Made by a program: the position numbers and the translations under genes | Source of the DNA: Alphaproteobacteria bacterium | GTDB lineage: Bacteria > Pseudomonadota > Alphaproteobacteria > Micavibrionales > UBA2020 | Reading direction: 5' to 3' | Assembly (NCBI GenBank): GCA_004297545.1 | Contig: SCTB01000123.1 | Coordinates: 20,630 to 84,629 of the forward strand | DNA length: 64,000 nt | Part shown: positions 1 through 64,000 of the stretch, piece by piece | Layout of the letters: each line of letters starts with the position of its first letter | Numbering within the stretch: position 1 is the first letter of the stretch | The notes under the pieces: model-generated | What the model saw: only the letters and a program-made list of their open reading frames with translations | What the model was told of the DNA's origin: nothing | Database searches by the model: none

Positions 1-907
1 GGTCGCCCTGCTGGTGCCTGTCACCCTGCTGACCGCCGGCCTGCTGCTGGCCCCACTGCTGGTGGCCACCCCGCGGCTGCGCATCGGCAACGCGCTGGCG
101 CGGCTGCACCACGGGTTCAACATGGCGGGGTTCTGCATGCCGCACGGGGGGCGTGTACACCGGTGGAGGATTGTTAATAATGGTGCGGTTATGATCGCCG
201 CCGCGCTGCCATTGCCCGTCGTTATGGTGGTTGTCATGGCGCCAGCCGCCGTTCCAGGGACCTGGATTGCCGCGTCCGTTGATGATGGTCGTCTGATTGT
301 TGATGATGGTCGTATTGTTGCCGCGGTAATGATGGTTGCGGTGCCCGTGGTCATCCCAGAAGCCGCCCCAGCGGTGATAAGCCGGCACATATCCCGGATG
401 CCAGCCGCCGATAACCCAGCCAAAGCCGATGATGGGAACGATCGGCGGGCAAATAATGTAGGTTTCCGGCTCATAGTAGGTATATATGCGCGTCCTGGCG
501 CGGAGTTCGTTATCGGCAAGGCGCTGTTCGTTGTAGTAGGCGTTATCAACCGCGCGCTGGAACTGGCTGGCCGAATTCGGATCATCCAGGTTATAGGCGC
601 GGACGACTGTCGCGTTGCTGCCGTTCAGCTGGAATTCGAGGCCGATATTCTCGCCGTCCGAAGCCGTGCCCTGCGTAAAACCCACGCCGCTGCGGTAATA
701 GATTGTCTGCACGCCAATGTTGTACGCCAGATCGTCGATGGCCCCCTGGCTGACCGATGCGCGCATGGGCACAATCGTCTGGTTATACACCTGCCCCTGC
801 CCCGCCCAGATGGGAACGGTCTGAGCCTGGGCGCTGGTGGCGCCCATCGTCACCACACCGGCTGCCGCAAGCGTAAAGGCGGCAACAAGGGATTTGATCT
901 TTTTCAT
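1..907 (-). CDS. Secreted protein, partial (C-terminus lies beyond window start); Sec signal peptide plus His/Asn/Gly/Gln-rich repetitive C-terminal region
   Basis: Absent from the ORF track because it has no in-window stop. Manual reverse-complement translation from ATG (905-907) stays open to position 1: MKKIKSLVAAFTLAAAGVVTMGATSAQA/QTVPIW..., then ...HRWGGFWDDHGHRNHHYRGNNTTIINNQTTIINGRGN...DHNRTIINNPPP. The listed + ORF 14..955 is its antisense shadow. Confidence 0.55.
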   Translation of the reverse strand, partial: MKKIKSLVAAFTLAAAGVVTMGATSAQAQTVPIWAGQGQVYNQTIVPMRASVSQGAIDDLAYNIGVQTIYYRSGVGFTQGTASDGENIGLEFQLNGSNATVVRAYNLDDPNSASQFQRAVDNAYYNEQRLADNELRARTRIYTYYEPETYIICPPIVPIIGFGWVIGGWHPGYVPAYHRWGGFWDDHGHRNHHYRGNNTTIINNQTTIINGRGNPGPWNGGWRHDNHHNDGQWQRGGDHNRTIINNPPPVYTPPVRHAEPRHVEPVVQPRQRVADAQPRGGHQQWGQQQAGGQQGDRHQQGD

Positions 908-1034
908 ACGAAAAGCCTCGCCTGGAAATATGCTGTTTCTGAGCAAAACTTATAACGGGGGTACCCAAGCACGTCAATTGCGTTTTATGGCAAGGAAATT
1001 ACGTCCCTTTATACCCCAGATAATCAGTGGGTTA

Positions 1035-1481
1035 TCAGGTTTTTCCGGGGAACATCGCTTTATCAAGGCGGGAAACAAGCTTCGGTTCTAGGCCCGAAAT
1101 CTCGTCGAGCGGCGGTGGGTTGCCGCGCAGCTGGGTCAGCGCATCATGCGCGTCGATGATGCCCTGCTTGCCTTCGATTTCGCTGAAAGGACGCAGGAAT
1201 ACCTGGGGGCGCTCGTAACTGTCGTTTGAATCCGCAAAGTAGACCTGCTGCACATAGGTCATGACTTCGCAGCTTTTAAAATCGTAGACCGAAATCATCA
1301 CGGCGCCGACATGCTCATCGGTGCTGCCATAGGCAAAAACCGGCAGCTCCTTGCGTTCAAGCACCGTCGTGTCGTCGATTTTCTGGTAGCCGAACTGCCG
1401 GTCGGTATCGTCCGATCCGCAAATTTCGTTGAAACGCCGGACCAGCTTCAGCGGCTTCTTTGACTTTGCATCCCCGCCCAT
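1035..1481 (-). CDS. Hypothetical protein, paralog of 2965..3315
   Basis: 148-aa ORF with AGAGG about 8 nt upstream of the ATG. Shares blocks with 2965..3315: K.LKLV, GYQ(K/R)(I/L)DD, (S/Q)VYDF.S, KQ.I.DAH.AL..L.G.PPPL. Confidence 0.6.
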   Translation of the reverse strand: MGGDAKSKKPLKLVRRFNEICGSDDTDRQFGYQKIDDTTVLERKELPVFAYGSTDEHVGAVMISVYDFKSCEVMTYVQQVYFADSNDSYERPQVFLRPFSEIEGKQGIIDAHDALTQLRGNPPPLDEISGLEPKLVSRLDKAMFPGKT

Positions 1482-1550
1482 GACGAACCTCTTGTTGAAC
1501 TGCAGGAGGGCAGTCTAATTATATGACAAATAGATGTCAATAGGGATTAT

Positions 1551-2489
1551 TCAGCCGCGGACGGCCAGCCGGGGCGACGAGGAAACGACAATCAGCCCCG
1601 CCAGCATGCCGTCGAGCTTTTCGTGCAGCTGCTGCAAAAAGTTCGCCGTACAATATGCGGCAAAATCGGCGCGTGCCGCCGCCAGGCGGGTGTCGTCCAG
1701 CGCGATGCGCTCGCGTAAGTGAACGCTCAGCCTCTTGCCGGCGCCGCGGGAAATCCATTTGCGCATGCGCCGCTGGCGGGAGGCGATGTCGTTGATATCG
1801 CCCAGACGCTGCTGCAGGCTTTCGATGCGCGGCAAAACGTCTTTTTTGAAGGCGGATGGAAAGGCGCGCTGGACCATTTCCATCTTGTAGCGCAGCTGCT
1901 TCGACCTGATGCGGAAGGCGTGAAGTTCCTCAAGGCCGGCGCCCGCCGCAGGAACGGCGTCGAAGAAGGCGCGCACAGAGGGGCGCAGCTGCGCACGCGA
2001 CCATGGCCCGAAACGCGCATCCTTACCGTCTGCGGTTCCGATGCCTTTCACAAGCTTGCCGGCAAGTCCTGCGACATCATGCTCGTCCGCCCGGCGCCTG
2101 ATGCGCACAAGTTCTTTCTGCGCCTTGTCGCGGCTGCGGCGCGCCAATTTCAGGATTTGGGCGGCGCCTTGGCCCGTGCGTTCCTTTTCCAGCAGCGCGA
2201 TGAGCATATCGAGATCGCGCGCCTTGCCTGCCGCCCGGCGGATTTCCTTCAGTTCTTTTTCAAGCTTTACCTTTTGTTTTTGCGGCATGAAACCGGCGTA
2301 AAGATCGAGGGCCGCCGCCGCCCGGCGGGCGGCCACGCGCAGCTGGTGCACGTATCTGGCCTTGCCCTCTTTCTTCCCGGCGGCTTTCGGCAAATAGAAG
2401 AGAACGTCTTTCAGCCATCTACCGGTCTGGAGACTGGCCATTTCAGCCGCAGAAACATCGGGCCGGATTTTCACAAGAGAATGCGCCAT
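1551..2489 (-). CDS. CHAD domain-containing protein
   Basis: Helical repeats with conserved His/Arg motifs typical of CHAD (HQLRVAARRAAAALDLY; HAFRIRSKQLRYKMEM). Start moved to MAHSLVKIRPD (ATG 2487-2489). Confidence 0.7.
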   Translation of the reverse strand: MAHSLVKIRPDVSAAEMASLQTGRWLKDVLFYLPKAAGKKEGKARYVHQLRVAARRAAAALDLYAGFMPQKQKVKLEKELKEIRRAAGKARDLDMLIALLEKERTGQGAAQILKLARRSRDKAQKELVRIRRRADEHDVAGLAGKLVKGIGTADGKDARFGPWSRAQLRPSVRAFFDAVPAAGAGLEELHAFRIRSKQLRYKMEMVQRAFPSAFKKDVLPRIESLQQRLGDINDIASRQRRMRKWISRGAGKRLSVHLRERIALDDTRLAAARADFAAYCTANFLQQLHEKLDGMLAGLIVVSSSPRLAVRG

Positions 2490-2601
2490 GAGCCAAATGC
2501 CTTTTTGATGAATGACGGATGTTATCACATTCCGCCTTAAAACGCAGGAAACGCGATTCCGGTTCAAGCCGCAATCGCGTTTTCCTTAAAACCTTGACTG
2601 G

Positions 2602-2838
2602 CTAAAAATCGATCCCGGGGCCGATGCTGATCATGTCGATCTTGCCGGTGCTCATGTTGTAATGAGGGCCGACATGCACGCCATAGCTGAAGCCGGTTTT
2701 ATGAGCGGGCGCGGTCTGGGTGGCGGCGGGCGGCGAAGGCGCCGGCTGGTTGTTCTGAGCGGCATCCGGCGGATTGCATCCGGCAAGCGTCGCCGCGGCA
2801 GCAAGAAGGAAAATCGGAGCCAGTTTCTTCAGTTTCAT
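2602..2838 (-). CDS. Small lipoprotein
   Basis: MKLKKLAPIFLLAAAATLAGC: signal peptide with lipobox L-A-G-C, followed by a Pro/Ala/Gln-rich linker. Confidence 0.6.
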   Translation of the reverse strand: MKLKKLAPIFLLAAAATLAGCNPPDAAQNNQPAPSPPAATQTAPAHKTGFSYGVHVGPHYNMSTGKIDMISIGPGIDF

Positions 2839-2964
2839 CCATCACCTCCATTTGTACTCATTATGAGCATAATTGAAGCATACGACAGATTCGCAGGCGC
2901 GTCAAAAGGCGCACCGCCTCCTTAAAGCCAAATGACTGAATTTATTGATGGTTCAGGAGCGCCG

Positions 2965-3315
2965 TCAGGCGATGCCGAGCACCTGCTCCAGCGGCGGCGG
3001 CGATCCGCCCAGCTCCACCAGCGCCTGATGCGCATCCTTGATGGCCTGCTTGTTGCCGATATCGCGAAAAGCCAGTACCTGCATGGCGCTAGCTGTAGTC
3101 GAGGTATTGTAGCCCTTCGCGTCCAAAATAGTGGTCATCAGGTACGAGCTGAAATCATAGACCTGGATAAGGATGGAATTGAGTTCCTTGGTGATCGGAA
3201 CGTAACGGCGGTAGAACACGATCTCGTCATCCAGCCGCTGGTAGCCCTCGAGCCGCCATTTTGCCGTTTCGTCCTTGACGAGCTTGAGCTCTTTTCTCTT
3301 GCCCCCATCAGTCAT
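2965..3315 (-). CDS. Hypothetical protein, paralog of 1035..1481
   Basis: 116-aa ORF with AGGGGG 6 nt upstream of the ATG. Shares the ...QVYDFSS... and KQAIKDAHQALVELGGSPPPLEQV blocks with 1035..1481. Confidence 0.6.
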   Translation of the reverse strand: MTDGGKRKELKLVKDETAKWRLEGYQRLDDEIVFYRRYVPITKELNSILIQVYDFSSYLMTTILDAKGYNTSTTASAMQVLAFRDIGNKQAIKDAHQALVELGGSPPPLEQVLGIA

Positions 3316-3457
3316 GGTGCCCCCTGCGGTTAAATGATCCCCGTCAAAAGACTAACATACCGGGTGCTTATGTCAACGCACGGTGATTTGCTTTGGTTAT
3401 GAAGGGGTTATAGAATAAGTGCACGGAACGGTTGCCGCGTAAAATTGTGGACGGGTT

Positions 3458-4171
3458 ATGAAGCGTTTTTTCGTCATTATATTTTCCCTGATCATTGGCG
3501 GCGCTGTCGCGCTTGCGGCCTACCCGATGATTTCGCCCTATCACGCGCGCCTGCGCGCTGATTTTTCCAATCCGTCAAAGCGTGACGCGGCGGTGCAGCA
3601 GGCAATCGCTTTTGAAAAGGCGCACATCAAGGCGCTGCGCGGCGACAAGGTGGAACAATACAGGTTCGGGCTGTTCTTCTCGAGGGGAGACCTTGGTTTC
3701 TCAAATGCGACGCAGGCGTTCGACTGGTTCAAAAAATCGGCGGATCAGGGATATCCGCTGGCAGCGCTGGCCATGGCGCATGCCTACCTTGCCGGCGAAG
3801 GCGTTCAGAAGGACGAAGAACAGGGCGCAACATGGGCCGAGAAAGCGTATCAGTCTCCGGATGTGCCCCTCGCGCGCGACCTGATGGGCCTGTTGCTGAC
3901 AGGGGCGATCGGCGAGCGTCAGGATATCGCAACGGGCCTCAGCCTGTTGCAGCGCGGGCAGTCTCCCGACGTTGTCCAGGTCGGCGCTGACATCGATGCG
4001 CGGCTCAAGGCGGTTTACGCCCTGCCGCGGGAGCAGCGCGACGCCGAACTGAAGGCCATGGAAGAAGCGGTGAAGGCGGAGGTGCGCACGAAATTCCCCG
4101 CCCTCGAGAAAGACATCGCCACGGCGGGCCTCATAGACCCGCCGGCCACCAGCGTTGCCGCGACCAAGTAA
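3458..4171 (+). CDS. Sel1-like repeat (SLR) protein with N-terminal membrane anchor or signal
   Basis: Hydrophobic N-terminus MKRFFVIIFSLIIGGAVALAA. SLR signature: AFDWFKKSADQGYPLAALAMAHAYLAGEGVQKDEEQGATWAEKA. Confidence 0.65.
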   Translation: MKRFFVIIFSLIIGGAVALAAYPMISPYHARLRADFSNPSKRDAAVQQAIAFEKAHIKALRGDKVEQYRFGLFFSRGDLGFSNATQAFDWFKKSADQGYPLAALAMAHAYLAGEGVQKDEEQGATWAEKAYQSPDVPLARDLMGLLLTGAIGERQDIATGLSLLQRGQSPDVVQVGADIDARLKAVYALPREQRDAELKAMEEAVKAEVRTKFPALEKDIATAGLIDPPATSVAATK

Positions 4172-4269
4172 TCATACCCATTCTTATGCGAAATAAAATC
4201 CCTGTTGTTTGCAGCCGGGGCGGGACTAAGATGCGTCATCCTCGCATCATGAAAAGGGAGCGGATTTAA

Positions 4270-5034
4270 ATGGACATTAAAGGCTTGGCGGCGATCGTTA
4301 CGGGCGGCGGCTCGGGCATGGGCGCGGAAACCGCGCGTTATCTGGCGAAGGCCGGCGCGAAAGTCGCCGTGCTCGACATCAACAAGGCGAATGTCGAAAC
4401 GGTGGCGAAGGAAATCGGCGGCATCGGGCTTGAATGCGACGTGTCGAGCGATGCTTCGGCCAAAGCCGCGATGGAAGCCGCGCAAAAAGCGCACGGCCCC
4501 GTGCGCATCCTGATGAACTGCGCGGGCGTGGCGCCCGCCGCGCGCGTCGTGGGCAAGGAAGGCCCTCACGACCTCGGGCTGTTTTCGAAAGTCATCGGCG
4601 TGAACCTGATTGGCTCCTTCAACATGCTGCGCCTTGCGGCCGCGGAAATGTCGACGCTGGAGCCGCTTAATGATACGGGCGAGCGCGGCATCATCATCAA
4701 TACCGCGAGCGTCGCCGCCTATGAGGGCCAGATCGGCCAGGCGGCCTATGCCGCGTCGAAGGGCGGCATCGTCGGCATGACGCTGCCCGCCGCGCGCGAA
4801 CTGTCGCGCTTTGGCATCCGCGTCGTCACCATCGCGCCCGGACTTATCGGCACGCCGATGCTGCTCTCCATGCCCAAGGAAGTGCAGGACAGCCTCGTCG
4901 CCACGACCCTCTTCCCCAAGCGCCTCGGCAAGCCCGAGGAATTCGCGAAACTCGCCCTGCATATAATCGAGAATGCGATGATCAACGGCGAGACCATCCG
5001 CCTGGATGGCGCGGTGCGCCTTGCGGCAAAATAA
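4270..5034 (+). CDS. SDR-family oxidoreductase, 3-hydroxyacyl-CoA dehydrogenase type II-like
   Basis: TGGGSGMG Rossmann motif, NCAG, and catalytic YAASKGG (YxxxK). 254 aa. Confidence 0.8.
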   Translation: MDIKGLAAIVTGGGSGMGAETARYLAKAGAKVAVLDINKANVETVAKEIGGIGLECDVSSDASAKAAMEAAQKAHGPVRILMNCAGVAPAARVVGKEGPHDLGLFSKVIGVNLIGSFNMLRLAAAEMSTLEPLNDTGERGIIINTASVAAYEGQIGQAAYAASKGGIVGMTLPAARELSRFGIRVVTIAPGLIGTPMLLSMPKEVQDSLVATTLFPKRLGKPEEFAKLALHIIENAMINGETIRLDGAVRLAAK

Positions 5035-5982
5035 ATGAAGCGCCTTGCGCTGATCCTCCTTCTGCTGGCGCTCAGTCCCTGCGCGCTGGCCGACGATATC
5101 GCCGCGCGGCGGCAGGCCGCGGAACAGACCGCGCGGCATAACGCGAAATGCGCCGCCATCGGCGATTTCTACTGGGAGATCGGCGACAAGACGGGAAGGC
5201 TGGCCGGCGGCAGTATCGGCAGCGCCTACGGCGCGAACACCAGCCTCCGCATTTATTCCGCCTCCAAGCTCGTTTTCGGCGCCTATGCGCTGGAGAAGAT
5301 GGCGGGCAAGGCGCCGGACGAGCACCAGGTTCACCTGCTGAATATGACGGGCGGCTACGCGCATACGGAGCGCGACTTTCTGGCCTGCAGCTGGTTCGCC
5401 CGCAACATCGCGGCCTGCGCCGAGGAGGGAAAGGCGAATGAGCCGGATCCGGCTGACGTGGGCATTTTCTCCTATGGCAGCCAGGGCGACGAAAGGCTCG
5501 CGGTTGAGCTTGGCCTCGGCGATAAGACGAAGAAGACGATGGCCGCGGAATATAAAAAGTACCTTGGCGACGACCTCGACTTCACCTTCCATTCGCTTCA
5601 GCTGGCGAGCGGCCTGAAATCGACGCCCGGCAATTACGCGCGTTTCCTGCGGAAAATATTGTCTGGACAGCTGCGCATGAAGGAATATCTGGGGACCCAT
5701 GCCGTCTGCGCCTCAAAGAAAGCCTGCCCCGCCAAGGTCGCGCTTACGCCAACCCCTTACGACTGGCATTACAGCCTGAACCACTGGGTTGAGGACGACA
5801 AGGATGGCGATGGCGCTTTCAGCAGCGCCGGACTTCAGGGATTCTATCCGTGGATTTCTGCCGACAAGACCGCCTACGGCCTTGTCGCCCGGCAGGTTTT
5901 CGGCACGCGGTCCTGGGCGGAGAGCGCGTGGTGCGGCATGGCGATCCGCAAAGCATGGACGACGGGGAAAGCCGTCAATTAG
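5035..5982 (+). CDS. Secreted serine hydrolase, beta-lactamase/transpeptidase-like fold (tentative)
   Basis: Signal peptide MKRLALILLLLALSPCALA. SxxK motif (YSASKLV). C-terminal SSAGLQGFYPWISADKTAYGLVARQ resembles the KTG/HxG box region. ATG directly follows the SDR stop. Confidence 0.4.
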   Translation: MKRLALILLLLALSPCALADDIAARRQAAEQTARHNAKCAAIGDFYWEIGDKTGRLAGGSIGSAYGANTSLRIYSASKLVFGAYALEKMAGKAPDEHQVHLLNMTGGYAHTERDFLACSWFARNIAACAEEGKANEPDPADVGIFSYGSQGDERLAVELGLGDKTKKTMAAEYKKYLGDDLDFTFHSLQLASGLKSTPGNYARFLRKILSGQLRMKEYLGTHAVCASKKACPAKVALTPTPYDWHYSLNHWVEDDKDGDGAFSSAGLQGFYPWISADKTAYGLVARQVFGTRSWAESAWCGMAIRKAWTTGKAVN

Positions 5983-6848
5983 GGTTTCGGCGAGGCCTTG
6001 CGCTTCGCAAGGCTTTCTTCCCAGCTCTCAATCACCTGCGTCGAGGTCTTTGAGCCGCCGTGGCCGTCGGCGATGGCGAGGAAGAGGTTTTCCTTCATGT
6101 CGCGCGGAATTTTAAGCACCAGCGCCGTGATGTTGTCGCCGCTGCCGTTTTCATGCGCATAGGCGGCAAAAATCTCGGCAAGGCTGCCGTCTTTCTTCTG
6201 CGCGATGGCGTCCTGCAGCGGCGCGATGTAATCGTCCGGGTCCAGAGTTTCATAAAGACCGTCAGACGACAGGCAGAGGTAAACGTCCCTGCCCGCGTCG
6301 ATTTCCTTTTTCAGGTCGGCGGCCGAAAATTCCGGCTTGCGCGAGACGCCCAGGTATCCGCCGTCGCCGAAAGCGCGGGACAGCATCAGGCTGCCCTCGA
6401 CGCGCCCGTTGGCCGCGACAGTGCCGCCCGCGCGCTCGATGCGCGCCTTTTCGGCAGGTATGGCAGCGTGATGATCTTTGGTCAGCTTGCGCGCGGTAAT
6501 ATCGCCCGTCGCCGGGTCATGCACGAAAACGACCACGGGGCTGTCGCCGAGATAGGCCGCGCTCAGCTGCAAATCCGCCGTCAGCACCAGCGCCGTGCCG
6601 GTCGAGCCCGCGCGGTTTGAATCCGTCTTCTTCGCGGCGGCGCTGAAGATATCGGCGAGGAAAAGTTTCGCCTCGCGGGCGGTGATGTCCAGCGTATCGA
6701 CGAGGTAGCGATCCTCTTGGTATGGCCGTCCGCCGCGGTATGTCGCCATCTGCACGGCGCCGCTGCCGAAAGAAATATCGCGCGATTCATCGCCCGCATG
6801 GGCAGGCACGGGATCTTGCCCGTTCAGGAGTTTTTTCTTGCTTGTCAT
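5979..6848 (-). CDS. PP2C-family Ser/Thr protein phosphatase
   Basis: YRGGRPYQEDRY, LSRAFGD and GSGDNITALVL motifs. Start set to MTSKKKLL (ATG 6846-6848). Confidence 0.8.
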   Translation of the reverse strand: MTSKKKLLNGQDPVPAHAGDESRDISFGSGAVQMATYRGGRPYQEDRYLVDTLDITAREAKLFLADIFSAAAKKTDSNRAGSTGTALVLTADLQLSAAYLGDSPVVVFVHDPATGDITARKLTKDHHAAIPAEKARIERAGGTVAANGRVEGSLMLSRAFGDGGYLGVSRKPEFSAADLKKEIDAGRDVYLCLSSDGLYETLDPDDYIAPLQDAIAQKKDGSLAEIFAAYAHENGSGDNITALVLKIPRDMKENLFLAIADGHGGSKTSTQVIESWEESLAKRKASPKP

Positions 6849-6960
6849 GAGCAGGACTATGCCGAATGCCCGCCATCGGCACAAGGTTGGAATATGTATA
6901 AGTATATGAAAAATAATAAAACTTATCCGCTCTTCCCCACAGGTTTCCCTGTATTTCCTC

Positions 6961-6989
6961 TTGCATTATGTAAATAAATCATTTATATT
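6961..6989 (+). promoter_or_regulatory. Sigma70-like promoter candidate for the small ORFs 7016..7366
   Basis: TTGCAT (6961-6966), 17-nt spacer, TATATT (6984-6989), within an AT-rich tract about 27 nt upstream of the ATG at 7016. Confidence 0.35.
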
Positions 6990-7015
6990 CTTCGGAATCC
7001 CATGGGAGGAAACCG

Positions 7016-7183
7016 ATGAAACAGAATGCATTGAAAACGAACCTGACCACCGAATTGCCCGTCGCGGCAAATGGCAACAGCTGGCAAGCCAGCAGCGGGT
7101 CCGTCACCCTGAAACGCGTCCTGCGCGAATGGAGCGAAACCTCTGACGCCTGCGAAGCGCCCGCAAACGACGCCGCGGAGTAA
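7016..7183 (+). CDS. Small hypothetical protein (55 aa), below ORF-track threshold
   Basis: GGGAGGAAACCG-ATG gives a strong RBS. MKQNALKTNLTTELPVAANGNSWQASSGSVTLKRVLREWSETSDACEAPANDAAE. G/C-rich third codon positions like neighbouring genes. Confidence 0.4.
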   Translation: MKQNALKTNLTTELPVAANGNSWQASSGSVTLKRVLREWSETSDACEAPANDAAE

Positions 7184-7195
7184 GGCCGCTCACAA

Positions 7196-7366
7196 ATGAC
7201 GAAGAAGCCGCCCACCAGCCGTTTCTATACGCAGGTCGTGCCGGGAACAGCGGCCAACGATCAGCCGGCTTCTGCCCCGAAAAAGAAATCCTTCAAAACA
7301 GACGACGACGGCTCCACCCCCATCGACATCAACAACCTGCCGCAGATATGGTCGCGCGAGGAATAA
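7196..7366 (+). CDS. Small hypothetical protein (56 aa), below ORF-track threshold
   Basis: Begins 12 nt after the previous stop. MTKKPPTSRFYTQVVPGTAANDQPASAPKKKSFKTDDDGSTPIDINNLPQIWSREE. G/C-rich third codon positions. Followed by the palindromic element and a T-tract. Confidence 0.4.
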   Translation: MTKKPPTSRFYTQVVPGTAANDQPASAPKKKSFKTDDDGSTPIDINNLPQIWSREE

Positions 7367-7394
7367 CGACGATCCCGCGCTCACGCGTATGCAC

Positions 7395-7490
7395 CACCCC
7401 GATGAAAATCGGGGTCCAGTTTATATAACTTCTACCGCTGAATATTGAGGTAGAAAATTCATATACTGGACCCCGATTTTCATCGGGGTG
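7395..7490. repeat. Nested-palindrome intergenic element (arms are themselves hairpins); possible bidirectional terminator
   Basis: Left arm caccccgatgaaaatcggggtccagtttatata. The right arm is its reverse complement with one indel. Each arm contains ccccgat-gaaa-atcgggg. Followed by gcgttttta. Confidence 0.8.
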
Positions 7491-7516
7491 GCGTTTTTAT
7501 TTGAACGACGCTCGCT

Positions 7517-9805
7517 CTAAGTCCCGCTCTTGTCCTTCGCCTCGGGCGGAGGATTGTTCTGCGCCTGCGCCTTCTGGCGCGGCTTGCGGTCGGTGTGGGG
7601 GTTGTAGCGCTTGGATTTTTTCGCTTCGGCGAGGCGCGGGTTGTGTTCCGCCGTGCCGCGGCCCGAATAGCTCGGGTACTTCATGAAGAAGTCCTGCGCC
7701 GACATCAGCTTGCCGCTCGCCTTGATGCGCTTGTAGGCGCCGTCTTCCTGCAGTTCCCAGCTCTGGCTGTCGTCGAGCAGGTTCGCCATCATGATCTGGT
7801 CGAGCACCTGTTCGTGCACGGTCGGGTTCTTGATTTCGACCATGACCTCGACGCGCGTGTCGAGGTTGCGGCCCATCCAGTCGGCGGAGGCGATATAGAC
7901 TTTCGCCCCGCTGTGCGGCAGGTCTCCGCCGTTCGCGAAGCAGAAGATGCGCGAATGTTCGAGGAAGCGGCCCACAATGCTTTTCACGCGGATATTTTCC
8001 GACAATCCCTTCACGCCGGGGCGCAGGCAGCAGATGCCGCGTACGACGAGTTCTATCTTCACGCCCTTTTGCGATGCGTTATAAAGAGCATCCGTAATCT
8101 CGGGATCGACGAGCGAATTCATTTTCGCCCAGATGCCCGCGGGCTTTCCGGCCTCGGCGTTTTTCACTTCCGCGTCGATCAGATCGAGCAACCGGTGGCG
8201 CATGTCGATGGGCGCCATGATGATATTGGTGAATTTGTCGGGCTTGGCATAGCCGGTCAGGTAATTGAACAGCTTGGCCGCGTCCTGCGCGAGTTCGGGG
8301 TCGCAGGTGAGCAGCGAGAGGTCGGTATAGACGCGCGAGGTCACGGGGTTATAGTTACCGGTGCCGAAATGCGCGTAGGAGCGCAGGCCTTCCGGTTCCT
8401 TGCGCGTCACCAGCGTCACCTTGGCGTGCGTCTTCAGGTTGATGATGCCGTAGATCACCTGCACGCCCGAACGCTCGAGGTCGCGGGCCAGCTTGATATT
8501 GGCTTCCTCGTCGAAGCGCGCGCGCAGCTCGACCACGGCGGTCACGGATTTGCCGTTCTCCGCCGCCTCGATCAGCGCCTTGACGACCGGCGAGTTGGAG
8601 CTGGTGCGATAAAGCGTCTGCTTGATCGAAATGACGTTTTCGTCCGACGCCGCCTGGCGGATAAAGGACATCACCACGTCGAAGGATTCATAGGGGTGGT
8701 GGACGACCAGGTCTTTCGCGCGGATAGCCGCGAAAACATCGCCACCGTAATCGTTGACGCGCTCTGGGTAGCGCGGCACCCAGGGCTTGAACTTCAGGTC
8801 CGGGCGCTCGATGGCGGCCAGCTCGTTCAGGTCGGTCAGGCCGATCATGCCGTCCAGCTGGAACACATTGCGGTGCAAAATGCGCAGGGACGACGTCAGG
8901 AACTTGCGCAGCGTGGCCGGCATATGCTTGTTCAGGATAAGCCCGATGACCGAGCCGCGCTTGCGGGATTTGAGCGCCTTTTCGTAGTGGCTCATCAGGT
9001 CTTCGGCTTCGTCGGAAATCGCGATGTCGGAATCGCGCAGCACCTGGAAGAAGCCGGATTCAACCGCGTGATAGCCGGGGAAGAACGAGGGCAGGAAGAT
9101 GTCTAGCACTTCCTCCAGCGCGATCATGCGCGACGCCTGGCCCGAGAGGCGGATGAAACGCGGCAGCTTCGCCGGCAGCAGGATCAGGGCGGTCATGCGC
9201 GCGGCGCCAATTTCGTCTTCCAGCGTATAGATCGCTGTCAGGCTCTTGTTGGGCAGGAAGGGGAACGGATGCGCAGGATCAATCGCAATCGGCGTCAGCG
9301 TCGGGAAGACGTTGGCCAGGAAAAACGTCTCGACCCATTTTTTCTCGATGGGCGTCAGCTCGGACGCGGCCACAAGGTTGATTTTCTCATGGGCGAGCCC
9401 GTGCATGAGGTCGGTCAGGCATTCCTGCTGGTCGTCCATCATCTTGCGGGCGAGCTTCAAAATCTGCGGCAGCTGCTGGGCGGCGGTCTGACCGTCGTCG
9501 CTGACGGCTTCGGCGCCGCGCGTGATCTGGTCGTTGATGCCCGCCACGCGGACCATGAAGAATTCCTCGAGGTTCGAGGCGGAGATGGACAGGAACCGCA
9601 CGCGCTCCAGCAGCGGGTTCGCGGGATTCCTTGCCTCGGCCAGCACGCGCATATTGAAGCGCAGCCAGGAAATTTCGCGGTTGAGATATTTTGTGTGCAG
9701 CTGGTTCGGCTGCTGCTGCGTCAAATCCTGCCCCTGGGCATCCGGCCCGGTGACGACGATATTCGGCAGGTTCCGCGCCGATATGTCTGAAGGAGTTTGT
9801 GACAT
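7517..9805 (-). CDS. ppk: Polyphosphate kinase 1
   Basis: YLNREISWLRFNMRVLAEA, ERVRFLSISASNLEEFFMVRVAG, and two PLD-like HKD-type regions. 762 aa, with extra N- and C-terminal low-complexity extensions. Confidence 0.95.
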   Translation of the reverse strand: MSQTPSDISARNLPNIVVTGPDAQGQDLTQQQPNQLHTKYLNREISWLRFNMRVLAEARNPANPLLERVRFLSISASNLEEFFMVRVAGINDQITRGAEAVSDDGQTAAQQLPQILKLARKMMDDQQECLTDLMHGLAHEKINLVAASELTPIEKKWVETFFLANVFPTLTPIAIDPAHPFPFLPNKSLTAIYTLEDEIGAARMTALILLPAKLPRFIRLSGQASRMIALEEVLDIFLPSFFPGYHAVESGFFQVLRDSDIAISDEAEDLMSHYEKALKSRKRGSVIGLILNKHMPATLRKFLTSSLRILHRNVFQLDGMIGLTDLNELAAIERPDLKFKPWVPRYPERVNDYGGDVFAAIRAKDLVVHHPYESFDVVMSFIRQAASDENVISIKQTLYRTSSNSPVVKALIEAAENGKSVTAVVELRARFDEEANIKLARDLERSGVQVIYGIINLKTHAKVTLVTRKEPEGLRSYAHFGTGNYNPVTSRVYTDLSLLTCDPELAQDAAKLFNYLTGYAKPDKFTNIIMAPIDMRHRLLDLIDAEVKNAEAGKPAGIWAKMNSLVDPEITDALYNASQKGVKIELVVRGICCLRPGVKGLSENIRVKSIVGRFLEHSRIFCFANGGDLPHSGAKVYIASADWMGRNLDTRVEVMVEIKNPTVHEQVLDQIMMANLLDDSQSWELQEDGAYKRIKASGKLMSAQDFFMKYPSYSGRGTAEHNPRLAEAKKSKRYNPHTDRKPRQKAQAQNNPPPEAKDKSGT

Positions 9806-10090
9806 GACTGCCTAAAAAATAACCCTGTTAACCGTAATACGAGTGAATAGTAGCATACCTTTGTCGGAGTCCCGCGAAAAGTAGAACAAACGTACAATTT
9901 GTTGCTTTTTTCAGCGTATAAATTTCAGGGTTACGTGAATAATATATTATTATAATTCAGTAACTTGCTGAAATTACTTAATTGCCATTTTCCGACAAAT
10001 AAAATCTTGCCGCAGCGGCTGGACAGGGTCATGAAAGCACCGTACCTTGGCCAATTATCCACAAACACGTACCCGCCCCGTTCCGCCTCA

Positions 10091-10384
10091 TCAGGCGCGG
10101 AAAAACTTGTCCATTTTGGCGGCCAGCCTGAAATCTTTCTCCGTTACGCCGCCCGCGTCATGCGTGGAGAGCGTGACATCGACGCGGTTGTAGACGTTGA
10201 ACCACTCGGGATGGTGGTTCATCTGCTCCGCCACCATCGCCACGCGCGTCATGAAACCGAAAGCCGCGTTGAAATTTTTGAATTCGAAAGTTTTCTGGAT
10301 CGCCGAACGCCCCTTCACGCGGCTCCAGTCCTTATTTTTTTTCAAAAACGATTCGATGTCTTGACTCTCATTCACTTTAGCCAT
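10091..10384 (-). CDS. Pterin-4-alpha-carbinolamine dehydratase (4a-hydroxytetrahydrobiopterin dehydratase)
   Basis: 97 aa. [44 protein letters not shown] is the PCD/DCoH signature. Confidence 0.85.
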
Positions 10385-10467
10385 GGACAGATTCCTTCCG
10401 ATTCGGTATTGTGAGTTTCAGAGTTTAGCTTATCCGTCTCGCTGACGTCCATATCGGGGTCATTCAC

Positions 10468-10902
10468 TTGGAAACCAAGGCGATATTTGTGGGATTCACA
10501 GTCCCTCCCTCGCTCGAAGACATCGAGGAGATCGCTTCCGCCATCATCGATGAGCTGCCCGAAGGGCTGCAGAAGCACACCGGCAAGCTGAAGGTCACGG
10601 TCGAGGATTTTCCCGACGCCTTTATCGAGCAGGAGCTGGAGCTGGAAACGCCGTTTGATCTGCTCGGCTGCTACCAGAGCTCCGGCCCCGTCGCCAAGAA
10701 CACGAAGAAGCAGGACACGATTTACCTGTACCGCCGGCCGATCCTGGATACCTGGGCCGAGACGAACGAAGACATCAACCGGCTCGTGAACCGCATCATC
10801 ATCCATGAGATCGGCACGCACTTCGGCTTTACGCAGGACGATATTGAAATGTACGAGGAGGACATGTTCGGGGCGACGGCCCTGGATAAGAGCGCCGGTT
10901 AG
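10468..10902 (+). CDS. Zincin-like metallopeptidase family protein (DUF1025-like) with atypical metal-binding motif
   Basis: C-terminal IIIHEIGTHFGFTQDDIE matches the family box HE(I/V)GHHFG, but the second His is replaced by Thr. Start uncertain (TTG 10468 or GTG 10489). Confidence 0.55.
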   Translation: METKAIFVGFTVPPSLEDIEEIASAIIDELPEGLQKHTGKLKVTVEDFPDAFIEQELELETPFDLLGCYQSSGPVAKNTKKQDTIYLYRRPILDTWAETNEDINRLVNRIIIHEIGTHFGFTQDDIEMYEEDMFGATALDKSAG

Positions 10903-10936
10903 GGGTTTCTTGGCGTTTGTTGCTCCGTTTATAAGA

Positions 10937-10969
10937 GCCCGGCCTTCAGCACAGGAGGCCGGGCTTTTT
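10937..10969 (+). terminator. Rho-independent terminator
   Basis: gcccggcc-ttcagcacagga-ggccgggc followed by ttttt. Confidence 0.7.
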
Positions 10970-11047
10970 AATTGTGACATTGTTGCCAAAGCAAAATTGA
11001 AAGCATAGTGTAAAGAGGCCCATCTCAAAACTTTCTGGGACGTTATT

Positions 11048-11722
11048 TTGACTGTAAAATTGAGATATTCGATAGCAGCGTTATTGGCTCTACTTCTGCT
11101 GTCTTCAGAAGCATCTGTAGCAGATGAAACGATTTCAGCGAATGAATGCAGCGCTCCTTCATTTAATATGTTTGCCCTTACGCCTATTGATACAATAGTC
11201 GTGATACCGCGTTATGGACCAAATGCTGAACTCTTGCCACATTATCCACTGCAAAAAGCGTCCGCTACAACACATAGGCCAGAGCCCTTCTTTGTTGCCG
11301 TAAAGGAACTTTTTTCAAAGCACCCTGAAATTACCATCCTACCCTTCACTGGAGGCGCCGGGGTGCCGGCTCCCGACGTGACACAGCCTAATGTTCTCAG
11401 CTTGATTTTCGTGTTGTCAGCACGCAAGGAAACAATCGGTAATGAACCCGTTATTGTTGGCTCAGTTTCTGTGCAATTACAAAAGAAGACAGTCGAACCT
11501 GTGCCTTCTCATGGCAGCCCATTCGCCCAGCCCGGCTTACCGTTGTCAGTTGGTACGACGGAAGTATTGACGACTAATGTCGCTCCTATAGCACCCATAA
11601 CATATCCGTTTATTGTCCCCGACAACGTAGAGGAGCTTCAAATAAGAAAATCCGAAGCTGTTAATTCCTTAATCTCTTATCTTCCGGAATATTTTTCGAA
11701 AGTCAGACCGTATAAAAAATAA
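11048..11722 (+). CDS. Secreted hypothetical protein in an AT-richer segment
   Basis: Signal peptide ...SIAALLALLLLSSEASVA/DE. No recognised domain. Composition visibly AT-richer than flanks. TTG start. Confidence 0.5.
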   Translation: MTVKLRYSIAALLALLLLSSEASVADETISANECSAPSFNMFALTPIDTIVVIPRYGPNAELLPHYPLQKASATTHRPEPFFVAVKELFSKHPEITILPFTGGAGVPAPDVTQPNVLSLIFVLSARKETIGNEPVIVGSVSVQLQKKTVEPVPSHGSPFAQPGLPLSVGTTEVLTTNVAPIAPITYPFIVPDNVEELQIRKSEAVNSLISYLPEYFSKVRPYKK

Positions 11723-11859
11723 CGCCTCCATTTTCGTAATAAAATTTATTTCTCCCGCAAATGAAAAGTTCCGTAAATCACCCCTCAGACCATTTGACAC
11801 CGCCCGCCTCCACGCCTAATGATTTGAATCAGGAATTCATTTTTTAGGGGAGTTTCGTC

Positions 11860-12210
11860 ATGAGCATCGGCCAGGTACTGAAAGACACCTTCAACTGGAT
11901 GGCGGAAAAACCCTCGAGCCAGTACACGCTGGGCGGTGAGAAATACTCCGTCAAGTTCAACCGCGCCGCGCGCTTCGTGGAGCGCATCACGACGATCCCC
12001 GCGGTCGTCGCCGGCGTCGGCATCGCCCTGTTTGGCGTTCCGGCGGCCATGGTTGGCGCCGTGCCCTTCGCGGCCAGCGCCTTCGGCGTCGGATTTGCAG
12101 TTGCCGCCTTCGGCAAAGCTTCGGGCATGATCAAGGGCGGCATCACGCACCTGGTCTCGAAAGGCCTTTCCAGCCTCTCGAACCGCCTGTCGCAACCGAA
12201 GCACGCGTAA
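11860..12210 (+). CDS. Hypothetical membrane protein (Gly/Ala-rich TM hairpin)
   Basis: AGGGGAG RBS 7 nt upstream. Two hydrophobic Gly/Ala-rich segments (IPAVVAGVGIALFGVPAAMVGAVPFAASAFGVGFAVAAF). The longer antisense ORF 11785..12540 has shadow-like composition. Confidence 0.5.
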   Translation: MSIGQVLKDTFNWMAEKPSSQYTLGGEKYSVKFNRAARFVERITTIPAVVAGVGIALFGVPAAMVGAVPFAASAFGVGFAVAAFGKASGMIKGGITHLVSKGLSSLSNRLSQPKHA

Positions 12211-12213
12211 CAT

Positions 12214-12507
12214 TTGATTCCGCTGACCGACGACACGAAGTACCGCGTGCGCCGCCTGTTCAGCCACGCCGACCAGCCGCGCGCGGAAAAAATGTTGCTG
12301 GAGACCTGCGGCGATACCCTGCCGCTGGTCAAATCCGATAACTGGGCCATGGCGGAGCGTATCCGCTTTGCCGTGCTGAAACTTTCCAACGGAAATATCG
12401 AGGAACTGGAAAAGCATATCAGGGAAGCGCATATCGACTGGCGCGACGTCCTCGTCGCCGCCGAATTCGCCGAACGCGTCGACGCGCATAAGGAGTGGGA
12501 ACCTTAA
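12214..12507 (+). CDS. Hypothetical cytosolic protein
   Basis: 97-aa ORF with balanced composition (…ERIRFAVLKLSNGNIEELEKHIREAHIDWRDVLVAAEF…). TTG start 4 nt after the upstream stop. Confidence 0.45.
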   Translation: MIPLTDDTKYRVRRLFSHADQPRAEKMLLETCGDTLPLVKSDNWAMAERIRFAVLKLSNGNIEELEKHIREAHIDWRDVLVAAEFAERVDAHKEWEP

Positions 12508-12516
12508 CAAAACGTC

Positions 12517-12620
12517 GTCATGCCCGCCTTGCGCGGGCATCCGGAGCGTGTCTACGCGTCATATGACTCATATGCGCGGCGGACGCCACGCGCCGGATGC
12601 CCGCGCAAGGCGGGGGTGAC
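12517..12620. repeat. Nested-palindrome intergenic element (GTCATGCCCGC...GCGGGCATCCGG type)
   Basis: gtcatgcccgccttgcgcgggcatccgg ... ccggatgcccgcgcaaggcgggggtgac. Inverted arms, each a hairpin. Confidence 0.8.
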
Positions 12621-12633
12621 GGTAAGGTCTGAT

Positions 12634-14994
12634 TTACCGCAGCAACTTCTTCTGCGTCGTGAGCGCAGCCGCGGCATAGAGCGCGAAAGCGAGCAGGTAA
12701 AGAAACGCGAACCCGAACTGCATGGAATTATATTCCAGCAACCCGCCCAGCATCGCGCCCATCAGGTTATAGGCCAAGGCCGACGGCAAATCGTCCGCGT
12801 TCTTGAGCAGCGCGGAGAACACGATGCCGGAGAACAGCATAGGACTGGTCAGCAGCGCCACCATGCCGAGTTTCGAGAAAAACCCGGCATCCCCGATGCC
12901 GCCCAGAAGGGCCACGATATACCCGATCACGACCGCGCAAAGCAGCAGGGCATAAGGGCCCATCACCTTGCGGAACGAATATTTCGACACCAGCACATTG
13001 GCGCAGAAAGCCATGATGAGCACCCCGACGATGGTGATGCCGATGACGTGCCAGGTATTGCCGAACAACAGGCCCAGCTCCGTGATCGCCTTGGTTTCCA
13101 CCAGCATGAAACCGCCGCCAAGAAAGAAGAACGGCAGCAGCGAGCGGTTCCACTTCTGGTCCGGCAGCAGCATGCGCACAAGCAGCACCGCCAGGGCCAT
13201 CACGAGGATGAGCGCCACCACGTAAGACCCCGGATACATCCGCGTCTCCATATAGAAAAACGGCCAGTCGTCGGTCGGGATGTCGATCTGCCCCGCATCC
13301 GCAGCGGCATAAACCTTTGTCGTCTCCGTCAGGTTATGCCCGGTCATGAAATCTTTCGGCAGCTTCACCTCGGCTTTTCTCGCCACCATAAAGGTGGTGA
13401 TATTGCGCAGCATGTCGCTTGCGAAAACCGCGACGGGTCGGCCCGCCCCGGGCAGAGCCTTCAGCATGTGATAGATTTTGACGCCGGTGCGTTCGTTGGG
13501 CAGCGCGAAGGAAAGGCTGAGCAGCCCGCCGGGTTTCAGGCGCTGGTAGGCCTCCTGCAGCCCTTCCTGCGTATACACGAATGAATCCAGCCTGACGTTC
13601 GAGCCATGCGACAAAAGAATATGCGAGTCGAGCACGCCGTAAACCACGGCGTCGTAGCTGTCCGTGGACTTGCGGAAGAAAGTGCGCGCGTCGTCGTTCA
13701 CCGGATGCGCGCGGCTGTTGTCGTAGGGATGCTCCGGATGATTGCCGCGGCCGAGCGCAAGAATGGCGGGGTCGATTTCCACCGCGTCCACCCATTTTGC
13801 GCCCAGGCGCAGCGCCGCCGCCACGTCATTGCCGCTGCCCGCGCCCACGATCACGACGCGGCCGAGCTTCGGCGCGGTCTGGAACGGCAGCTCGTAATAG
13901 CCCACGTATTCTTTTGACGCACCTTTGTCACGGTTCAGGTTGGCGTTCGACAGGTCATAGACGCGCTGGTAATAGCTGCCCGCCGACAATATCTCCATCA
14001 GCCCGTCGGCCTTGGTGGTCTTTTGAATCAGCTGATAAGGCGAATAGATGTTCTGCACCAGCGGATCGACGGGCCAGGCCGTCAGCACCACGCAGGCCAC
14101 GGCCATTAAAATACCCGCGCGCCCGGCTTTACCCGCCGGCAGCAGGAACCAGACCAGCGGCAGGATGCCGAGGCTGAACCAGACGACGGGGCCCATCCAC
14201 AAGGCGCTTAAAATAAACAGCAGCGCGACCCCGGCGATGGATCCGAGCAGGTTGCAGCCGTAAGCGGCCAGCGTCTTCGCGCGCGTCATCACATGGCCGC
14301 AGAACTGCGCCAGCGGGATCATGACCAGCACGTTCAAAACAAATGTCGCGATCAGCAGCAGATAGACCGGCATATGATCGAATATCCACGATACGCTGTT
14401 CGGCGCAGCCGGCGTAAAATTAAAGACCGAGGTTTCTTCCCGCACGGGAACGAAAAACAGCACGTCCCGCGCGCCCGGCGCGGCCGTATAGCGCATGGAG
14501 AGCAGCATCAGGATGGTCGAGGCCAGCAGCGGCAGCGCCGCAGGCAGAAACTGCGGCTTTTTATGTGACAGCGCATAGCCGATACCAAGGCCGCAGAAAC
14601 AGGCGAGCAGCGTGAAATTCTTGTAGAGCGCAAAAACCGGGAACAGGCTGCCCTGCCAGCGGATTAGAACAAGCTCGAGAAACAGCGTGGCGCCGGAAAG
14701 AATAATGATCGCGGCATAAATCTGGCTGGGCTTGGCATCCTTGCCCCAGTTCTGCAGCGGCAGCGCGGCGGCATCGATGATGTCATCCAGCCAGCGCCGG
14801 ATGCGCGGGTAGAGGGAGCTGCCGAGGACATAAACGCCGCCCGCCACGATCAGGCAGAAGAGTATGGCCGAAGCCGTGGGGCTCAGGGCGTTCAGCCAGG
14901 CCGCGCCGCCGAAAATGCCGGGAAGAACGAAGAAAAAAGCCGTCACGATGCAGCAGACGCACATCGCGGCGGCCATTCTTGCGTATGTCATATT
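12634..14994 (-). CDS. Polytopic membrane protein fused to a spermidine-synthase-like (class I SAM-fold) domain
   Basis: Many TM segments at both ends. Central VVIVGAGSGNDVAAALRLGAKWVDAVEIDPAIL...NDDARTFF...YDAVVYGVLDSH matches the spermidine synthase fold. Start set to MTYARMAAA. Confidence 0.75.
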   Translation of the reverse strand, partial: NMTYARMAAAMCVCCIVTAFFFVLPGIFGGAAWLNALSPTASAILFCLIVAGGVYVLGSSLYPRIRRWLDDIIDAAALPLQNWGKDAKPSQIYAAIIILSGATLFLELVLIRWQGSLFPVFALYKNFTLLACFCGLGIGYALSHKKPQFLPAALPLLASTILMLLSMRYTAAPGARDVLFFVPVREETSVFNFTPAAPNSVSWIFDHMPVYLLLIATFVLNVLVMIPLAQFCGHVMTRAKTLAAYGCNLLGSIAGVALLFILSALWMGPVVWFSLGILPLVWFLLPAGKAGRAGILMAVACVVLTAWPVDPLVQNIYSPYQLIQKTTKADGLMEILSAGSYYQRVYDLSNANLNRDKGASKEYVGYYELPFQTAPKLGRVVIVGAGSGNDVAAALRLGAKWVDAVEIDPAILALGRGNHPEHPYDNSRAHPVNDDARTFFRKSTDSYDAVVYGVLDSHILLSHGSNVRLDSFVYTQEGLQEAYQRLKPGGLLSLSFALPNERTGVKIYHMLKALPGAGRPVAVFASDMLRNITTFMVARKAEVKLPKDFMTGHNLTETTKVYAAADAGQIDIPTDDWPFFYMETRMYPGSYVVALILVMALAVLLVRMLLPDQKWNRSLLPFFFLGGGFMLVETKAITELGLLFGNTWHVIGITIVGVLIMAFCANVLVSKYSFRKVMGPYALLLCAVVIGYIVALLGGIGDAGFFSKLGMVALLTSPMLFSGIVFSALLKNADDLPSALAYNLMGAMLGGLLEYNSMQFGFAFLYLLAFALYAAAALTTQKKLLR

Positions 14995-15160
14995 CCCTCC
15001 CCGAAATGGGACGAACCCGGCAGGAATAGTATATACGCGCACTTTAAGCGAACTCAATTCCAAAGGGGCGGTAATTCGTAAAACCCGGGGGCTGAACGGA
15101 GGTCTCCACGCGCATCAGAGGCGGGAGCCCTAACCGGCATGGATATTTAAGAGTACCCTC

Positions 15161-15748
15161 TTACTTCTTCCCGCCCACCGCCAGCGCGATCAGGTCGTCG
15201 ATCATTCTTTCCGGCGTCCCCGCGCCGACCTGGTCGAGCTTGCCGGCGAGCGAAAGCGTGCAGATGCCGTGCACGCTGGCCCATAGGACTTTCGCCAGCC
15301 GCTCGGCTTTTTTCGCGTCGCCGCCGGCATGCGGCAGCATGGCGTCGCCGATAAGCTCGAACATGCGCATCATCCTGGGCATATACCAGTCCGGTATCTT
15401 CTCGCCGGCGGGCAGGCGGTGTTCGAACAGGGCGTTCCAGCGGTTGTAATTTTCCCGCGCGTACTTCAGGTACGACTGCGCGAAATAGCGCGCGCGCTGC
15501 TCGGGGCGCTTCGGTATTCCCGCGGCTTCCTGCTCGTACCATTCATCCAGCGTGCGCGCATTGACGTGTAAAATGAATGTGTCGAGATCGCCGAAGAGGT
15601 GATAGAGGGTGCCCACCGTATAGCCCATCTTCGCCGCGACGGCGCGGGCGCTGAAGGCCTGGAATCCCCTCTCCTGCATGATGTCGTATCCGGCCTGAAT
15701 CGCGATGTTTTTCAGCTCTTCCGGCGTATGTTCCCAGCGGCGGGCCAT
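15161..15748 (-). CDS. TetR-family transcriptional regulator
   Basis: N-terminal HTH: FQAFSARAVAAKMGYTVGTLYHLFGDLD. Confidence 0.85.
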   Translation of the reverse strand: MARRWEHTPEELKNIAIQAGYDIMQERGFQAFSARAVAAKMGYTVGTLYHLFGDLDTFILHVNARTLDEWYEQEAAGIPKRPEQRARYFAQSYLKYARENYNRWNALFEHRLPAGEKIPDWYMPRMMRMFELIGDAMLPHAGGDAKKAERLAKVLWASVHGICTLSLAGKLDQVGAGTPERMIDDLIALAVGGKK

Positions 15749-15774
15749 GGCTTTTTTCTCCGATAATTCAACAT

Positions 15775-15795
15775 TGTATAATTATCAATTGTACA
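15775..15795. promoter_or_regulatory. Imperfect palindrome, candidate TetR operator in the divergent intergenic region
   Basis: tgtataattatcaattgtaca: 16 of 21 positions self-complementary (TGTA-AATT....AATT-TACA). Lies between the tetR start and the membrane operon. Confidence 0.3.
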
Positions 15796-15849
15796 CTGTT
15801 TAATTATATGGTAAGATGAAACTAGGAATCAAGATAAAAAGGGACAATC

Positions 15850-16014
15850 ATGGACAAACCCCGCGACATTCCCTCTGAAGCCCCCTCCAACCCGCCGCCT
15901 GCGCAAGACCCCCTGCCGCAGGCGGCGGGAACCCTGAAAACCAAGGGAGAGGCGCTTCTGAAACTCCTCGAGGAAAAAAGGAGCCTGTCATGGATACAGT
16001 TCGCAACCGACTAG
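15850..16014 (+). CDS. Possible 54-aa leader ORF overlapping the start of the next gene
   Basis: AGGGA 6 nt upstream. MDKPRDIPSEAPSNPPPAQDPLPQAAGTLKTKGEALLKLLEEKRSLSWIQFATD. Overlaps ATG 15990 out of frame. Confidence 0.25.
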   Translation: MDKPRDIPSEAPSNPPPAQDPLPQAAGTLKTKGEALLKLLEEKRSLSWIQFATD

Positions 16015-17027
16015 TACCGCTGGAAGAGATACCGGCCAACCGGCATCTCGTCGAGCAGCTTTATGCATATCGTGAAATATCCCCGAAGGCGCGCAGCTTC
16101 GCCCTGAACATGCTTTATCCCGCGCGCAACTGGGGATTATGGATTGCAAGGCTTCTGACGGCGCTGGGCGTGGCGCTTGTCCTCTCGGGCGTCGTTTACT
16201 TCTATGCCTTCAACTGGGCCGCCATCCCCGATCTGGTCAAGCTCGGCTCGGTCGAATTCGCCCTGGCCGGCTGCATTGCCGCCGCGCTGTTCTTCGGGCT
16301 GAACCGCAATACCGGGAAAATCCTGGCCCTTTCGGCGGCGACGCTGACGGGCGTGTTCCTTGCCGTCTTCGGACAGGTCTACCAGACCGGCGCGGATGCC
16401 TGGACGCTGTTCGGCACCTGGGCCGTGCTGATTACGCCCTGGGCCGTGGCCGCCACCTTCGCCCCGCTCTGGGCGCTGTGGCTTGGAGTCGCGAACATCG
16501 GCATTTGCCTGTTCTGGGATCAGGCCGTGCTGCCCTCGCGCGAAATGGAAGCGCTGATCCTGCCGATCGTGGCCGGTTTCAACGGCGCGGCGCTCGCCGT
16601 CCGCGAAATTCTGGAATCGCGCTATGACTGGCTGCAAAAGCGCTGGACGCGCGTGGCGCCGGCGCTGGCCGTGATCGGCGCCGCGGCGTTTCCCTGCGTT
16701 GCCATGATCGTCGAATGGCGCCATGTGGACCCAGGACTTTTCATCGCCGCGATGGCGGGCGCCGGCATTCTCCTGGCGATGTTCGCCGTCTTCCGCTATA
16801 TCAAGCCCGACATGCCCACGGTCGCCGCCACCGTGCTTGCCGCCTGCGTCATCCTGGAGTTCGGCGTTTTCCGGCTGATGGATCATCATGTCTACGGCCA
16901 AGACTCTTATGTCCTCACTGAATCGCTGCGCCTGCTGCTGCAAAGCGCCTTTACGATTGCGTTGTTCACCGGGGCCGTCATCTGGCTGCGCCTGGAGACG
17001 AAGAAAATGGAGGTCCGCCATGGCTGA
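15990..17027 (+). CDS. DUF2157-like integral membrane protein (first gene of the GDYXXLXY operon)
   Basis: AAGGAG 6 nt upstream. Soluble N-terminus followed by about 9 TM segments. Gene order matches the conserved DUF2157/DUF4401/GDYXXLXY trio. Confidence 0.6.
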   Translation: MDTVRNRLVPLEEIPANRHLVEQLYAYREISPKARSFALNMLYPARNWGLWIARLLTALGVALVLSGVVYFYAFNWAAIPDLVKLGSVEFALAGCIAAALFFGLNRNTGKILALSAATLTGVFLAVFGQVYQTGADAWTLFGTWAVLITPWAVAATFAPLWALWLGVANIGICLFWDQAVLPSREMEALILPIVAGFNGAALAVREILESRYDWLQKRWTRVAPALAVIGAAAFPCVAMIVEWRHVDPGLFIAAMAGAGILLAMFAVFRYIKPDMPTVAATVLAACVILEFGVFRLMDHHVYGQDSYVLTESLRLLLQSAFTIALFTGAVIWLRLETKKMEVRHG

Positions 17028-18144
17028 ATACCAGACCAACATGAACGCAAAGAACCTTCTCGCGGCGTGGGAGGACGCCGGACACATCACCCAACAGGAC
17101 CGCAGGAAGCTGGGCGCCTCGATCTTCTCCCGGCACCAGGAGGAGGAATTGCCCATCTACCTGCGGATCCTGGTCGGCATCGGCGCCTTTATCGCCTCCG
17201 CCTGCATCATGGGCTTCCTGGCGATCACTAAAATTATCGACTTCAATTCGACAGCCGAACTCGTCGGCTGGGGAGGCATTTTCATCGTCAACGCCGTGTT
17301 GCTGGCGCGCCGAGCCGCCGCCTCCGGCGTCATGCTGCACAGCTTCCTGATGAATGTTTCCTTCTGCTCCATCGGCATCGGAAAAATACTGGCCGTCGCG
17401 GGGGCGCTGGCGCTGTTCAAGGGCAGCCATAACAACGAAGGCTGGGCCATCGCCTATGCGCTGGCCGCCGTCACGGCCATCACCTGGCCCTTCTATCGCA
17501 TGTCCATCGACCGCTTCCTGTCGTCCGTGGTCGTGCTGCTGACGCTGCTCATCAATATCGTGTTCGACCGGGACCTTGCGCATGTGCAGCAATACTATCT
17601 TGACGGATTTTTCCTGATCAACCTCTGCGCCGCGATCGCCCTGTTCACCGACGGGCGCGTGCCGAAGGATTATGCGCCCCTGGGCTACGCCTTTATCGTG
17701 TCCCTTTGCGCGACGGTCGCCTATTTCGCGATAACGCATCACCACAACTGGTTCTTCCACCACGCCGAGCTGGACCCGGCTTTCGTCACCTTCAGCCTGG
17801 CCGCGGCGCTTATCGGCCTGATTGGCTGGGCTGCAGGCGACTGGCGCAAGCTGAAAAAGGAGCCGCTGTTGTTCGCCGCCGTCGGCGTGGCGGCGCTGGG
17901 CGCCGTTTCCGCCCCCGGCATCATCCTGGCGATCACGCTCATGGTGCTGGGTTATGCGCGGCATGAACGCCTGCTGATCCTGGCGGGCGGGTTGCTGATG
18001 CCCCTCTTCCTGTGGCTCTTTTATTACAGCCTCGATCTCACGCTGATGGCGAAGTCGGGGATTCTGGTCTGCAGCGGGTTCGTGCTGCTCGCCGGCAGGG
18101 TTTATATGCATGCGCAGAAATTCGACAGGGAGGCCCTTGCATGA
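17020..18144 (+). CDS. DUF4401-like integral membrane protein
   Basis: Start MAEYQTNMNAKNLLAAWEDAGHITQQD (ATG 17020) overlaps the upstream stop (ATGGCTGA). Polytopic. Confidence 0.6.
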   Translation: MAEYQTNMNAKNLLAAWEDAGHITQQDRRKLGASIFSRHQEEELPIYLRILVGIGAFIASACIMGFLAITKIIDFNSTAELVGWGGIFIVNAVLLARRAAASGVMLHSFLMNVSFCSIGIGKILAVAGALALFKGSHNNEGWAIAYALAAVTAITWPFYRMSIDRFLSSVVVLLTLLINIVFDRDLAHVQQYYLDGFFLINLCAAIALFTDGRVPKDYAPLGYAFIVSLCATVAYFAITHHHNWFFHHAELDPAFVTFSLAAALIGLIGWAAGDWRKLKKEPLLFAAVGVAALGAVSAPGIILAITLMVLGYARHERLLILAGGLLMPLFLWLFYYSLDLTLMAKSGILVCSGFVLLAGRVYMHAQKFDREALA

Positions 18145-18653
18145 GAAACATCACATTCATCGCCGCGTCGCTGGTCATTCTCTGCGCCTTCAACTGGGCC
18201 ATCTTCGACAAGGAAATCCTGCGGCGGACGGGCGACACGGTGCTGCTGGAACTGGCGCCCGTCGACCCGCGCTCGCTTATGCAGGGCGATTACATGCGGC
18301 TCAATTACAAGATCACCGCCGATATGGGATGGGTTGCCCACACCACCGGCGCCCTGGAGCGCGGCTATTTGGTGATCGTCCCGGATCAGGACGGCGTCGG
18401 AAAGTTTGTTCGTATCGACAACGGCAAACCGCTTGGCGAGAATGAACGGTTGCTGCGCTATCACATAGATGGCGGACGCTTCCGCCTTGTGCCGGATTCC
18501 TTTATGTTCCAGGAAGGTTTGCGCAACACCTACCAGCCCGCGAAATACGGCGTGTTCAAGTTCGACAAAAGCGGCAACCGCGTGCTTGTGGGGCTTGCCG
18601 GCACAGACCGCAAGCTCATCGAACCGCCGCCCGAAAGCATTCCCTCTCCTTAA
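18141..18653 (+). CDS. GDYXXLXY domain protein
   Basis: N-terminal TM segment, then ...DPRSLMQGDYMRLNYKI (a literal GDYxxLxY). ATGA overlap with the upstream gene. Confidence 0.8.
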   Translation: MRNITFIAASLVILCAFNWAIFDKEILRRTGDTVLLELAPVDPRSLMQGDYMRLNYKITADMGWVAHTTGALERGYLVIVPDQDGVGKFVRIDNGKPLGENERLLRYHIDGGRFRLVPDSFMFQEGLRNTYQPAKYGVFKFDKSGNRVLVGLAGTDRKLIEPPPESIPSP

Positions 18654-18682
18654 ACCCTGAACCCTTCAGAACGCGAACTGCC

Positions 18683-18717
18683 GCCGCCCGTTTCCTCCAA
18701 GACGGGCGGCGTCTTTA
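18683..18717 (+). terminator. Rho-independent terminator candidate
   Basis: gccgcccgt-ttcctccaag-acgggcggc followed by gtcttta (weak T-tract). Confidence 0.45.
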
Positions 18718-18815
18718 TACGAGGAATCCCCTTCCGAATCAGGACATTACGTAAGGAAAATGGACATAAACGGGTGTTTTTGCTACAGTCCCTTCATACC
18801 CCTAGAAGGAGACGC

Positions 18816-19004
18816 ATGGTTTCCGTGCCTGAAGAAGTCCTCGCCCCCGCCGCGCCGGCGCCGTTACGCGTTGACTGTTTCGAAGCTCCTGACGGGATGC
18901 CGCAGTTCCCCCCTTTCGATGACGATATTTTGGCCGGGAATCCGGAACTGGCGAAACCGCCAGTTCCGCAATCTTTGCAAAAAACGTCTTCAAAGGAGGA
19001 TTAG
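18816..19004 (+). CDS. 62-aa ORF consisting only of the C-terminal module of the downstream lipoprotein family (stand-alone module or gene remnant)
   Basis: AAGGAG 5 nt upstream. ...PPFDDDILAGNPELAKPPVPQSLQK parallels ...ASFDKDTQAKNPELAKPPVPLPVQK of 19010..19648. About 25 of 30 nt identical across the NPELAKPPVP region. Confidence 0.35.
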   Translation: MVSVPEEVLAPAAPAPLRVDCFEAPDGMPQFPPFDDDILAGNPELAKPPVPQSLQKTSSKED

Positions 19005-19009
19005 TTTAG

Positions 19010-19648
19010 ATGAAGTCCGTGCTGAAGAAACTTTTCGCGCCGGTCGCCCTTGCGCTCGCCCTGACCGGCTGCGCAGAAAATCCGCAGGATATCGCCGCCA
19101 GGCCCGCGATCGTCGATGCGATGGTCCAGAACTCGCTGGACATCTGCCAGACCGGCCTCGTCAATGCGGACAAGGCGGCCTATGAAACGCGCCTGCGCAC
19201 GGTGCTGAACGATGTGGGTCGCACGTCGAGCCTCAAGGAAATGCAAAATCACAACCTGACCGTCTGCCTCGACCAGCGCCTTGTGCACCAGAATCTCGGT
19301 TTCTGGGACCAGCATGTCAAGGCCGTCATGTACAGGGACGGCGACAAGGGCGGCATCGTCTCCCTCTATGACGACGGCCGCGCGCCGGGTGAAGTCGGCT
19401 TCTGGAGCGCGAAACCAAGCGCCTATAGCTGGGGCGCGCGCGATATCTCGCGCCTGGCGGCAAAATTCCAGGACGGTAAGATTTCAGAAAAGGACAATCT
19501 GATGTATGCCGCAAGGGAAAGCTGCGGCAAGCACTGCTCCGACATCTACTGGCGCACGCCGGCCAGCTTCGACAAGGACACGCAGGCCAAAAATCCGGAG
19601 CTGGCCAAACCGCCCGTGCCGCTGCCCGTGCAGAAACCCGCGTCCTGA
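19010..19648 (+). CDS. Lipoprotein, lineage-specific family (paralog A)
   Basis: MKSVLKKLFAPVALALALTGC lipobox. Shared blocks with 19787..20434: VCLDQRL..QNLG(F/W), GGKGG/GDKGG, FDKDT. AAGGAGG RBS. Confidence 0.7.
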   Translation: MKSVLKKLFAPVALALALTGCAENPQDIAARPAIVDAMVQNSLDICQTGLVNADKAAYETRLRTVLNDVGRTSSLKEMQNHNLTVCLDQRLVHQNLGFWDQHVKAVMYRDGDKGGIVSLYDDGRAPGEVGFWSAKPSAYSWGARDISRLAAKFQDGKISEKDNLMYAARESCGKHCSDIYWRTPASFDKDTQAKNPELAKPPVPLPVQKPAS

Positions 19649-19786
19649 CGCCGGAATAAGGCTGTTTCCGTGATTCGGCCGAAAAGCGAATATCCTATTA
19701 ATACAGTAGGATATTCGTTAACTTTTGCCGGAATTCCCGCCCCCTGCTATCCTGTACCTGTCACGGTAACCACGCGTGGAGCTTGA

Positions 19787-20434
19787 ATGAAGGGCAGCCT
19801 GAAGAAGATATTCGCCATCGCCGCCATGGGTCTTGCGCTTGCGGGATGCGAAAGCAGGATCGACAAGGACCGCAAGGCGGACGTCGCCAGCGACATCATC
19901 CAGACTTCCGTCACCTACTGCCAGCCCGGGCCCGTCAACGGGTCCCCCGCCGATTACAGCCAGCGCCTGCGCAACATCCTGCTCGACAGCTACACCGCCG
20001 ACATGGACGTGCTGAAGCAGAATAATATTGTGGTCTGTCTCGACCAGCGCCTCACCGACCAGAATCTCGGCTGGCTCGATACGCGCATGGAAGGCGTCTA
20101 TTACAACAACGGCGGCAAGGGCGGCGTTCTGACGCTGTGGGACAACGGCAAGCCGCCCAGCTTCTGGTCCAGGGACGCCTCCGACTGGGGCAGTTCCCTC
20201 ATCCATGACTTCGCGAACCAGGTCAGGAAAGGCAAGATCAAGGCGAGCGACGCGCACTGGTACGCCTATGAAGGCTCCTACACGACCAGCTGCGGCCAAA
20301 ACTGCACGACGACCAACTACTATGTAGACTGGGTCAAGGAACAGAAATTCGACAAGGACACGATCCGGAAGAACCAGGCCATCGTGCAGGCCCCGCCGCT
20401 GAAAGCGACAGCGCCCGCCCGGCCGGGAAGCTAG
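19787..20434 (+). CDS. Lipoprotein, lineage-specific family (paralog B)
   Basis: MKGSLKKIFAIAAMGLALAGC lipobox. Same conserved blocks as 19010..19648. Confidence 0.7.
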   Translation: MKGSLKKIFAIAAMGLALAGCESRIDKDRKADVASDIIQTSVTYCQPGPVNGSPADYSQRLRNILLDSYTADMDVLKQNNIVVCLDQRLTDQNLGWLDTRMEGVYYNNGGKGGVLTLWDNGKPPSFWSRDASDWGSSLIHDFANQVRKGKIKASDAHWYAYEGSYTTSCGQNCTTTNYYVDWVKEQKFDKDTIRKNQAIVQAPPLKATAPARPGS

Positions 20435-20650
20435 GGCCCTCAGGTCATCGCGAAGGACATCTTGAACTTGAGAGGCGACATCAGCGTGACGATGTTTCGC
20501 GCCTTGACAGAGAATTCTTCCTGCGGCTGCCCGGCCCTGTCGCCCGCGCCGAACAGGTTTTTCGCTTTTGACATGACCCGTCGTCGCGGTGCCCCTGCCC
20601 TATGTGCCGCCAACCTGGGAAATAGGGGGTCGCGATGCGCACCCTGCGCC

Positions 20651-22519
20651 TCAAGACGAAAGCAGGCCTTTCTCGATAGCGTGATTGAGGCGCTTCACGA
20701 AGCCGGCGGGGTCTTTCAGCGGCTCCCCTTCCACGATGCGCGCCTGGTCGAGCAGCAGGAGCGCCGTCTCGCGCAGGGTTTCGGCATTCGCGGCATTCTC
20801 TGAGAGGGTTTTCAGCCGCTGGATGACCGGGTGCTTTTCGTTGACCTCGAGGATGTGCTGGTGCTTGCCGTCGTAATGCTGGTTTTTCTTCAGAACGCGC
20901 TGCATATGGATATCCATGTCGGATTCCGGCGCGACAAGGCAGACGGGGCTGCCCACCAGGCGCTCGGACAGCGTCACGTCCTTCACTTCGTCCTTTAAAA
21001 TCTCCTTCATCTGCGACAGGAAGCCGGCCATGCCCGCCTTGGCTTTTTCGTCCCTGGGCTCTTCCTTCTTGTCCGACTTGATTTTCGACAGGTCGGCGGA
21101 GCCGCGCGTGATGGACTTGAACTTCTTCTGCTTGTAGTCGTTCTGCATCGGAATCCAGAACTCGTCGATGGTGTCGGTCATGAACAGCACCTCGATGTCC
21201 TTCGCGTTGAAGGCTTCGAGCTGCGGCGAGTGGCGCGCCGCCTCGACGGAACCGGCGGAGAGATAATAGATCTGCTCCTGCCCTTCCTTCATGCGCGAGA
21301 CGTATTCCTCCAGCGACGTCAGCCCTTCCGCTTTCGACGAATAGAACCGCGCGACGCGGGTCAGCTGGTCGCGGTACTGGTGCGCATCGTAGAGGCCTTC
21401 CTTGACCACGGGGCCGAACAGCGCCCAGAAATTCTCGAAATCCTTGATGTCGCTCTTCGCCTTTTCTTCCAGCTCGCCCAGTATCTTGCGCGTGATGGCG
21501 GTGCTCATCTTCGCGACAAGCGGGTTCGATTGCAGCATCTCGCGGCTGATGTTGAGCGGCAGGTCTTCGGAGTCCACCACGCCCTTCACGAAGCGCAGGA
21601 ACGGGGGGAGTAGCCCGTCGACGCCCTCGGTGATAAAGACGCGCTTGACGTACAATTTCGCGCTGTTCGGCCGGCGCGGATCGTAGAGGTCGAAAGGCTT
21701 CATCGCGGGGATGAACAACAGGTTGTGGTATTCGAAATTGCCCTCGGCGTGCCAGTGCAGCGTCATCCACGGCTCGTCCATCTGGATGGTGCCGGAAACG
21801 CCGCGGTAGAATTCCTTGTACTGCTCGGGCGTGATGTCTCCCTTGGGGCGCATCCATATGGCCGACGCGGTATTGACCGCGGGCGCGTCCTTCGCCTCGC
21901 CGATGACGATGGGAAAATTGATGTGGTCGGAATATTTCTTGATGACGTTCTTGAGGCGCTCCTCGATCAGGAATTCATAGGCCTCGTCCTTGAGGTGCAT
22001 CGTGATGACGGTGCCGCGCTCGTCCTTGAGGGACTCGTCGATGGTATAGGAGCCGTGGCCGTCGGAAATCCAGATCCAGCCCTTGTCGTCGCCGGCTTTC
22101 CTGCTGAGCACTTCGACTTTTGACGCGACCATGAAGACGGAATAGAAACCAACGCCGAACTGACCGATGAGGTTTGAATTCTTCTGCTTGTCGCCGTTCA
22201 GCTGCTTGACGAGCTCGCGCGTGCCCGAATGCGCGATGGTGCCCAGATTTTTGATGAGCTCCTCGCGGTTCATGCCGATGCCGTTGTCGGAAATGGTCAG
22301 CGTGCGCGCATCGGTGTCGAACCAGACGCGAATCTTGAATTCCGTGTCGCCCTTGATGAGCTCGGGCTTCGCAATCGCGTCGTAGCGCAGGCGGTCGCAG
22401 GCGTCGGACGCGTTCGAAATCAGCTCGCGCAGGAAAATCTCTTTTTCCGTGTAAAGCGCGTTCGCGACGATATCGAGCAGCCGGCTGACTTCGGCCTGGA
22501 ATTCGCGTTGTTCGGACAT
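20651..22519 (-). CDS. htpG: Molecular chaperone HtpG (Hsp90)
   Basis: MSEQREFQAEVSRLLDIVANALYTEKEIFLRELISNASDA..., IGQFGVGFYS. Start moved to ATG 22517-22519, because the upstream extension only translates a repeat element. Confidence 0.95.
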   Translation of the reverse strand: MSEQREFQAEVSRLLDIVANALYTEKEIFLRELISNASDACDRLRYDAIAKPELIKGDTEFKIRVWFDTDARTLTISDNGIGMNREELIKNLGTIAHSGTRELVKQLNGDKQKNSNLIGQFGVGFYSVFMVASKVEVLSRKAGDDKGWIWISDGHGSYTIDESLKDERGTVITMHLKDEAYEFLIEERLKNVIKKYSDHINFPIVIGEAKDAPAVNTASAIWMRPKGDITPEQYKEFYRGVSGTIQMDEPWMTLHWHAEGNFEYHNLLFIPAMKPFDLYDPRRPNSAKLYVKRVFITEGVDGLLPPFLRFVKGVVDSEDLPLNISREMLQSNPLVAKMSTAITRKILGELEEKAKSDIKDFENFWALFGPVVKEGLYDAHQYRDQLTRVARFYSSKAEGLTSLEEYVSRMKEGQEQIYYLSAGSVEAARHSPQLEAFNAKDIEVLFMTDTIDEFWIPMQNDYKQKKFKSITRGSADLSKIKSDKKEEPRDEKAKAGMAGFLSQMKEILKDEVKDVTLSERLVGSPVCLVAPESDMDIHMQRVLKKNQHYDGKHQHILEVNEKHPVIQRLKTLSENAANAETLRETALLLLDQARIVEGEPLKDPAGFVKRLNHAIEKGLLSS

Positions 22520-22549
22520 ACGATTAACACTCCTTTTCTCTCTTCTCTC

Positions 22550-22646
22550 GTCACCCCCGCGCAGGCGGGGGTCTGGCCGCGCACCTGCGCGCATTTATAA
22601 ATTGCGGCGTCGCCGCTTGCCGGATGCCCGCCTTCGCGGGCATGAC
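22550..22646. repeat. Full-length bipartite nested-palindrome element (GTCACCCCCGC hairpin - TTTATAAA core - GCCGGATGCCCGC hairpin)
   Basis: gtcacccccgcgcaggcgggggtctggcc...catttataaattgc...gccggatgcccgccttcgcgggcatgac. Same architecture at 44920..45016 and, inverted, at 48668..48765. Confidence 0.85.
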
Positions 22647-22648
22647 GG

Positions 22649-22945
22649 CTATTTGCAAATTTCCTCGTACAGGCCTTTCCAGTCTGGATTCATTCCTTCA
22701 ATCACCCTCATTTTCCATGGCCTGTTCCATTTTTTCAGTCTCTTCTCCCGCGCAATTGCTGTTTTGGGATCGGAATAAATTTCATAGTAAACGAGCTTGT
22801 TTATTCCGTACTTTTTTGTAAACCCATCTGCAACAGCGTTTTTGTGCTCCCAGGTTCGTTTTACGAGGTTAGATGTAATGCCCACGTAGAAAGTGCTGTT
22901 TCTGTCTTTTGCCAGTATATAAACATAGAATTGATCTTTTGCCAT
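22649..22945 (-). CDS. Small stand-alone GIY-YIG (URI-domain) nuclease family protein
   Basis: FYVYILAKDRNSTFYVGITSNLVKRTWEHK...AIAREKRLKKW gives the GIY..YIG, R and E motifs. 98 aa. AT-richer than flanks. Confidence 0.85.
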   Translation of the reverse strand: MAKDQFYVYILAKDRNSTFYVGITSNLVKRTWEHKNAVADGFTKKYGINKLVYYEIYSDPKTAIAREKRLKKWNRPWKMRVIEGMNPDWKGLYEEICK

Positions 22946-22975
22946 GCGTAGTCCTTTATACGCGCTATCGCGCTG

Positions 22976-23003
22976 GCCGGATGCCCGCCTTCGCGGGCAT
23001 GAC
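22976..23003. repeat. Half copy of the bipartite element; 29-bp perfect direct repeat of 22619..22647
   Basis: gccggatgcccgccttcgcgggcatgacg is identical at 22619 and 22976, in the same orientation, bracketing the GIY-YIG gene. A tttata core remnant precedes it. Confidence 0.85.
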
Positions 23004-23008
23004 GCCGA

Positions 23009-23599
23009 TCAGGGATTCAACCTTGTCATTTCCCACCCGTCTTTAAATCGGGAAAACAGGAAGCGGTCGTGCAACCGGCCTTCGCCCTCGAGCCAGAATT
23101 CTATTTTATCCGGCGCAAGGACGAAGCCGCCCCAGTGCGGCGGGCGGGGTATTTCCTGCCCCTTGAATTTCTGGGAAAAAAGCCGCACGCGTTCTTCCAG
23201 TTCGTCCCGGGTTTCCAGGGGCTCAGACTGGCGGCTGGCCCAGGCGCCGAGGCGGCTTAAGATATGCCGCGTCTTGAAATAGGCGTCCACCGCCCAGGCG
23301 GGAACTTGAGTCACCTGGCCCTCCACCCGCACCTGCCGGTGCAGGGTCTTCCAGTGGAAGCACATGGCGGCGCTTTGGTTATGTGAAAGTTCTTTCGCCT
23401 TGCGACTTTCCAGATTCGTGTAGAAGCGGAAACCTTCCTTATCCACGCCCTTGAGCAGCACCATGCGCACCGATGGCCTCCCTTCCGGCGAAACCGTAGC
23501 GAGCGCAACGGCTTCAGGGTCATTGGGTTCGGAAACGGAGGCCTCGGTCAGCCATTCCTTAAATAATTCAATCGGGTCCTGGGAGCGCAGGATTTCCAT
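23009..23599 (-). CDS. pdxH: Pyridoxamine 5'-phosphate oxidase
   Basis: RMVLLKGVDKEGFRFYTNLESRKAKEL, IEFWLEGEGRLHDRFLFSR, C-terminal RLNP. Confidence 0.9.
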   Translation of the reverse strand: MEILRSQDPIELFKEWLTEASVSEPNDPEAVALATVSPEGRPSVRMVLLKGVDKEGFRFYTNLESRKAKELSHNQSAAMCFHWKTLHRQVRVEGQVTQVPAWAVDAYFKTRHILSRLGAWASRQSEPLETRDELEERVRLFSQKFKGQEIPRPPHWGGFVLAPDKIEFWLEGEGRLHDRFLFSRFKDGWEMTRLNP

Positions 23600-23739
23600 G
23601 TCTGGTCCGTGTCATTTCTTGCCAAAGGGCAATTTTTCTTTGTCTTGCGGTGAACTTATCTTGTGCTAGAAAGTTATATAAAGTGGTTTTGCCTCTGTGG
23701 CAATTCCCTTCAAGTTTTCCTAAGAAAGGCGGAAAGACA

Positions 23740-24234
23740 ATGAAAACCAAAATCATGATCGTGGCTCTCGCGGCCAGCCTGTCCCTCGCGGGCTGCGCGC
23801 CTCCGGGCGAGCAGAACACCTGGGGCATGGGTAACAAGCAGACGGCAGGCGCCGTCACCGGCGGCGTCCTGGGCGGGCTTGTCGGCCACCAGATCGGCGG
23901 CGGACGCGGCAAGAGCTGGACGACCGGCATCGGCGCCGTTCTGGGCGCTCTCGCAGGCAGCCAGATCGGCAAGCAGATGGACGAGCAGGATCTCGCCTAT
24001 CACCGTCAGACCTGGGATCGCGCCTATTCCGCGCCCATCAACGACACGATCACATGGAACAACCCGGATAACGGGCACCACGGCTCCATAACCCCCATCC
24101 GCGAAGGCCGCAACGCCTCCACGGGCGGAACCTGCCGCGAGTACAAGCAGAGCATCTTCATCGGCGGTCAGGCTCAGACGGCTGTCGGCACTGCCTGCCA
24201 GAACTCGGACGGCACCTGGACGATGGTGAACTAG
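23740..24234 (+). CDS. 17-kDa surface-antigen-like outer-membrane lipoprotein (glycine zipper + surface antigen domain)
   Basis: MKTKIMIVALAASLSLAGC lipobox. GAVTGGVLGGLVGHQIGGGRG...GAVLGALAGSQIG glycine zipper. C-terminal Cys-containing domain (TCREYKQ...GTACQNSDGTW). Confidence 0.75.
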   Translation: MKTKIMIVALAASLSLAGCAPPGEQNTWGMGNKQTAGAVTGGVLGGLVGHQIGGGRGKSWTTGIGAVLGALAGSQIGKQMDEQDLAYHRQTWDRAYSAPINDTITWNNPDNGHHGSITPIREGRNASTGGTCREYKQSIFIGGQAQTAVGTACQNSDGTWTMVN

Positions 24235-24254
24235 GCTTCACTTCGCTGCACAAG

Positions 24255-24287
24255 AAAAAGGCCGGCTCTCAACAAGCCGGCCTTTTT
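24255..24287. terminator. Bidirectional rho-independent terminator
   Basis: aaaaaggccggct-ctcaaca-agccggccttttt lies between convergent genes. Confidence 0.7.
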
Positions 24288-24301
24288 AATTTCATTCGTG
24301 A

Positions 24302-24847
24302 TTAAAGCCCGCAAGCCTTGGTAATCGCGCTATAGGCCTCGGCGCTGCCCGTGAGGTTATAGGTGTCGGTGATGACGGTGCCGCGTTTGGAGGTACCCTT
24401 GACGGTCAGATCGTCGGCCGCGCGCATCGCAGCGACAAGGTTCGTTTCCGCCGCATCGTCATCCATCCAGGCCATGTCGGCCTCGGCCCCGGTGCCGGGC
24501 CCGCCGGTGGACATCGCGTAATCCTTCCCGCCGACGGAAACGATGGCCTTCGACCCCGGCTTGTAGGAATAGCCCGTTGAAATCGTGACGGCGTCCTTCT
24601 GGTTGTCGGCCGGCCAGTGGGTGATGAACATCAGCACGTTGGGGTCGCGGCCCTTGACAGGCTTGGTGCTGACCGTCGATGTCGGCGCGACGGCCATATA
24701 GCAGACCTTGTTGCCGCGGTCGGTGAAATAGGCGGCTTCCCAGTTGCCGAACTTGCCCAGCGGCTTGGCCCCCGGATGTCCGGCGGCTATAACCGCGCCG
24801 GAGGACAGGGAAACAAGGATGCTTAAGACCGCAAAAAACCTTCTCAT
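24302..24847 (-). CDS. Periplasmic protein, invasion-associated locus B (IalB)-like
   Basis: Signal peptide MRRFFAVLSILVSLSSGAVIA. FGNWEAAYF...KVCYMA... and C-terminal ...YNLTGSAEAYSAITKAC resemble the IalB family layout. Confidence 0.45.
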   Translation of the reverse strand: MRRFFAVLSILVSLSSGAVIAAGHPGAKPLGKFGNWEAAYFTDRGNKVCYMAVAPTSTVSTKPVKGRDPNVLMFITHWPADNQKDAVTISTGYSYKPGSKAIVSVGGKDYAMSTGGPGTGAEADMAWMDDDAAETNLVAAMRAADDLTVKGTSKRGTVITDTYNLTGSAEAYSAITKACGL

Positions 24848-25046
24848 GGACTCACTTTCTTTAAAAATCCAAGTCTTATGAACAGGTTAGACAAGTGCAC
24901 ATCCAAAGCCAAGCGAAAACCGTATAAGGAGGTATCAATGGGCTGAAAGGCAGCAGGGTTCCATCCTCATGTATCGTCAGGCAAATATCTACCCCCGGCC
25001 TCCCAAAATCCTTGCCATCAACGCCCCCCACCGCATAAAAAGGCCT

Positions 25047-25634
25047 ATGGTCCTGTCCAAAGCCCCCCAACCGGAAGAACAGCCGCCGCGCCACGAAGAC
25101 CTTCTGGTGCGTGTGGGCAAGCACCAGGACCGCGACGCCTTTATCGCGTTGTTTACCTATTTCGCGCCGCGCATAAAGTCATACATGCTCAAGCACGGCG
25201 CTGCAGAAGCCGCGGCCGAGGAAGTCATCCAGAACACCTTCGTGACCGTCTGGGAAAAGGCCGGCAGCTACGACCCGAAGAAGGCCGCCGCCAGCACCTG
25301 GATTTTCACCATCGCCCGCAACAAGCGCATCGACGCGCTGCGCCGCGAAAAATTCGTCGAGGTCAATTCGGACAGCCTTGAGCTTGAGAAGGCGACCTAT
25401 GAAGCCGAAGAAGTTTACGCCGACAAGGAAGACGTCGACCGGCTGAACAGCGCGCTGGCCGGCCTGCCGCCCGACCAGGCGGAGCTGCTGCGCATGAGTT
25501 TCTTCGAGGATAAATCGCACCAGAAAATCGCCGAGGAAAAACACCTGCCGCTCGGCACCGTCAAGTCGCGCCTGCGCGCGGCGCTGGAAAAACTGCGCGG
25601 CGTGATGACGCCGGCCGGGGAGAAAAAGCCATGA
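25047..25634 (+). CDS. ECF (sigma-70 family) RNA polymerase sigma factor, RpoE/ChrR-type pair
   Basis: Region 2 (FVTVWEKAGSYDPKKAAASTWIFTIARNKRIDALR) and region 4 (SHQKIAEEKHLPLGTVKSRLRAAL). 4-nt overlap with the anti-sigma gene. Confidence 0.85.
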   Translation: MVLSKAPQPEEQPPRHEDLLVRVGKHQDRDAFIALFTYFAPRIKSYMLKHGAAEAAAEEVIQNTFVTVWEKAGSYDPKKAAASTWIFTIARNKRIDALRREKFVEVNSDSLELEKATYEAEEVYADKEDVDRLNSALAGLPPDQAELLRMSFFEDKSHQKIAEEKHLPLGTVKSRLRAALEKLRGVMTPAGEKKP

Positions 25635-26290
25635 CGCTTTCCCCGCTCGACCTGCTGCTGATGAATTACGCGACCGGAAGCCTCTCGCAGCAGGAATCGC
25701 TGCTCGTGGCCGCGCACCTGACGCTGAACCCCGAAGCCCGCCGCCGCGTTGCGCGCTATGAGGCCGAGGGCGGCAGGATGATGTGCGAAACCACGCCCTC
25801 CCCCGTGCGCGACGAATGCCTGAACGCGACGCTATCGCGCATCGGGAAAGCGCCTGTCAAACCGGCCCCCGCCGCCACCCCCTGCGCGCCCGACCTGCAT
25901 ATTCCGGCCGCGATCTACGCGCTGATCTCGGGCTTCTGCGTCTCCGACCCGCGCCAGTGGTCGCGCGTGACGCCCGGCTTCGCCAAGATGGAACTGCGCC
26001 TCTGCCCCGCGCCGACGCGCAAGCGCCTGCGCCTGATGAAGCTGGAGCCCCGCTCCGCCACGCCGCCGCATTCGCACCCGGGCCGCGAGACGACCGTGGT
26101 GCTGGAAGGCAGCTTCCGCGACCACACCGGGCAGTACAAAAAAGGCGACATCATCATCGTCGACGACCCCCGCTTCGTCCACCAGCCCCTGGCCGGCGAC
26201 AATGGCTGCGTCTGCCTGACCCTCACTGAAGCACCCTTACGCTTTCAGGACCCGTTCCAGCGGTTTATGAACGCGTTTTGGCGGGTTTGA
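25631..26290 (+). CDS. chrR: ChrR-type anti-sigma factor (N-terminal ZAS-like domain + C-terminal cupin)
   Basis: MTLSPLDLLLMNYATGSLSQQESLLVAAHLTLNPEARRRV... N-terminal anti-sigma domain. C-terminal cupin (PPHSHPGRETTVVLEGSF...GDIIIVDD). Confidence 0.75.
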   Translation: MTLSPLDLLLMNYATGSLSQQESLLVAAHLTLNPEARRRVARYEAEGGRMMCETTPSPVRDECLNATLSRIGKAPVKPAPAATPCAPDLHIPAAIYALISGFCVSDPRQWSRVTPGFAKMELRLCPAPTRKRLRLMKLEPRSATPPHSHPGRETTVVLEGSFRDHTGQYKKGDIIIVDDPRFVHQPLAGDNGCVCLTLTEAPLRFQDPFQRFMNAFWRV

Positions 26291-26296
26291 GTTTCT

Positions 26297-26680
26297 TCAC
26301 TTATTATATATTTTATACTCAGCACCCGCTGGCAGATTTCTTAAATACAGCTCCAAGTCATCCTCGACGAATTTTCGCGGCTGCTCTCCAGGCACATATT
26401 CTTCGATTAGGAGAATCTCGCCGTCAAGAATGTCTTCAATGAAAGATACAATCGCATCTGCCTCGTCGACCTCGGAGCCGTTCAGCAGATCGCCGTGCGT
26501 GTGCCAGCCAGCCTGAACCATCTCAAGAATGGTATCACTATTGTCGTTCTTTAATGCACCGATGGAAAGGCAGTCAAAGTTATTTGGCAAAGGAACGAGT
26601 AGCTTGCCACTCGAATCTACAAAATAGCCAATCCCTAAATTATCAAGTTTTAGCGCTATTTGTTTTACTATGGCGTCCAT
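26297..26680 (-). CDS. Hypothetical acidic protein (127 aa) in an AT-richer patch
   Basis: GGAGGG 8 nt upstream of ATG 26678-26680. MDAIVKQIALKLDNLGIGYF...AGWHTHGDLL...EILLIEEY. No recognised domain. Confidence 0.5.
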   Translation of the reverse strand: MDAIVKQIALKLDNLGIGYFVDSSGKLLVPLPNNFDCLSIGALKNDNSDTILEMVQAGWHTHGDLLNGSEVDEADAIVSFIEDILDGEILLIEEYVPGEQPRKFVEDDLELYLRNLPAGAEYKIYNK

Positions 26681-26723
26681 TTCATCGCCCTCCGCCCTTC
26701 CCCCCAAGAGAGGAAAAGAGCGC

Positions 26724-26978
26724 TTACCGCTCATGTATCCTCATCGGATTATGCGGGCAGCCTTTGCCGGTGGCGACGGCGCCGCACCAGATGCATTTGT
26801 CGGCGCCGGAGCCGTGGCGGTGGATGCTGCCGGGGCCGTCGGGGCAGCCGCGGCCATAGCCGGCCTCGCCGCAGAATTCGCATTTCTTGTCGTCGTCGCG
26901 GTGGATATGGATGCCGCCGGGCGCGTGTCTGCACCCTTTCCCGTAGGCTTCGGATTTGCAATAGCGGCACTGGCTCAT
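26724..26978 (-). CDS. Cys/His-rich miniprotein with three tandem C-x2-C...G-[KR]-G-C...IH-x-H repeats
   Basis: CRYCKSEAYGKGCRHAPGGIHIH / CEFCGEAGYGRGCPDGPGSIHRH / CIWCGAVATGKGCPHNPMRIHER. AGGGGG RBS. Confidence 0.6.
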   Translation of the reverse strand: MSQCRYCKSEAYGKGCRHAPGGIHIHRDDDKKCEFCGEAGYGRGCPDGPGSIHRHGSGADKCIWCGAVATGKGCPHNPMRIHER

Positions 26979-27082
26979 GGTGGTTACCCCCTGCTATCTT
27001 TGAATATTAGAGCATTTTTTCTTCAGGTGAAATGCGCGCCTTTCCCCTCTCCCTTAAGGGCATCTCTGAGAAAGGCAGGTGT

Positions 27083-27230
27083 CTCCTCTCCCCCGTTCGC
27101 GAAGCGAATGGAGGGAGAGGATTAAGGTGAGGGGGTGTTTCAGCAAAAACAGCCAGTTGTATTGTTGCACCGCCCCCTCACCCTGACCCTCTCCCTCCCG
27201 CTTCGCGGGGGGAGAGGGGATAAATGGCTT
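27083..27230. repeat. 'Empty' pair of G/C-rich hairpinned inverted-repeat arms (same superfamily as the cargo-carrying elements)
   Basis: The left arm ...ctctcccccgttcgcgaagcgaatggagggagaggattaaggtgagggggtg and the right arm caccgccccctcaccctgaccctctccctcccgcttcgcggggggagagg... are reverse complements separated by only 40 bp. Confidence 0.75.
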
Positions 27231-27328
27231 GACTTTCCAGAGCAGGCGAGTATTTTCACCTGTCTGAAAAGGCAACCCGCGCCCCAAGCCCCAGGCTGGC
27301 GTTATGACAATTAAAAGGCAGAATTACC

Positions 27329-27499
27329 ATGGCAAAAAAAGGCCCCCGCGCAAAAATCAAGCTGGTCAGCCCCGACGGCGACGACGTGTATTACAGCGAA
27401 AAGAACTCGCGCAACACGACCGAAAAGCTGAAGCTGAAGAAATACAACAAGAAGAAGAAAAAGCACGAGATTTACACCGAAGGCAAGATGTCCAAGTAA
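27329..27499 (+). CDS. rpmG: 50S ribosomal protein L33
   Basis: 56-aa ORF missed by the track: MAKKGPRAKIKLVSPDGDDVYYSEKNSRNTTEKLKLKKYNKKKKKHEIYTEGKMSK. Matches the L33 pattern (K(I/V)KL.S....(F/Y)Y...KN.R...EKL.L.KY.P....H..(F/Y).E.K). Confidence 0.85.
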   Translation: MAKKGPRAKIKLVSPDGDDVYYSEKNSRNTTEKLKLKKYNKKKKKHEIYTEGKMSK

Positions 27500-27523
27500 G
27501 CATCTGAACCTTTGCTGGAAATG

Positions 27524-27555
27524 AAAAAAAGCGGGCGTCCAGGCCCGCTTTTTTT
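27524..27555. terminator. Bidirectional rho-independent terminator
   Basis: aaaaaaa-gcgggc-gtccag-gcccgc-ttttttt lies between convergent rpmG and pleD. Confidence 0.75.
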
Positions 27556-27567
27556 GTTATTCGGGAG

Positions 27568-29040
27568 TTACACGATCTTCTTGATGGTTTCGGCGTCAGA
27601 CACGGGCGTCGCGCCCGCTACGGGAGCAGCGCCGGCTGCCGCTCCCTCTCCCGGCGTGACGAGGCCGTGGCCCGCGAAGTAGACGCGGTTGCGGCCGCCT
27701 TCCTTGGCGCGGTAAAGCTCGTCGTCGGAGCGGCGCAGGGCTTCTTCCACCTTCACGTCCTCGCCGTCGATAAGCGTCGCGCCGATGGAAACAGTGACGG
27801 GCATGGTGCCCATCGGCCCGCTCACCTTGAAAGGCTCCTTCGCGATGCCGACGCGCAGGCGTTCCGCCACCTGCATCGCCATGTCGAGGCTGATATCCGG
27901 AAGAATAACGACGAATTCCTCGCCGCCGAGGCGCGCGACAAGGTCGAAACTGCGCAGGCGCTGGCTGATGCGCTCGGCGAACGTCTTCAGCACTTCGTCG
28001 CCCACGGCATGGCCCGCGGAGTCGTTGATCTTCTTGAAATGGTCGATGTCGAGCATCAGCACGCAGAGCGCTTTCTTGCTCTCGGTGTTTTTCTTGATGA
28101 GCTTCTCGAGGTGCACCATCAGGTAGCGGCGGTTGAAAAGCCCGGTCAGGCTGTCGGTCAGCGCCAGCGACAAACTGGTTTCGTAGTTGGAGCGCAGTCG
28201 GTCCTGATATCTCTTGCGGCGGATCTGCGTGCGCACGCGCGCGAGCAGTTCGTTGCGGTCGACGGGGCGCAGGATATAGTCATGCGCGCCGATTTCGAGG
28301 CCCTGCGCGATGCGCTTCATGTCGGCTTCCTCACCGACCATCAAAAGCGGCACGGAGCGCGTGCGCTCATTCGAGCGCAGGTGCGAGCATAGCCGCAGAC
28401 CGTCTTCCGCGCCGAGGTTGAGGCTGACCGTGATCATGTCGAAATCATTCTGCTGCGCCAGCGCGATTGCCTGGTCGCCGGTGCGCACGGGCATCACGAC
28501 ATCCTCGTCGCGGCGCAGGGTTTCGACGAATTTTTCGGATTCAAAAGCCTTGTCCTCGATAACGAGGACTTTCGCCTTTTCCGACGGCTCTGTCAGGAAT
28601 GTGCCCTTGTTGCCGACGAAACCGAACTGGTTGGCGGTATTCTCGCGGATGCGCCATTCGTCGACCGTCATTTTGAGGCGCACAAGAGAGCGCACGCGCG
28701 CCATCAGCGCGACATCGTTGACGGGCTTGGACAGGAAATCGTCGGCGCCGGACTCGAGTCCGCGCACGCGATCTGTCGCGTCGGTGAGCGCCGTCACCAT
28801 CACAACCGGGATATGCGCGGTCGCGGGGTTGTTCTTGAGGCGCGTGCAGGTCTCGAAGCCGTCCATGCCGGGCATCATGACGTCGAGCAGGATGATGTCG
28901 GGGCTTAAAGTTTCAGCTTTTTGAATGCCTTCCGCGCCGGACGTGGCGGTGAGCACGTCAAAATACTCGCCGCTCAGCTTGGCTTCGAGAAGCTTCACGT
29001 TCGGGAGAATATCGTCGACGACAAGGACGCGTGCAGTCAT
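27568..29040 (-). CDS. pleD: PleD-type response regulator diguanylate cyclase (REC-REC-GGDEF)
   Basis: Two receiver domains (VLVVDD...DVMMPGMDG; VLVIEDK...). GGDEF domain with RLGGEEF active site and an RxxD I-site region. Downstream of divK. Confidence 0.85.
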   Translation of the reverse strand: MTARVLVVDDILPNVKLLEAKLSGEYFDVLTATSGAEGIQKAETLSPDIILLDVMMPGMDGFETCTRLKNNPATAHIPVVMVTALTDATDRVRGLESGADDFLSKPVNDVALMARVRSLVRLKMTVDEWRIRENTANQFGFVGNKGTFLTEPSEKAKVLVIEDKAFESEKFVETLRRDEDVVMPVRTGDQAIALAQQNDFDMITVSLNLGAEDGLRLCSHLRSNERTRSVPLLMVGEEADMKRIAQGLEIGAHDYILRPVDRNELLARVRTQIRRKRYQDRLRSNYETSLSLALTDSLTGLFNRRYLMVHLEKLIKKNTESKKALCVLMLDIDHFKKINDSAGHAVGDEVLKTFAERISQRLRSFDLVARLGGEEFVVILPDISLDMAMQVAERLRVGIAKEPFKVSGPMGTMPVTVSIGATLIDGEDVKVEEALRRSDDELYRAKEGGRNRVYFAGHGLVTPGEGAAAGAAPVAGATPVSDAETIKKIV

Positions 29041-29159
29041 GGCTTTTTACTTACAGACCCTCATTCGGAGGAAGGGACCCCTCCTTATAACCCTAAGGCC
29101 AAATGTTAAAGGAAGATTTAACCGCGTTAAAGCTTATTTTATAAGGCGTTAGCGGAAAG

Positions 29160-29528
29160 TTATTTTTCGAGGTGTTTCTGGATCACTTTCATGAAATCAA
29201 TGATCGAGATCGGCTTGGAAACATAATCCTCGCAGCCGCCCTGCCTGATCTTTTCCTCGTCGCCTTTCATCGCGAAAGCCGTCACCGCCACCACGGGAAT
29301 GTGCTTAAGATCGTTGTCCTTTTTAAGCCACTGCGTGACTTCGAGGCCCGAGACTTCGGGCAGCTGGATATCCATGACGATCAGGTCGGGCTTTTCCGAA
29401 CGCGCGAGGTCGAGGACTTTCATCCCGTCCCGCGTCTTGATCGTGTCATAGCCATGGGCACCGAGAAGATCGTCGAACAATTTCATATTCAGTTCGTTGT
29501 CTTCGACGATCAGAACTTTCTTTTTCAT
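29160..29528 (-). CDS. divK: Single-domain response regulator DivK
   Basis: [22 protein letters not shown]...[17 protein letters not shown]...[14 protein letters not shown]...YVSKPI. Classic divK-pleD order. Confidence 0.8.
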
Positions 29529-29596
29529 ATAAAAAATTTCCCCGGGGAGTGTTATGGGCCTGACACTAGCAAATAAATCAGGACGGGTCTAATCCT

Positions 29597-30493
29597 TCAC
29601 GAGCATTTCTTCTGCGGCAGCTTTTCGATCGCAAGCAGCTTCTGCTCGACGCGGAAGCTGCGGTAATCCACGAGGGACCAGCTCACGACGCCGTTGTCGT
29701 GCAGGATCATGTCCATTTCGTACGACGCCGACATGTCGTCGCGCTCTTTTAAGGGGAACACGGCCATGCGCACATGCCAGGCTTCGGGGGCGAGCAGGCT
29801 CGCGTCGATTTTCGGGTTGCCGGCCGCAATCGCCTTGATTTCTTCAGGGGTGACTTTCTTGCCGATATAAGTGTTCACCTCGACCGGCCCCTCCGAGTCC
29901 GTGCCGTCGAACATGACGACGTTGAAAAAGCTTTCGCCGCGGCGGGCGCGGCGGATGACTTCGTTGGTCTGCTGCGTGGGCAGCATGTAACCCTTGGGCA
30001 GTGCATAGGAAAGATTGCCGGGGCGCGCGTAATCGGCCTTGGCCGTGCCGTCGGCCGCTTTCGCGATGGAGCCGCGCAGCTGCTCGGTCGTGGCGCCATC
30101 TTCCTCCCGCTCGGAGGAGAAAAAGAACTGGCTTAAGTCCTTCGACTCGAAGGCGACGTAATGGCTGGTATTCTGCACCGGGCGGCGCTCGGAATACTGG
30201 TACTTGACCCGGAAGCGGTGCTCGGTCGTCCAGGCGTCGCAGTCGTCGTCCTGCTCGTAATACATGCGGCCGGAAATATCCGTGATGCCCGCCCCCGACT
30301 GGACCGAAACCATCTTGAAATCGTACAGCGCCCGGTGCAGCGCCACCGTCACATCGTCGGGCGTCGCCGCGACAGCAGGTTTGGACGATGTCAGGCGCTT
30401 GGCCGCCGCCGCCGGCGGCAGGGCAAGCAGGCTTGCCGCCACCATAAAAAGAGCTGCGAACCGGATAAACCGTGGCTGTCTGACGATGCTCAA
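29597..30493 (-). CDS. DUF1849 family periplasmic protein (EipB-like)
   Basis: Signal peptide, then ...ALYDFKMVSVQSGAGITDISGRMYYE...CDAWTTEHRF... and C-terminal ...WSLVDYRSFRVEQKLL....C, as in cell-envelope-integrity EipB proteins. Confidence 0.55.
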   Translation of the reverse strand: MSIVRQPRFIRFAALFMVAASLLALPPAAAAKRLTSSKPAVAATPDDVTVALHRALYDFKMVSVQSGAGITDISGRMYYEQDDDCDAWTTEHRFRVKYQYSERRPVQNTSHYVAFESKDLSQFFFSSEREEDGATTEQLRGSIAKAADGTAKADYARPGNLSYALPKGYMLPTQQTNEVIRRARRGESFFNVVMFDGTDSEGPVEVNTYIGKKVTPEEIKAIAAGNPKIDASLLAPEAWHVRMAVFPLKERDDMSASYEMDMILHDNGVVSWSLVDYRSFRVEQKLLAIEKLPQKKCS

Positions 30494-30629
30494 AGCAGGC
30501 CTTCCCCTTAAAGACTAATCACTCTAGCTCATATTGAAGCAAAAACAATGACTTATTACGTAAACAAGACTTTTTTGGATGTTTTCTCCGCGCTGTGATA
30601 TACGTTATGGATATATTTATAGAGTGCCC

Positions 30630-31328
30630 ATGACGAAAAACCAGCCGCACCACCCGCATGAGACCGCAAGCAAGGAGCGCGCCGCCTCTCCCGCCGGCGC
30701 GCCTTCCGCGCCCGATGATAACCTTTTGACCGCCTGGCGCACCCAGAGCACGACCGTTGCGCTGCTGAAAGACGCCTATGACCAGATCGAGGCGGCCGAG
30801 CGACGCATCGCCGAATACGAAAGCCGCATCCGGCAGCTCGAAGACCTCGCCTCCACCGACCCGATGACGGGCCTGATGAACCGCCGCGGCTTCGAGAAAT
30901 TCGTCGAGCATGAAATGGCGCGCATCCGCCGCCTGCATTCGCCGGGGGCCTTGTTCGTCCTTATCGACCTCGACAAGTTCAAGCCCCTCAACGACCTTTA
31001 CGGACATCAGGCGGGCGACGCCTGCCTGCGCCTGGTGGCCGACCAGCTGATAAAATCCATCCGCGTCGTCGATGGCGCGGCGCGTTTCGGCGGGGACGAA
31101 TTCGCCCTGCTTCTCACGCAGACCGACCCGGAAAAGGCCCAAGTGCGCGTGAACCAGGTGCGGGATACGCTGAACAATCTGACGCTGATCTGGGAAGGCG
31201 ACGAACTGCATTTCGGCGCCAGCATCGGCTGCGAGGCCGTGGGCGCCGACAGCACCTATGCGAAAACCTATCAGGCCGCCGACCGCGCGCTCTATGCCGA
31301 CAAGAAAGCCCGCCGCGCCAAGCGGTGA
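30630..31328 (+). CDS. GGDEF-domain diguanylate cyclase with N-terminal coiled coil
   Basis: DPMTGLMNRRGFE...LIDLDKFKPLNDLYGHQAGDACL...ARFGGDEFALLL. Start set to MTKNQPHH (ATG 30630). Confidence 0.8.
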   Translation: MTKNQPHHPHETASKERAASPAGAPSAPDDNLLTAWRTQSTTVALLKDAYDQIEAAERRIAEYESRIRQLEDLASTDPMTGLMNRRGFEKFVEHEMARIRRLHSPGALFVLIDLDKFKPLNDLYGHQAGDACLRLVADQLIKSIRVVDGAARFGGDEFALLLTQTDPEKAQVRVNQVRDTLNNLTLIWEGDELHFGASIGCEAVGADSTYAKTYQAADRALYADKKARRAKR

Positions 31329-31353
31329 CGGATGACAATTATAAAAGCGTCCA

Positions 31354-32442
31354 TTACTTCGGCTGCGGCGGTTTCGCGGCGGCCGCCGGCTTGATGCGGT
31401 GCGCGAGATTGTATTCGGCGACTGCTTCCTTCACACGCTTCAGCGTATCCGCGAAATCGCCCTTATGCAGGATGCCGATGCCTCCGGCCTTCACCCAAGC
31501 GTCGATATTCGCCTGACGATCGTCGATCAGCACCTTGTCGGGGCGCGCCAGCAGCATCTTGTCCTTCGAACGGCAGACGATGATATCCAGCAGCGCGAAC
31601 TTGTTGCGGCCGAAGTTCTTGGTCCATTCCGCCGGGCCCTCGAAGCCGTCGGGATGCGGCACGGGGCCGGTCAGGAACCGCACCGCGCCTTCCTGCTTCA
31701 CCGCATCATAGAATTCCTTTGCGCCTTTATAGGCCGGGATGCCCTTCCACCATTTGACGTCAAGCTCGTCCCATTTCTCCTTACCCTGCGCGTCCAGTTT
31801 TCCTTCCGCCTCGAGATGGCCCTGGAAGTCCGCCAGCACGCCGTTGGTGCCGATGAATATCTCCACTGCGCCGGTCGGCTTCGCGACGAACGGCTTGGGC
31901 GGGTTGCGGCGGTATTCGTCCTGCGCCTCGCGGATGCGCTTCAGCGTATCGGCGTAATCGCCCGAGTGAAGAATGCCGATGCCGCCGGCCGCGACCCACT
32001 GGTCGATGTTCTTCTGGCGATCATCGACGAGAATGTGGTTGGGACGCGCCAGCAGGTTCTTGGCTTCGGCGCGCGCGAGGAGAAGATCAAGCAGCCCGAA
32101 GGTGCTGCCGCGGAAATTCTTGATCCATTCCGCCTTGCCGCGGAAACAGCCGACGTTGAGGATCGGCGCGCTCAGCTTGCGCGTGCGGCCGAGCTTGCGG
32201 AGCTTGGCGTCGAATTCCTTGGCCCCCGCGTAGGCCGGCATCGTGCTCCACCAGGCGTAGTCAAGCTCTTCCCACTTCGGCTGGCCTTTTTCGTTGAGCT
32301 TGTCATGGGCTTTCGCATGAGCGTCAAAGTCGGTCAGGACGCCGTCCATGTCGCAGTATATCTCGAACTCGGTATCGTCTTTCGGCGCTTTGCTTTTCTT
32401 TTTTGTCTTGTCCTTGAACTGCTTTTTCGGGCTTTTCGACAT
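31354..32442 (-). CDS. Tandem-duplicated 5'(3')-deoxyribonucleotidase-like HAD protein (first copy intact, second copy with degenerate motif I)
   Basis: Copy 1: EIYCDMDGVLTDFDAH. Copy 2: EIFIGTNGVLADFQGH. Both end ...DDRQ.NID.WV.AGGIGILH.GD(Y/F)ADTLKR(I/V).EA. GAGG RBS before ATG 32440-32442. C-terminus ...KPPQPK. Confidence 0.6.
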   Translation of the reverse strand: MSKSPKKQFKDKTKKKSKAPKDDTEFEIYCDMDGVLTDFDAHAKAHDKLNEKGQPKWEELDYAWWSTMPAYAGAKEFDAKLRKLGRTRKLSAPILNVGCFRGKAEWIKNFRGSTFGLLDLLLARAEAKNLLARPNHILVDDRQKNIDQWVAAGGIGILHSGDYADTLKRIREAQDEYRRNPPKPFVAKPTGAVEIFIGTNGVLADFQGHLEAEGKLDAQGKEKWDELDVKWWKGIPAYKGAKEFYDAVKQEGAVRFLTGPVPHPDGFEGPAEWTKNFGRNKFALLDIIVCRSKDKMLLARPDKVLIDDRQANIDAWVKAGGIGILHKGDFADTLKRVKEAVAEYNLAHRIKPAAAAKPPQPK

Positions 32443-32460
32443 GGGATACCTCAAATTTCC

Positions 32461-33366
32461 TTATGGCTGCGCTGCGGGCTGCGGCGACGGCTTCTTTTCC
32501 GCCAGCTTGGCCGCCGCCTGATCGAGGACAAGCTTGTCCGCCGTCTCGTTAAAGACGCTGTGCGTCAGGGAATCCAGCCCTGTCGTATAGTTATGCGCGA
32601 TGAGCGTACGCTGCTTGGTCTCAAAATTGAAAATCTCGGTAAGCCTGTAGCCAAGCGCGCGGCGGATGCTGACATGCGCGACTTCCTGCTCGGCCGTTTT
32701 GACCCATTCGGGCGAGAGCGTATCGATATGCGCCTGAATCTGGCTATAGGCCTCTCTGCGGTCATGGACGCGGGCAATGTCGAGAACCGTGCGGCCTTCC
32801 TCGTCGAAGCGGTCGGTGCGCGCGCCTTCGCTCAGGAGCTTGCCGATGGTCCGCGTGTCTCCATTGCGCGCGGCATAGAACAGGGGCGTCCAGCCCTTGT
32901 TCCCCGGCGCATCGGGCTCCGCCCCGCGCTCCAGCAGCTCCCAGGCCAGCTGGGTATTGCCTGCCGCAGCGGCAAGGATAAGGGCGGAAGTGCCGTCCGT
33001 CGTCACCGTATTGACGTCCGCTTTCGCCTCAAGCAGCGCCGTGGCGATCTTGTTATCGCCGCTGCGCACGGCAGACAGGAAAGGCGTATTGTTGCGATAG
33101 CCAAGGGCTTTGTTGGGATCGGCGCCACGCTCGAGCAGCAGCTTCACAAGATCCAGGTTTTTCGCCTCGATGGCGATGGAAAACGCGTTCTCGTCCTTCC
33201 AGTTGGCGGCGGTATTGGGATTGCCGCCCTTGTCGAGCGCCTTGGTGACCTTTTCCAGGTCGCCGGTGCGCACGGCTTCCACAAGCTTTGCGTCAAGCGC
33301 CTGCTGGTTCGTGAAAAATTTGCGGATTGCTTTTCTGACGTTTGACCAGTCCATGATTCCATCCAA
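32461..33366 (-). CDS. Ankyrin-repeat protein
   Basis: At least 5 ANK repeats (NAFSIAIEAKNLDLVKLLLERGADPN; TPFLSAVRSGDNKIATALLEAKADVN; TSALILAAAAGNTQLAWELLERGAEPD; WTPLFYAARNGDTRTIGKLLSEGA...), a non-ANK C-terminal domain, and a ...KKPSPQPAAQP tail. Confidence 0.8.
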   Translation of the reverse strand: MDGIMDWSNVRKAIRKFFTNQQALDAKLVEAVRTGDLEKVTKALDKGGNPNTAANWKDENAFSIAIEAKNLDLVKLLLERGADPNKALGYRNNTPFLSAVRSGDNKIATALLEAKADVNTVTTDGTSALILAAAAGNTQLAWELLERGAEPDAPGNKGWTPLFYAARNGDTRTIGKLLSEGARTDRFDEEGRTVLDIARVHDRREAYSQIQAHIDTLSPEWVKTAEQEVAHVSIRRALGYRLTEIFNFETKQRTLIAHNYTTGLDSLTHSVFNETADKLVLDQAAAKLAEKKPSPQPAAQP

Positions 33367-33460
33367 AAACTATGCGGGGGCCACTTGCGATAATGCGGCC
33401 CATTCTATGGATTCTTTGGGATTATGTCAATTTAAATAGGACATAAAATAACTTTTTATA

Positions 33461-34741
33461 TCAAACGCTTATGTAGTCTCGCGCCCGCCACCACAGGTAA
33501 ACGAGCTGCGCCACGTAGCGGCCCATCTTGCCACCGGCATACCCGATGCCAAAGGGTTCGAAAGCCTTATAACCGTCATCTCCCTGCGCAATCGCGGCGG
33601 CGATAAGTTCGCCGCCCACTGTTGTCGGCGCAAGGCCGTGGCCGCCGAAGCCGGTATTGTACCAGTAGCCGGGCTCAATCTGGCCGAGCTGCGGCATTTT
33701 GTGCGGCGCATAGCAAAGCAGCCCCGACCACTGGTATTCGGGCTGCACATGGCCGGCAAGCTGCGGATAAACTTTCAGCATATCCTGCATCATCATGCCG
33801 GAAATATCGGAAGGATTCGCCCAGAGCGCCACGCGACCGCCCCACAGCACGCGGTTGCCTTCGAGGCGCCGGTAATAATCGCTGCAGAAGCGCATGTCCG
33901 AAATGGCATGGCGCGTGTTGATGGATTTTTCCAGCAGCGCCCCGTCCATGGGTTTCGTGACCATGATATAGGTCTGCACCGGGAACGACGCATTGGCGAG
34001 TTTTTTGTCGAGCCCGTCAAGGTAAATGGAGCAGCACAGAACGACATGCTGCGCCTTCACGCTGCCCTTTTCCGTCTTCACCAGCCAGCCGCCGCCGTCT
34101 TTCGTGACGCTCAGGGCCGGCGAATTCTCGAACAGCCGCCCGCCCTTATCCGCGATGACGCGCGCGATGCCGTGCACATAGCGCAGGGGATGAAACTGGT
34201 AATCCTGCGGCGAATACAACCCATCGAAATATTTTTCGGTCCTGCAGTGCTCCCGCACCTTCTCGCGCGGCCAGAACTCGAAGCCGGTGTTGAAGTTGTC
34301 GTTCGTCTCCGCGATGTAATCCTTCAGCTCCTGCGGATTGTCCTTCCACGACACGGTCAGCACGCCTTCGATAAGGGGGCCGCAATTGATGTTGAAGCCG
34401 TTGATGCGCTGGCGGATAAGCTTGCGGGCGTTCTGCGTCAGCGTGACAAGCCTTCTAGCCTTCTCCAGCCCGAGCTTTTTCAACAGCGCGGCTTCGTCCG
34501 CCGCATAGCCCTTGGCGACGAAACCCGCGTTGCGGCCCGAACCGCCCCAGCCGATGCGTTTGGCCTCGACCAGCGCGACCGACTTGCCGCGCTCGATCAG
34601 GCCGAGCGCCGTGTTCAGCCCCGCAAGCCCGCCGCCCACGACGCAGACGTCGGTGTAGATCGTTTCCCCAAGCTCGGGATAGATTTTATCCTTCTCGAGC
34701 GTGTCCGCGTAATAGTTGTCGATATAGCCAAGCGCCGTCAT
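33461..34741 (-). CDS. FAD-dependent oxidoreductase (DAO family, PuuB/OrdL-like)
   Basis: DVCVVGGGLAGLNTALGLIERGKSVALVEAKRIGWGGSGRNAGF dinucleotide-binding motif. Paralog of 62221..63540. Confidence 0.8.
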   Translation of the reverse strand: MTALGYIDNYYADTLEKDKIYPELGETIYTDVCVVGGGLAGLNTALGLIERGKSVALVEAKRIGWGGSGRNAGFVAKGYAADEAALLKKLGLEKARRLVTLTQNARKLIRQRINGFNINCGPLIEGVLTVSWKDNPQELKDYIAETNDNFNTGFEFWPREKVREHCRTEKYFDGLYSPQDYQFHPLRYVHGIARVIADKGGRLFENSPALSVTKDGGGWLVKTEKGSVKAQHVVLCCSIYLDGLDKKLANASFPVQTYIMVTKPMDGALLEKSINTRHAISDMRFCSDYYRRLEGNRVLWGGRVALWANPSDISGMMMQDMLKVYPQLAGHVQPEYQWSGLLCYAPHKMPQLGQIEPGYWYNTGFGGHGLAPTTVGGELIAAAIAQGDDGYKAFEPFGIGYAGGKMGRYVAQLVYLWWRARDYISV

Positions 34742-35757
34742 CTGAATGTCACCAGGTAAGCGCGGGAAACCTCCCCGCGGATTTTAACTGTAAACGCCTC
34801 TTCATACTTCAATTCCGGCAGCTTTTGAAGGGCGGATTTGAGGCTGGGCGTATCTGACGTCAGCAAGACGGCGCGCCAGCCGGGTTTTTTCGCCGTGCGC
34901 AGCATTTCCCGCAAGAGGGCTTCATAGAGCGCAGGGTTGGTGGCGGTATCGCCGAACTGCTTGCCGAAGGGCAGATTCGCCAGCGCGAGGTTCACGATGC
35001 CGTCCGTCAGGTCCGTCTGCGCGCCGTCCTTGTGGAAGACCTTGGCCTGCCGGATATTCTTCAGGTTCGTCTTCGCGACACTGACCGCCGCCTCATCCGT
35101 GTCGAAACCGACCAGCTGCCCAATATTCCGCTGCAGCCCGTGCACTTCGGCCAGCAGCGTGCCGCTGCCGCAGCAGTAATCCACGGCCATTTCCCCCTCC
35201 TGCGGACGGACTGCGAAAACCATCGCCGCCGCGATGGTGGACGGCAGGCTCCCTTCCCGCTCGCGCTTGCGGAAATGGCGGAATGGCGCCTCGTTCTGGT
35301 TGGCGGTCTGTAGCATAAGATAGAATTTTTCGTCGATAAGAAAGAGCCACAGCATCCGCCCTTCATCGGAAAAGCGCACGCCGCGGTCTTTCAGCTCCCG
35401 CGTCATGAAGCGGTCCATGTCGCGGCGGTCGAAATGGCGGCCGTCGGCCGTCACGGCCAGTTTCAGCGGCGTCTTCATTTTGCGCAGGATATCGCCGGCG
35501 CGGTCGAGCTGCGCGGGCGATATCTTGAACTGGCCGAACAACAGGCAGTCGCCGCAATCCTCCGCCACGCGCATCTCGCGCAGGCCCGCCGCCGAGACGA
35601 CATTCTTCAGGAATACGACATCGTGGTTGCGCTGACGCAGTTCCAGCGGACGCGCGCCGCGCTCCATGAGCTTGCGGAATTTCATCTCGTGCTGCAACAC
35701 GCGCGACAGACCGGGCGCGGAACGCAGGATCAGGGGATGGTTGCTGAATTTTGCCAT
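34738..35757 (-). CDS. THUMP-like class I SAM-dependent (RNA) methyltransferase, UPF0020 family
   Basis: GSLPSTIAAAMVFAV...AVDYCCGSGTLLAEV (motif I) and ANLPFGKQ (NPPY-like motif IV). 4-nt overlap with the downstream gene; abuts the upstream gene. Confidence 0.6.
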   Translation of the reverse strand: MAKFSNHPLILRSAPGLSRVLQHEMKFRKLMERGARPLELRQRNHDVVFLKNVVSAAGLREMRVAEDCGDCLLFGQFKISPAQLDRAGDILRKMKTPLKLAVTADGRHFDRRDMDRFMTRELKDRGVRFSDEGRMLWLFLIDEKFYLMLQTANQNEAPFRHFRKREREGSLPSTIAAAMVFAVRPQEGEMAVDYCCGSGTLLAEVHGLQRNIGQLVGFDTDEAAVSVAKTNLKNIRQAKVFHKDGAQTDLTDGIVNLALANLPFGKQFGDTATNPALYEALLREMLRTAKKPGWRAVLLTSDTPSLKSALQKLPELKYEEAFTVKIRGEVSRAYLVTFR

Positions 35758-36396
35758 TTATTTCGGCTGCGGCGGCGCGGGCGGTTTCGGCTGCGGGCGG
35801 CGCGCGATTTTATCGTTCAGATCGTCGATATCGACTTCGGCAATAATGCCGCGCGCCTTGTATTTGGGTATCTTCCAGAATTCGCGCAGGACCGCGCTGC
35901 GGAAACTGCGGTCGGAAAACCATTTGTCGCGATCCGCGCCGAAAGTATTGGGCGCCGTGAACATCTTTGTGACCGACGGCCAGTGTTTTTCCAGCGTCAT
36001 CAGGAAGCGTCGCGAGCCATGTATCTGCCCGATGCCCAGCACGGAATGGATTTTGCCGAACTCCTTCGTATTTTTCAGGAGCTGCATCGTTTCGATCACA
36101 TTCTCGCCCGTGTTCGTGGCCTTATCCTCGACGCGGATGGCGCTTTCCGGCACGCCCAGCGCGACGAGCCTGTCATGCATCTGATGGCATTCGAACGTGC
36201 CCTTGCTGGTCGGCACGCCGCCCGAGACGACGATCAGCGGAAAATAGCCCTTGTGATATAAATCCGCCGCGCGCTCCGCCAGCGCATCCGCCTGCTCGCC
36301 GCCGAACAGCAGGCACAGGTCCGCCTTCGCGAGACGCGTTTCGACGAGCATGTACTCGCCAACTTTTTTCAGGAATTCTTCCGTTAACTTTTTCAT
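35758..36396 (-). CDS. YdcF/ElyC (DUF218) family protein
   Basis: LIVVSGGVP...GVPESAIRVEDKATNTGENV signature. C-terminal tail ...RRPQPKPPAPPQPK. Confidence 0.7.
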   Translation of the reverse strand: MKKLTEEFLKKVGEYMLVETRLAKADLCLLFGGEQADALAERAADLYHKGYFPLIVVSGGVPTSKGTFECHQMHDRLVALGVPESAIRVEDKATNTGENVIETMQLLKNTKEFGKIHSVLGIGQIHGSRRFLMTLEKHWPSVTKMFTAPNTFGADRDKWFSDRSFRSAVLREFWKIPKYKARGIIAEVDIDDLNDKIARRPQPKPPAPPQPK

Positions 36397-36767
36397 TTAA
36401 TTTCCTTTGCCGAAGGCAAAGTCGTCAGTCCCCTCTCCCTCTGGGAGAGGGCTAGGGTGAGGGTACTTACAACACCCTCCAGATTGTCCTCCACTTCATT
36501 ATTCCAGAAGCGGATAACTTCATACCCAAGCTTATTAAGATATTTTGTGCGCGCCGCATCCTTCTTGCTCTCGCAATGTTGCCCGCCATCAACTTCAACG
36601 ATCAGTTTAAGTTCGAGGCATACGAAATCGGCGATGTAAGGACCAATAGGAAGCTGGCGGCGGAAGATGTACTTCAAATGATCATTGCGAAGGCAATTCC
36701 ACAACAGACACTCCGCATCTGTCTGCTCCCGTCGTAGCTTCCGCGCTCTTTGAACAGACTTTGCCAT
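36393..36767 (-). CDS. DUF559 (Vsr-like fold) endonuclease-domain protein
   Basis: RARKLRREQTDAECLLWNCLR...FRRQLPIGPYIADFVCLELKLIVEVDGGQH...KTKYLNKLGYEVIRFWNNEV. Start ATG 36765-36767. The C-terminal about 20 aa is read-through of the left arm, and the stop overlaps the ATG of 35758..36396. Confidence 0.8.
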   Translation of the reverse strand: MAKSVQRARKLRREQTDAECLLWNCLRNDHLKYIFRRQLPIGPYIADFVCLELKLIVEVDGGQHCESKKDAARTKYLNKLGYEVIRFWNNEVEDNLEGVVSTLTLALSQRERGLTTLPSAKEIK

Positions 36768-36850
36768 TTTACGTTCTTCCGTAGGTAGTACCCTCACCCT
36801 AGCCCTCCCCCAGAGGGGGAGGGGACTAACGACTTTCGCTACGCGAAAGG
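36404..36850. mobile_element. Inverted-repeat-bounded cassette carrying a DUF559 endonuclease gene (no transposase)
   Basis: The 64-bp arms at 36404-36467 and 36787-36850 are reverse complements: cctttgccgaaggcaaagtcgtcagtcccctctccctctgggagagggctagggtgagggtact versus cctttcgcgtagcgaaagtcgttagtcccctccccctctgggggagggctagggtgagggtact. Differences are compensatory within the local hairpins. The interior is AT-richer. Confidence 0.75.
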
Positions 36851-36879
36851 AAATATAATCCTTAACTTGCAGCCCTGAC

Positions 36880-38688
36880 TTACTTGCCCTGCGTCTTGGG
36901 CAGGTCGAGCTTGATATGCACGTCACGCAGCTGGTGCGCCTCGGCGGTCGAGGGCGCGCCCATCATCAGGTCTTCGGCCTGCTGGTTCATCGGGAAGGCT
37001 ATGACCTCGCGGATGTTCGGCTCCTTCGCCAGCATCATGATAATGCGGTCGATGCCGAAGGCGCAGCCGCCATGCGGCGGGGCGCCCAGCTTGAAGGCGT
37101 TGAACATGCCGCCGAATTTTTCCTGCACCGCGCCCTTCGGATAACCCGCGATCTCGAAGGCCTTTTCCATCGCATCGGGATTGTGGTTGCGGATGCCGCC
37201 GGAGCACAGTTCCAGCCCGTTCGCGACGCAGTCGTACTGGGTCGCCTTGATTTTCAGGGGCTCCTGCGTCTGCAGCGCCTTCAAGCCTCCCTGCGGCATG
37301 GAGAAGGGGTTGTGGGAGAAATCGACCTTGCCCGTCTTGTCGTTGATCTCGAACATCGGGTAATCGACAACCCAGCAGAACTTGAAGCAGTTCTTCTCGA
37401 TGATATCCATTTCCTCGGCGATCTTCGTGCGCGCCTTGCCGGCGAGCGATGCAGCCTTGTCGGCCATATCGCAGGCGAAGAAGACGGCGTCGCCGCCTTC
37501 GGCGCCGGTCGCCTTGCGCAGTTCTTCCTGCGCGGCAGCGGGCAGGAACTTCGCGATCGGGCCCTTGCCTTCGTTGCCTTCAAAAAGGACATAGCCGAGG
37601 CCGGGAGCGCCTTCGCTCTGCGCCCAGCTGTTCAGCTTGTCGAAGAAACTACGCGGACGGTCGGAGACTTTCGGGGCGCGGATGGCGCGGACGACGCCGC
37701 CCTTGTCGATGATGCCCTTGAAGGCCCTGAATTCGACATCGGGACGCGCAAAGACTTTTGTTACATCGACGATGATGAGAGGGTTACGCAGGTCCGGCTT
37801 GTCGTTGCCGTATTTCAGCATGGATTCATCGTAAGGGATGCGCACCCAGGGCGCGGGCGTGACGCTGTATTTCGTGCCGGTGAATTCGGAGAATTCCTCG
37901 AACACGCCGCCGATGACTTTTTCCATCACCGTGAAGACGTCTTCCTGCGTCACGAAGGACATTTCCATGTCGAGCTGGTAGAACTCGCCCGCGGTGCGGT
38001 CCGCGCGTGCGTCTTCGTCGCGGAAGCAGGGCGCGATCTGGAAGTATCTGTCGAAGCCCGACATCATCAACAATTGTTTGAACTGCTGCGGAGCCTGCGG
38101 CAGCGCGTAGAACTTGCCGGGATGCAGGCGCGACGGCACGAGAAAGTCGCGCGCGCCTTCCGGCGACGACGCGGTCAGGATCGGCGTCGTGAATTCGCGG
38201 AAGCCCTGTTCGACCATGCGGCGGCGCATGGAATAAACCACATCGCTGCGCAGCACGATATTGCGGTGGATGACGTTGCGGCGCAGGTCGAGGAAGCGGT
38301 ATTTGAGGCGTACTTCCTCGCCGTAAGGTTCGTCCGAGTTCACCTGCAGCGGCAGCATCTCGGTCACTTCGGAGGAGAGAAGCTCCATCGACTTCGCGTC
38401 CAGCTCGATCTCGCCCGTGGGCAGCTGCTTGTTCACGGTTTCGGGCGTGCGCATGAGCACCTCGCCCGTAATGCAGATGACGTTCTCGAGCTTCAGCTTC
38501 TCGATCTCTTTCGCGATGGGATTGTTCTGCTTCACCACGACCTGTGTCAGTCCGTAATGGTCGCGCAGGTCGACGAACAAAACGCCGCCATGGTCGCGCA
38601 CGCGGTGAATCCACCCCGAGATGCGAACGGTCTTGCCTTTGTCCCCCGCCCGGAGCTGGCCGCAGGTATGGGTGCGATAGGCATGCAT
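36880..38688 (-). CDS. aspS: Aspartate--tRNA ligase (probably non-discriminating)
   Basis: [13 protein letters not shown] start typical of bacterial AspRS. Class II motifs ([30 protein letters not shown]). Start set to ATG 38686-38688. Confidence 0.95.
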
Positions 38689-39006
38689 AAGAGAATCCCT
38701 TTGAATTTCCTTGGTCTGGGTGGCGTGAGCGTGCATAAGAGAATCCCTCTGATTTCCGTCCAAAAATGGCCTATATTTTTAGCATAAAACAGTGCCGGGA
38801 ATAAACTTCGCGATTTAAGCGGCTGTTATTATACATAATTAACCAGCGGCGCCCGGGGAATGCGGGGACGGTTCCTGTTCAAAATTCCTTAAGGAAATCA
38901 GGTTATGTTTCTTTTATTGCACCTTTGACCGTCCTCCGCAAAGATAACGGGTAGGATGAGACTTTCGGAGGCGCCCATCGCCTCCCTTAAACAGGGGTTT
39001 GAAAAG

Positions 39007-40005
39007 ATGCGCAGTTTCGTGTTTGTCGTGCTTGGCTTGTTGATCTTCGCGCCTTCCGCCTTTGCCCAGCCGACGCCGGAACAGGGCCTGGATATCCGCA
39101 GCCTGCTGCATAAAGTCGGCCTCGGCGAGGCGGAGGCCGCCTATACGCTCGGTTACTACTACCAGACCGGCACCGGCGGCGTGCGGCAGAACTACCAGAC
39201 TGCCATCTATTACTACGAAATCGCCGGCAAGAAGGACTATGTGCCGGCCGAGGTGAACCTTGGCGCGATTTACCTGCAGGGCCTCGGCGTCGAGCCCGAT
39301 CCCGCCAAAGCCGCAAGCTGGTTCTTCTCCGCGGCGAACCACGGGCACCCGACGGCGGAAAACCAGCTGGCGCTCCTTTATTACAAAGGCACGGGCATTC
39401 CCAAAGACTTAAAGAAAGCTTTCGAGCTCTGGACCCGCGCGCAGAAGCACGGCAGCGTGGAAGCCTCCCGGCGCCTCGGCGATATGTACCTGAACGGGGA
39501 GCACGTTCAGCAAAGCGACGAAGAAGCCATCAAGTGGTATTCGCTGGCCGCCAAGAAAGGCAATGCCGCCGCCCAGAGCAAGCTGGCGGAGCTTTCAAAA
39601 TCGGGCCGCGGCGCCTCCATGGGGGAGAACGGCCTCCTGAACCTTTACCGCAGCGCCGCGATGAAGGGCGACGCGCTGGCCCAGTACAACCTGGGAAAGC
39701 TGTATGAAAAGGGCGAAGGCGTGGCAGCCGACTGGGGCACGGCGATCAAATGGTACCGCAAGGCCGCGACGCAGGGCCAACCGGACGCGCAGCATGCGCT
39801 CGGCAAGGCCTATGCGGATGGAACCGGCGTGGCGCAGAGCAACACCAGCGCCTGGTACTGGTACGCGCTGGCGGCGTCAAATTCGAAAAACGAGACTTAT
39901 GGCAGCGACCGCGACCTGATGGCCCTCAAGCTGACCCCCGAGCAGATCACGGCGGGTCAGAAAGACGTGGCCGAGTTCAAGCCCAAGCTCGAAGGCGCGC
40001 AATAA
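39007..40005 (+). CDS. Secreted Sel1-like repeat protein (about 8 SLR units)
   Basis: Signal peptide MRSFVFVVLGLLIFAPSAFA. Repeated A..WF/WY..AA..G...A...LG.(M/L)Y..G.GV..(D/N) units. Confidence 0.8.
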   Translation: MRSFVFVVLGLLIFAPSAFAQPTPEQGLDIRSLLHKVGLGEAEAAYTLGYYYQTGTGGVRQNYQTAIYYYEIAGKKDYVPAEVNLGAIYLQGLGVEPDPAKAASWFFSAANHGHPTAENQLALLYYKGTGIPKDLKKAFELWTRAQKHGSVEASRRLGDMYLNGEHVQQSDEEAIKWYSLAAKKGNAAAQSKLAELSKSGRGASMGENGLLNLYRSAAMKGDALAQYNLGKLYEKGEGVAADWGTAIKWYRKAATQGQPDAQHALGKAYADGTGVAQSNTSAWYWYALAASNSKNETYGSDRDLMALKLTPEQITAGQKDVAEFKPKLEGAQ

Positions 40006-40070
40006 ATCGGCCCCCGGTATAAAATTAACCGTGGCGGAACGCGGGCGACTGCTCTAGTTTACTTGGCACA

Positions 40071-41246
40071 ATGACACTGATCACCACCTCCAAAGACCTG
40101 AAATCCCTGTGCACCCGCCTGAAGAAGGCGGATTTCGTCACGGTCGACACGGAATTCATCCGCGAAAAGACCTATTGGCCGCACCTCTGCCTGATCCAGG
40201 TGGCGGGGCAGGACGACGAGGCCTATGCCATCGACCCGCTGGCCGAGGACATGGACCTGGAACCCTTTTACGAGCTGATGCAGAACAAGGAAGTGCTGAA
40301 GGTCTTCCACGCCTGCCGCCAGGACCTCGAGATTTTCTTCAACGAGGGCGGCAAGCTGCCCACCCCGATTTTCGACACGCAGGTGGCCGCCATGGTCTGC
40401 GGCTACGGCGAGCAGGTGAGCTATGAGGTCCTCGTCAATTCGATTTTGAAGAAACACCTCGACAAATCCAGCCGCTTCACCGACTGGGCGCAGCGCCCCC
40501 TGACCTCCAAGCAGCTGAAATACGCGCTGGCCGACGTCACGCACCTGCGCAAGATATTCCTGAAGCTGGCCGAGCGCATCGAGAACCTCGAGCGCACCTC
40601 GTGGATACGCGACGAGATGAAAAAGCTTTCCAACAAGGAAAACTACATCAACCGCCCCGAAGACGCCTGGGAGCGCATCAAGCTGCCCAACCACAAGCAG
40701 CGCACGCTCTGCATCGTCAAGGAGCTCGCCGCCTGGCGCGAAACGATGGCGCAGGCCGTCGACGTGCCGCGCGGGCGCATCCTGAAAGACGAGGCGATCT
40801 CCGAAATCGCGGCGCATCCGCCGACGACCAAGGAGGCGCTGGGCAAAATGCGCAACGTGAACCACGGCTTCGCCGAAAGCGCGCGCGGGGACGAAGTGCT
40901 GGAAGCCGTGAAGCGCGGCATGGAAATGGAAGAGAGCGACGGCCCGCAGCGCGAGCCGCGCACCCAGCTGCCCCCCGGCCTTGCGCCCACCATCGACCTC
41001 CTGCGCGTGCTGCTGAAGCTCAAATGCGAAGAAAACGAAGTGGCGCCGAAACTGCTCTGCTCCGCAGCCGACCTCGAGCTCATCGCCGGTTTCGGCAAGG
41101 AAGCCAAAGTCGCCGCCATGTCCGGCTGGCGTTTCAAGGTTTTCGGCAAGGAAGCCCTCGAACTGCGCGACGGCAAGCTCGCCATGGCCGTCGAGAACGG
41201 CAAGCTGAAGCTGGTGAAGACCGCGGAAGTCGCGGCGGCGGAGTAA
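40071..41246 (+). CDS. rnd: Ribonuclease D
   Basis: DEDD exonuclease motifs (VTVDTEFIREKTYWPHLCLIQVA; VFHACRQDLEIF; YALADVTHL) plus an HRDC region. Confidence 0.9.
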   Translation: MTLITTSKDLKSLCTRLKKADFVTVDTEFIREKTYWPHLCLIQVAGQDDEAYAIDPLAEDMDLEPFYELMQNKEVLKVFHACRQDLEIFFNEGGKLPTPIFDTQVAAMVCGYGEQVSYEVLVNSILKKHLDKSSRFTDWAQRPLTSKQLKYALADVTHLRKIFLKLAERIENLERTSWIRDEMKKLSNKENYINRPEDAWERIKLPNHKQRTLCIVKELAAWRETMAQAVDVPRGRILKDEAISEIAAHPPTTKEALGKMRNVNHGFAESARGDEVLEAVKRGMEMEESDGPQREPRTQLPPGLAPTIDLLRVLLKLKCEENEVAPKLLCSAADLELIAGFGKEAKVAAMSGWRFKVFGKEALELRDGKLAMAVENGKLKLVKTAEVAAAE

Positions 41247-41256
41247 TCCTTATCAT

Positions 41257-41334
41257 GTCATTCTGAGCGCAGCGAAGAATCTCTCTTCGCATGCCAAGGG
41301 AGATTCTTCGGTCGCTTTGCTCCCTCAGAATGAC
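41257..41334. repeat. Nested-palindrome intergenic element (GTCATTCTGAG type)
   Basis: gtcattctgagcgcagcgaagaatctct ... agagattcttcggtcgctttgctccctcagaatgac. Confidence 0.8.
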
Positions 41335-41342
41335 AAATAAAA

Positions 41343-42821
41343 TTAACTCGCTATCCCCGCCTCTTTCCCCATCGCCTGCGCGAGGCGGTCGAGGGAGCGG
41401 CCGATGACTTCGGCGTTCAGCATGTGGGAGCCGGGGTCGAGCTTTAGGGTCAGCTTCTGCGGCGTGACGACGAGGCTGCTGTCTTTGAGCAAACTTAAAG
41501 CGCCCCCCGTCAGCAGATATCCCATGCGCTGCGCGAGGCCGGCCACGACCGCAGTCATCGTCATTTTCTCGTCGATGAGCTTGGCCGTGATGTTATGCAC
41601 CGTTTCCGCATCGTCGCCCATGTAGCGCGCGTATTGCATCAACGCCAGGAACGCGCGGCCCGGGTGGTCGATGCCGTAGAAGGGCATGACGAGGATGCGC
41701 TCGAAAGCATGGCGCGCCTGATAGTCTTCATGCTCGAACCAGCTGATATCGGAGAGCAGGCAACCCGCCTGCAACAGGCGCTGCGTCTTCGCGTCTTCCT
41801 TCGCGAAGAGGGGCGACATCCAGCGCGAGAGCGCCGTAAAACCCTCGACATCGCCGAAGCGGCTGACCTGCCGCGCCACCTTGCGGCAGGAGGCGATCAG
41901 CGCGTCTTCCTTCTGCGTATCGGGCGACAGCACGTCATAGAGCATCCCTTCGCGCAGGCCGGTGCCGGAAAATATCAGGCGCGACGGTTTCAGCACCTCG
42001 AACACGCGATGCATGGCCAGCGCCGCCACGCCCATGTCGTGCAGGCGCTTTTCCATCATGCCCACGGTTTTCTGCAGGGACGCCACGCTCTGGTTTGAAA
42101 TCAGCTCCGCGAATTCGGCGGCCTTTTTTCCCTCGACCGTATAATGGTCGAGCACATGCAGCGGGTGCTTGACCATATGCATATGCGCGCGCGCCATCGA
42201 TCTCCACGCGCCGCCCATGGCATAGAAATCCTTGCCGGTCAGGTTCTGCAGGAACGGCAGGGCCGCGAGATGATCGTCGATGGCCTTCACGCGCGCGTCC
42301 CGCGTCTTGATGGCATGCAGCCGGTGCGCGCCCAGGGGCAGGCTCGCCTTGTGTCTTACAATATCGTTCTCGATGACGATCAGTTCCAGCGAACCGCCGC
42401 CGTAATCGCCGATAACACCCTGCGCGCCGAGGCCGTTCATCATGACGCCGTGGGCGGCAAGCCGCGCTTCCTCCTCCCCCTCGATAATCCGGATCTCGAG
42501 CCCGAAGTCGTCTTTCACTTTTTTGATGAAAGCCGCGCCGTCCGCCGCGTCGCGCATGGCGGCCGTGGCGACCGCCCGCACCTGCTTGATTTTCATGGCG
42601 CGGATGAGGCCCGCATAGCGCCCGATGGAATCGAGCGCCGCCGTGATGCCCTCGGGGTTCAGCTTGCCGGTGGTGGCGAGATGCTTGCCGAGATGGCACT
42701 GCGTGCGCTCATTATGGATTTTAAACGGGGCGCGGTTCAGCCCGTCATAGACCACAAGCCGCACGGCGTTGGAGCCGATATCGATGACGGCGACATAATC
42801 TTTTGTGGTTCCTTCAGGCAT
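41343..42821 (-). CDS. ppx: Exopolyphosphatase (Ppx/GppA family)
   Basis: VAVIDIGSNAVRLVVYDG..., IGDYGGGSLEL (ASKHA fold phosphate motifs). 492 aa. Confidence 0.85.
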   Translation of the reverse strand: MPEGTTKDYVAVIDIGSNAVRLVVYDGLNRAPFKIHNERTQCHLGKHLATTGKLNPEGITAALDSIGRYAGLIRAMKIKQVRAVATAAMRDAADGAAFIKKVKDDFGLEIRIIEGEEEARLAAHGVMMNGLGAQGVIGDYGGGSLELIVIENDIVRHKASLPLGAHRLHAIKTRDARVKAIDDHLAALPFLQNLTGKDFYAMGGAWRSMARAHMHMVKHPLHVLDHYTVEGKKAAEFAELISNQSVASLQKTVGMMEKRLHDMGVAALAMHRVFEVLKPSRLIFSGTGLREGMLYDVLSPDTQKEDALIASCRKVARQVSRFGDVEGFTALSRWMSPLFAKEDAKTQRLLQAGCLLSDISWFEHEDYQARHAFERILVMPFYGIDHPGRAFLALMQYARYMGDDAETVHNITAKLIDEKMTMTAVVAGLAQRMGYLLTGGALSLLKDSSLVVTPQKLTLKLDPGSHMLNAEVIGRSLDRLAQAMGKEAGIAS

Positions 42822-42882
42822 GACAACCCGTTGCTGCTTCGATATAGTTTATACAGCATTTTATACGACAGGCTATAAGGAA

Positions 42883-43386
42883 ATGAAAACGCTCTGCCTG
42901 CTCAGGCACGCCCATTCCGACCACGCCACGACGCCCGACATGGACGACCATGACCGCATCCTGTCGGCGCGCGGGCAAAGGGAGGCCGAGAATGTCGGCG
43001 CCTTCATGAAAGAGCAGCGCATATTGCCCGACGCCATGTTCTGCTCCTCTTCCGTGCGCACCGTCGAAACCGCGCGCATCGCCTTCGCGGAACTTTTCAG
43101 GGGCGGCATGGATTCGCTGGCGAGCCGCTTCGACCGCGACTTCTACCTCGCCCCGCCCGAGGTCATCATGGACGAGGTGCGCGAGGCGGATGACCGCTAC
43201 AGCCACATCATCGTCGTCGGCCACAACCCCGGGCTCGAAGACCTCGCCGAAAAACTCGCCCGCGGCAGCGACCAGGTCATCGGCAAATTCCCGCCCTCGG
43301 CGCTTGCCGTCTTCACCTGCGACGTCGATAAATGGCAGGACTTTTCGCCCAAGAAGGCGCAGCTGAAAACGGTGTTTATGCCGTAG
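42883..43386 (+). CDS. Histidine phosphatase family protein (SixA-like)
   Basis: LCLLRHAHSD (RHG-type motif), ...CSSSVRTVETA..., ...IVVGHNPGLEDL. Start ATG 42883. Confidence 0.7.
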   Translation: MKTLCLLRHAHSDHATTPDMDDHDRILSARGQREAENVGAFMKEQRILPDAMFCSSSVRTVETARIAFAELFRGGMDSLASRFDRDFYLAPPEVIMDEVREADDRYSHIIVVGHNPGLEDLAEKLARGSDQVIGKFPPSALAVFTCDVDKWQDFSPKKAQLKTVFMP

Positions 43387-43477
43387 CGTACTTTTCCTCA
43401 CCCTCTGGGTGAGGAAGGGGCCCGCGCCGAAGGCGTGGGAAGGTGGGGGTACTTTGTGCAGGGATTGGAATGATTGA

Positions 43478-43918
43478 ATGACGACGATAAGTAAAGAGCT
43501 GAAGGAGCTATTTGCGAAGATCAATTCGACAGCGGATTTTTGTTACGTTGAATTCTCAGATGTCAATACGACGAATGCCTTGGGTGAGAACGCCCTTCAT
43601 ATTGCTGTTAGATGGGGCGAGATTGACGCCGTAAAACTGCTGATTTCGTCGGGAGCCGACATTAACAAACACGGTGAATACGGATACACCCCTCTTCATT
43701 ATGCAGCCGAATGCGGCTACCAAGAGATAGTAAAACTGCTACTTGATTCAGGGGCAAACCCGTTCGCCCGCACCGAAGGAGATATACCATCTACATTGGC
43801 ACGATTTAAAGACAATAAGACCATTTGTGATTTGTTAGATGAGTACATGCGTAAGTCGCCGTACCGGCCCAAAGGGTGGATATTCAGCGGAGAAGACCTT
43901 ATAAACCGGAAAGACTAA
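43478..43918 (+). CDS. Small ankyrin-repeat protein
   Basis: GENALHIAVRWGEIDAVKLLISSGADINKHGEYGYTPLHYAAECGYQEIVKLLLDSGANP. Confidence 0.8.
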   Translation: MTTISKELKELFAKINSTADFCYVEFSDVNTTNALGENALHIAVRWGEIDAVKLLISSGADINKHGEYGYTPLHYAAECGYQEIVKLLLDSGANPFARTEGDIPSTLARFKDNKTICDLLDEYMRKSPYRPKGWIFSGEDLINRKD

Positions 43919-43946
43919 ATCGTGTAAAAATGGCGGAGCTTGAAAC

Positions 43947-44300
43947 ATGGATGTAAAAGTTATCACACTCCCCACCGATCAGATTACAGACTGGAATAGC
44001 TTTCATTCCGTGTGTAAGGACGTTTTTGGTTTTCCAGACTTCTACGGCAGGAATATGAATGCTTGGATTGACTGCATGACCTCCGTCGATTGCGCGGAGG
44101 ACGGCATGACGACTGTAAATGTTGCTGATGGAGGGCTATTAGTTATCAGAGTCGACAATGCAGCAGAATTCAAAAAGCGTTGTCCGGAAGAGCATGAAGC
44201 ATTGATAGAGTGTGCAGCTTTCGTAAACTATCGGCGCATAGACGTTAAGGGGCAGCCTGTTTTGGCGCTCATGTTAATAGGCGATTATCCGAACCCATAG
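43947..44300 (+). CDS. Barstar-like ribonuclease-inhibitor family protein
   Basis: I..W..FH....DVFGFPDFYGRNMNAWIDCM matches the barstar N-terminal signature (FP.YYG.N.DA..D). 117 aa. Confidence 0.55.
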   Translation: MDVKVITLPTDQITDWNSFHSVCKDVFGFPDFYGRNMNAWIDCMTSVDCAEDGMTTVNVADGGLLVIRVDNAAEFKKRCPEEHEALIECAAFVNYRRIDVKGQPVLALMLIGDYPNP

Positions 44301-44379
44301 AATTCATTGCACGGAGTACCCCCACCTTCCCGCGCTTCGCGCGGGCCCCTTCCTCCCTCAAAGGAGAGGAGAAAAAATT

Positions 44380-44603
44380 GTCGTCCCGGACAAGTGAGGC
44401 CGCAGGCCGAACGCTGAGCCGGGATCCAGCAGTTACTCGCGCCGCGAGGCGCTCATCAAAGACGAACCGCTGCGCGGTTCGAATTCACTCCTGGGTCCCG
44501 GGTCGGGCGCTTCCGCCTACGCCAAGGCTTCGGCGGACGAGAAACTCTCGCCCTCCATAGCTTTAGCGAAGGAGGGTCGCGTTGCTCGCTGGCCCGGGAT
44601 GAC
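44380..44603. repeat. Composite multi-hairpin palindromic element (GTCGTCCCGG ... CCCGGGATGAC termini)
   Basis: Termini gtcgtcccggacaagtgagg / ctcgctggcccgggatgac are inverted. Internal hairpins: cgaaccgc-tgc-gcggttcg, tccgcc...ggcgga, ccctcc...ggaggg. Confidence 0.7.
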
Positions 44604-44618
44604 AATGATTTTTGATTA

Positions 44619-44810
44619 TTAGAGAGTCTTCAGAAACATCCGCACGCGCGTGACCGGGGTGCCGTTGCTGTTTCTGGCGAAGAGGACCACGCAGGCGATA
44701 AACACGCCGACCGCGCCGGCCACGACCGAGGCCGCGAAGGCTTTGGAGACGACGCAGCCAGCCATAATGGCAAGCGACATGAGCAGATTGAAGTTGATGC
44801 TGGCGAACAT
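44619..44810 (-). CDS. Possible small two-TM membrane protein (63 aa)
   Basis: GGAG 8 nt upstream. MFASINFNLLMSLAIMAGCVVSKAFAASVVAGAVGVFIACVVLFARN.... Confidence 0.4.
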   Translation of the reverse strand: MFASINFNLLMSLAIMAGCVVSKAFAASVVAGAVGVFIACVVLFARNSNGTPVTRVRMFLKTL

Positions 44811-44919
44811 GGTATATCTCCCCGTATTTGGTATCGGAGTACAATGCCGTGAGTCGCGGATTCTGTCAAATGTGAAATTTTAAGAGGTTGGTTTTGTTTG
44901 ATTATTTTCAAAAATTTAC

Positions 44920-45016
44920 GTCACCCCCGCGCAGGCGGGGGACTGGCCGCCGCCGCAAGGCGGCCTTTATAAAGGCGCTTCGCGCGGGCCGGATGCCCGC
45001 CTGAAGCGGGCATGAC
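44920..45016. repeat. Full-length bipartite nested-palindrome element
   Basis: gtcacccccgcgcaggcgggggactggcc...cctttataaagg...gccggatgcccgcctgaagcgggcatgac. Ends 6 nt before the priA stop. Confidence 0.85.
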
Positions 45017-45021
45017 GAAGG

Positions 45022-47235
45022 TTAAAAGAAACTCTGCGGGTCGATATCGACCTTCAGTTGCAATGACGACGGCACTTTGACCGCAGCCAGCCATTCGGCC
45101 AGGTATTTCTGCAGCGGAATCGCCTTGTTCGCCTTGATAAGGAACCGGCGGCGGTGACGGCCGCGCAGGTAGGCCATGGGCGCCGGCGCGGGGCCCAGCA
45201 CGCGGATGTCGTCATACCTCGGCGCTTTCTGCGCAATCGTGCGGCAGAAGAGGTCGAGCTTCATTTCGTCCGCACCCGCGAGAATAAGCGCAGCTAACCT
45301 CCCAAACGGCGGCATCCCGGCCTTTTCGCGTTCGCGCGCTTCCACAGCCAGAAAATCATCGCGGTCGTTTTTCGCCAGCGCGCGTATCACGCTTTGCTCG
45401 GGCATATAGGTCTGCAGATAGACGCGTCCCGGCAGTTCGCCGCGGCCCGCGCGGCCCGAGACCTGGTGCAGCAGCTGAAACGTGCGCTCGCCCGCCCTTA
45501 AATCGCCGCCGGATAATCCCAAATCCGCATCGATCACGCCCACGCAGGTCAGCGCCGGGAAGTGGTGGCCTTTCGCGATGATCTGCGTGCCGATAATCAC
45601 GTCATGCTTGCGATCTTCGATATCGCGTACCGCGCCGCGGATCATATTGGGGCTGGTGATGACATCGCTGGCGAGAATAAACGTGCGCGCGGTCGGCATC
45701 AGCGCCGCGACTTCTTCCTGAATCCTTTCCACGCCGGGGCCGCAGGCGGCGAAACTGTCTGCTTCGTTGCAAGAGGGGCAGGTTTTCGGCACCGGCTGTA
45801 AAAACCCGCAGTGGTGGCATTGCAGGCGCGAAAATCTTTTGTGCTCCACCAGCCAGGCGCTGCACGACGGGCACTGGAAACGAAAGCCGCAGGTGCGGCA
45901 CAGCGTTAAGGGCGCATAGCCGCGGCGGTTCAGGAACAGCAATGACTGTTCGCCCGCCGCGAAAGTTTCCTGCAGCGCTTTTTCCAGCACCGGCGCGATA
46001 AATTTCCCGCGCGCGGGCAGCGCGGATTTCAGGTTGATGACATGGATAGCGGGCATTTTCGCGCCGGCATGCCGCGCGGGGAGTTTCAGGTAATGGTATT
46101 TTCCCTGTTGCGCGTTCACCATGGTTTCCAGCGACGGCGTCGCGGAGACGAGGACGACCGGAAAGCTCCCCAGTCGCGCGCGCACGATCGCCATATCGCG
46201 CGCATTGTACAGCACGCCTTCTTCCTGCTTGTAGGACGCGTCATGTTCTTCATCGACCACAATCGCGCCGAGATTGGCGAAGGGCAAAAACAATGCCGAG
46301 CGCGCGCCGACCACGACTTTGGTTTTTCCTTCCGCCACGCCGGCCCAGGTCACGCGACGCTGCGCCGTGGGTACTTCGGAATGCCAGAGCGCGGGCGCGG
46401 CGCCGAAGCGGCGTTCGAACCGCTCGAGGAACTGGGCGGAGAGGGAAATTTCAGGCAGCAGGATCAGCGCCTGCCGTCCCTGCCGTATCGCCTCCGCCAC
46501 GGCTTCAAAATAAACTTCAGTCTTGCCGGAACCCGTCACGCCATCCAGCAGCACGGTGGAAAATTTGTTTTCGCCCGCCAGCTTGCGCAAGGCATCGGCG
46601 GCGGATTGCTGGTCTTTCGAAAACGACAGCGCGCTGTCGCCCGTGTCAACCTCGCGGCAGGGCGCTGGCGCGGAAACCGGGCGTATCATCAATTGCCCCG
46701 CCGCCGCCATGGAGCGGATGAGGGCCGCGCTGCAGCCCGCTTCCCGCGCGATATCGACGGCGCGGCGCGGCAGCCCGTCCTTCAGCAGGTTGACGATTTT
46801 CTGGCGCGCGGCGGGAAGTTTTTCGGGGATGTTTTCGTTCAGCGTATAGGCATTGGCCGATTTGGGCGGCTGCAGCGCTTCGGGTGCGCTTAAGGACATC
46901 TTGAGCACCGAGCCGAGGTCGGACATGGTGTAACGCGCGACCCATTCGAGGAACTGCCGGTGCGTCTGCGGCATCGCCTCGAAGGCATATTTCTGCTGCA
47001 CATGCTTGAGTTTCGCGGGGTCCACATTATCTTTGCCATCCAGCGTCCAGACGACGCCGGGCGTGTCCCGCCTGCCAAGGGGAACCCTTACATAATCTCC
47101 GGGCTGCGCTTCCATGCCGTCGGGCAGGAGGTAATCGTAAGCCCTTGATAAAGGATAGGGGACCAGCACCTGCGCCCGTCTGCCGGATTTGGGCGTTTCG
47201 CCCGCTATTAAAAGGCTAGATTGGGACATGGCCAT
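45022..47235 (-). CDS. priA: Primosomal protein N' (replication restart helicase PriA)
   Basis: Walker A LLDGVTGSGKTEVY, DEEH box (VVDEEHD), Cys-rich zinc region (CRTCGFRFQCPSCSAWLVEHK...CHHCG). 737 aa. Confidence 0.95.
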   Translation of the reverse strand: MAMSQSSLLIAGETPKSGRRAQVLVPYPLSRAYDYLLPDGMEAQPGDYVRVPLGRRDTPGVVWTLDGKDNVDPAKLKHVQQKYAFEAMPQTHRQFLEWVARYTMSDLGSVLKMSLSAPEALQPPKSANAYTLNENIPEKLPAARQKIVNLLKDGLPRRAVDIAREAGCSAALIRSMAAAGQLMIRPVSAPAPCREVDTGDSALSFSKDQQSAADALRKLAGENKFSTVLLDGVTGSGKTEVYFEAVAEAIRQGRQALILLPEISLSAQFLERFERRFGAAPALWHSEVPTAQRRVTWAGVAEGKTKVVVGARSALFLPFANLGAIVVDEEHDASYKQEEGVLYNARDMAIVRARLGSFPVVLVSATPSLETMVNAQQGKYHYLKLPARHAGAKMPAIHVINLKSALPARGKFIAPVLEKALQETFAAGEQSLLFLNRRGYAPLTLCRTCGFRFQCPSCSAWLVEHKRFSRLQCHHCGFLQPVPKTCPSCNEADSFAACGPGVERIQEEVAALMPTARTFILASDVITSPNMIRGAVRDIEDRKHDVIIGTQIIAKGHHFPALTCVGVIDADLGLSGGDLRAGERTFQLLHQVSGRAGRGELPGRVYLQTYMPEQSVIRALAKNDRDDFLAVEAREREKAGMPPFGRLAALILAGADEMKLDLFCRTIAQKAPRYDDIRVLGPAPAPMAYLRGRHRRRFLIKANKAIPLQKYLAEWLAAVKVPSSLQLKVDIDPQSFF

Positions 47236-47287
47236 TGGGTACTATAATCCAGCTTTAAAAGATAGGCCTTGAAGAGGGAAAACAGCC

Positions 47288-47953
47288 ATGAAATTTTTTG
47301 TCGACACCGCAGATATTGCCGAAATCAAGGACTTAGCCGCCACCGGATTGCTGGACGGCGTGACGACCAACCCGTCGCTGGTGGCCGCTTCGGGAAAGAA
47401 TTTCCTGAAACTCATCGAGGAAGTCTGCCATGTGGTCAAAGGGCCGGTCTCAGCCGAAGTCGCCGCCACCGATTACGCGACCATGCTGAAGGAAGGCCAG
47501 AAGCTGGCCAAGATTGCAAAAAACGTCGCCGTGAAAGTGCCGCTGACGCCCGACGGATTGAAAGTCTGCAAGGCGCTCTCCGACAACGGCACGATGGTGA
47601 ACGTGACGCTGTGCTTCTCCGCCGCGCAGGCGATACTCGCCGCCAAGGCGGGCGCCGCGTTTATTTCGCCCTTCGTGGGACGCCTTGATGACGTGGGCCA
47701 GGACGGCATGGTGCTGATCCGCGATATCGTGCAGATATACAAAGCTTACCCCGCGTTCAAGACTGAAGTTCTCGTCGCCTCCGTGCGCCATCCGATCCAC
47801 CTCGTCGAGGCGGCGAAAATGGGCGCGCATGTGGCGACTATCCCGCCCAAGGTTATCCGCCAGCTGTACTCGCACCCGCTGACCGACAAGGGCCTCGCCG
47901 CCTTCGTCGCCGACTGGCAGAAGACCGGCCAGACCATCCTGGATGCCGCATGA
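47288..47953 (+). CDS. tal: Transaldolase / fructose-6-phosphate aldolase (short, family 3B)
   Basis: [31 protein letters not shown], ...VKVPLT..G, ...[11 protein letters not shown]. Confidence 0.9.
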
Positions 47954-48642
47954 CCGCAGCGAAGAAAGACCTTTCCGAAGAAGACGTCATCGCCTTCCTG
48001 AAGAAGAAGAAGAACTTTTTCCGCGACCACCCGGAAGTGCTGGAGCATCTCGACGCGCCGGGGCAGAAACATGGCAAGGGCGTGGTCGATTTCCAGCAGG
48101 CGCTTGTCGAGCGTCTGAAGGCCGACAAGAGCGCCGCGCACAAGGTGCAGAAAGAGCTCATCGAAACTTTCCGCGCCAATATGAACAACCAGAACCGCAT
48201 CCAGACCGCGGTGCTGGTCATTCTTGAGGCCGAGACCTTCGAGGAATTTATCGAGACCATGACGCAGGACCTGCCCGTGCTGCTCGATGTGGATACCGTA
48301 AACCTTGTCATCGAGGCGACGTCGAAGGAAGTGCCCTTCATCAACCAGTCGGGCATCCGTTTCGCGCGGCAGGGCTTCGTCAAGCAGTGGCTCGGCACCG
48401 GCGATGCGCTGTTGCAATCCAACATCAACGGGCATGAAGACGTTTTCGGCCCCGGCGCGGGGCTGGTGAAAAGCCATGCGCTGCTGCGCCTTGAAATCAG
48501 CCCGAATACGCCCGCCGGCATTATCGCCTTCGGCTCCCGCGACCCGGAAGCCTTCGGCCCCGAACAGGCCATCGACCAGATCGGCTTCCTCGCCCAGGTC
48601 GTGGAGCGCTGCTTCCGCATATGGCTGGACGTGACGGTTTAA
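47950..48642 (+). CDS. DUF484 family protein
   Basis: [27 protein letters not shown]-terminus and a GAF-like C-terminus. Conserved position upstream of xerC. Confidence 0.8.
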
Positions 48643-48667
48643 GTCCAGTTATAATCACTTTATAGGC

Positions 48668-48765
48668 GTCATGCCCGCGAAGGCGGGCATCCGGCACACG
48701 GCAACGCCGCATTGATAAAAGCGCACTTTCGTGCGCTGCCAGACCCCCGCCTTCGCGGGGGTGAC
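48668..48765. repeat. Full-length bipartite nested-palindrome element (inverted orientation)
   Basis: gtcatgcccgcgaaggcgggcatccggc...attgataaaagc...ccagacccccgccttcgcgggggtgac. Confidence 0.85.
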
Positions 48766-48780
48766 GTCGAGGGGAAAGAC

Positions 48781-49728
48781 GTGAACGAAACGACACCCAT
48801 CTCCGCCGCTGCCGACCTCTCGGAAAAATTCGACGCGTGGGTAAACTACCTCACCCACGAAAAGCGTTTCTCGAAACACACCCTGCGCGCATACATCGCG
48901 GACCTGCATTATTTCTTCGAATTCATGACAAGACATCTGGGCAGGCCGCCGTCGATGAACGACCTGGGCGATATCCGGTTGCAGGATTTCCGCAGCTGGC
49001 TGACCAAGAAGATGGTCGAGGGCTCCGGCGCCGCGACGCGCTCGCGGTCGCTGTCCAGCGTGCGGAATTTCATGACATGGCTGGACAAGAACGGCTATCT
49101 GCATAACCCGGCCATCGGCAATATCCGCACCCCCAAGCTGCCCAAAAAACTGCCGCGGCCCTTGTCGCCGGATCACGCCAAAAACGTCATCGCGCATGCG
49201 GATGAAATTCCGAAGGAAGAAAACCACTGGACCGGCCTGCGCGACCGGGCGCTGTTCATGCTGCTCTACGGCTGCGGATTGCGCATCGACGAGGCCTTGA
49301 AACTGAATTACGGTACGCGCCCGCAGCAGGGCGAAGTGCGCGTGATGGGCAAGGGCTCGAAGGAGCGCATGGTGCCCGTCATTCCCGTCGTCGACCGGAT
49401 GATGGGCGAATATATCGCCGCCTGCCCCTTCCCCTTCGAACGCGACACGCCGCTGTTCATGGGCGCGCGCGGCAAGCGGTTGAACCAGGGCGTCGCCCAG
49501 CGCGACATGCGCAATCTGCGCAAGTCTATCGGCCTGCCCGAAAGCGTGACGCCCCATGCGCTGCGCCATAGTTTTGCCACCCATATTTTGATCAACGGAG
49601 GCGACCTGCGCACGATTCAGGAACTTCTCGGCCATGCTTCAGTTTCAACCACCCAGCGCTATACGGATTTCGACAACGCACAGTTGATGCAGATCTACAT
49701 GAAGGCTCACCCCCGCGCGAAAAGCTAA
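48781..49728 (+). CDS. xerC: Tyrosine recombinase XerC
   Basis: LRAYIADLHYFF core-binding domain. Catalytic R...HALRHSFATHIL..G.DLRTIQELLGHASVSTTQRYT. Start set to GTG 48781 to exclude the translated repeat. Confidence 0.85.
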   Translation: MNETTPISAAADLSEKFDAWVNYLTHEKRFSKHTLRAYIADLHYFFEFMTRHLGRPPSMNDLGDIRLQDFRSWLTKKMVEGSGAATRSRSLSSVRNFMTWLDKNGYLHNPAIGNIRTPKLPKKLPRPLSPDHAKNVIAHADEIPKEENHWTGLRDRALFMLLYGCGLRIDEALKLNYGTRPQQGEVRVMGKGSKERMVPVIPVVDRMMGEYIAACPFPFERDTPLFMGARGKRLNQGVAQRDMRNLRKSIGLPESVTPHALRHSFATHILINGGDLRTIQELLGHASVSTTQRYTDFDNAQLMQIYMKAHPRAKS

Positions 49729-49755
49729 AGATTTTAATAGCTTGGGCATTATTTA

Positions 49756-49784
49756 TTGACATAATATTCTGATAAAGGTATAAC
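49756..49784 (+). promoter_or_regulatory. Sigma70-like promoter candidate for the thermonuclease gene
   Basis: TTGACA (49756-61), 17 nt, TATAAC (49779-84), 28 nt upstream of ATG 49812. Confidence 0.4.
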
Positions 49785-49811
49785 TTCCTGACACTGGAAG
49801 GCCTTCAAATC

Positions 49812-50624
49812 ATGGAACTATCCGCCAAAAAACTGTCCGTTATTTTCACGATCGCCGCCAGTCTGGGCGGCGTCATTGGCGGCACAGCCGTGTATGAACT
49901 CACCGCCCCCACACCCGTCACGCAGACGCAGCGCAGGGATACCGGTTCGACGCGCGTGAAGGTCGCGAACGACAGTGGCCCGGCGGTCGAAGCGGAAGTT
50001 TTGAAGGCGGAGGGCAACGATATCACCGTGCGCGCCCATACCTGGGTCGGGCAGTTCACGATCGCGAGCGTCAATCCGAAATCCGCCGCGGCGAAGACCA
50101 GCCATTACGCGGCCGACATCACCGACGCCGCGGGTAACCTCGTCACCGGCGTACAAAAAGGCCAGGTTGTCTATCTGCACGGCCTCGAGGAAACATCCGG
50201 CGCGGGCTTCGCAGTGACCACCGAAATTCCAAACTTGCGCCCGCGCAGCGACGTCGTGGCCGGCCCTATCCGCGCCCATGTGGTAAAAGTCGTCGACGGC
50301 GACACCTTCCAGGTCATAGCCGAAATCTGGAAGGGCACTTTCGTGCTGACCGACATTCGCGTGAACGGCATCGACACGCCCGAGAAAAAAGGCCGCGCGA
50401 AATGCGCGCATGAAGCCCAGCTGGCTGAACAGGCGAGCGCCGCAACCAGGGCCCTTATCGACGGCAAGGACGTGCTGCTCTATAACGTCCAGTACGAAAA
50501 ATACGGCGGCCGCGTGCTGGGCGACGCAAAAACCACGGACGGCACCAGCGTGGCCGACAATCTCGTCAACAAAAGCCTCGCCAAACCCTATGATGGCGGC
50601 ACCAAATCGTCGTGGTGCAAATAA
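49812..50624 (+). CDS. Membrane-anchored thermonuclease (staphylococcal nuclease, SNase-like) family protein
   Basis: N-terminal TM segment. C-terminal VVDGDTFQV...IRVNGIDTPEKKG.AKC..E...A..A...L...K.V....V.YEKYGGRVLGD...DG.SV...LV...LAKPYDGG. Confidence 0.75.
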   Translation: MELSAKKLSVIFTIAASLGGVIGGTAVYELTAPTPVTQTQRRDTGSTRVKVANDSGPAVEAEVLKAEGNDITVRAHTWVGQFTIASVNPKSAAAKTSHYAADITDAAGNLVTGVQKGQVVYLHGLEETSGAGFAVTTEIPNLRPRSDVVAGPIRAHVVKVVDGDTFQVIAEIWKGTFVLTDIRVNGIDTPEKKGRAKCAHEAQLAEQASAATRALIDGKDVLLYNVQYEKYGGRVLGDAKTTDGTSVADNLVNKSLAKPYDGGTKSSWCK

Positions 50625-50628
50625 TTTC

Positions 50629-51597
50629 CTAGAATTTTATTTTGACCTTGCCGGCGCGCTCTTTGAGCGTGCGCTGGTTGAGTCCCGCGACGACGCCGGC
50701 GAAGTCTTCTTCGGTCATGCCGCTCATCTTGCGGACGGCGGGCGGGATTTTGTCCCAGGCCTGCTGCACATCGGCGATCGTGCCGGGCCAGAGGTCGGGG
50801 TCGAACAGTTTGGTGAGCGCGCCGTATTCGGCGGCGAGCACGCCGAGCGGGCGCTGCTGGCGGTCCTTCAGCTCGCTTAAGTCCGATGTCGTCAGGTGGT
50901 CTCCGGTTTCCTTCATGCGCGCCACGACCTGCGACACGCAATTCATTTTAACCGCGCGGATAAATGCGGACTCGCCCGTGTCGCTGTAATTCGCGCGCAG
51001 GAAATTCCGCGTCGCGTTATTCTGCAGCTCGAACAAAAAAGCCTCGCGCTGGCGGTTCATTTCGACGGCGAGGTATTCGACGACCGGCGCGTATTTCTCG
51101 CTGGCCGCCAGCTCGGCCGCGCTGCCGCGCATCGCGAAAAGGTCCGCCTTGTTCTGCGCCAGCGCCTGCACGATTTCAAGATGCCCGTTATAGGCCGCCT
51201 GCCGCAAAGCCTGGTCGTCCGCGATATGCGGATCGGCCTTGTGCGCGAGCAGCGATTTCGCGACCGCCGCAAAGCCTTTCGTCGCGGACTGGATAAGGGG
51301 ATCGCCGTCCTGCGCGTCGGGATTGGCGCCGAGTTCCAGCAATTTTTCTGCCACCACCGCCCGGCCGTTCTTGGCCGCCGCGCGCAGGGCCTCGTCGTTC
51401 AGCGCATGCACATTCGCCCCGGCGTCATTCACCAGAAATTCGATCATGCCGATATGCGCGGCCTTGGCGGCGCTGCGCAGGGCCATGTCGAAATTGTGGT
51501 GGACGTCCGCGCCCGCCGCAATCGCGGTTTTCGCGGCTTCGATATCGCCTTTCATCGCGGCATCGTTCAGCGACAGGTTTGTTTTCTCGTCGGCCAT
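50629..51597 (-). CDS. Ankyrin-repeat protein with non-ANK C-terminal domain
   Basis: ANK repeats (DMALRSAAKAAHIGMIEFLVNDAGANVH; DEALRAAAKNGRAVVAEKLLELGANPD; DQALRQAAYNGHLEIVQALAQNKADL). Its ATG directly abuts the xthA stop (TAAATG). Confidence 0.8.
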   Translation of the reverse strand: MADEKTNLSLNDAAMKGDIEAAKTAIAAGADVHHNFDMALRSAAKAAHIGMIEFLVNDAGANVHALNDEALRAAAKNGRAVVAEKLLELGANPDAQDGDPLIQSATKGFAAVAKSLLAHKADPHIADDQALRQAAYNGHLEIVQALAQNKADLFAMRGSAAELAASEKYAPVVEYLAVEMNRQREAFLFELQNNATRNFLRANYSDTGESAFIRAVKMNCVSQVVARMKETGDHLTTSDLSELKDRQQRPLGVLAAEYGALTKLFDPDLWPGTIADVQQAWDKIPPAVRKMSGMTEEDFAGVVAGLNQRTLKERAGKVKIKF

Positions 51598-52401
51598 TTA
51601 TGCCTCCTTCAGATCAAGCACGACCGGCACATGGTCGGAGGGTTGCGTCCAGCCGCGCACGTCGCGCAGAATCTGCTGTTTCTGCAATGCGGGTTTTAGT
51701 TTCTGCGTGACCCAGATGTGGTCGAGACGCCGGCCCCGGTCCGATGTATCCCAGTCGGCCGCGCGATAGCTCCACCACGAATAGAGTTTTTTATCTTCCG
51801 GCACGAAATGCCGTACGCCGTCGACCCAATCGACCCCTTCATAAAACCGCTTGAATTTCTCGACCTCGATGGGCGTATGGGAAACAACCTTCAGCATCTT
51901 CTTGTGGTCCCAGACGTCGTTTTCGAGCGGCGCGATGTTGAAATCGCCGACCGCCACCATCGGCGCCTTTGCCGAACGCTCTTTCGGGAACCATTTCGCG
52001 AGCTCATCGACGAAATCAAGCTTGTGCCTGAATTTTTCATTCGCCACCGGGTCCGGCTCGTCGCCGCCCGCTGGAACGTAAATGTTATGCAGCTCGAACG
52101 CGCCGGTCTTCGCCTTCACTTTGGCCGAGATATGCCGCATGTCGTTCTTGCCGCAGCGTTGATGCGTCTGCCTGTCATCCAGCGGAATTTTTGAAAAAAT
52201 CGCGACGCCGTTATAGCCCTTCATGCCCGCGAAATGATGATGCGAAAAACCCGCCGAGGTCAGCGGCTCGACCGGAAAAAATTCGTCAGGCGTCTTGGTT
52301 TCCTGCAGGCACAAAATATCCGGCTTCAGCCGGTCGGCCACTTTCAGCACAAGGTCTATCCGCAGGCGGACGGAATTGATGTTCCAGGTGACAAGGCGCA
52401 T
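51598..52401 (-). CDS. xthA: Exodeoxyribonuclease III
   Basis: MRLVTWNINSVRLRIDLV...PDILCLQETK, ...GDFNIAP..., ...SDHVPVVLDL. Confidence 0.9.
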   Translation of the reverse strand: MRLVTWNINSVRLRIDLVLKVADRLKPDILCLQETKTPDEFFPVEPLTSAGFSHHHFAGMKGYNGVAIFSKIPLDDRQTHQRCGKNDMRHISAKVKAKTGAFELHNIYVPAGGDEPDPVANEKFRHKLDFVDELAKWFPKERSAKAPMVAVGDFNIAPLENDVWDHKKMLKVVSHTPIEVEKFKRFYEGVDWVDGVRHFVPEDKKLYSWWSYRAADWDTSDRGRRLDHIWVTQKLKPALQKQQILRDVRGWTQPSDHVPVVLDLKEA

Positions 52402-52716
52402 GTTTATTCCAGCGTTGAATCGGTTTTTGATAATACGGAAAAAGCGGGCAGCAAGGGAAGCGAAAAATAACCCCGTTAATTCTCAGCTATTTCATTGAGA
52501 TAGACGAAAATGCCCCGTCAACAAGCAATCCAGAGGCCCGATTTTCGGGTGAAACGGGCTGAAACGGCAGAGTGCCCGGTTTCAAAAACTTTTCCCCCGG
52601 GCCACCGGTGTTTTTCCGCATAAAAGCAACCTCTTCGCCCTGCGCGTTACAGGGCGTTACACAGAATTACATTGACCGCAGCGGCAGCCCTCGGTCAGAC
52701 TTGTTTTTAAGGCTGA

Positions 52717-53343
52717 GTGAACGACATAACTAGAAAGGCGGCCTTGAAAATGACGCAGTTCGCATTGAAAATTTTCAGGTTTTTCGTTTTCATCGGCCTT
52801 CTTGCGCTTATGGCGCCGCGCGCCCAGGCCGCCGACATCCCCGCCTATGCCGGCCCCGGGTCGGAAGACCTCACGAAAACCATCACGTCCGGCCCCAGCC
52901 CGTCTGCGTCGGAGGAAGTGCCGCTCGACAAGCCGAACATCGAGATCACCGCGCTGCTGCCCTGGGTCGCCGATACGGTGACCGGCTCCCTGAACCTGCA
53001 GCCGAAGGATTACAAGGAAACCCTGCATAATGCGGCGCGCAGCTTCACGCGCGATGGCTGGGTGGATTTCACGCGGATGCTGCAGAAGTACCGCGTCATC
53101 ACGAACCTGCAGCAGAACGACCAGACGGTCTCGGTCGTGCCCGGCTCGCCGTCGCTTTCGCGCGAGGATATCGAAGACGGCATCTACCGCTGGAGCATCA
53201 CGATGCCCGTCACCATCAACTATTTCAGCGAGAAGGATTCCCACACCGACTACATCATCCTCAACCTCATGGTCGTTCGCGTCCCGCGCAAGGACAACAT
53301 CCTGGGCATCAGCATTTCGAAGTGGCTGGAGGCGGAGAGGTAG
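52717..53343 (+). CDS. IcmL/DotI-like protein (type IVB secretion-associated family), orphan
   Basis: N-terminal TM/signal segment, then W..........DY......A...FT.DGW.DF...L...........Q.VS.VPG.P......I.DG.Y.W.I.MPV.I.Y.........I.L.L.V.RVP......LGISI..W. This follows the IcmL/DotI core pattern as I recall it. Start is GTG 52717 or ATG 52750. Confidence 0.5.
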   Translation: MNDITRKAALKMTQFALKIFRFFVFIGLLALMAPRAQAADIPAYAGPGSEDLTKTITSGPSPSASEEVPLDKPNIEITALLPWVADTVTGSLNLQPKDYKETLHNAARSFTRDGWVDFTRMLQKYRVITNLQQNDQTVSVVPGSPSLSREDIEDGIYRWSITMPVTINYFSEKDSHTDYIILNLMVVRVPRKDNILGISISKWLEAER

Positions 53344-53355
53344 CATCACTCTTCT

Positions 53356-53456
53356 GTCATGCCAGCGAAAGCTGGTATCTCTGAAATTTAAAATCATCCC
53401 CGCTCCGCGGGAATGTCCCTATTAAATAGAGCGATGCCAGCTTTCGCTGGCATGAC
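53356..53456. repeat. Nested-palindrome intergenic element (GTCATGCCAGC type)
   Basis: gtcatgccagcgaaagctggtatctct ... agagcgatgccagctttcgctggcatgac, with a central hairpin tccccgc-tcc-gcgggaa. Confidence 0.8.
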
Positions 53457-53485
53457 AATATATCCGGGGTGAAGTTCGGGATAGC

Positions 53486-53518
53486 AAAAAAACCGCCCCG
53501 GTTGTGACACCGGGGCGG
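53486..53518 (-). terminator. Rho-independent terminator for 53545..54198
   Basis: On the minus strand: ccgccccgg-tgtcacaa-ccggggcgg followed by ttttttt. Confidence 0.65.
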
Positions 53519-53544
53519 CTTTGTATTCAGTCGGGGGACTTCAC

Positions 53545-54198
53545 TTACATCCCGTGTCCGCCGTGGCCGCCGCCGAAACGGGGGGGCTTCGGCTTATTCA
53601 CGTTTTTTGGCTGAGCCGCCGCCGCTTTGTCCAGCGCTTCGAGGGCTGCATGTGACTTTTTCGCGGCGTCTTCGAAGACGGTGTCGAGGGCCGGATCCTG
53701 GCCTTTCACGGTCGCGAACTGGCGCTCGAGGTCGTTGAGGATATTCCAGCGCGTCTGGTGGTGGGCGTCGATCCTTTTGCGGTTGACCATCTGGTCGTTC
53801 ATGGTCGAGATGCCTTCGCAGATGAAGATGCGGTTCATGTCGCGGGTCATGTTCGCGTCGGGCGTGACGGAGGGATCCACCATCGCCTGCAGCAGGTCGA
53901 CCGTGCGGTCGCCGAAGATATGGCGCGCGGCGGCTTCGGTTTCTGCGTTGGCGAGCAGCGTGCCCTTGGCGGGGCCCAGCAGCAGCAGGTTGATGCTCTC
54001 TTCCGAATAATCCGGGCAGTTGTCGATCACGCGTTTCGCGGCCGCGATGGGCTGGTTGTGCATGAAGTTCTTGATGCGCTCCGGGCCGAACATCGACATG
54101 TTTTCGTTCAGCCATTCGTAGCAGATGCCGACGGCGACCTTGAAGCGGTTGTTGTCGGGCAGACCGGAAGTCGAAAAGTCAAAGGTATCTTCAGCCAT
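53545..54198 (-). CDS. Hypothetical protein with P/K-rich, Gly/His C-terminal tail
   Basis: 217-aa ORF with no recognised domain. Tail ...AAAAQPKNVNKPKPPRFGGGHGGHGM. Occupies the position where recR is usually found downstream of ybaB. Confidence 0.5.
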   Translation of the reverse strand: MAEDTFDFSTSGLPDNNRFKVAVGICYEWLNENMSMFGPERIKNFMHNQPIAAAKRVIDNCPDYSEESINLLLLGPAKGTLLANAETEAAARHIFGDRTVDLLQAMVDPSVTPDANMTRDMNRIFICEGISTMNDQMVNRKRIDAHHQTRWNILNDLERQFATVKGQDPALDTVFEDAAKKSHAALEALDKAAAAQPKNVNKPKPPRFGGGHGGHGM

Positions 54199-54223
54199 TA
54201 TCTTCTCCTTAGGGGGTTAATGA

Positions 54224-54547
54224 TTAAAACGGTAAATCCATGTTGGGCGGCAACCCCATTTCCTGCATGAGCCTGCCGGTTTCGTCGGCCATCGCCTTTT
54301 CCGCACGCGCGCGGGCGTCGTTGACGGCCGCGATGATCAGGTCTTCCATCACCTCGGCGTCATCCGCCTTGATGAGGGAGCGGTCCACTTTCAGGGCTTT
54401 CAGCTCGTGCTTGCCCGTCATGCGGCAGGTCACCATCCCCTGCCCCGCTTCGCCCTGCACTTCCATCTGGTGCGCCCGGTCCTGGAGGTCCTGCATCTTC
54501 TGCTTGAACTTCTGGGCCTTCTGCATCATCTGGGCAAAATTGGTCAT
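54224..54547 (-). CDS. ybaB: Nucleoid-associated protein YbaB/EbfC
   Basis: MTNFAQMMQKAQKFKQKMQDLQDRAHQMEVQGEAGQGMVTCRMTG.HELK.LK.D..L...D.E.(M/L)EDLI.AA.NDA. Start ATG 54545-54547. Confidence 0.85.
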   Translation of the reverse strand: MTNFAQMMQKAQKFKQKMQDLQDRAHQMEVQGEAGQGMVTCRMTGKHELKALKVDRSLIKADDAEVMEDLIIAAVNDARARAEKAMADETGRLMQEMGLPPNMDLPF

Positions 54548-54783
54548 GGCTTTAGGGTCAGCGATCTGGTCACGTGTTAAGGTTTTGGAACTGGGACGAA
54601 CCGTATAGACGGAGGGCGGCGGAGTCAACCCGCCTTGGCCGGTATAACGGTTTGTTTTTGCTCAGCATTTGAATGACACTGATTTTCAGTTGAGCGGCTG
54701 TTCGGTTTATGTTAAATTTGAGCCGGAATACCCCGGCAAATCAAGGCGCTGCGGGAACAAAGAAACAGTCACCAAGAGGGTGC

Positions 54784-55557
54784 ATGCCAGCACAGGATTT
54801 CAAGGACGCCGCTGCCCGGGACCAGTTCAAGCTGGAAGTGGCGCGGTTCTTCTCCTCCGTCTCCGCCAACGAGGTGGACGGCGTGCTGAAATTCGTCATG
54901 AACCACCCGAAGGAAGCAGCCACGCTGAAAAGCAGCGATGGCATCACCGCGCTGATGTTCGCCGCGCGCGAAGGGTATAAAGAGACCGCCTGGCTGCTGA
55001 TCCATGCCGCGCCCCAGGACCTGGAGGTCGGCAACGCCAATGAATCAACCGCGCTGATGTTCGCGGCCCATGCCGGCAAGGCGACCATCGTGGCCCTGCT
55101 GCTGGAAGCGGGCGCCGACGTCAACCACGTCAACAAGAACGGCCATACGCCGCTGATGTCGGCCTCCGCCAACGGCTTTAAAAACACAGTCGAGCAGCTT
55201 TTGAAATTCAATGCCGACATCACGCCCAAGGACGCCGAGGGAAATACCGCGCTGGATTACGCGCGGGAGAACGGCTTTACCGACATCGAAAAAATGATCG
55301 CGACCGCCGCCGTGACGCAGCAGGCGGTGCGCGAGAAGGCTGCCGCAGAGGCCAAAGCCCGCGCGGTGGAGGAAAACCGCCCCATCATCTCCGACGACAA
55401 CGGCGAGTCCCTCAAAGACCTCGAGCGCCGCATGATGAAGGCGAATCTCGCCTATCCCGTCAAGCCGCAGGACGACCCCGACAAGGCGAAAGACGACGCC
55501 AGCGCCGCCGAAGCCCGCCGGGTACTGAAAGATCTTTCCAAGGATATGGGGCGGTAG
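54784..55557 (+). CDS. Ankyrin-repeat protein
   Basis: ITALMFAAREGYKETAWLLIH...; STALMFAAHAGKATIVALLLEAGADVNHVNKNGHTPLMSASANGFKNTVEQLLKFNADI...GNTALDYARENGFTDI. Confidence 0.8.
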   Translation: MPAQDFKDAAARDQFKLEVARFFSSVSANEVDGVLKFVMNHPKEAATLKSSDGITALMFAAREGYKETAWLLIHAAPQDLEVGNANESTALMFAAHAGKATIVALLLEAGADVNHVNKNGHTPLMSASANGFKNTVEQLLKFNADITPKDAEGNTALDYARENGFTDIEKMIATAAVTQQAVREKAAAEAKARAVEENRPIISDDNGESLKDLERRMMKANLAYPVKPQDDPDKAKDDASAAEARRVLKDLSKDMGR

Positions 55558-55560
55558 CCG

Positions 55561-56243
55561 CTCTCCTCCCCTTTGGGGGAGGAAGGGGCCCGCACGAAGT
55601 GCGGGAAGGTGGGGGGTACTCCGTGCAACAGAGTGGCTGGTTAGAAGTTTAAATCACGACTGAACACGAATGCTCATGAGTCTTCTGAGTGTCAATGCTT
55701 CTTCCGAAAAATCGAGCTCATTTTGCGCTTTTTGGCCCGTGCAATATTAGCAACCACGCTTCGTACAGCTTCGCCAATGTGCAGGGCAATAAACTACGTG
55801 CCCATTGTCTTTTGTGTTTTTTAGTATCGTTGAAGTTTAACTCCTCGACAAACGAAACATCGATTGCATTTTTTAAATCATCATTACCGTTTTCGTAGGC
55901 CCACTCTGCCAACTTATACGCTTTTGTCACTTGCTCCCGGTCACCAGAATCTATCAGCTGTTGCACTAATCTGCGAAAGACCGCCATTTCAAAATGAAGT
56001 AAACCTTGTTCCTTGTTGATTTCCAGCTCAACTGCGGGAAATGTTGCCTTTAGCTGTTTGAGAAATTCACTCCTATGGACTTTTGTCATTTTTTCCGGCG
56101 CCCCCGCCCGTTTTCCACAATCTACTTTATCATTCATTCATTTTTATTCGTAGTTCAAACTATTCACTATCTATGTAACTTCACAGAGTACCCCCACCTT
56201 CCCGCACTTCGTGCGGGCCCCTTCCTCCCCCAAAGGGGAGGAG
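55561..56243. mobile_element. Inverted-repeat-bounded cassette carrying one AT-rich orphan gene (no transposase)
   Basis: Left arm: ctctcctcccctttgggggaggaaggggcccgcacgaagtgcgggaaggtggggggtactccgtg. Reverse complement of right arm: atctcctcccctttgggggaggaaggggcccgcacgaagtgcgggaaggtgggggtactctgtg. Only 2 differences. Fills the gap between two convergent stops. Confidence 0.8.
55718..56089 (-). CDS. Hypothetical helical protein (123 aa), cassette cargo; immunity-protein-like by context only
   Basis: MTKVHRSEFLKQLKATFPAVELEINKEQGLLHFEMAVFRRLVQQLIDSGD...NAIDVSFVEELNF. Markedly AT-rich. An alternative upstream ATG at 56137 exists. Confidence 0.5.
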   Translation of the reverse strand: MTKVHRSEFLKQLKATFPAVELEINKEQGLLHFEMAVFRRLVQQLIDSGDREQVTKAYKLAEWAYENGNDDLKNAIDVSFVEELNFNDTKKHKRQWARSLLPCTLAKLYEAWLLILHGPKSAK

Positions 56244-56247
56244 ATTC

Positions 56248-57297
56248 TCACGCCGCCTGATCGCGGTAGCGCAGCATCGAGAACCCCATCAGCAGGAACA
56301 AGACGCCCACGCCGCCAAGACCGCCCGGCAGCAGCCAGTTCATCCAGCCGCGGTCGATGACGGCGGAGGGCTGGGGCATATCCGGAAGGTAGAGAACCGT
56401 CACATCGTCGCCGGTGCGGTAGGACGGATGGCTGGACCCGAAGCCGTCGCGGAACCGCACGTTGCGGCCCTTGTCATCCCGGAATTCGACGACGGGATAA
56501 TAAGAAGTATCGCCGTCGCTGTTGCGGGAGGTCTCCAGCGCTACGACCTTGCCCTCCGCGCGGGTGCCGTGCTCGGTCAGGCTGATCATTTTCTGGCCGA
56601 AGTGATACCCGCCGTATATCATCGCGCAGCCGATAACAAGAAGGATGGGCATGGCGATGCGGGCCTGCTGGCGTTCCTGCACAACCGCCCGGATGCCCTC
56701 GGGCGTGTCCCGGAATTCCTCCATCGTGGTGAGCGAGCTGCTTTCCCATTCCTTCGCGCGCTCGGCCTTGCGCTTTTCCTTCCACTCCGCCACCGTGCCG
56801 CGCTGTTCTTTCGGGATGATGTGCCGGCGGATTTTCAGCGCAGCCATCAGCACAAGGACGCCGATCATGCCATAGGAATAGACCGTCAGCGGATAGGAGA
56901 ACAAGGCGATTTTCAGGAACAGGATTCCGGGGCCGAGAAAGAACAGGCCCACAATCAGGTAGAGAATGGAAGCGGCGGGCCGCGCCTCCTCCGGCTTGTC
57001 GGGAAAAATCATCAGCCGCACCGCCTTGCCCGTTTCCATGCCGCGCATGCTGTTGGTGCCGGTGGAGGAGATCGTCTCGCGCTGCTCGCCCGAGCCGAGG
57101 ATGTAACGGTAGACGGGATAATAATAGATGCCCTTTTTCCGCACGCCGATGATGGTGGCGTCGACGCGCTCTGCCTTCAGCCGCCAGTACAGCCCGTTGC
57201 CGATGATGCCGGCGCCGATCAGAAAGCAAAGCCCGCCGCCCAGAATCATGGCGGCCTGCTGGAATGCCATCATGCCGTTAAAGAAAAGGTCTAACAT
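56248..57297 (-). CDS. Membrane protein with two DUF3592-like domains
   Basis: TM segment followed by a beta-rich module, twice (…RVDATIIGVRKKGIYYYPVYRY...GKAVRLMIFP; …GTRAEGKVVALETSRNSDGDTSYYPVVEFRDDKGRNVRF...GDDVTVLYLP). Starts 7 nt after the dnaX stop. Confidence 0.65.
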   Translation of the reverse strand: MLDLFFNGMMAFQQAAMILGGGLCFLIGAGIIGNGLYWRLKAERVDATIIGVRKKGIYYYPVYRYILGSGEQRETISSTGTNSMRGMETGKAVRLMIFPDKPEEARPAASILYLIVGLFFLGPGILFLKIALFSYPLTVYSYGMIGVLVLMAALKIRRHIIPKEQRGTVAEWKEKRKAERAKEWESSSLTTMEEFRDTPEGIRAVVQERQQARIAMPILLVIGCAMIYGGYHFGQKMISLTEHGTRAEGKVVALETSRNSDGDTSYYPVVEFRDDKGRNVRFRDGFGSSHPSYRTGDDVTVLYLPDMPQPSAVIDRGWMNWLLPGGLGGVGVLFLLMGFSMLRYRDQAA

Positions 57298-57304
57298 CGA
57301 AGAC

Positions 57305-58951
57305 TTAGGACTTTGTCCGGATATCGATGATCTTCGCGCCGGGGAAGATTTTGAGAGCTTCGGCGACGACGGGGGAGGATTTGACGTCGTCCATCACCGA
57401 CTGCGCCTCGGTCTGGATACGTTCGCCCAAGGTCGGCTCGCCCTGCTCGCGGGAGAGGCTGACGATCCAGCGCTCACCCGTCCATTCCTTTAGGCGCTCC
57501 GACATCTGGCCGATGAGGTTCTGCGGCGCGCCTTCCTTGACGCGAACGGCCAAGTGCCCACGCTCGAACTTCACCAGATGCACGAAGTTTGAAATCTGCT
57601 GCTGCAATAAAACCTGCCGCTTGACGCCGAACAGCGCGACCGCTTCAGCGAAGGAATTGATGGCGACCGCCTGCCCTTCCTGCGGTTCGGCGATGGCCTG
57701 CGCGGTGGCGGACACGGCCGATACGCTGCGCATCACGGTCGCCCCGCGCGGGGCCCCGCCGCCTGCGGGCGCGCCGCCGCCCATGCTGACGGTCGAGCCG
57801 TCTTTCAGCTGCTTGAGCACGTCGCCCGGCGTCGGCTGGTCCGACACATACAGCAGGCGTATCAAAATCATTTCCAGCGCGTTCTGCGTGTTCTGGGCAT
57901 AGGAAACTTCCGATACGCCCTTCAGCAGCATCTGCCAGGCGCGCGTGAGCACGGGAATGGACAGGTTTTTCGCCAGTTCCGCGCCGCGCACGCGCTCGGC
58001 TTCCGGCAGGGCCTTGTCCTTCGCGGTTTCGGGCGCGACCTTGACGCGCGTGAGGTAATGGTTGAGGTCGAGCAGGTCCTGCAGCACCATGAGCGGTTCC
58101 GCGCCCGCCTTGTAAAGGCTGTCAAGAAGCCCCAGCGTGCCCGCGGTGTCGCCCTTCATGAGGGCCTCGAACAAATCCAGCGTGACGGCGCGGTCGGCGA
58201 GGCCCAGCATGTCGCGCACGCCGGCTTCGGTGATCTTGCCCTGCTCGCGCGAAATCGCCTGATCGAGCAGACTTAAACCGTCACGCGCCGAACCGTCGGC
58301 CGCGCGGGAGACAAGGGCGATGGCGCCCGGTTCCGCCGTGACTTTCTCTTTCGCCAGCAATTCGCCGAAATAGGCTTCCAGCACGCCCGCATCGATGCGG
58401 CGCAAATCAAAGCGCTGGCAGCGCGACAGGACGGTCACCGGAACCTTGCGGATTTCGGTGGTCGCGAAAACGAACTTCACATGCACCGGCGGCTCTTCCA
58501 GCGTTTTCAGCAGCGCGTTGAAAGCGCCCTTGGACAGCATATGGACTTCGTCGATGATGAAGATCTTGTAGCGGCCCGAAACCGGCGCGTATTGAACGGT
58601 GTCAATCAGGTCGCGGATATTCTCGACGCCGGTGTGGGACGCCGCGTCCATTTCCAGCACGTCGACATGGCGGTCCTCGGAAATCGCCTTGCACTGCTCG
58701 CAGGCGCCGCAGGGGGTGGGCGTGGGGCCTTTTTCGCAGTTCAGCGCGCGGGCGATGATGCGGGCGGTCGTCGTCTTGCCGACGCCCCGGACGCCGGTCA
58801 GCATAAAGGCATGGGCGATGCGGCCGGTTTCGATGGCGTTGGTCAGCGTGCGCACCAGCGCATCCTGGCCCTTGAGCTCGGCGAAGTTTTTGGGGCGGTA
58901 TTTGCGCGCCAGAACGCGGTATTCGGTCGACTCGGCACCCTGTTTGGCCAC
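57305..58951 (-). CDS. dnaX: DNA polymerase III subunit gamma/tau
   Basis: YRVLARKYRPKNFAELKGQD..., Walker A GVRGVGKTT, zinc module CEKGPTPTPCGACEQC, DEVHML, SRCQRF. Confidence 0.95.
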   Translation of the reverse strand: MAKQGAESTEYRVLARKYRPKNFAELKGQDALVRTLTNAIETGRIAHAFMLTGVRGVGKTTTARIIARALNCEKGPTPTPCGACEQCKAISEDRHVDVLEMDAASHTGVENIRDLIDTVQYAPVSGRYKIFIIDEVHMLSKGAFNALLKTLEEPPVHVKFVFATTEIRKVPVTVLSRCQRFDLRRIDAGVLEAYFGELLAKEKVTAEPGAIALVSRAADGSARDGLSLLDQAISREQGKITEAGVRDMLGLADRAVTLDLFEALMKGDTAGTLGLLDSLYKAGAEPLMVLQDLLDLNHYLTRVKVAPETAKDKALPEAERVRGAELAKNLSIPVLTRAWQMLLKGVSEVSYAQNTQNALEMILIRLLYVSDQPTPGDVLKQLKDGSTVSMGGGAPAGGGAPRGATVMRSVSAVSATAQAIAEPQEGQAVAINSFAEAVALFGVKRQVLLQQQISNFVHLVKFERGHLAVRVKEGAPQNLIGQMSERLKEWTGERWIVSLSREQGEPTLGERIQTEAQSVMDDVKSSPVVAEALKIFPGAKIIDIRTKS

Positions 58952-59118
58952 GGCATTTCCCCCCTGTTTGACGGTCTGTGAAGAATATAGGATTCACCTG
59001 CCCTTTTCAAATAATCTTGCCTGTATTACAGAAAACAAACCCCATGCCGACCTTGCCTTGCCAGAGGCGGACATATTATTATTTATCAGGGTCTAAGGTC
59101 AGAAAGGTCTGGGGCGCT

Positions 59119-59499
59119 GTGGCGATTACAATCGAAGAGCTGGACGGAAAATACGAAGTTTTCTCGCAGAAGATCGGGGGCGGGACGAACGTGCCGGACG
59201 GCGACGGCACCACCGAGATTCGCAACGGCCTGACCTACCGCAAGGACAAGAACGGCTTCATCTGGGAGAGCGCCTTCACCATCGCGGGCGCCGACCAGGT
59301 GCAGATGGAATCGACCATCGACCCCAGCCACGCCGGCGCCGACAAGTTCATCAAGGATGAAAAGGGCAACCTGACCAAGGGCATGCTCACCTACCGCGCG
59401 ATACTGAATGCGACGCGCGACAACGGCAAGCTGGTTTTAAAGGGCGATATCAACCACGGCGGCGAGATCACGCGCCTGACGCTGAAGAAAATTTCTTAA
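59119..59499 (+). CDS. Hypothetical ~126-aa protein, tandem paralog A
   Basis: Start placed at GTG 59119 so that VAITIEELDGKYEV... aligns with MGIKLEELDGRYEI... of the downstream paralog. Shared YRKD.NGFIWES.F.I.G.D, ST(I/L)DPS, FIKD, LVL(K/R)G(D/E)I.HG. Confidence 0.5.
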   Translation: MAITIEELDGKYEVFSQKIGGGTNVPDGDGTTEIRNGLTYRKDKNGFIWESAFTIAGADQVQMESTIDPSHAGADKFIKDEKGNLTKGMLTYRAILNATRDNGKLVLKGDINHGGEITRLTLKKIS

Positions 59500-59517
59500 A
59501 AGGGTATTTTAGGCGCT

Positions 59518-59901
59518 ATGGGCATCAAGCTCGAGGAACTGGACGGAAGATACGAAATCCGCTCGGAGACGAGCGACGGCGGCCCCTATCGCATCAACGG
59601 CGACGGCGTCACCGAAGTGAAAGACGGCCGCACCTACCGCAAGGACCAGAACGGCTTTATCTGGGAGAGCCGGTTCAGCATCTCGGGCAAGGACAAGATA
59701 ATGCTGGAATCCACGCTCGACCCCAGCCTCGCCGATGAAGACTTCTTCATCAAGGACAACAAGAACAACCTGACGCGCGAGAAAGTCACCTACAAGGGCG
59801 AGCTTATCGTGCGGGAAGAGCGCGGACGCCTGGTGCTCCGCGGCGAGATAAAACACGGGATCGTGACCACGCGCATCACGATGACCAGGATCAACGCTTA
59901 A
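59518..59901 (+). CDS. Hypothetical 127-aa protein, tandem paralog B
   Basis: MGIKLEELDGRYEIRSETSDGGPYRINGDGVTEVKDGRTYRKDQNGFIWESRFSISGKD.... By-eye similarity to paralog A over the full length is clear. Confidence 0.6.
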   Translation: MGIKLEELDGRYEIRSETSDGGPYRINGDGVTEVKDGRTYRKDQNGFIWESRFSISGKDKIMLESTLDPSLADEDFFIKDNKNNLTREKVTYKGELIVREERGRLVLRGEIKHGIVTTRITMTRINA

Positions 59902-59909
59902 TAGTGATT

Positions 59910-62105
59910 TCAGCCCCGCTTGTGCTTCGGCGCGGAGGCCTTGGCAGCCGGACTCTTCTCCGCCGCCAGCTGCGCCTTATAGGCCTCTTGGTCGATGGGC
60001 CCCAGCGCCTTGGTGAGGAAAGCGCGGACGGAAGCGATATCCGCATACCGCTGGCTCTCGGTCATGCCGGCGCTGTGGCCGCCGTCGGTCCGCACTTTCA
60101 GCAGCGTGACGGAATCTTCATCTTCCAGCGTCTGCAGCGTCGCCGCCATTTTCAGGCTGTGCCAGGGCAGCACGCGGTCGTCGTGGATATCGGTCTTGAT
60201 AAGGAGCGGCGGATGTTTGAAGCCCTTCTTCACGTTATGCAGCGGAGAATATTTCGCCGCGATGTTGAAGTCCTTCATGATATCCGGGTCGCCGTAATCG
60301 GATTTCCAGCTGAAGCCTTCGAAGGAGCCGATGTGGAAGCGGAACATATCAGCGACCGGCACTTCCGACACGACGGCGCCGAAGAGGTCCGGCCGCTGCA
60401 ATATCGTCGCCAGCGTCAGAAGGCCGCCGTTGGACCCGCCCTGGATGGCAAGGCGACTGTTTGATGTGTATTTTTTATCGATGAGATGTTCGGCTGCCGC
60501 GATAAAATCATCGAAGACATTCTGCTTGTTCTCCCGGCGGCCGCCGTCGTACCAGTCCTGCCCGTATTCCCCGCCGCCACGCAGGTGCGCCTGCACGTAA
60601 ATGCCTCCCGACCTCACCCATTGGGCGACGGAGGGGTTGAAGGCAGGCTCGAGCGGGATATTGAACCCGCCGTAGCCGTAAAGCAGCGTCGCCGCCGTGC
60701 CGTCGAGCTTGGTGTCCTTGCCGCGGATGACGGTCAGCGGCACCTTGGTGCCGTCTTTCGAGGTCGCCTCGATCACCTCGACGATGCAGTCCTTGAGATC
60801 GATCGGCGTGGCGGTCTTTTTCTCGAGCGCCAGCGTGTTGGCCACCGAGTCGTATTTGTAAATGCTGTTGTCTTCGTGGAAATTGCTGTAGGCGACAAGC
60901 GCCGTATTCTCGCCGTCGCGCGTCTGCCCCAGCGTAAAGGTTGAGAGCGGCGGGATGGGCGCATCGTGCAGGTGTTTCCCCTGAAGGTCAAATACTTTCA
61001 AAACCTGCCCGCTGTCATGGCTGTAGGTGGCGTAAATTTTATCGTTCCAGACGAAGACGTCTTTCAGCGGGTCGGTCGCGCTTTCCGGCAAAACAGTCTG
61101 CCATTTGTCGGGCGACGGATCATTGATGTCGATGCTGATCAGCCTTGAGTTGGGCGATTTGTAGTTGGTGAGCGCGAGAAGCTTTCCGCCGACCTCGCGG
61201 ATGGGCGTGACCAGCCCTTCCTGCATCGGGAAGATTTCGCGGAATTCCTCATCGCTGCCGCGCGGGCGCACCAAAATGGCGACCTTGTCCGTTTCGTTGA
61301 CGTTGATGGCCTTGTATTTCGCAATATATTCGTAAGCCCCGGGCGCGCCCTTCTCGTCCGAGATCATATAGAATTCGCCGCCGCATTCGGCGGCATGGGG
61401 CGCATAGATCGTCTTGTCAGTTTCCGGCGGCGTGCCCATTTTGTGATAGCGAACATCGCTGGACTTGGTCGCCTCATCGCTGCTGTTGTAATAGAACCCC
61501 TTGCCGTCCTTGTCCCATTTAATAGTGGCGTTGACGTTGGTCTGGAAATTCCTGTATTCGAGGTCGATGTCCTTGCCCGTCTCCACATCCATGAGCTTCA
61601 GCGTGCCCTTGTCGGCGCCCGAGACGCTCAGGGCATAGGCCACGGTTTTTCCGTCAGCGGTAAAGCTCGCGAATTTGATCGCGGTCTTGCCGCTGGGGTC
61701 GATTTTCGCAGGATCCAGCAGCGCCCGCGCGGGTGCGCCGTAATCCGGGACGTCCTTGACGTAGTAGGAAAAACGCTTCTCGTTTTCCTCCTTGCGGCGG
61801 ACGATATACTTGTCGCCGTATTTTTCCGGCATCGTCTCGCGCATGCCCTTGGGCGCGGCGTCGTTAAAAAATTTTATCGCTTCATCTTCGGCAGCCTTCA
61901 TCGGCGCCATGTAGTCGTCGAATTTCCTGTTTTCACGGGCGACCCATGCCGAGGTCTCCGGCGCATCCAGCTTTTCCAGCGGGCGGAACGGGTCTTTAAC
62001 GGTCACGCCGTGCAAAACATCCTGCGTATCGTCATGCGGGGGGAACAGAGCGCGGCGCAGGCTCTTCCTTGAGAAGTCAGAACGCGGGGATTTGCTTTTC
62101 TTCAT
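59910..62105 (-). CDS. Prolyl oligopeptidase (S9A family)
   Basis: VKDPFRPLE...SAWV..EN N-terminus, beta-propeller region, catalytic GGSNGGLL, ...D.RV...HS.K. Start ATG 62103-62105. A/K-rich tail ...AAEKSPAAKASAPKHKRG. Confidence 0.85.
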   Translation of the reverse strand: MKKSKSPRSDFSRKSLRRALFPPHDDTQDVLHGVTVKDPFRPLEKLDAPETSAWVARENRKFDDYMAPMKAAEDEAIKFFNDAAPKGMRETMPEKYGDKYIVRRKEENEKRFSYYVKDVPDYGAPARALLDPAKIDPSGKTAIKFASFTADGKTVAYALSVSGADKGTLKLMDVETGKDIDLEYRNFQTNVNATIKWDKDGKGFYYNSSDEATKSSDVRYHKMGTPPETDKTIYAPHAAECGGEFYMISDEKGAPGAYEYIAKYKAINVNETDKVAILVRPRGSDEEFREIFPMQEGLVTPIREVGGKLLALTNYKSPNSRLISIDINDPSPDKWQTVLPESATDPLKDVFVWNDKIYATYSHDSGQVLKVFDLQGKHLHDAPIPPLSTFTLGQTRDGENTALVAYSNFHEDNSIYKYDSVANTLALEKKTATPIDLKDCIVEVIEATSKDGTKVPLTVIRGKDTKLDGTAATLLYGYGGFNIPLEPAFNPSVAQWVRSGGIYVQAHLRGGGEYGQDWYDGGRRENKQNVFDDFIAAAEHLIDKKYTSNSRLAIQGGSNGGLLTLATILQRPDLFGAVVSEVPVADMFRFHIGSFEGFSWKSDYGDPDIMKDFNIAAKYSPLHNVKKGFKHPPLLIKTDIHDDRVLPWHSLKMAATLQTLEDEDSVTLLKVRTDGGHSAGMTESQRYADIASVRAFLTKALGPIDQEAYKAQLAAEKSPAAKASAPKHKRG

Positions 62106-62220
62106 GTGATGCACGCCTTGAAAACGATGAATGGCGTAATATACATCATTATTCATAATATACTCAAGGCGAGTTTTTATAACCCTCTTATGGATTAATT
62201 TATCATTTAATTACAGCAGG

Positions 62221-63540
62221 TTATATCCCCAGCTTCTCCCGCATCCCGTAGTACCAAGCGCCCAGAGCCGTCAGGGGCACGCGGAAGGCGCGCCCGCCCG
62301 GAAAGGGATAGTTGCGCATGGAGGCGAAAACGTCATAGCGCGAGAGCTGGCCCTTGATGGCTTCTGCCGTCAGGCGGCCCAGCAGGTGACAGGTGGTGAC
62401 GCCGTGGCCGGAATCACCGTGGATGAAATAGACGCTGTCAGACAACCGCCCGATATGCGGCATGCGGGTGAGCGTCAGCGCGAAGTTACAGCTCCAGGCG
62501 AAATCGATCTTCTTCCCTTTCAGCGAGGGGAAGGTGCGCTCGATATGCGGAACAAGGCGGCGCTGGATGTCCTTGGGCTCCGCCCCGCTGTAGATGACGC
62601 CGCCGCCGAACAACAGGCGCTTGTCGCCAGTGATGCGGTAATAATCGAGCAGGAAGTTGCAGTCTTCGAGGCAGTAACCCTTCGGCATCAGGCCGTCGGT
62701 GATTTCCGCGCCCAGCACTTCGGTCGTCACGATCTGGCTTGAGACAGACATGAATTTGGAGGGCAGTTCCGGAACCGCATCGCCGATATAGGCATTGCCG
62801 CAGACGACGAGGATATCGGCGGTCACCTTGCCGCCCTCCGTATAGGCGACGGGGCGTTTGCCTTTTTCGATGCGCGTCACGCGCGACTGTTCGTAAATCT
62901 TGCCGCCCAGGCTTTCGAGCGCCGCCGCCTGACCTAATGTTAAATTCAGCGGGTGAATATGCCCGCCGCGCTTGTCGAGAAGCCCGCCGATATAAAGCCC
63001 GGTCGCCGAGACTTCGCGCGCCTTCGCCTTGTCGAGCATTTCGAGGTCTTTATTACCCGCGCTTTCCCAGACTTCGCGCCTGCGCTCGAGGAATTTCATC
63101 TGGCTGTCGGTGAAGGCGGCGAAAAAAGCGCCAGCCTTGTGGTCGCACTTTATATTGTACTTCGCGATACGCTCGCGAATGATGTCGCCGCCTTCGAAGC
63201 TCATGTTCAAAAGCGCCTTCGCCGTCGCCTCGCCGTAGCGGCCCAGTATCGTGTCGTAATCGCGGCTGTAGCCGTTGATGATCTGCCCGCCGTTGCGGCC
63301 CGAGGCGCCCCAGCCGACCCTGACGGCTTCCAGCACGACGACTTTCAGTCCCTTCTCCGCCAGATGCAGCGCGGTCGAGATGCCGGAAAAACCCGCGCCC
63401 AGCACGCAGACATCCGCCGTCACATCGCCTGCCAGAGCGGGGCGCGCCGTCGCGGGGTTCGCGCTATGGGCGTAATAGGTTCTGACGTAATCGGTTTTTG
63501 AGTTGGCTTCAGGCTGCATGGCGCGGGCGGGTTGTGTCAT
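62221..63540 (-). CDS. FAD-dependent oxidoreductase (gamma-glutamylputrescine oxidase PuuB/OrdL-like)
   Basis: DVCVLGAGFSGISTALHLAEKGLKVVVLEAVRVGWGASGRNGGQ. Downstream of a glutamine-synthetase-family gene. Confidence 0.8.
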   Translation of the reverse strand: MTQPARAMQPEANSKTDYVRTYYAHSANPATARPALAGDVTADVCVLGAGFSGISTALHLAEKGLKVVVLEAVRVGWGASGRNGGQIINGYSRDYDTILGRYGEATAKALLNMSFEGGDIIRERIAKYNIKCDHKAGAFFAAFTDSQMKFLERRREVWESAGNKDLEMLDKAKAREVSATGLYIGGLLDKRGGHIHPLNLTLGQAAALESLGGKIYEQSRVTRIEKGKRPVAYTEGGKVTADILVVCGNAYIGDAVPELPSKFMSVSSQIVTTEVLGAEITDGLMPKGYCLEDCNFLLDYYRITGDKRLLFGGGVIYSGAEPKDIQRRLVPHIERTFPSLKGKKIDFAWSCNFALTLTRMPHIGRLSDSVYFIHGDSGHGVTTCHLLGRLTAEAIKGQLSRYDVFASMRNYPFPGGRAFRVPLTALGAWYYGMREKLGI

Positions 63541-63565
63541 TTTACATTCTCGTTTTTCTTTACAC

Positions 63566-63684
63566 CCGTAACCCCGGCGAAAGCCGGGGTCTAAACTCTC
63601 TCAGTCTTCCGGTGGTAGCTGTGCAGGACTATAACCACCGGAGAGCGGATAAACCTTAGACCCCTGCTTTCGCAGGGGTTACGG
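63566..63684. repeat. Nested-palindrome intergenic element (CCGTAACCCC type)
   Basis: ccgtaaccccggcgaaagccggggtctaa ... ttagacccctgctttcgcaggggttacgg, with an inner inverted repeat ccggtggt...accaccgg. Confidence 0.8.
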
Positions 63685-63690
63685 ATACAC

Positions 63691-64000
63691 TTAGATATCC
63701 CTCAAATACGCATCATATTCGAGGCTGGAGACCTGGCGTTCCAGCTGGGCCTTTTCCTGCCGCTTGGCGGCGAGAAAGACTTTCTGATAGGGTTTGCCGA
63801 AATATTTGGCGGTGAATTTCGAATTTTCGAAACGCGCCAGCGCCTCGCCCCAGTTCGTGGGCAGGTTTTTTGCGCCGGATTTATAGACGTCGCCGACGAC
63901 GGGCTTCGAAGGCTCGGTCTTTTTCGTCAGGCCTTCGTAAGCGCCGGCGAGAATGGCGGCCAGCATCAGATACGGGTTGGCGTCAGCCCCCGCGCAACGG
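63691..64000 (-). CDS. Glutamine synthetase family protein, C-terminal part (PuuA-like by context); N-terminus beyond window end
   Basis: The reading frame is open to position 64000 (...GADANPYLMLAAILAGAYEGL...LPTNWGEALARFENS...). ADANPYL and LP..(L/W).EAL are GS-family C-terminal motifs. Confidence 0.75.
   Translation of the reverse strand, partial: RCAGADANPYLMLAAILAGAYEGLTKKTEPSKPVVGDVYKSGAKNLPTNWGEALARFENSKFTAKYFGKPYQKVFLAAKRQEKAQLERQVSSLEYDAYLRDI

Follow-up and report, generated by a model that had tools for sequence, protein, structure and literature searches.

Introduction

Ssn proteins, whose prototype is SsnA of Neisseria meningitidis, recognize a hairpin if the DNA that carries it is single-stranded, and not otherwise; the cut falls a few nucleotides to its 5' side, and the ssn genes are typically flanked by the same motif (Chenal et al., 2025, Nat Commun; PMC11893778). 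The family corresponds to the GIY-YIG group cd10448 (GIY-YIG_unchar_3) of CDD. In that work the GTC 5' of the palindrome was critical for cutting and the C 3' of the palindrome for binding, and when the palindrome was changed but the hairpin kept, NmSsnA activity was abolished. The residues mutated in NmSsnA were Y6, Y17 and E64, homology to SsnA was set at blastp E < 1e-10 with coverage of at least 75%, and the idea was raised that the hairpin-gene-hairpin unit is like an insertion sequence (PMC11893778). The hairpin motif, the SRM (Ssn-related motif), is the NTS or dRS3 repeat of Neisseria and the CGTC-1 REP of alphaproteobacteria. CGTC-1 REPs were described in Micavibrio aeruginosavorus, Rickettsia (RPE-6) and Neisseria (dRS3), and no dedicated protein or transposase was found for CGTC REPs (Di Nocera et al., BMC Genomics 2013; PMC3733652). 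The CGTC-REP and Ssn literatures appear to be without cross-reference, and the locus described here connects the two.

This locus lies in a 64-kb window (the whole stretch of DNA that was analyzed) and carries a small GIY-YIG gene, here called ssn, between htpG and pdxH. An initial annotation had connected this free-standing nuclease gene to a family of repeats. The nuclease-hairpin association was correctly observed, but it belongs to a system already known (published in 2025). The question on which the locus bears is whether Ssn and its hairpins are domesticated or form an active mobile system.

Layout of the locus

The genes run in the order pdxH, ssn, htpG, with all three on the minus strand. 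The features of the locus, in window coordinates, are:

20651..22519, minus strand: htpG, the downstream neighbor, encoding HSP90 (PF00183)
22549..22576, plus strand: distal SRM hairpin of the downstream dimer, CGTCACCCCCGCGCAGGCGGGGGTCTGG, of the second stem type and inverted relative to the other two
22577..22619, no strand: dimer spacer, two inner hairpins around a TTTATAAA core (22594-22601), from the fold
22620..22647, minus strand: proximal downstream SRM hairpin, half of the dimer, forward on the ssn coding strand
22649..22945, minus strand: ssn, encoding an Ssn-family nuclease of 98 aa with a single GIY-YIG domain; Y9, Y20 and E67 are the predicted catalytic residues
22946..22976, minus strand: leader from the upstream SRM to the ssn ATG, a small inner hairpin (about 22962-22973) and then TATAAAGGA, from sequence and fold
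22977..23004, minus strand: upstream SRM hairpin, CGTCATGCCCGCGAAGGCGGGCATCCGG, a match to the published SRM pattern and an exact copy of 22620-22647
23009..23599, minus strand: pdxH, the upstream neighbor, with PNPOx_N (PF01243) and PNP_phzG_C (PF10590)

Read along the coding strand, the pdxH stop codon is followed by a forward SRM, a small hairpin, TATAAAGGA, ssn, a second forward SRM, the spacer, an inverted SRM and htpG. The upstream SRM, forward on the ssn coding strand, begins 4 nt past the pdxH stop codon, the CGTC of the proximal downstream SRM begins 1 nt past the ssn stop codon, and the distal SRM ends 27 nt before the htpG start codon. The ssnA gene of N. gonorrhoeae likewise has its stop codon followed by 1-2 nt and CGTCAT, as do the genes of the relatives L001 and L081. 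Upstream of ssn, TATAAAGGA (22952-22960) includes an AAGGA Shine-Dalgarno-like motif with 6 nt to the ATG, and the leader part CATCCGG..CGTATAA is kept in L081 and L001. A promoter and terminator scan of 22400-23150 returned no promoter-like site and nothing above shuffled expectation; ssn may be transcribed by read-through from pdxH.

The true htpG start is the ATG at 22519, as the MSEQREF start is common to L001, L081 and L083, whilst the longer listed htpG ORF (647 aa) runs through the SRM dimer. This ORF is one example of why neighboring ORFs should not be extended through the hairpins, and ORFs such as the 98-aa one should be named Ssn-family nucleases.

The protein encoded by ssn

A Pfam search matched PF01541 (GIY-YIG) to residues 6-79 of the 98-aa protein (E 3.7e-16). 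As the reference for SsnA homology we used the N. gonorrhoeae orthologue (L082:598-882, 94 aa), standing in for N. meningitidis SsnA, and the two proteins were 46% identical over 93 aa in an ungapped alignment (E 2e-33). The protein is thus an SsnA homolog by the definition of the Ssn study, tested against this orthologue, and at 98 aa it lies within the size given for Ssn proteins (single-domain GIY-YIG, <150 aa). The record from which the orthologue was taken is a chromosome mislabelled as a plasmid in PLSDB.

Y6, Y17 and E64 of the orthologue align with Y9, Y20 and E67 of the 98-aa protein, and the equivalent positions were invariant in 38 homologs. The AF2 model (pLDDT 90) has a GIY-YIG fold, with GIY-YIG proteins as its best fold matches. 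Judged by its sequence, the small protein between htpG and pdxH is an Ssn-family member. An exact-protein look-up of the 98-aa sequence found no identical protein on record, and phmmer found no sequence-level match among PDB chains. In NCBIfam, which is without a model for the Ssn family, the only match, to TIGR01453 (group I intron endonuclease), fell well below threshold at 20 bits versus a cut-off of 56. No ssn homolog was found by tblastn among 50,697 phage records, and the plasmid matches were mostly chromids or mislabelled chromosomes.

As first noticed in the initial annotation, ssn is AT-richer than its surroundings, with a GC content of about 0.40 versus about 0.59-0.62 in the flanks. 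This is a family-wide property, seen in 81/83 loci, and the GC content of the gene tracks that of the host (r = 0.87). The low GC was accordingly not taken to indicate a recent transfer of ssn.

The flanking hairpins and their copies in the window

The direct repeat that had been reported around the gene is exact: GCCGGATGCCCGCCTTCGCGGGCATGACG (29 nt) occurs at 22619-22647 and at 22976-23004, both on the plus strand, and no copies of it are expected in shuffles. Similarity between the flanking copies extends to 36/39 nt. The upstream SRM folds into an 8-bp stem with a 4-nt loop, and downstream of the gene the bipartite element (22549-22647) has a left and a right hairpin at its ends and two inner hairpins with TTTATAAA between them. 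The right half of this element, with part of the TTTATA core, had been taken to be duplicated on the far side of the gene. A second TTTATA does lie ahead of the second 29-mer copy, at 22956-22961, but the stretch that separates TTTATA from the 29-mer is of different length in the two places (19 nt versus 15 nt) and unrelated in sequence. This makes the "duplicated half" a pair of distinct family members and not one copied segment.

All three hairpins of the locus match the published SRM pattern HGTCWYN(0-2)YYVSBRHN(0-5)WNVSBRGN(0-2)RNCYNB, and with this degenerate pattern an SRM is found within 500 bp on both the 5' and the 3' side of ssn. They read CGTC-stem-loop-stem-C(C/T)GG and carry both the GTC that precedes the stem and the C that follows it. 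Two stem types, ATGCCCGC and ACCCCCGC, occur at this one ssn gene. The first has the CGTC-1 REP layout, CGTC/ATGCCCGC/GAAG/GCGGGCAT/CCGG, and the stem of the second starts with A-C; tails at this locus read CCGG or CTGG, compared with CCA in the CGTC-1 consensus.

A third exact 29-mer lies at 48667-48695 on the minus strand, 25 kb away, within one of the four further elements in the window:

12516..12621, plus strand: SRM dimer with 5-nt loops
44919..45017, plus strand: heterodimer element copy, with layout and fold as at the ssn locus
48667..48766, plus strand: heterodimer element copy between a DUF484 gene and xerC, containing the third exact 29-mer
53355..53457, plus strand: divergent SRM dimer, TGTC tag, stem ATGCCAGC

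The window holds three dimers of one layout, and the spacer layout is also seen in L001 and L081. Enrichment, measured over the 64-kb window alone, was 8 matches to the SRM pattern versus a mean of 0.24 in 50 shuffles. The published pattern misses many 5-nt-loop variants and we therefore added a looser detector (8-bp stem plus GTC tag). Across 192 hairpins all four Watson-Crick pairs were found at stem position 3.

Homologous loci across phyla

Gene and hairpin are associated well beyond this genome. A CGTC- or TGTC-tagged hairpin lies within 200 nt of the gene in 69/78 homologous loci from many phyla; the background density is 0.18 hairpins per kb, so that the motif is enriched >20-fold around ssn homologs. 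This bears out the proposed link between a free-standing nuclease and the repeat family, as does the published biochemistry of homologs (PMC11893778). The commonest arrangement is a forward hairpin upstream with an inverted one downstream (32 loci), and the pattern of the present locus, with a forward-plus-inverted dimer downstream, was found in 13 loci. Same-orientation runs of the motif that enclose no gene also exist, L026, L036 and L075 being examples. N-terminal extensions of miscalled homologs, MPAKAGI and DPRLRGDD among them, are translated hairpins.

In other Micavibrio-like genomes ssn occurs in different contexts, with several copies in some (L002/L012, L005). At L035 a 697-nt unit that includes the flanking SRMs is duplicated at 90% identity.

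History of the module at the pdxH-htpG site

ssn is syntenic at the pdxH-htpG site in three relatives, giving four genomes in all (for the P0002 contig only gene order was used). In comparisons of the window with L081, its sister, and with L001, dS was >4 for ssn and 1.2-1.4 for pdxH, meaning that synonymous sites are saturated, and dN/dS for ssn was 0.01-0.03. Despite this saturation the downstream SRM differs between the window and L081 at 2/29 positions. The upstream hairpin, intact and identical to the downstream one in the window, is partly deleted in both L081 and L001, where its 3' part is kept and ssn is intact. In L001 the downstream dimer lies in flipped orientation, and at the DUF484-xerC site near relatives carry dimers of different stem subtypes.

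Two relatives have empty sites. In L083, the closer of the two, the pdxH-htpG spacer is 51 nt long and has neither ssn nor hairpin; in L084 it is 148 nt long, with no ssn and no CGTC-tagged hairpin. Filled and empty spacers were too diverged for insertion junctions or a target duplication to be defined from their comparison. In an HtpG plus PdxH tree, built with regard to gain versus loss, the alternative positions of L083 relative to L001 received bootstrap values of 90 versus 79 of 200.

From these data, ssn already occupied the pdxH-htpG site when L081 and L001 split off, and gain or loss in this spacer, within the Micavibrio-like lineage, affected the module (about 440 nt) in one piece. 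The module has since been vertically inherited under strong purifying selection. Three observations bear on mobility: the module comes and goes as a unit, the hairpins stay near-constant while neutral sites saturate, and dimers are flipped or replaced at orthologous sites.

Discussion

The ORF very probably encodes an Ssn-family nuclease specific for ssDNA, with the 29-nt repeats as its predicted cognate hairpins. We infer its cleavage chemistry and cellular role from the characterized homologs. If the protein behaves as four of these do, it would bind the hairpin, with its 5' GTC tag and 3' C, only when single-stranded, and would then cut a few nucleotides 5' of the tag, with no cut of dsDNA, RNA or the complementary strand. 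Candidate roles would be the restriction or processing of ssDNA, or the spread of the hairpins. The direct repeat is a pair of SRMs that face the same way: the first lies upstream of the gene, and the second is the proximal half of the downstream heterodimer, a standard element of about 100 nt that is probably scattered through the genome. Identity of the flanking copies probably comes from sequence constraint, or from homogenization within the SRM family, and not from an insertion footprint. Identity of the protein to the characterized enzymes is only about 46%. Co-evolved specificity must also be assumed, because the ATGCCCGC and ACCCCCGC stems differ from the Neisseria stem ATTCCCGC and a palindrome change abolishes NmSsnA activity.

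It is possible, but in our judgment unlikely, that ssn and its flanking hairpins together make up a mobile element, active and autonomous, with a new mechanism, the dimers being its non-autonomous derivatives as in RAYT/REPIN. Ssn would cut 5' of the two same-strand SRMs and free the 357-nt SRM plus gene as ssDNA, which host functions would reinsert. Presence and absence of the module at one orthologous site would fit such an element, as would the varied contexts and multiple copies of ssn in Micavibrio-like genomes, the duplicated L035 unit, the flipped dimer of L001 and the differing stem subtypes at DUF484-xerC. However, GIY-YIG enzymes hydrolyze DNA with no covalent intermediate, and so we know of no strand-transfer activity in the superfamily. 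The stable synteny in four genomes and the strong purifying selection fit a resident host gene equally well, and the phage and plasmid searches also speak against mobility. The initial annotation had suggested a minimal selfish element; the coming and going of the module as a unit agrees with this, but neither a target-site duplication nor defined ends are demonstrable at the ssn locus. Were the mobile reading true, the CGTC REP superfamily would have its "missing transposase" in Ssn, and DNA transposition would have a further, new route; that these REPs were reported with no dedicated transposase (PMC3733652) is in its favor, as is the analogy to insertion sequences already raised (PMC11893778).

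We also regard as improbable that recombination trapped the gene between two copies of the element, the alternative given in the initial annotation, or that the upstream copy was re-created from the downstream one by gene conversion. Conversion or repair from a nearby copy would fit the intact, identical upstream SRM of the window beside the 3' remnants in L081 and L001, and the flipped L001 dimer indicates that recombination does act on these elements. On the other hand, a single restoration is no more parsimonious than two separate decays, and flanking SRMs are the rule across the family. As the remnants in L081 and L001 show that the upstream SRM is ancestral, no capture event is needed.

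The leading proposal of the initial annotation, in which the gene homed to a lone hairpin element already in place and the 29-nt direct repeat is the target-site duplication, is very unlikely. Its attractions were the two perfect copies in the same orientation adjoining the gene, the AT-richness of the gene and, with the relatives now compared, the absence of the module from the spacers of L083 and L084. Yet the low GC is family-wide, and a single-element empty site, proposed as a check, was not what the relatives had to offer, as neither empty spacer holds a single target copy. The third identical 29-mer and the related copies elsewhere in the window show that the sequence is not peculiar to the gene, and the hairpins are 29/29 identical while the 15-19 nt beside them are unrelated. 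Age is a further objection: ssn predates a split across which synonymous sites are saturated, and a neutral duplication could not have remained 29/29 identical over that time. The decay of the upstream copy in L081 and L001 beside an intact gene likewise goes against homing, as do the commonest family arrangement, which is inverted and not direct, and the same-orientation runs with no gene. Target-site duplication is in large part refuted. Chance co-location of an unrelated GIY-YIG gene with generic REP-type terminators or mRNA stabilizers, to which the hairpins directly after the pdxH and ssn stop codons (as REPs often are) and the want of a detected promoter or canonical terminator might point, is refuted by the cross-phylum enrichment and by the direct, sequence-specific recognition shown for homologs (PMC11893778).

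Comparison with known systems

The GIY-YIG homing endonucleases (I-TevI, and Seg and Mob of T-even phages) share with ssn the GIY-YIG domain and a gene that is present or absent at its site. They are borne by phages or introns, have an extra DNA-binding domain and cut dsDNA at long asymmetric sites, whereas the 98-aa protein is the catalytic domain alone and its homologs cut only ssDNA at a hairpin. The solved folds nearest to the model are UPF0213 (BH0048, PDB 1ZG2) and the Slx1 nuclease domain; at only about 22-26% identity, these are members of other GIY-YIG subfamilies, and Slx1, a structure-specific enzyme, has an added RING domain.

With RAYT/REPIN the locus has in common a small nuclease gene flanked by hairpins, recognition of the repeats as ssDNA (predicted for the protein here), inverted doublets spread through intergenic regions and a gene that is largely vertically inherited. 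RAYT is an HUH tyrosine transposase of the IS200/IS605 family that forms a covalent tyrosine intermediate, in contrast to hydrolysis by GIY-YIG proteins of unrelated fold; the tag is CGTC or TGTC here versus GTAG, and mobilization of the repeats by the GIY-YIG protein is only putative. Identity as a REPtron (RAYT with REPs) was rejected because the protein is GIY-YIG and not HUH and the tag is not GTAG.

The hairpins resemble CGTC-1 REPs in their CGTC tag, 8-bp stem starting A-T, 4-nt loop and short tail, and in occurring mostly as dimers with structured spacers (PMC3733652). Unlike the CGTC-1 REPs as described there, those at this locus have an associated protein, the product of the GIY-YIG gene, as in the Ssn study.

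The Ssn/NTS systems are the closest match. They share a single-domain GIY-YIG protein of 94-98 aa with matching catalytic Tyr, Tyr and Glu, a CGTC tag, an 8-bp stem AT.CCCGC, a 4-nt loop and the tail CC(R)G, and a motif that flanks the gene on both sides and is scattered in intergenic regions. Unlike the Neisseria NTS, which has T:A at stem position 3, the stem here has G:C, and in the second type positions 2 and 3 are both C:G. The motifs here are also arranged as a heterodimer of four hairpins, conserved and about 100 nt long, around a TTTATAAA core, and the host is an uncultured Micavibrio-like alphaproteobacterium. The locus thereby adds an Ssn member from an uncultured Micavibrio-like predator lineage.

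Organization of the ssn locus and its repeats

The window carries a 98-aa ORF with a GIY-YIG domain (Pfam, E 3.7e-16), here called ssn, which lies between two exact copies of the 29-mer GCCGGATGCCCGCCTTCGCGGGCATGACG in the gene order pdxH, ssn, htpG. A third exact copy lies on the opposite strand, none being expected by chance (100 shuffles). Similarity around the two flanking copies reaches 36/39 nt. A bipartite element, which folds into four hairpins round a TTTATAAA core, adjoins ssn downstream and occurs twice more.

20651-22519, minus strand: htpG, with its conserved start ATG at 22519 (MSEQREF)
22549-22647: bipartite element downstream of ssn
22619-22647: 29-mer, flanking copy
22649-22945, minus strand: ssn
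22976-23004: 29-mer, flanking copy
23009-23599, minus strand: pdxH
44919-45017: bipartite element
48667-48766: bipartite element
48667-48695, opposite strand: 29-mer, third exact copy
12516-12621: further dimer
53355-53457: further dimer

The GC content of ssn is 0.40, compared with 0.59-0.62 in its surroundings, and its GC3 is 0.47 (htpG 0.85, pdxH 0.71). The region is as the initial annotation described it, in its exact repeats, ORF, neighbors, lower GC and bipartite element. The longest htpG ORF (647 aa, start 22594) runs through the dimer and acquires a spurious N-terminus (..DPRLRGGD..) at 22520-22594; false N-terminal extensions, for example MPAKAGI and IPALCG, are likewise found in several database Ssn homologs. 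Just downstream of htpG are two adjacent paralogous lipoprotein-like genes (19010-19648 and 19787-20434; 212 and 215 aa), similar in sequence and with signal-peptide-like N-termini.

Identity of the hairpins

Each hairpin opens with CGTC and closes with CCGG or CTGG; in between, the two arms of an 8-bp stem (ATGCCCGC or ACCCCCGC) enclose a 4-nt loop. These are repetitive extragenic palindromes (REPs) of the CGTC-1 class as defined by Di Nocera et al. (2013), which are known from Micavibrio aeruginosavorus, Rickettsia and Neisseria (there named dRS3) and mostly form dimers with structured spacers (PMC3733652). They also fit the degenerate Ssn-related motif (SRM) of Chenal et al. (2025; PMC11893778): the window has eight matches where 0.24 would be expected, and the ssn locus accounts for three. 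Across 192 hairpins of the homologous loci, stem position 3 was occupied by T:A (92), C:G (62), G:C (26) and A:T (6) pairs; the presence of all four Watson-Crick pairs with few mismatches supports a requirement for the hairpin.

Other palindromic elements were seen in the window. At 36395-36859, 73-nt inverted repeats (86% complementary), each holding a hairpin CCCCTCTCCC-TCT-GGGAGAGGG, bracket a minus-strand ORF (~36470-36790) that encodes a DUF559 protein (Vsr-like nuclease fold; Pfam, E 3.3e-38). Here too a nuclease may be paired with palindromes of its own that flank its gene. An unrelated 54-63-nt family with two hairpins (CCCCCACCTTCCCGCACTTCGTGCGGGCCCCTTCCTCCCCCAAAGGGGAGGAGA) is represented by three or more full copies (44310-44372 and 56182-56244, plus strand; 55562-55615, minus strand), of which two are 100% complementary, and by a partial copy at 43401-43460. 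The element at 7394-7491, with 43-nt arms carrying CCCCGATGAAAATCGGGG hairpins and a TTTATATAAC core, resembles the SRM dimer in layout but lacks the CGTC tag.

The Ssn protein and its association with hairpins

SsnA of N. meningitidis is a 94-aa single-domain GIY-YIG protein (CDD family cd10448) that binds the motif CGTCATTCCCGCGMAVGCGGGAATCYRG in single-stranded DNA only and cuts a few nt 5' of it; three more homologs behaved in the same way, and the Neisseria enzyme restricts transforming single-stranded DNA that bears the motif (Chenal et al., PMC11893778). For comparison we used the 94-aa N. gonorrhoeae ortholog, from a chromosome filed among plasmids. (PLSDB entries NZ_CP119140.1 and NZ_CP119142.1 are N. 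gonorrhoeae sequences of ~2.17 Mb, labeled plasmids, nearly unannotated and evidently chromosomes.) Alignment of the window protein with the N. gonorrhoeae ortholog needed no gaps and gave 46% identity (E 2e-33); Y9, Y20 and E67 matched Y6, Y17 and E64, which were mutated in PMC11893778, and these positions were invariant across 38 homologs. An AlphaFold model built on the homolog alignment was confident (pLDDT 90), its closest solved folds being UPF0213, Slx1 and the UvrC N-terminal GIY-YIG domain. No Ssn structure was found in the PDB set searched.

Homologs number in the thousands, at 55-89% identity and in many phyla. Over 80 genome loci (L001-L080), alphaproteobacterial proteins are still 55-60% identical to those of Planctomycetota, Acidobacteriota, Cyanobacteria or Bacteroidota. 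In 78 usable loci we searched for GTC-tagged hairpins with an 8-bp stem no more than 200 nt from the gene. Such a hairpin was present in 69 of them, against a background of 0.18 per kb in the same loci, which bears out the proposed link between nuclease and repeat family. The most frequent layout was a forward motif upstream with an inverted one downstream (32 loci), while 13 loci had a forward-plus-inverted dimer downstream, as in the window. Only 1-2 nt separate the stop codon from the forward motif in the window, in N. gonorrhoeae and in two related loci, L001 and L081. The gene was lower in GC than its flanks in 81/83 loci (mean deficit 0.105) and tracked host GC (r = 0.87). AT-richness is thus a property of the whole family, which could stem from amino-acid composition, low expression or repeated exchange.

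History of the pdxH-htpG site

The order pdxH-ssn-htpG is common to L001 (HtpG 88%, PdxH 85% and Ssn 78% identical to the window), L081 (91%, 86% and 89%) and the contig P0002. In two other relatives, L083 (84% and 88%) and L084 (65% and 73%), pdxH is followed by htpG without ssn, with spacers of 51 nt, free of hairpins, and 148 nt, respectively. A tree of HtpG and PdxH grouped the window with L081 and did not order L001 against L083, so that a single gain or a later clean loss would each fit. Whether gained or lost, the ~440-nt module of hairpins and gene differs between relatives as a unit.

Both L081 and L001 have a partly deleted upstream hairpin (remnant ..CATCCGG..CGTATAA), with gene and downstream dimer intact. 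The L001 dimer (4290-4400, against window 22545-22652) is the same heterodimer, inverted end to end at the orthologous position; there, too, the ssn stop codon directly adjoins a forward CGTC hairpin. Strong purifying selection acts on ssn (dN/dS 0.01-0.03, synonymous sites saturated; pdxH dS 1.2-1.4). The downstream hairpin differs between window and L081 at just 2/29 positions despite that saturation, and so is constrained or homogenized.

The SRM dimer in the DUF484-xerC spacer differs in stem subtype among the window, L163 and the genome of L001.

Dimers in the DUF484-xerC spacer
Window 48643-48779: stems ATGCCCGC/ACCCCCGC
L163:3694-3912: stem ACCCCGCC
L165:5694-5903: stem ACCCCGGC

The DUF484 proteins of L163 and the window share 97% identity, yet their dimers differ, which suggests that dimers are replaced or undergo fast compensatory change. 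Both the L163 contig and that of L164 stop within or just past the dimer.

The motif-gene-motif layout has been likened to an insertion sequence (PMC11893778), and turnover of the SRM-ssn unit fits with its presence or absence at one site, the dimer subtypes, the flipped L001 dimer, the two ssn copies of some genomes (L002 and L012 on one contig, two in L005) and the 697-nt unit, hairpins included, duplicated at 90% identity in L035. We nevertheless consider active mobility unlikely: synteny is stable, the gene is under purifying selection, no defined ends or target-site duplication were found, no phage-borne copy turned up among 50,697 phage records, and the enzyme is hydrolytic, with no known strand-transfer step. 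The initial proposal that the gene homed into a hairpin and duplicated its target as the 29-nt repeat was rejected, since the 29-mer belongs to a family and recurs identically elsewhere (48667-48695), the sequences adjoining the two copies differ, a neutral duplication of that age would no longer be perfect, L081 and L001 do without an intact upstream copy, and the empty site in relatives holds no target hairpin.

Predicted activity and relation to known systems

By analogy with its homologs, the protein would recognize the hairpin on single-stranded DNA and cleave immediately 5' of its CGTC tag. For this locus, that predicts coding-strand cuts beside the pdxH and ssn stop codons and a further, opposite-strand cut immediately beyond the distal hairpin near htpG.

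The data place the protein in the Ssn family, match its hairpins to the motif, and document the recurrent association, covariation within hairpins and constraint on both gene and motif. The system is of a kind already known: an Ssn nuclease and its cognate SRM (CGTC-1 REP) hairpins. What it chiefly offers is comparative detail on the module and an explicit bridge between work on CGTC REPs and work on Ssn. Those two literatures appear mutually uncited, since Chenal et al. is missing from the papers searched that contain "CGTC-tagged". With the published SRM pattern, 66% of our loci had at least one motif and 31% had motifs on both sides, close to the 71% and 42% reported for Ssn homologs by Chenal et al. 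(PMC11893778).

What the first reader, a model, noticed from the sequence alone, without database searches (positions are those of the whole stretch)
36404..36850. DUF559 endonuclease gene carried between 64-bp inverted arms with compensatory hairpin substitutions
The arms at 36404-36467 and 36787-36850 are reverse complements. Their few differences are paired so that both local hairpins are preserved: ctttgcc-gaa-ggcaaag versus ctttcgc-gta-gcgaaag, and ccctctccc-tct-gggagaggg versus ccctccccc-tct-gggggaggg. The 319-bp interior is AT-richer and holds the start and core of a DUF559 (Vsr-fold) endonuclease gene. The ORF reads out through the left arm and stops in an overlap with the ATG of the downstream DUF218 gene. 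There is no transposase. The unit sits in the aspS/DUF218 intergenic space. It may be a nuclease-bearing selfish cassette (homing-like), or a mobile-insertion-cassette mobilised in trans.
Basis: partly seen in the sequence, partly recalled or inferred. Interest (0 to 1): 0.7.

Follow-up and report, generated by a model that had tools for sequence, protein, structure and literature searches.

The report
Nuclease gene nested between triplex repeats
A small DNA-cutting enzyme gene sits between two mirror-image copies of a long-known but unexplained bacterial repeat (BoxC/PIT, a DNA triple-helix former); the same arrangement recurs across many bacterial phyla including E. coli, which gives that orphan repeat a candidate partner enzyme that can now be tested.

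Summary
Arms at 36395-36467 and 36787-36859 are inverted repeats. They differ at 8 of 64 positions, and 6 of those form 3 compensatory pairs (chance about 3e-6). Between them lies a 124-aa DUF559/YcjD-like nuclease gene whose stop overlaps the DUF218 start (ATGA).

The arm core is not a new repeat. It matches exactly the published BoxC / PIT / "TM" intrastrand-triplex motif (CCCTCNCCC-N3-6-GGGNGAGGG-N3-GGGNGAGGG). The outer hairpin is a local feature of the aspS|DUF218 spacer.

The unit is an insertion. Close relatives have empty sites (L157, L156), and a homologous unit lies between glmU and glmS elsewhere.

What appears undescribed is the pairing of gene and motif. Of 80 DUF559 genes from many phyla, 58 have such arms on both sides and 17 on one. 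This includes E. coli ycjD, next to TM#9. Most motifs, however, are solo (45 of 53). Arms elsewhere in a locus match the class of the arms around that locus's DUF559 (83/117 vs 37 expected).

The pattern resembles REP/RAYT but uses a Vsr/homing-endonuclease-fold nuclease. That the nuclease acts on the arms is inferred, not shown. The same window holds two more triplex-armed cassettes (ankyrin+Barstar; DUF7674) and a gene-less doublet.

The parts
36787..36859 (-). 5' arm of the unit (relative to the minus-strand gene). Read on the minus strand from outside in: locus hairpin hp1 (36833-36849), linker (36825-36832), then the BoxC/PIT/TM motif (36791-36823: pyrimidine half-stem, loop, purine half-stem, loop CTA, third-strand G tract 36791-36799), then GTA (36788-36790).
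   Evidence: exact match to the published TM consensus; triplet rule 8/9 by inspection of the sequence
36393..36767 (-). DUF559 / YcjD-like PD-(D/E)XK nuclease CDS, 124 aa. The ATG lies 19 nt inside the 5' arm. The last ~24 codons are the 3' arm read in frame (STLTLALSQRERGLTTLPSAKEIK). The TGA overlaps the DUF218 ATG.
   Evidence: P0001 identical; 3HRL 3e-24
36395..36467 (+). 3' arm: hp1 (36405-36421), linker (36422-36429), TM motif (36431-36463: hairpin 36431-36451, loop CTA, G tract 36455-36463), TAC (36464-36466).
   Evidence: triplet rule 9/9
35758..36396 (-). Downstream host gene (DUF218/YdcF family). Its start overlaps the DUF559 stop. It served as the anchor for the orthologous-site comparison.
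36880..38763 (-). Upstream host gene aspS (the ORF as listed; the true start is probably further in). It is co-oriented with DUF559, and no promoter or terminator signal lies between them.
43391..44375 (+). Sister cassette B. Composite TM arms (~43391-43460 and ~44308-44375, with a GC hairpin as the second loop) enclose ankyrin (43478-43918) and Barstar-family (43947-44300) genes. GC is 0.457. The cassette is absent from syntenic relative L002.
55562..56244 (.). Sister cassette C. Its 54-nt composite TM arms are 100% complementary (55562-55615 and 56191-56244). Cargo is a DUF7674 gene (55718-56137, minus strand). GC is 0.419.
27085..27216 (.). Gene-less head-to-head TM doublet, in the same geometry as the cassette arms.
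   Evidence: I10; -47.7 kcal/mol, z -8.5

Best explanation
The locus is one copy of a widespread composite element: a YcjD-like DUF559 (Vsr / homing-endonuclease fold) nuclease gene embedded between two inverted BoxC/PIT/TM motifs. Each motif is a hairpin plus a G-rich third strand that can fold into an intrastrand DNA triplex.

Shown:
(a) The arm core is the published triplex motif.
(b) Gene plus arms is gained and lost as a block and sits at different intergenic sites in different genomes.
(c) Across phyla nearly all such DUF559 genes are bracketed this way.
(d) Most motifs are solo or gene-less doublets.
(e) The motifs in a locus match the class of those around that locus's DUF559.
(f) The same arms bracket other small cargo genes.

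Inferred: the relationship is like that of RAYT genes to REP/REPIN repeats, or of an autonomous element to its MITEs. The nuclease would be the element's own enzyme. It would recognise and nick the folded arms (hairpin or triplex, which stall polymerases). Host break repair or template switching would then copy the unit, or its arms, into new sites. Solo motifs and doublets would be non-autonomous or decayed copies.

Here the gene is probably expressed by read-through from aspS and is translationally coupled to DUF218.

Confidence by step: arm and gene identity about 0.9; block insertion about 0.85; nuclease acting on the arms about 0.4-0.5.
For: - Exact match of both arms to the TM consensus, with 0 expected by chance. 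The motif is described in PMC4666352.
- The third strand co-varies with its own hairpin under purine-motif rules: 94.6% allowed triplets and 68% of arms perfect, against 85.4% and 12.8% for mismatched pairings.
- Orthologous site: L157 (DUF218 89% identical) and L156 are empty, L154 holds a remnant, and L002 and L153 are occupied.
- A homologous unit lies at glmU|glmS with an identical arm core although the protein is only 66% identical.
- Of 80 DUF559 genes from many phyla, 58 have arms on both sides, 17 on one and 5 on none. The background arm density is 0.23/kb.
- The ACTCCCC arm class tracks a protein clade across 5 lineages: 70% identity within, 50% between.
- 83 of 117 non-flanking arms match the local DUF559 arm class, against 37 +/- 6 under permutation; 0 of 2000 permutations reach it.
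- E. coli ycjD runs into a degenerate motif and lies about 170 nt from TM#9. That locus is polymorphic in E. coli.
- The fold is closest to 3HRL and then to homing endonuclease I-Bth0305I.
- D47, E58, D60, Q63 and H64 are invariant in 19 homologues.
- The 3' arm is read in different frames in different subfamilies, so conservation is at the DNA level.
- No promoter or terminator signal lies between aspS, DUF559 and DUF218.
Against: - No biochemical link between any DUF559 protein and the motif exists. A hydrolytic nuclease cannot transpose DNA on its own.
- Most motifs are far from any DUF559: 45 of 53 are solo in the metagenome census, and 0 of 71 in viral-collection contigs have a DUF559.
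- Every one of 5,426 E. coli genomes carries the motif, while a paper reports that lineages carrying eefRABCD lack ycjD. Holder et al. found the E. coli copies largely fixed in position. So the motifs persist without the gene.
- The only DUF559 protein studied in vivo (Caulobacter VsrA) behaves like a methylation-linked repair or restriction-type nuclease.
- Empty aspS|DUF218 sites have no triplex motif, so simple homing into a pre-existing doublet does not explain this insertion.
- The non-flanking arms used for the concordance test lie within 4 kb of the gene and may be local duplicates.
Confidence: 0.5

Rival explanations
1. Passenger or host-gene reading. DUF559 is a cellular repair or restriction-type nuclease (VsrA-like, linked to cytosine methylation) and does not act on the arms. 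The triplex motifs are unstable, recombinogenic DNA that spreads and captures genes through host replication errors such as polymerase stalling and template switching. DUF559 is simply the cargo most often retained between motif pairs.
For: - Caulobacter VsrA (DUF559) is SOS-induced and causes DNA damage only when ScmA methylation is missing.
- Motif pairs also enclose unrelated cargo: ankyrin/Barstar, DUF7674, ParE-like and MNT/HEPN genes.
- Motifs greatly outnumber DUF559 genes and persist where ycjD is reported absent.
- Published data show the motif blocks polymerase in vitro and marks unstable loci.
Against: - The geometry is too regular for chance capture. 75 of 80 genes have arms, the G tract points inward, the ATG lies 7-25 nt from the 5' arm, and the coding region runs into the 3' arm.
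- Gene and arm class are inherited together across phyla.
- No cytosine methyltransferase is linked here. The nearby UPF0020-family methyltransferase is present at empty sites too.
- The protein has no Pfam Vsr (PF03852) hit.
Confidence: 0.25
2. Mobile insertion cassette. The arms are terminal inverted repeats recognised by a transposase encoded elsewhere, which moves DUF559 and other cargo in trans.
For: - Inverted termini share a conserved inner end (GGTGRGGGTAC) on all six cassette arms in the window.
- There are several cassettes with different cargo.
- Contig assemblies break at the arm.
Against: - No target-site duplication is visible at cassettes B and C.
- The arm sequence is nearly constant across phyla, unlike IS termini.
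- Holder et al. never found transposases or integrases near the motif.
- No transposase lies in or beside any unit inspected.
- Most copies are solo, not paired.
Confidence: 0.1
3. Cis-acting structural or regulatory reading. The arms are not mobility signals. They are insulators or expression controls for a potentially toxic nuclease, for example hairpins masking the ribosome-binding G tract, mRNA-stabilising hairpins, or replication/transcription barriers.
For: - In some subfamilies the ATG lies 7 nt after the G tract, so the third strand doubles as the Shine-Dalgarno sequence.
- Hairpins are maintained by compensatory change.
Against: - The same motif is abundant with no gene attached.
- According to the summary in PMC4666352, PIT elements showed no promoter or terminator activity in vivo.
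- This reading does not explain block gain and loss, or cross-phylum co-transfer.
Confidence: 0.07

Closest known systems
BoxC / PIT (potential intrastrand triplex) element / TM(ECO) motif of E. coli and more than 260 other genomes (Holder et al. 2015, PMC4666352; earlier BoxC and Hoyne/Maher PIT work as cited there)
   Same: The arm core is this motif, base for base within the published consensus. It is intergenic, multi-copy, occurs as solo copies and head-to-head pairs, and marks variable loci. The third strand obeys purine-motif triplet rules.
   Different: The published work treats the motif as an orphan repeat with no associated gene and no mobility function. Here motif pairs form the arms of gene cassettes, and a specific nuclease family is nested in them. 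This window also has composite versions with a GC hairpin as the second loop, and a density about 25 times that of E. coli (8 arms in 64 kb against 23 in 4.6 Mb).
REP/REPIN repeats and their RAYT (REP-associated tyrosine transposase) genes
   Same: An enzyme gene is flanked by inverted copies of a hairpin repeat. The repeat is otherwise dispersed as singlets and inverted doublets, and the repeat class within a genome matches the copies around the gene.
   Different: The enzyme is a PD-(D/E)XK hydrolase, not an HUH/Y1 transposase, so it cannot cut and rejoin DNA by itself. The repeat is a triplex former without the GTAG signature. The arm sequence is nearly invariant across phyla, whereas REPs are lineage-specific.
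Free-standing homing endonuclease genes, especially the Vsr-like I-Bth0305I family (PDB 3R3P)
   Same: It is a small nuclease gene, present or absent at an otherwise conserved intergenic site, with a related catalytic fold (Foldseek E 1e-4).
   Different: It is not in an intron, intein or phage genome. It brings its own flanking repeats. Empty alleles here lack the repeat, so the classical 'cut the empty allele, copy by homology' cycle is not evident.
E. coli YcjD and N. gonorrhoeae NGO0050 (PDB 3HRL); Caulobacter VsrA
   Same: Same protein family: NCBIfam NF007294 aligns over the full length, and 3HRL matches at 3e-24 with TM-score 0.89. E. coli ycjD also lies beside a TM motif.
   Different: The score is below the YcjD equivalog cut-off (83.5 against 218 bits). 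VsrA's proposed role in mismatch repair tied to methylation has no counterpart evidence here.
MITEs / mobile insertion cassettes
   Same: Short inverted termini, no transposase inside, variable small cargo, and AT-rich interiors.
   Different: There is no target-site duplication and no matching IS. The termini are structured triplex motifs conserved across phyla.

Membership tests
BoxC/PIT/TM intrastrand-triplex motif | Matches consensus CCCTCNCCC-N3-6-GGGNGAGGG-N3-GGGNGAGGG | tested here: met
   Both arms match exactly (36431-36463 on the plus strand, 36791-36823 on the minus strand); 0 matches in 100 shuffles. The consensus comes from PMC4666352.
BoxC/PIT/TM intrastrand-triplex motif | The third strand can form G*G:C, A*A:T and T*A:T triplets antiparallel to the purine half-stem | tested here: met
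   9/9 triplets in the left arm and 8/9 in the right arm (from the sequence). Across 439 arms, 94.6% of triplets are allowed, against 85.4% for mismatched hairpin/third-strand pairs.
BoxC/PIT/TM intrastrand-triplex motif | Dispersed, intergenic and multi-copy, including head-to-head pairs | tested here: met
   8 arms in this window; 67 viral-collection loci and 64 metagenome loci; a median of 19 copies per E. coli genome.
BoxC/PIT/TM intrastrand-triplex motif | Physically folds into a triplex | not testable with these tools
   Shown in vitro for the E. coli sequence by CD and NMR (PMC4666352). Not tested for these copies.
DUF559 (PF04480) / YcjD family | Pfam score above the gathering threshold | tested here: met
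   129 bits against a cut-off of 20.6, E 8.3e-38.
DUF559 (PF04480) / YcjD family | NCBIfam YcjD equivalog cut-off (NF007294) | tested here: not met
   83.5 bits against 218, although the alignment is full length. The protein is a relative, not an equivalog.
DUF559 (PF04480) / YcjD family | Conserved acidic and His residues of the PD-(D/E)XK/Vsr-type site are intact | tested here: inconclusive
   D47, E58, D60, Q63 and H64 are invariant in 19 homologues, and the fold is confident (pLDDT 85.7). Catalytic roles were not mapped residue by residue.
Vsr very-short-patch repair endonuclease (PF03852) | Pfam Vsr hit and linkage to a cytosine-5 methyltransferase | tested here: not met
   There is no PF03852 hit. 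Vsr ranks only 7th among structural matches (E 5e-3). No dcm-type gene is adjacent.
REP/REPIN-RAYT system | Gene flanked by inverted copies of a repeat that is dispersed in the same genome, with matching class | tested here: met
   58/80 have both sides and 17/80 one side. Class concordance is 83/117 against 37 expected.
REP/REPIN-RAYT system | The enzyme is an HUH/Y1 transposase, and the repeat is a GTAG-type REP hairpin | tested here: not met
   The protein is DUF559 PD-(D/E)XK. The arm is a triplex motif without GTAG.
Homing endonuclease gene | Presence/absence polymorphism at a conserved site | tested here: met
   Occupied: window, L002, L153. Empty: L157, L156, L158, and the P0136 contig.
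Homing endonuclease gene | The nuclease cleaves the empty allele, and the gene is copied in by homology | not testable with these tools
   There is no biochemical data. Empty alleles lack the TM motif, which argues against simple homing.
MITE / mobile insertion cassette | Terminal inverted repeats plus a target-site duplication, with a cognate IS carrying the same ends | tested here: not met
   Inverted repeats are present, but no direct duplication flanks cassettes B and C. At the DUF559 unit the duplicated hairpin is inverted, with reverse-complementary loops. No transposase is nearby, and none was reported for the motif.
Integron gene cassette (attC) | One attC per cassette in direct orientation, in an array next to an integrase and attI | tested here: not met
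   The arms are inverted pairs. The cassettes are dispersed singletons with no integrase in the window ORFs examined.
Rfam Whalefall-1 (RF01762) | Covariance-model score at or above the gathering threshold (37 bits) | tested here: not met
   17.5-17.8 bits, with the middle hairpin missing. Composite arms do not hit the model either.

The most novel reading that the evidence does not exclude
DUF559/YcjD-family nucleases are the missing cognate enzymes of the BoxC/PIT intrastrand-triplex repeats. Together they would form a REPIN/RAYT-like selfish system, spread across phyla, built on a PD-(D/E)XK nuclease and a DNA triplex instead of an HUH transposase and a simple hairpin. Triplex-motif pairs would additionally serve as vehicles for small immunity- or toxin-type gene cassettes.
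Probability: 0.35. Interest if true: 0.85.

Novelty: new variant of a known kind. Interest (0 to 1): 0.68.

Why it matters
BoxC/PIT/TM motifs have been known in E. coli since the 1990s, and in hundreds of genomes since 2015. Their only described property is that they form triplexes in vitro and mark unstable loci. Their origin, spread and partner proteins are unknown, and the main paper explicitly reports finding no mobility function near them.

DUF559/YcjD is a very common nuclease family that still lacks a defined function.

The near-universal nesting of one in the other, which extends to E. coli K-12 (ycjD next to TM#9), links the two. It turns both questions into one experiment in a model organism: does YcjD bind or cut folded TM DNA?

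If it does, this would be a second, mechanistically different example of a repeat-and-enzyme partnership of the REP/RAYT kind. It would also give a biological role to an intrastrand DNA triplex.

If it does not, the regular architecture still needs another explanation.

Tried and rejected
1. G-quadruplex reading of GGGAGAGGG-CTA-GGGTGAGGG. I raised this early (note). It is superseded by the published triplex data and by my third-strand covariation test. It is not formally excluded.

2. Rfam Whalefall-1 membership. The arms share a stem and a tail with the model but score 17.8 against 37 bits, and composite arms do not hit it. I kept it only as a resemblance.

3. Gene-less doublets as DUF559 units with the gene deleted. 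E. coli doublet spacers show no significant similarity to ycjD (p > 0.1). This remains unproven.

4. Target-site duplications at cassettes B and C. None were found.

5. 'The arm supplies the ribosome-binding site of the downstream gene.' Rejected, because the AGGA before DUF218 is also present at the empty site L157.

6. Promoter or terminator inside or beside the unit. None on the gene's strand.

7. Known defence-system membership. PADLOC gives nothing meaningful.

8. L002's hairpin at the cassette B site as a clean empty target. It folds weakly (z -0.7), so I treat it as a decayed remnant.

9. Checking whether Caulobacter vsrA is flanked by TM motifs. No sequence is held in the paper's supplements.

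10. L190, which has a window-type arm with the linker but no DUF559. The contig is too short to interpret.

11. Literature searches for a prior DUF559-motif link, using DUF559, ycjD, COG2852/PF04480, boxC, intrastrand triplex and PIT. Nothing was found. Subscription-only papers, such as the original BoxC and Hoyne 2000 papers, could not be read.

Full report
**1. The observation**

- The repeat finder reports arms at 36395-36467 and 36787-36859: 73 nt, 86% complementary, 319 nt apart (alignment).
Six are three compensatory pairs in the two local hairpins, one lies in a loop and one in the linker.
- All 16 stem pairs are intact in both arms. Only 3 of 10^6 simulations with 8 random substitutions achieve this.
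- Each arm folds into two hairpins (z -3.8 to -4.7).
- Interior GC is 0.476 against 0.589 for the window.
- The enclosed ORF hits Pfam DUF559 at 8.3e-38.
- The CDS is 36393-36767 on the minus strand, 124 aa, identical to an NCBI MAG protein from an 'Alphaproteobacteria bacterium' (P0001).
- The CDS starts 19 nt inside the aspS-side arm and reads through the other arm. Its TGA overlaps the DUF218 ATG as ATGA.

**2. What the arms are**

The arm has three parts.

*Inner part (36431-36463 and its mirror 36791-36823).* This matches exactly the published consensus of the BoxC / PIT / 'TM' intrastrand-triplex motif, CCCTCNCCC-N3-6-GGGNGAGGG-N3-GGGNGAGGG, with 0 matches expected by chance (consensus from Holder et al. 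2015, PMC4666352). According to that paper:
- The motif was first noted as BoxC in E. coli in the 1990s and re-found as 'PIT elements' in 2000.
- It occurs 23 times in MG1655 and in more than 260 genomes.
- It folds into a stable purine-motif triplex in vitro.
- It marks loci that are unusually rearranged between strains.
- It had no known function.

My own data agree with a triplex constraint. Across 439 arms, the G-rich tail fits its own hairpin's purine strand under the G*G:C, A*A:T and T*A:T rules at 94.6% of positions, and 68% of arms are perfect. Pairing hairpins with tails from arms that have a different purine strand gives 85.4% and 12.8%.

*Linker (GTCGTCAGT / ACTGACGA).* This also belongs to the element. 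E. coli doublets carry the same GGGGACTGAC outside the motif.

*Outer hairpin hp1 (36405-36421 and 36833-36849).* This is local to the aspS|DUF218 spacer. A close relative with an empty site has a single copy of it and nothing else (L157).

**3. The unit is an insertion**

I used DUF218 relatives as anchors and fetched their contigs. Percentages are DUF218 identity to the window.

| Locus | DUF218 identity | State of the aspS-DUF218 junction |
|---|---|---|
| L002 | 85% | occupied |
| L153 | 80% | occupied, gene intact |
| L157 | 89% | empty; 34-nt gap with hp1 only |
| L158 | 78% | empty; unrelated 100-nt spacer |
| L156 | 56% | empty; genes 1 nt apart |
| P0122 contig | 89% | 83-nt gap, no gene called, no DNA available |
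| P0136 contig | 71% | 25-nt gap, no gene called, no DNA available |
| L154 | 65% | keeps only linker+hp1 beside other repeats, a remnant |

A homologous unit lies between glmU and glmS in another organism. Its arm core is base-for-base identical although the protein is only 66% identical. An assembly of the same species breaks inside the arm, as repeats cause.

**4. The general pattern**

*From the gene side.* A profile scan of species-representative genomes returned at least 588 DUF559 relatives, and I analysed the best 80, which come from many phyla. I used a structural arm detector that calls only known arms in the 64-kb window.
- 58 genes have an arm on both sides pointing at the gene, 17 have one, and 5 have none. 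Background density is 0.23 arms/kb.
- The architecture is regular: pyrimidine half-stem, loop, purine half-stem, an optional GC hairpin, then the G tract.
- The 3' arm is read through in different frames in different subfamilies, so conservation is at the DNA level and not in a peptide.
- One arm class (ACTCCCC...) goes with a protein clade spanning Binatia, Nitrospira, Chloroflexota and Gammaproteobacteria, with 70% identity within the clade and 50% to others. Gene and arms therefore move together between lineages.
- Other arms in a locus share the class of the arms around that locus's DUF559: 83/117 against 37 +/- 6 under permutation, with 0 of 2000 permutations reaching the observed value.

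*From the motif side.* The association is weak.
- 0 of 71 arms in viral-collection contigs have a DUF559.
- In a metagenome scan for this lineage's arm terminus, 45 of 53 assessable arms are solo, 3 are doublets, 3 enclose other cargo, and 2 (one unit) flank a DUF559.

This asymmetry is what REP repeats show relative to RAYT genes.

**5. E. coli**

- ycjD, the K-12 stand-alone DUF559 gene, runs at its 3' end into a degenerate motif. About 170 nt further on lies CCCTCGCCCCTCTGGGGAGAGGGTTAGGGTGAGGGG. This is TM#9 in Holder's Table 1, where ycjD is not mentioned.
- The motif occurs in all 5,426 complete E. coli genomes, with a median of 19 places per genome.
- The sapF-fabI interval holds either ycjD or the eefRABCD operon, depending on lineage (PMC12817139).
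- Four of the five MG1655 doublets are head-to-head with spacers of 16-27 nt. The three with 26-27-nt spacers share a conserved spacer sequence.
- MG1655 doublets always pair a type A with a type B motif. The same A/B split marks the 5' and 3' arms of Desulfobacterales DUF559 units.

**6. The protein**

- It is a full-length relative of YcjD (NF007294, below the equivalog cut-off).
- By sequence it is closest to 3HRL (E 3e-24).
- The AlphaFold model is confident (pLDDT 85.7). Its nearest structures are 3HRL, then the catalytic domain of homing endonuclease I-Bth0305I (E 1e-4), and then Vsr (E 5e-3).
- D47, E58, D60, Q63 and H64 are invariant among 19 homologues.
- The only in-vivo study of a DUF559 protein, Caulobacter VsrA, shows an SOS-induced nuclease that damages DNA when a solitary cytosine methyltransferase is absent (PMC12907096).

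**7. Other cassettes in the window**

- The same kind of arm, in composite form with the shared inner end GGTGRGGGTAC, brackets two other AT-rich cassettes:
  - ankyrin + Barstar at 43.4 kb
  - DUF7674 at 55.6 kb
- A gene-less doublet sits at 27.1 kb.
- The 43.4-kb cassette is missing from syntenic relative L002.
- Elsewhere, motif pairs enclose ParE-like and MNT/HEPN-type genes.

**8. How it most likely works**

*Shown:* the identity of the arms and the gene; gain and loss as a block; the cross-phylum nesting; class concordance; the asymmetry between gene-side and motif-side association.

*Inferred:* the nuclease is the element's own enzyme and acts on the folded arms. Spread then depends on host repair or template switching at these polymerase-blocking structures.

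Expression here is probably by read-through from aspS. No promoter or terminator signal lies between the genes, and the upstream neighbour is co-oriented in 58 of 75 loci by a crude gene call.

I put about 0.9 on the identities, about 0.85 on block insertion, and 0.4-0.5 on the nuclease-arm relationship. The main rival is that DUF559 is a host-type nuclease and merely the commonest passenger of recombinogenic triplex repeats.

**9. Unexplained**

- Occupied aspS|DUF218 sites carry hp1 on both sides in inverted orientation (loops GAA/GTA against TTC/TAC). Two compensatory hp1 alleles are distributed over both positions and over lineages.
- What spreads solo motifs is unknown.
- Why paired motifs are always type A plus type B is unknown.
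- Why the arm is more conserved than the gene it encloses is unknown.

**10. Novelty**

The motif and the protein domain are each known. I found no report of their association in 25 papers mentioning DUF559, 17 mentioning ycjD, or the triplex/BoxC/PIT literature that could be searched. The older subscription papers could not be read, so prior notice cannot be excluded.

Noticed in passing
window 43391-44375: AT-rich cassette (GC 0.457) between composite triplex-motif arms, carrying an ankyrin-repeat gene and a Barstar-family gene. It is absent from syntenic relative L002, which has only a weak degenerate hairpin at that spot.
   Followed up: partly
window 55562-56244: Cassette with perfectly complementary 54-nt composite arms and a DUF7674 gene (GC 0.419). 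A third copy of the same arm lies at 44319-44372.
   Followed up: partly
window 27085-27216: Gene-less head-to-head triplex-motif doublet (folds to -47.7 kcal/mol, z -8.5), with a further degenerate motif fragment just upstream at about 27045-27060.
   Followed up: partly
window 12516-12621, 22549-22652, 22971-23009, 44919-45023, 48662-48771, 53355-53457, 63567-63598: A second, unrelated REP-like hairpin family (CGTCAYSCCCGC...GCGGGSRT...) in singlets and inverted doublets. A relative of it also fills the aspS-DUF218 gap in L154.
   Followed up: no
window 7394-7491: A 43-nt inverted pair separated by 12 nt (88% complementary). This is another palindromic element of a different sequence family.
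   Followed up: no
window 38665-38755: A unit of about 43 nt repeated at 48-nt spacing, at or just upstream of the aspS start. It makes the listed aspS ORF begin with a repeated peptide.
   Followed up: no
window 31411-32152 and 59198-59774: Two pairs of long direct repeats (241 nt at 71% identity; 178 nt at 76%), probably repeats within genes.
   Followed up: no
window 9600-12000 and 52400-52800: Further AT-rich patches (GC 0.46-0.50) with no triplex-motif arms by my detector. Their content was not examined.
   Followed up: no
L160 (E. coli K-12 NC_000913 1,351,030-1,351,840): Between ycjD and TM#9 lies a fragment that duplicates the 3' end of ycjD (ggagacggtgctggagaatattc...). This suggests an old tandem copy or a conversion event at the model-organism locus.
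   Followed up: no
L165-L228 (contigs LXNJ01..., MKWU01...): One metagenome holds about 20 copies of a single triplex-motif subfamily with extended conserved flanks (...ctgATCCCCTCTCCCTACAAGGGGAGAGGGCTAGGGTGAGGGTACtgcggggg...). This looks like a high-copy dispersed element.
   Followed up: no
L077 3290-3923; L089 2318-3813; L119 2028-3868: In other genomes, head-to-head motif pairs enclose a ParE/RelE-like toxin gene and nucleotidyltransferase (MNT) genes, one with a HEPN-like partner. This is toxin-antitoxin or immunity-style cargo, like that in this window.
   Followed up: partly
window 36429-36464 and 36790-36825: Both arms give weak hits to Rfam Whalefall-1 (17.5-17.8 bits, gathering score 37). 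That orphan metagenomic 'RNA' shares the CUCUCC/GGAGAG stem and the AGGGUGAGG tail, and may be a variant of the same DNA motif.
   Followed up: partly
L002 19610-19903: The syntenic relative carries a 97-aa GIY-YIG nuclease gene that is absent from the corresponding part of the window. No triplex-motif arms were detected around it.
   Followed up: no

Follow-up and report, generated by a model that had tools for sequence, protein, structure and literature searches.

The ankyrin and barstar gene pair at positions 43392–44375 of the window (the whole 64,000-nucleotide stretch of DNA that was analysed) is probably carried by a cargo-loaded, composite palindromic repeat of the BoxC/PIT/TM type with resident arms and an exchangeable centre, a reading to which we assign a probability of about 0.55. 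Because relatives keep the arms and carry other genes, or none, between them, the repeat appears to act as an unstable docking site and not as a classical transposon. The core of the arm is the known BoxC/PIT/TM motif, whereas long arms with a second hairpin (H2), genes lodged between facing motifs, turnover of the cargo, and a link to DUF559 appear to be new. The features that bear on this reading are as follows.

42805–43386, plus strand: upstream host gene, SixA-like histidine phosphatase
43392–43460, plus strand: left arm (arm profile E = 5e-15, and fold)
43396–43416: H1 hairpin of the left arm, CCTCACCC-TCT-GGGTGAGG
43421–43440: H2 hairpin of the left arm
43437–43459: G-rich inner end of the left arm, GGGAAGGTGGGGGTACTTTGTGC
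43478–43918, plus strand: cargo gene 1, 146-aa ankyrin-repeat protein (Pfam Ank, 6e-21; low GC)
43947–44300, plus strand: cargo gene 2, 117-aa barstar-family protein (PF01337, 3e-15; PDB barstar, 3e-3)
44308–44375, minus strand: right arm, the inverted partner of the left (GCACGGAGTACCCCCACCTTCCC, H2′, H1′; profile E = 4e-15)
55562–55627, plus strand: arm of the second element, adjoining the host ankyrin gene at 54709–55557
55718–56137, minus strand: cargo of the second element, 139-aa DUF7674 protein
56180–56244, minus strand: partner arm of the second element
36395–36469, plus strand: short-type arm of the third element (outer hairpin H0, H1, then GGGCTAGGGTGAGGGTACT)
36393–36767, minus strand: cargo of the third element, DUF559 (Vsr-like PD-(D/E)XK nuclease)
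36782–36859, minus strand: partner short-type arm of the third element
27083–27230, no strand assigned: empty palindrome, a distant relative (inner end GGTGAGGGGGTG)
48712–49728: XerC/D-like recombinase gene beside DUF484, conserved in relatives

The ankyrin and barstar genes are enclosed by two inverted arms of about 66 nt each, between which a repeat search paired 43433–43460 with 44308–44335 (28 nt, 89% complementary) and 43402–43427 with 44339–44364 (26 nt, 88% complementary). Each arm folds into two local hairpins, with z = −3.6 for the left arm (equalled by 0 of 200 shuffles) and z = −2.5 for the right arm (equalled by 2 of 200), and the inner end GGAAGGTGGGGGTACT occurs three times in the window against an expectation of 0.28, a count of three or more being reached in 0 of 100 shuffles. 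A preliminary description of this DNA had proposed reverse-complementary arms of about 66 bp, and their position, two hairpins, and inner end are borne out, except that the H2 hairpins of the left and right arms are not exactly complementary. The near-identical arms that it had placed around a second cassette are likewise present at 55562–56244, where they are 100% complementary over 54 nt and enclose the DUF7674 gene, the product of which gave no meaningful match in a PDB sequence search. The related arm subtype around DUF559 is also real and consists of shorter, 73-nt arms at 36395–36859 (86% complementary); the DUF559 ORF runs through the left arm, which encodes its C-terminal tail. The empty pair at 27083–27230 proved to be related only distantly, with its differing inner end, an extra hairpin nested in H1, and no match to the arm profile. 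A GIY-YIG gene is also flanked by another palindromic repeat, at 22614–23009.

Known since the 1990s and found in hundreds of genomes, BoxC/PIT/TM motifs are tied statistically to unstable loci, and we know of no established mechanism or role for them; BoxC, the PIT elements, and TM_ECO were reportedly treated by Hoyne et al. in 2000. Judged by its letters, the core of the arm, a hairpin CCCTCTCCC/GGGAGAGGG followed by GGGTGAGGG, corresponds to this intrastrand-triplex motif, which is defined by a Watson–Crick hairpin with a homopurine strand and a following G-rich block that allows G·G:C, A·A:T, and T·A:T triads. The earlier statement that no described element has this arm architecture consequently does not hold, the core being already known as BoxC/PIT/TM_ECO (PMC4666352). 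All arms contain H1 plus GGTG(A/G)GGG, with six to nine of nine triads allowed (mean 7.6), a fit of the third strand to its own H1 that is barely better than its fit to the H1 of other arms. Covariation between third strand and H1 was uninformative, with too few variant classes. The ITxF definition places loops of 1–6 nt between the three blocks; the short arms at 36395–36859 have 3-nt loops, and the arm at 36395–36469 reads as a canonical BoxC/TM-type triplex motif, whereas the second loop of the long arms (43392–44375 and 55562–56244) spans about 25–30 nt and includes H2. For the E. coli motif, TM_ECO/BoxC, triplex formation has been demonstrated in vitro by CD and NMR, rearrangements between E. 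coli strains are far more common at its loci than at control loci, and palindromic pairs of the motif often decay to a hairpin (PMC4666352). A G-quadruplex formed by the G-runs of the arms is possible on paper and was set aside; the same G-blocks make up the documented triplex motif, and they appear to fit a triplex, shown experimentally for the E. coli motif, better than a G-quadruplex.

The preliminary description had taken the arms to define a family with loaded and empty copies, none encoding its own recombinase, and this was confirmed within and beyond the window. A metagenome scan yielded 18 loci, mostly empty palindromes of 140–200 nt with the same H1–H2–inner-end order, and in a genome scan, both Alphaproteobacteria MAGs and Azospirillum yielded paired copies; for cultured Azospirillum, the count is at least 411 places across 47 PLSDB replicons. 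Loaded copies comparable to the ankyrin and barstar element occur in five other data sets; in most copies, the facing motifs lie only about 30 nt apart, and the inner end, not the outer tip, is the most conserved part of the arm. Very similar empty copies are present at different loci both in single metagenomes and in Azospirillum, which points to multiplication of the palindrome as a whole. The genome-collection scan gave no match to the exact GGGGG-type long arm, a subtype restricted to the window's own uncultured lineage. Viral contigs gave chance 16-mer matches and one weak partial arm (L148, E = 4e-6), with no full-length arm among them. The H2 hairpin is maintained as a structure: 95.8% of its cells are paired, compared with 48–64% in slid controls, and two-sided changes occupy 33 cells, compared with 10.2 ± 3.9 in shuffles, a value reached by 0 of 500.

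All copies are intergenic, and all three of the window loci differ among relatives, in which filled, empty, and collapsed states were found. In the relative L007 (Ppx 93% at the amino acid and 89% at the nucleotide level), the same locus-specific left arm lies straight after the SixA stop codon, and the alignment with the window continues through this arm and ends at 43459, beyond which both the small ORF and the right arm differ from those of the window. At the second locus, L146 (70% aa) keeps the arm beside the host ankyrin gene and carries a different AT-rich ORF of 136 aa as cargo, and in L145 (83% aa), the whole element is represented by exactly one H1 hairpin between two orthologous flanks, a hairpin type with no other occurrence in 58 kb of arm-free relatives. 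This solo hairpin could be a pre-insertion target instead of a deletion footprint; L146, however, speaks for an element that predates that split. The elements are absent from L003 and L005, the DUF559 element being missing in the former and reduced in the latter to a solo H0 hairpin. In an empty copy compared between the orthologs L008 and L018, the 31-nt centre is inverted, while the distinct left and right H2 hairpins have not moved. Comparison of these loci shows that the arms stay at an intergenic site for a long time, whereas what lies between the inner ends is unstable and has been replaced by a different gene, inverted, or deleted until a single hairpin was left. The idea of an element that moves genes therefore needs revision: the arms persist over long divergence, the cargo is swapped, inverted, or deleted between them, no cargo was seen at two sites, and no target duplication was seen at 20 elements. 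An AT-rich gene lies just beyond an arm in L008, so insertion is not strictly central.

The cargo of the ankyrin and barstar element is AT-richer than its surroundings, as had been noted (45–50% GC, compared with 60–63% in the flanks), and profile searches against Pfam confirmed the two gene identities. The cassette is neighboured by the SixA-like gene, Ppx, and PriA; the SixA-like stop codon precedes the left arm by 5 nt, and the ankyrin start codon follows the arm by 18 nt. No sigma-70-like promoter was found upstream of the ankyrin gene, and in six of six loaded copies the cargo runs in the same direction as the host gene upstream, here the SixA-like gene, from which the cargo is probably transcribed by read-through. 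In the barstar-like protein, the equivalent of Asp39 is kept and that of Asp35 is Asn. The identical protein occurs only in this organism's own data, the next homolog being 68% identical, and homologs of 55–68% identity in four other contexts are solitary, with no arms, no ankyrin gene, and no barnase, so the cargo is not intrinsically tied to the arms. The cassette lacks a toxin gene, as stated before, and the immunity-family domains are thus confirmed with no toxin gene adjoining them, unlike in a polymorphic-toxin immunity cassette; PADLOC made no defence-system call apart from generic ankyrin similarity. The label of defence- or immunity-type cargo suits the ankyrin and barstar domains and is too narrow for the family, which also carries DUF7674, the DUF559 nuclease, and proteins of secreted or membrane type that have no Pfam match. 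It is plausible that the ankyrin protein and the barstar-like inhibitor are self-protection genes in a Micavibrio-like predator.

Each arm consists of the homopurine-strand hairpin H1 and the G-rich third strand GGTG(A/G)GGG, two such motifs face each other, and the long arms contain the extra, structure-conserved H2 within the second loop. In the mechanism that we infer, the palindrome and its triplex-prone structure would provoke replication stalling or breakage at the centre, followed by template switching and by gene conversion or short-homology recombination that involves further arm copies, whether these reside in the same genome or arrive on incoming DNA. Foreign genes that are small and AT-rich would settle between the inner ends and be exchanged there, and such captured genes, having no promoter of their own, would be expressed by read-through from a co-oriented upstream host gene. 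The element itself would not be self-mobile, and a dedicated recombinase would be unnecessary. Several observations stand against a docking site of this kind: the arms, at about 65 nt, are short for RecA-dependent exchange, the entry of the first foreign gene into the centre is left unaccounted for, H2 (20–30 nt) separates the duplex from the putative third strand in the long arms, and the empty copies at many loci mean that the whole palindrome spreads somehow.

Other explanations of the arms and their cargo differ in what they take the repeat to be. Rfam returned nothing at the gathering threshold, and microRNA matches at its E-value threshold were set aside as generic long-hairpin matches; Whalefall-1 (RF01762, gathering score 37 bits) scored 17.5–27.8 bits, with a best value of 27.8 at L008 and 17.5–17.8 for the DUF559 arms of the window, and its covariance model did not match 43392–43460 or 44308–44375. 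These sub-threshold matches share the layout of H1, a variable H2, and AGGGUGAGG, and, together with the strong covariation of H2 and the grading of Whalefall-1 by Weinberg et al. as certainly an RNA, they would suit arms that are primarily a functional RNA of the Whalefall-1 type (a stabiliser, processing site, or small RNA), the position of the cargo being incidental. Such a role is highly improbable given the both-strand symmetry, the inversion, deletion, and cargo replacement at the DNA level, and the documented DNA triplex; purine-motif triplexes are not formed by RNA, and PIT elements have neither terminator nor promoter activity (PMC4666352). An artefact of metagenome assembly, in which shared repeats led to the fusion of host sequence with AT-rich foreign DNA, is scarcely credible: the sequence comes from a MAG and the Logan assembly ends within the left arm, but an independent assembly of the same run continues from the cargo across the right arm into the right host flank (630 nt of it), all at 100% identity, and the loaded copies in five other data sets are comparable. 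A non-autonomous inverted-repeat transposon, that is, a MIC with MITE-like empty forms and a transposase encoded elsewhere in the genome, would account for cargo bounded by terminal inverted repeats, for the many similar empty copies at different loci, and for presence and absence varying among relatives. This is unlikely, given the lack of target-site duplications, the conservation of the inner end over the outer tip, the persistence of arms at two loci where cargo changes, and the confinement of the exact barstar to its own data. No Pfam match to a transposase or Y1-transposase (RAYT-type) was found among about 40 window ORFs tested, no transposase lies inside any of the six loaded copies, and Holder et al. 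(2015) saw no link of the motif to transposons, phages, or plasmids (PMC4666352). Similarity to IS5 ends (GGAAGGTG) with a CTAG target duplication in the short arms was considered and dropped, because H1 always accompanies the inner end and CTAG is absent from the long arms. The trans-acting transposase or recombinase suggested earlier did not emerge from the 64-kb window, whose sole recombinase gene, the XerC/D-like one next to DUF484, is conserved and of a housekeeping kind. An integron- or pdif-like system, in which a host tyrosine recombinase would act at the inner ends GGTGRGGGTACTYYGTGC to integrate circular cassettes and invert the centre, is very unlikely. The centre inverted between L008 and L018 would suit it, as would the promoterless, co-oriented cassettes and the order arm(+)–DUF559–arm(+)–centre–arm(−) in L017, as if a one-site circle had entered one arm, but template switching also flips hairpin loops without a recombinase. 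Reading of the arms for attC boxes (R″/R′ = RYYYAAC/GTTRRRY) and of the inner ends for a dif-like ATAA/TTAT core found neither, in agreement with the earlier judgement on both kinds of site.

Inside arms, DUF559 alone among the cargos recurs (36395–36859 of the window, L017, and L041), and its gene adjoins this class of repeat at 10 of 11 loci from several phyla, making it a candidate trans-acting factor. Among eight further PLSDB loci inspected, seven lie beside the repeat class; the neighbouring inverted repeats measure 114 nt (96% complementary) on pSymB of S. meliloti and 56 nt (98%) in Deinococcus, the class also adjoins DUF559 in Sphingomonas, A. brasilense, A. lipoferum, and Neisseria, the E. 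coli ycjD ORF enters a TM motif, and the Synechocystis DUF559 locus has no such repeat. DUF559 might accordingly be the mobility enzyme of the family, cutting empty palindromes at or near their centre, upon which arm-homology repair would copy DUF559 in; other cargo would be copied in trans, and the ankyrin and barstar element would be a passenger version of the DUF559 element. This is possible, though doubtful. In its favour, a group I intron homing endonuclease with the Vsr/DUF559 fold is known (PMC3424549), the window protein retains intact motifs of catalytic type (D...ExD..QH), and the palindrome-flanked GIY-YIG gene offers a parallel. Against it, most Dehalococcoidia copies of the motif have no adjoining DUF559 gene, the Azospirillum and E. 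coli genes lie next to the palindrome and not inside it, a Caulobacter DUF559 protein acts like a nuclease of the T:G mismatch-repair type (PMC12907096), the DUF559 arms are of the short type with an inner junction of TACAAC instead of YYGTGC, and no cleavage site is known. A broader and equally tentative proposal is a cross-phylum mobile system in which the DUF559 nuclease and palindromes with triplex or hairpin ends act together. In such a system, palindromes would multiply empty and be broken by the nuclease or by their own structure, and arm-based repair would make each copy a docking site at which small promoterless genes, for example ankyrin, barstar, and DUF7674, are installed or swapped, amounting to a recombinase-free functional analogue of integron cassettes and explaining why BoxC/TM loci are hotspots of variation.

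A docking site with resident arms would give the instability of BoxC/PIT/TM loci a concrete form, namely the gain, exchange, and loss of genes exactly between two facing motifs that persist. If general, it would provide a cheap, recombinase-independent route to acquire and shuffle small accessory genes, which in this predatory lineage are candidates for self-protection, and the recurrence of DUF559 would suggest a role, open to testing, for a very common domain whose function is not established. Experiments are feasible, since copies abound in cultured Azospirillum and E. coli has one at ycjD.

Compared with known systems, the elements resemble MICs and MITEs in their inverted ends around passenger genes without a transposase and in the dominance of short empty forms, but differ in that target duplications and a cognate IS were not found and that the arms remain as the cargo changes. 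With REPINs, BIMEs, and RIMEs they share a high-copy, intergenic, mosaic character and small hairpins in inverted pairs whose structure is kept while the sequence varies; they have no GTAG-type REP head, no RAYT-type match was obtained in the window, and REPINs are not known to us as gene carriers. Like integron cassettes, they exchange small promoterless genes at structured palindromic sites for probable expression from an upstream promoter, and pdif modules likewise have inverted bounding sites, each a 28-nt XerC–spacer–XerD sequence; the present copies, however, have no integrase, no attC R boxes, and no XerC/D core, and they are single and dispersed instead of arrayed. The likeness to homing endonuclease genes (Vsr-like I-Bth0305I; GIY-YIG) lies in a small nuclease gene set in a repeated target with flanking homology, of which the window holds both a DUF559 and a GIY-YIG example; the intron or intein context is lacking, the ankyrin and barstar copy has no nuclease, and cleavage of the palindrome is hypothetical. 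Whalefall-1 (Weinberg et al. 2010) is similar in its CUCUCC hairpin, variable second hairpin, and following AGGGUGAGG, but the scores lie below threshold and the ankyrin and barstar arms are unmatched. BoxC/PIT/TM motifs, like these repeats, are intergenic, spread over many phyla, arranged in inverted pairs that decay to a hairpin (as in L145), and located at sites rearranged between strains, and the short arm CCCTCTCCC-TCT-GGGAGAGGG-CTA-GGGTGAGGG is near-identical to TM_ECO, for example CCCTCGCCCCTCTGGGGAGAGGGTTAGGGTGAGGGG (PMC4666352, Table 1). Genes between two motifs, cargo turnover, and the association with DUF559 are absent from that paper (PMC4666352), and to the known core the long arms add a covarying 20–30-nt hairpin between duplex and third strand and a conserved TACTYYGTGC extension.

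The ankyrin–barstar segment of the window (43392-44375) is bounded by two arms that are complementary over 28 nt at 89% and 26 nt at 88%, each of which folds into two local hairpins, H1 and H2, and terminates on the cargo side in GGAAGGTGGGGGTACT, a 16-mer with three copies in the window against 0.28 expected. Between the arms lie genes for a 146-aa ankyrin-repeat protein (Pfam, 6e-21) and a 117-aa barstar-family protein (Pfam, 3e-15; PDB barstar, 3e-3), and the segment has a GC content of 45-50% compared with 60-63% for the genome. The arms, hairpins and cargo of the preliminary description are thus borne out by repeat search, folding and profile searches. The palindrome at 27083-27230, previously taken as a copy of the same family, is present, but shows only loose kinship to this arm type.

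Arms and loaded elements of the window
43392-43460, left arm of the ankyrin–barstar element, imperfect reverse complement of the right arm
44308-44375, right arm of the ankyrin–barstar element, imperfect reverse complement of the left arm
55562-56244, second loaded element, same arm type, arms 100% complementary over 54 nt, cargo a DUF7674 gene
36395-36859, third loaded element, shorter arm type, cargo DUF559

The same run has also been assembled independently, and two contigs of that assembly, 100% identical to the window, extend from the cargo across the right arm and on into flanking host DNA; the cassette is therefore not a join artefact, and an assembly error is very improbable. The start codon of the ankyrin gene lies 18 nt from the arm, no promoter-like site was found upstream of it, and the cargo follows the orientation of the upstream host gene in all six loaded copies. 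The same intergenic region carries further repeat types at 44376-44620 and 44919-45023 (TCCCGG...CCGGGA hairpins and the CGTCACCCCCGCGCAGGCGGGGG family), which are missing from the orthologous SixA–PriA spacer of the relative L003; repeats in general collect in this spacer.

The flanking Ppx gene finds its best named relatives among Micavibrio-like Alphaproteobacteria. At the first locus, the relative L007 (Ppx 93% aa; 89% nt over Ppx, SixA and the left arm) shares the left arm with its locus-specific CCTCACCC stem directly 3' of the SixA stop codon; similarity breaks off at ...GGGTACTTTGTGC, beyond which L007 carries another small ORF and another right arm. The more distant L003 (82% aa) and L005 (76% aa) have no element there. 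At the second locus, L146 (70% aa) keeps an arm beside the host ankyrin gene with a different AT-rich 136-aa ORF as cargo, and the element must be old because this more distant relative has it. L145 (83% aa) carries exactly one H1 hairpin between the same two stop codons, a hairpin with no other occurrence in 58 kb of arm-free relatives, and this arrangement is most readily explained by a deletion between 8-10-bp direct repeats in the two H1 stems. At the DUF559 locus, the element is missing in L003, and a solo outer hairpin alone is left in L005. In one empty element with orthologs on two contigs (L008 799-939 and L018 7284-7424; 88% nt), the 31-nt centre is inverted, although the distinct left and right H2 hairpins have not moved. 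Filled, other-cargo, collapsed and element-free states thus occur among relatives, and these sequence comparisons show the arms to be resident, with the DNA between their inner ends replaced, inverted or lost.

In L008 (70-795), an AT-rich 251-aa ORF without a Pfam match lies inserted immediately beyond the left arm of the empty element and is missing from the ortholog (L018 7246-7280), so foreign genes land beside these repeats as well as inside them. Another contig, L017, carries three arms at 429-905, in the order short (+), DUF559 (minus strand), long (+), 25-nt centre and short (-), a layout suggesting that a one-armed cassette has entered one of the arms of an empty element.

The exact GGGGG-type arm had no match among 185,000 species genomes, and a slightly relaxed inner-end pattern yielded 18 metagenome loci, nearly all of them empty palindromes of 140-200 nt whose halves, each in the order H1, H2, GGGAAGGTGAGGGTACT, face each other across an asymmetric centre of ~30 nt. 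The paired H2 hairpins of one element are usually unlike in sequence, yet base pairing is always kept: across 24 arms, 95.8% of cells pair, compared with 48-64% with slid partners, and two-sided changes occupy 33 cells versus 10 +/- 4 in shuffles. The broader pattern GGGAGAGG-N(4-34)-GGTGAGGGTACT recovered at least 115 loci, those listed including Dehalococcoidia, Planctomycetota, Acidobacteriota, Gamma- and Alphaproteobacteria and other groups; among the matches listed, paired long-type copies occur only in Alphaproteobacteria, cultured Azospirillum included, and a 168-nt Azospirillum copy as query hit at least 411 places in 47 replicons. In one metagenomic copy (L095), the cargo spans 2.1 kb, is lower in GC and has no Pfam match. 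Dehalococcoidia carry the motif GGGAGAGGGCTAGGGTGAGGGTACT in very high abundance (L133 5377-5640 and further loci of MAG CBDCOP01); its copies are mostly unpaired, include five tandem 66-nt units and have no adjoining DUF559. Arms grow by nesting of small palindromes; an extra hairpin is nested within H2 (...GCGCATGCGAAGCATGCG...) in L053, L095, L097 and the L007 right arm, and within H1 in L019.

We favour, at a probability of roughly 0.55, a docking-site mechanism, in which the palindromic, triplex-prone structure would cause stalling or breakage at the centre and template switching, the shared arms would offer short homology for exchange with other copies or incoming DNA, and foreign genes captured between them would be expressed by read-through. 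The preliminary description had instead proposed a cassette mobilised in trans, which is distinctly unlikely: the target duplication expected of cassette insertion is visible at none of 20 elements, and no transposase or Y1-transposase matched among ~40 window ORFs tested. The barstar-gene homologs found in other genomes lack arms. Site-specific recombination at the inner ends is compatible with the three-armed L017 and the flipped centre of L008/L018, but no fitting site or enzyme was found, the sole recombinase among the ORFs tested being a conserved XerC/D-like gene (48712-49728), and we consider it very unlikely; a purely RNA-level role of the arms is at least as improbable.

The main rival, unlikely as it is, is a homing-type mechanism driven by the DUF559 nuclease. 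No cargo but DUF559 recurs (window, L017 and L041), its fold has a homing-endonuclease precedent (PMC3424549), and the same repeat class adjoins seven of eight further DUF559 loci inspected (PLSDB; L173-L179 among the loci noted), with 114-nt inverted repeats at 96% on S. meliloti pSymB, 56-nt inverted repeats at 98% in Deinococcus, and further cases in Sphingomonas, two Azospirillum species, E. coli ycjD and Neisseria. The Synechocystis locus, the eighth, has no such repeat. However, most motif copies lack a nearby DUF559, and a Caulobacter DUF559 protein resembles a mismatch-repair nuclease (PMC12907096). Overall, of 11 DUF559 loci inspected from several phyla, 10 have BoxC/TM-type hairpin and GGGTGAGGG repeats flanking or abutting the gene; many of these are long inverted repeats, and the ORF often runs into the repeat. 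A second small nuclease gene embedded in a palindromic repeat encodes a 98-aa GIY-YIG protein (22614-23009, minus strand; Pfam, 5e-16); it has on either side a copy, in direct orientation, of a different REP-like palindrome, GCCGGATGCCCGCCTTCGCGGGCATGACG, whose family recurs at 12516-12621, 44989-45023, 48662-48767 and 53355-53457.

Barstar and ankyrin families were reportedly recognised by Zhang et al. in 2012 as immunity-protein types in polymorphic toxin systems. This part of the earlier claim holds for the ankyrin–barstar cargo, beside which, as had been noted, no toxin gene lies, but a general immunity-gene rule finds no support in the DUF7674, DUF559 and unknown secreted or membrane proteins. 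An ankyrin protein is reported to protect Bdellovibrio from its own cell-wall enzymes (PMC4686830). Together with this precedent and a Micavibrio-like lineage rich in ankyrin genes (gene tables of L003, L005 and L145), the immunity-type families make a self-protection role of the cargo plausible. GC-normal ankyrin-repeat genes (window 54709-55557; L003, L005, L145) adjoin SNase and Exo_endo_phos nuclease genes, and the many ankyrin genes beside nuclease genes may be relevant to predatory self-protection.

The ankyrin–barstar finding thus stands, and is of more interest than an ordinary repeat: pairs of BoxC/TM-type motifs, lengthened by a second hairpin, are persistent sites at which small genes are gained and lost. 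The literature searched held no description of genes between two motifs, cargo turnover or the association of DUF559 with BoxC/TM repeats, which is not proof of novelty.

The arm architecture, initially thought undescribed, is a variant of a known one. The short arm, CCCTCTCCC-TCT-GGGAGAGGG-CTA-GGGTGAGGG, is the BoxC / PIT / TM_ECO motif, a hairpin followed by a G-rich block, which the purine strand of the hairpin can bind to give an intrastrand triplex, as demonstrated in vitro (PMC4666352). The motif is found in >260 genomes, always intergenic and sometimes as inverted pairs; TM_ECO loci show far more rearrangement from one E. coli strain to another than do control loci, and palindromic pairs are frequently reduced to a hairpin (PMC4666352). 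In the ankyrin–barstar element, the long arms retain H1 and a third strand compatible with it, at 6-9 of 9 allowed triads, but differ in that H2 is inserted between the two. The same three-part consensus (CUCUCC hairpin, variable hairpin, AGGGUGAGG) recurs in Rfam Whalefall-1 (RF01762), against which arms of this repeat class score 17.5-27.8 bits, below the gathering score of 37, the ankyrin–barstar arms themselves giving no match. The Whalefall-1 "RNA" consensus resembles one arm of this DNA repeat class, and RF01762 may have to be reconsidered as a DNA repeat or triplex motif.
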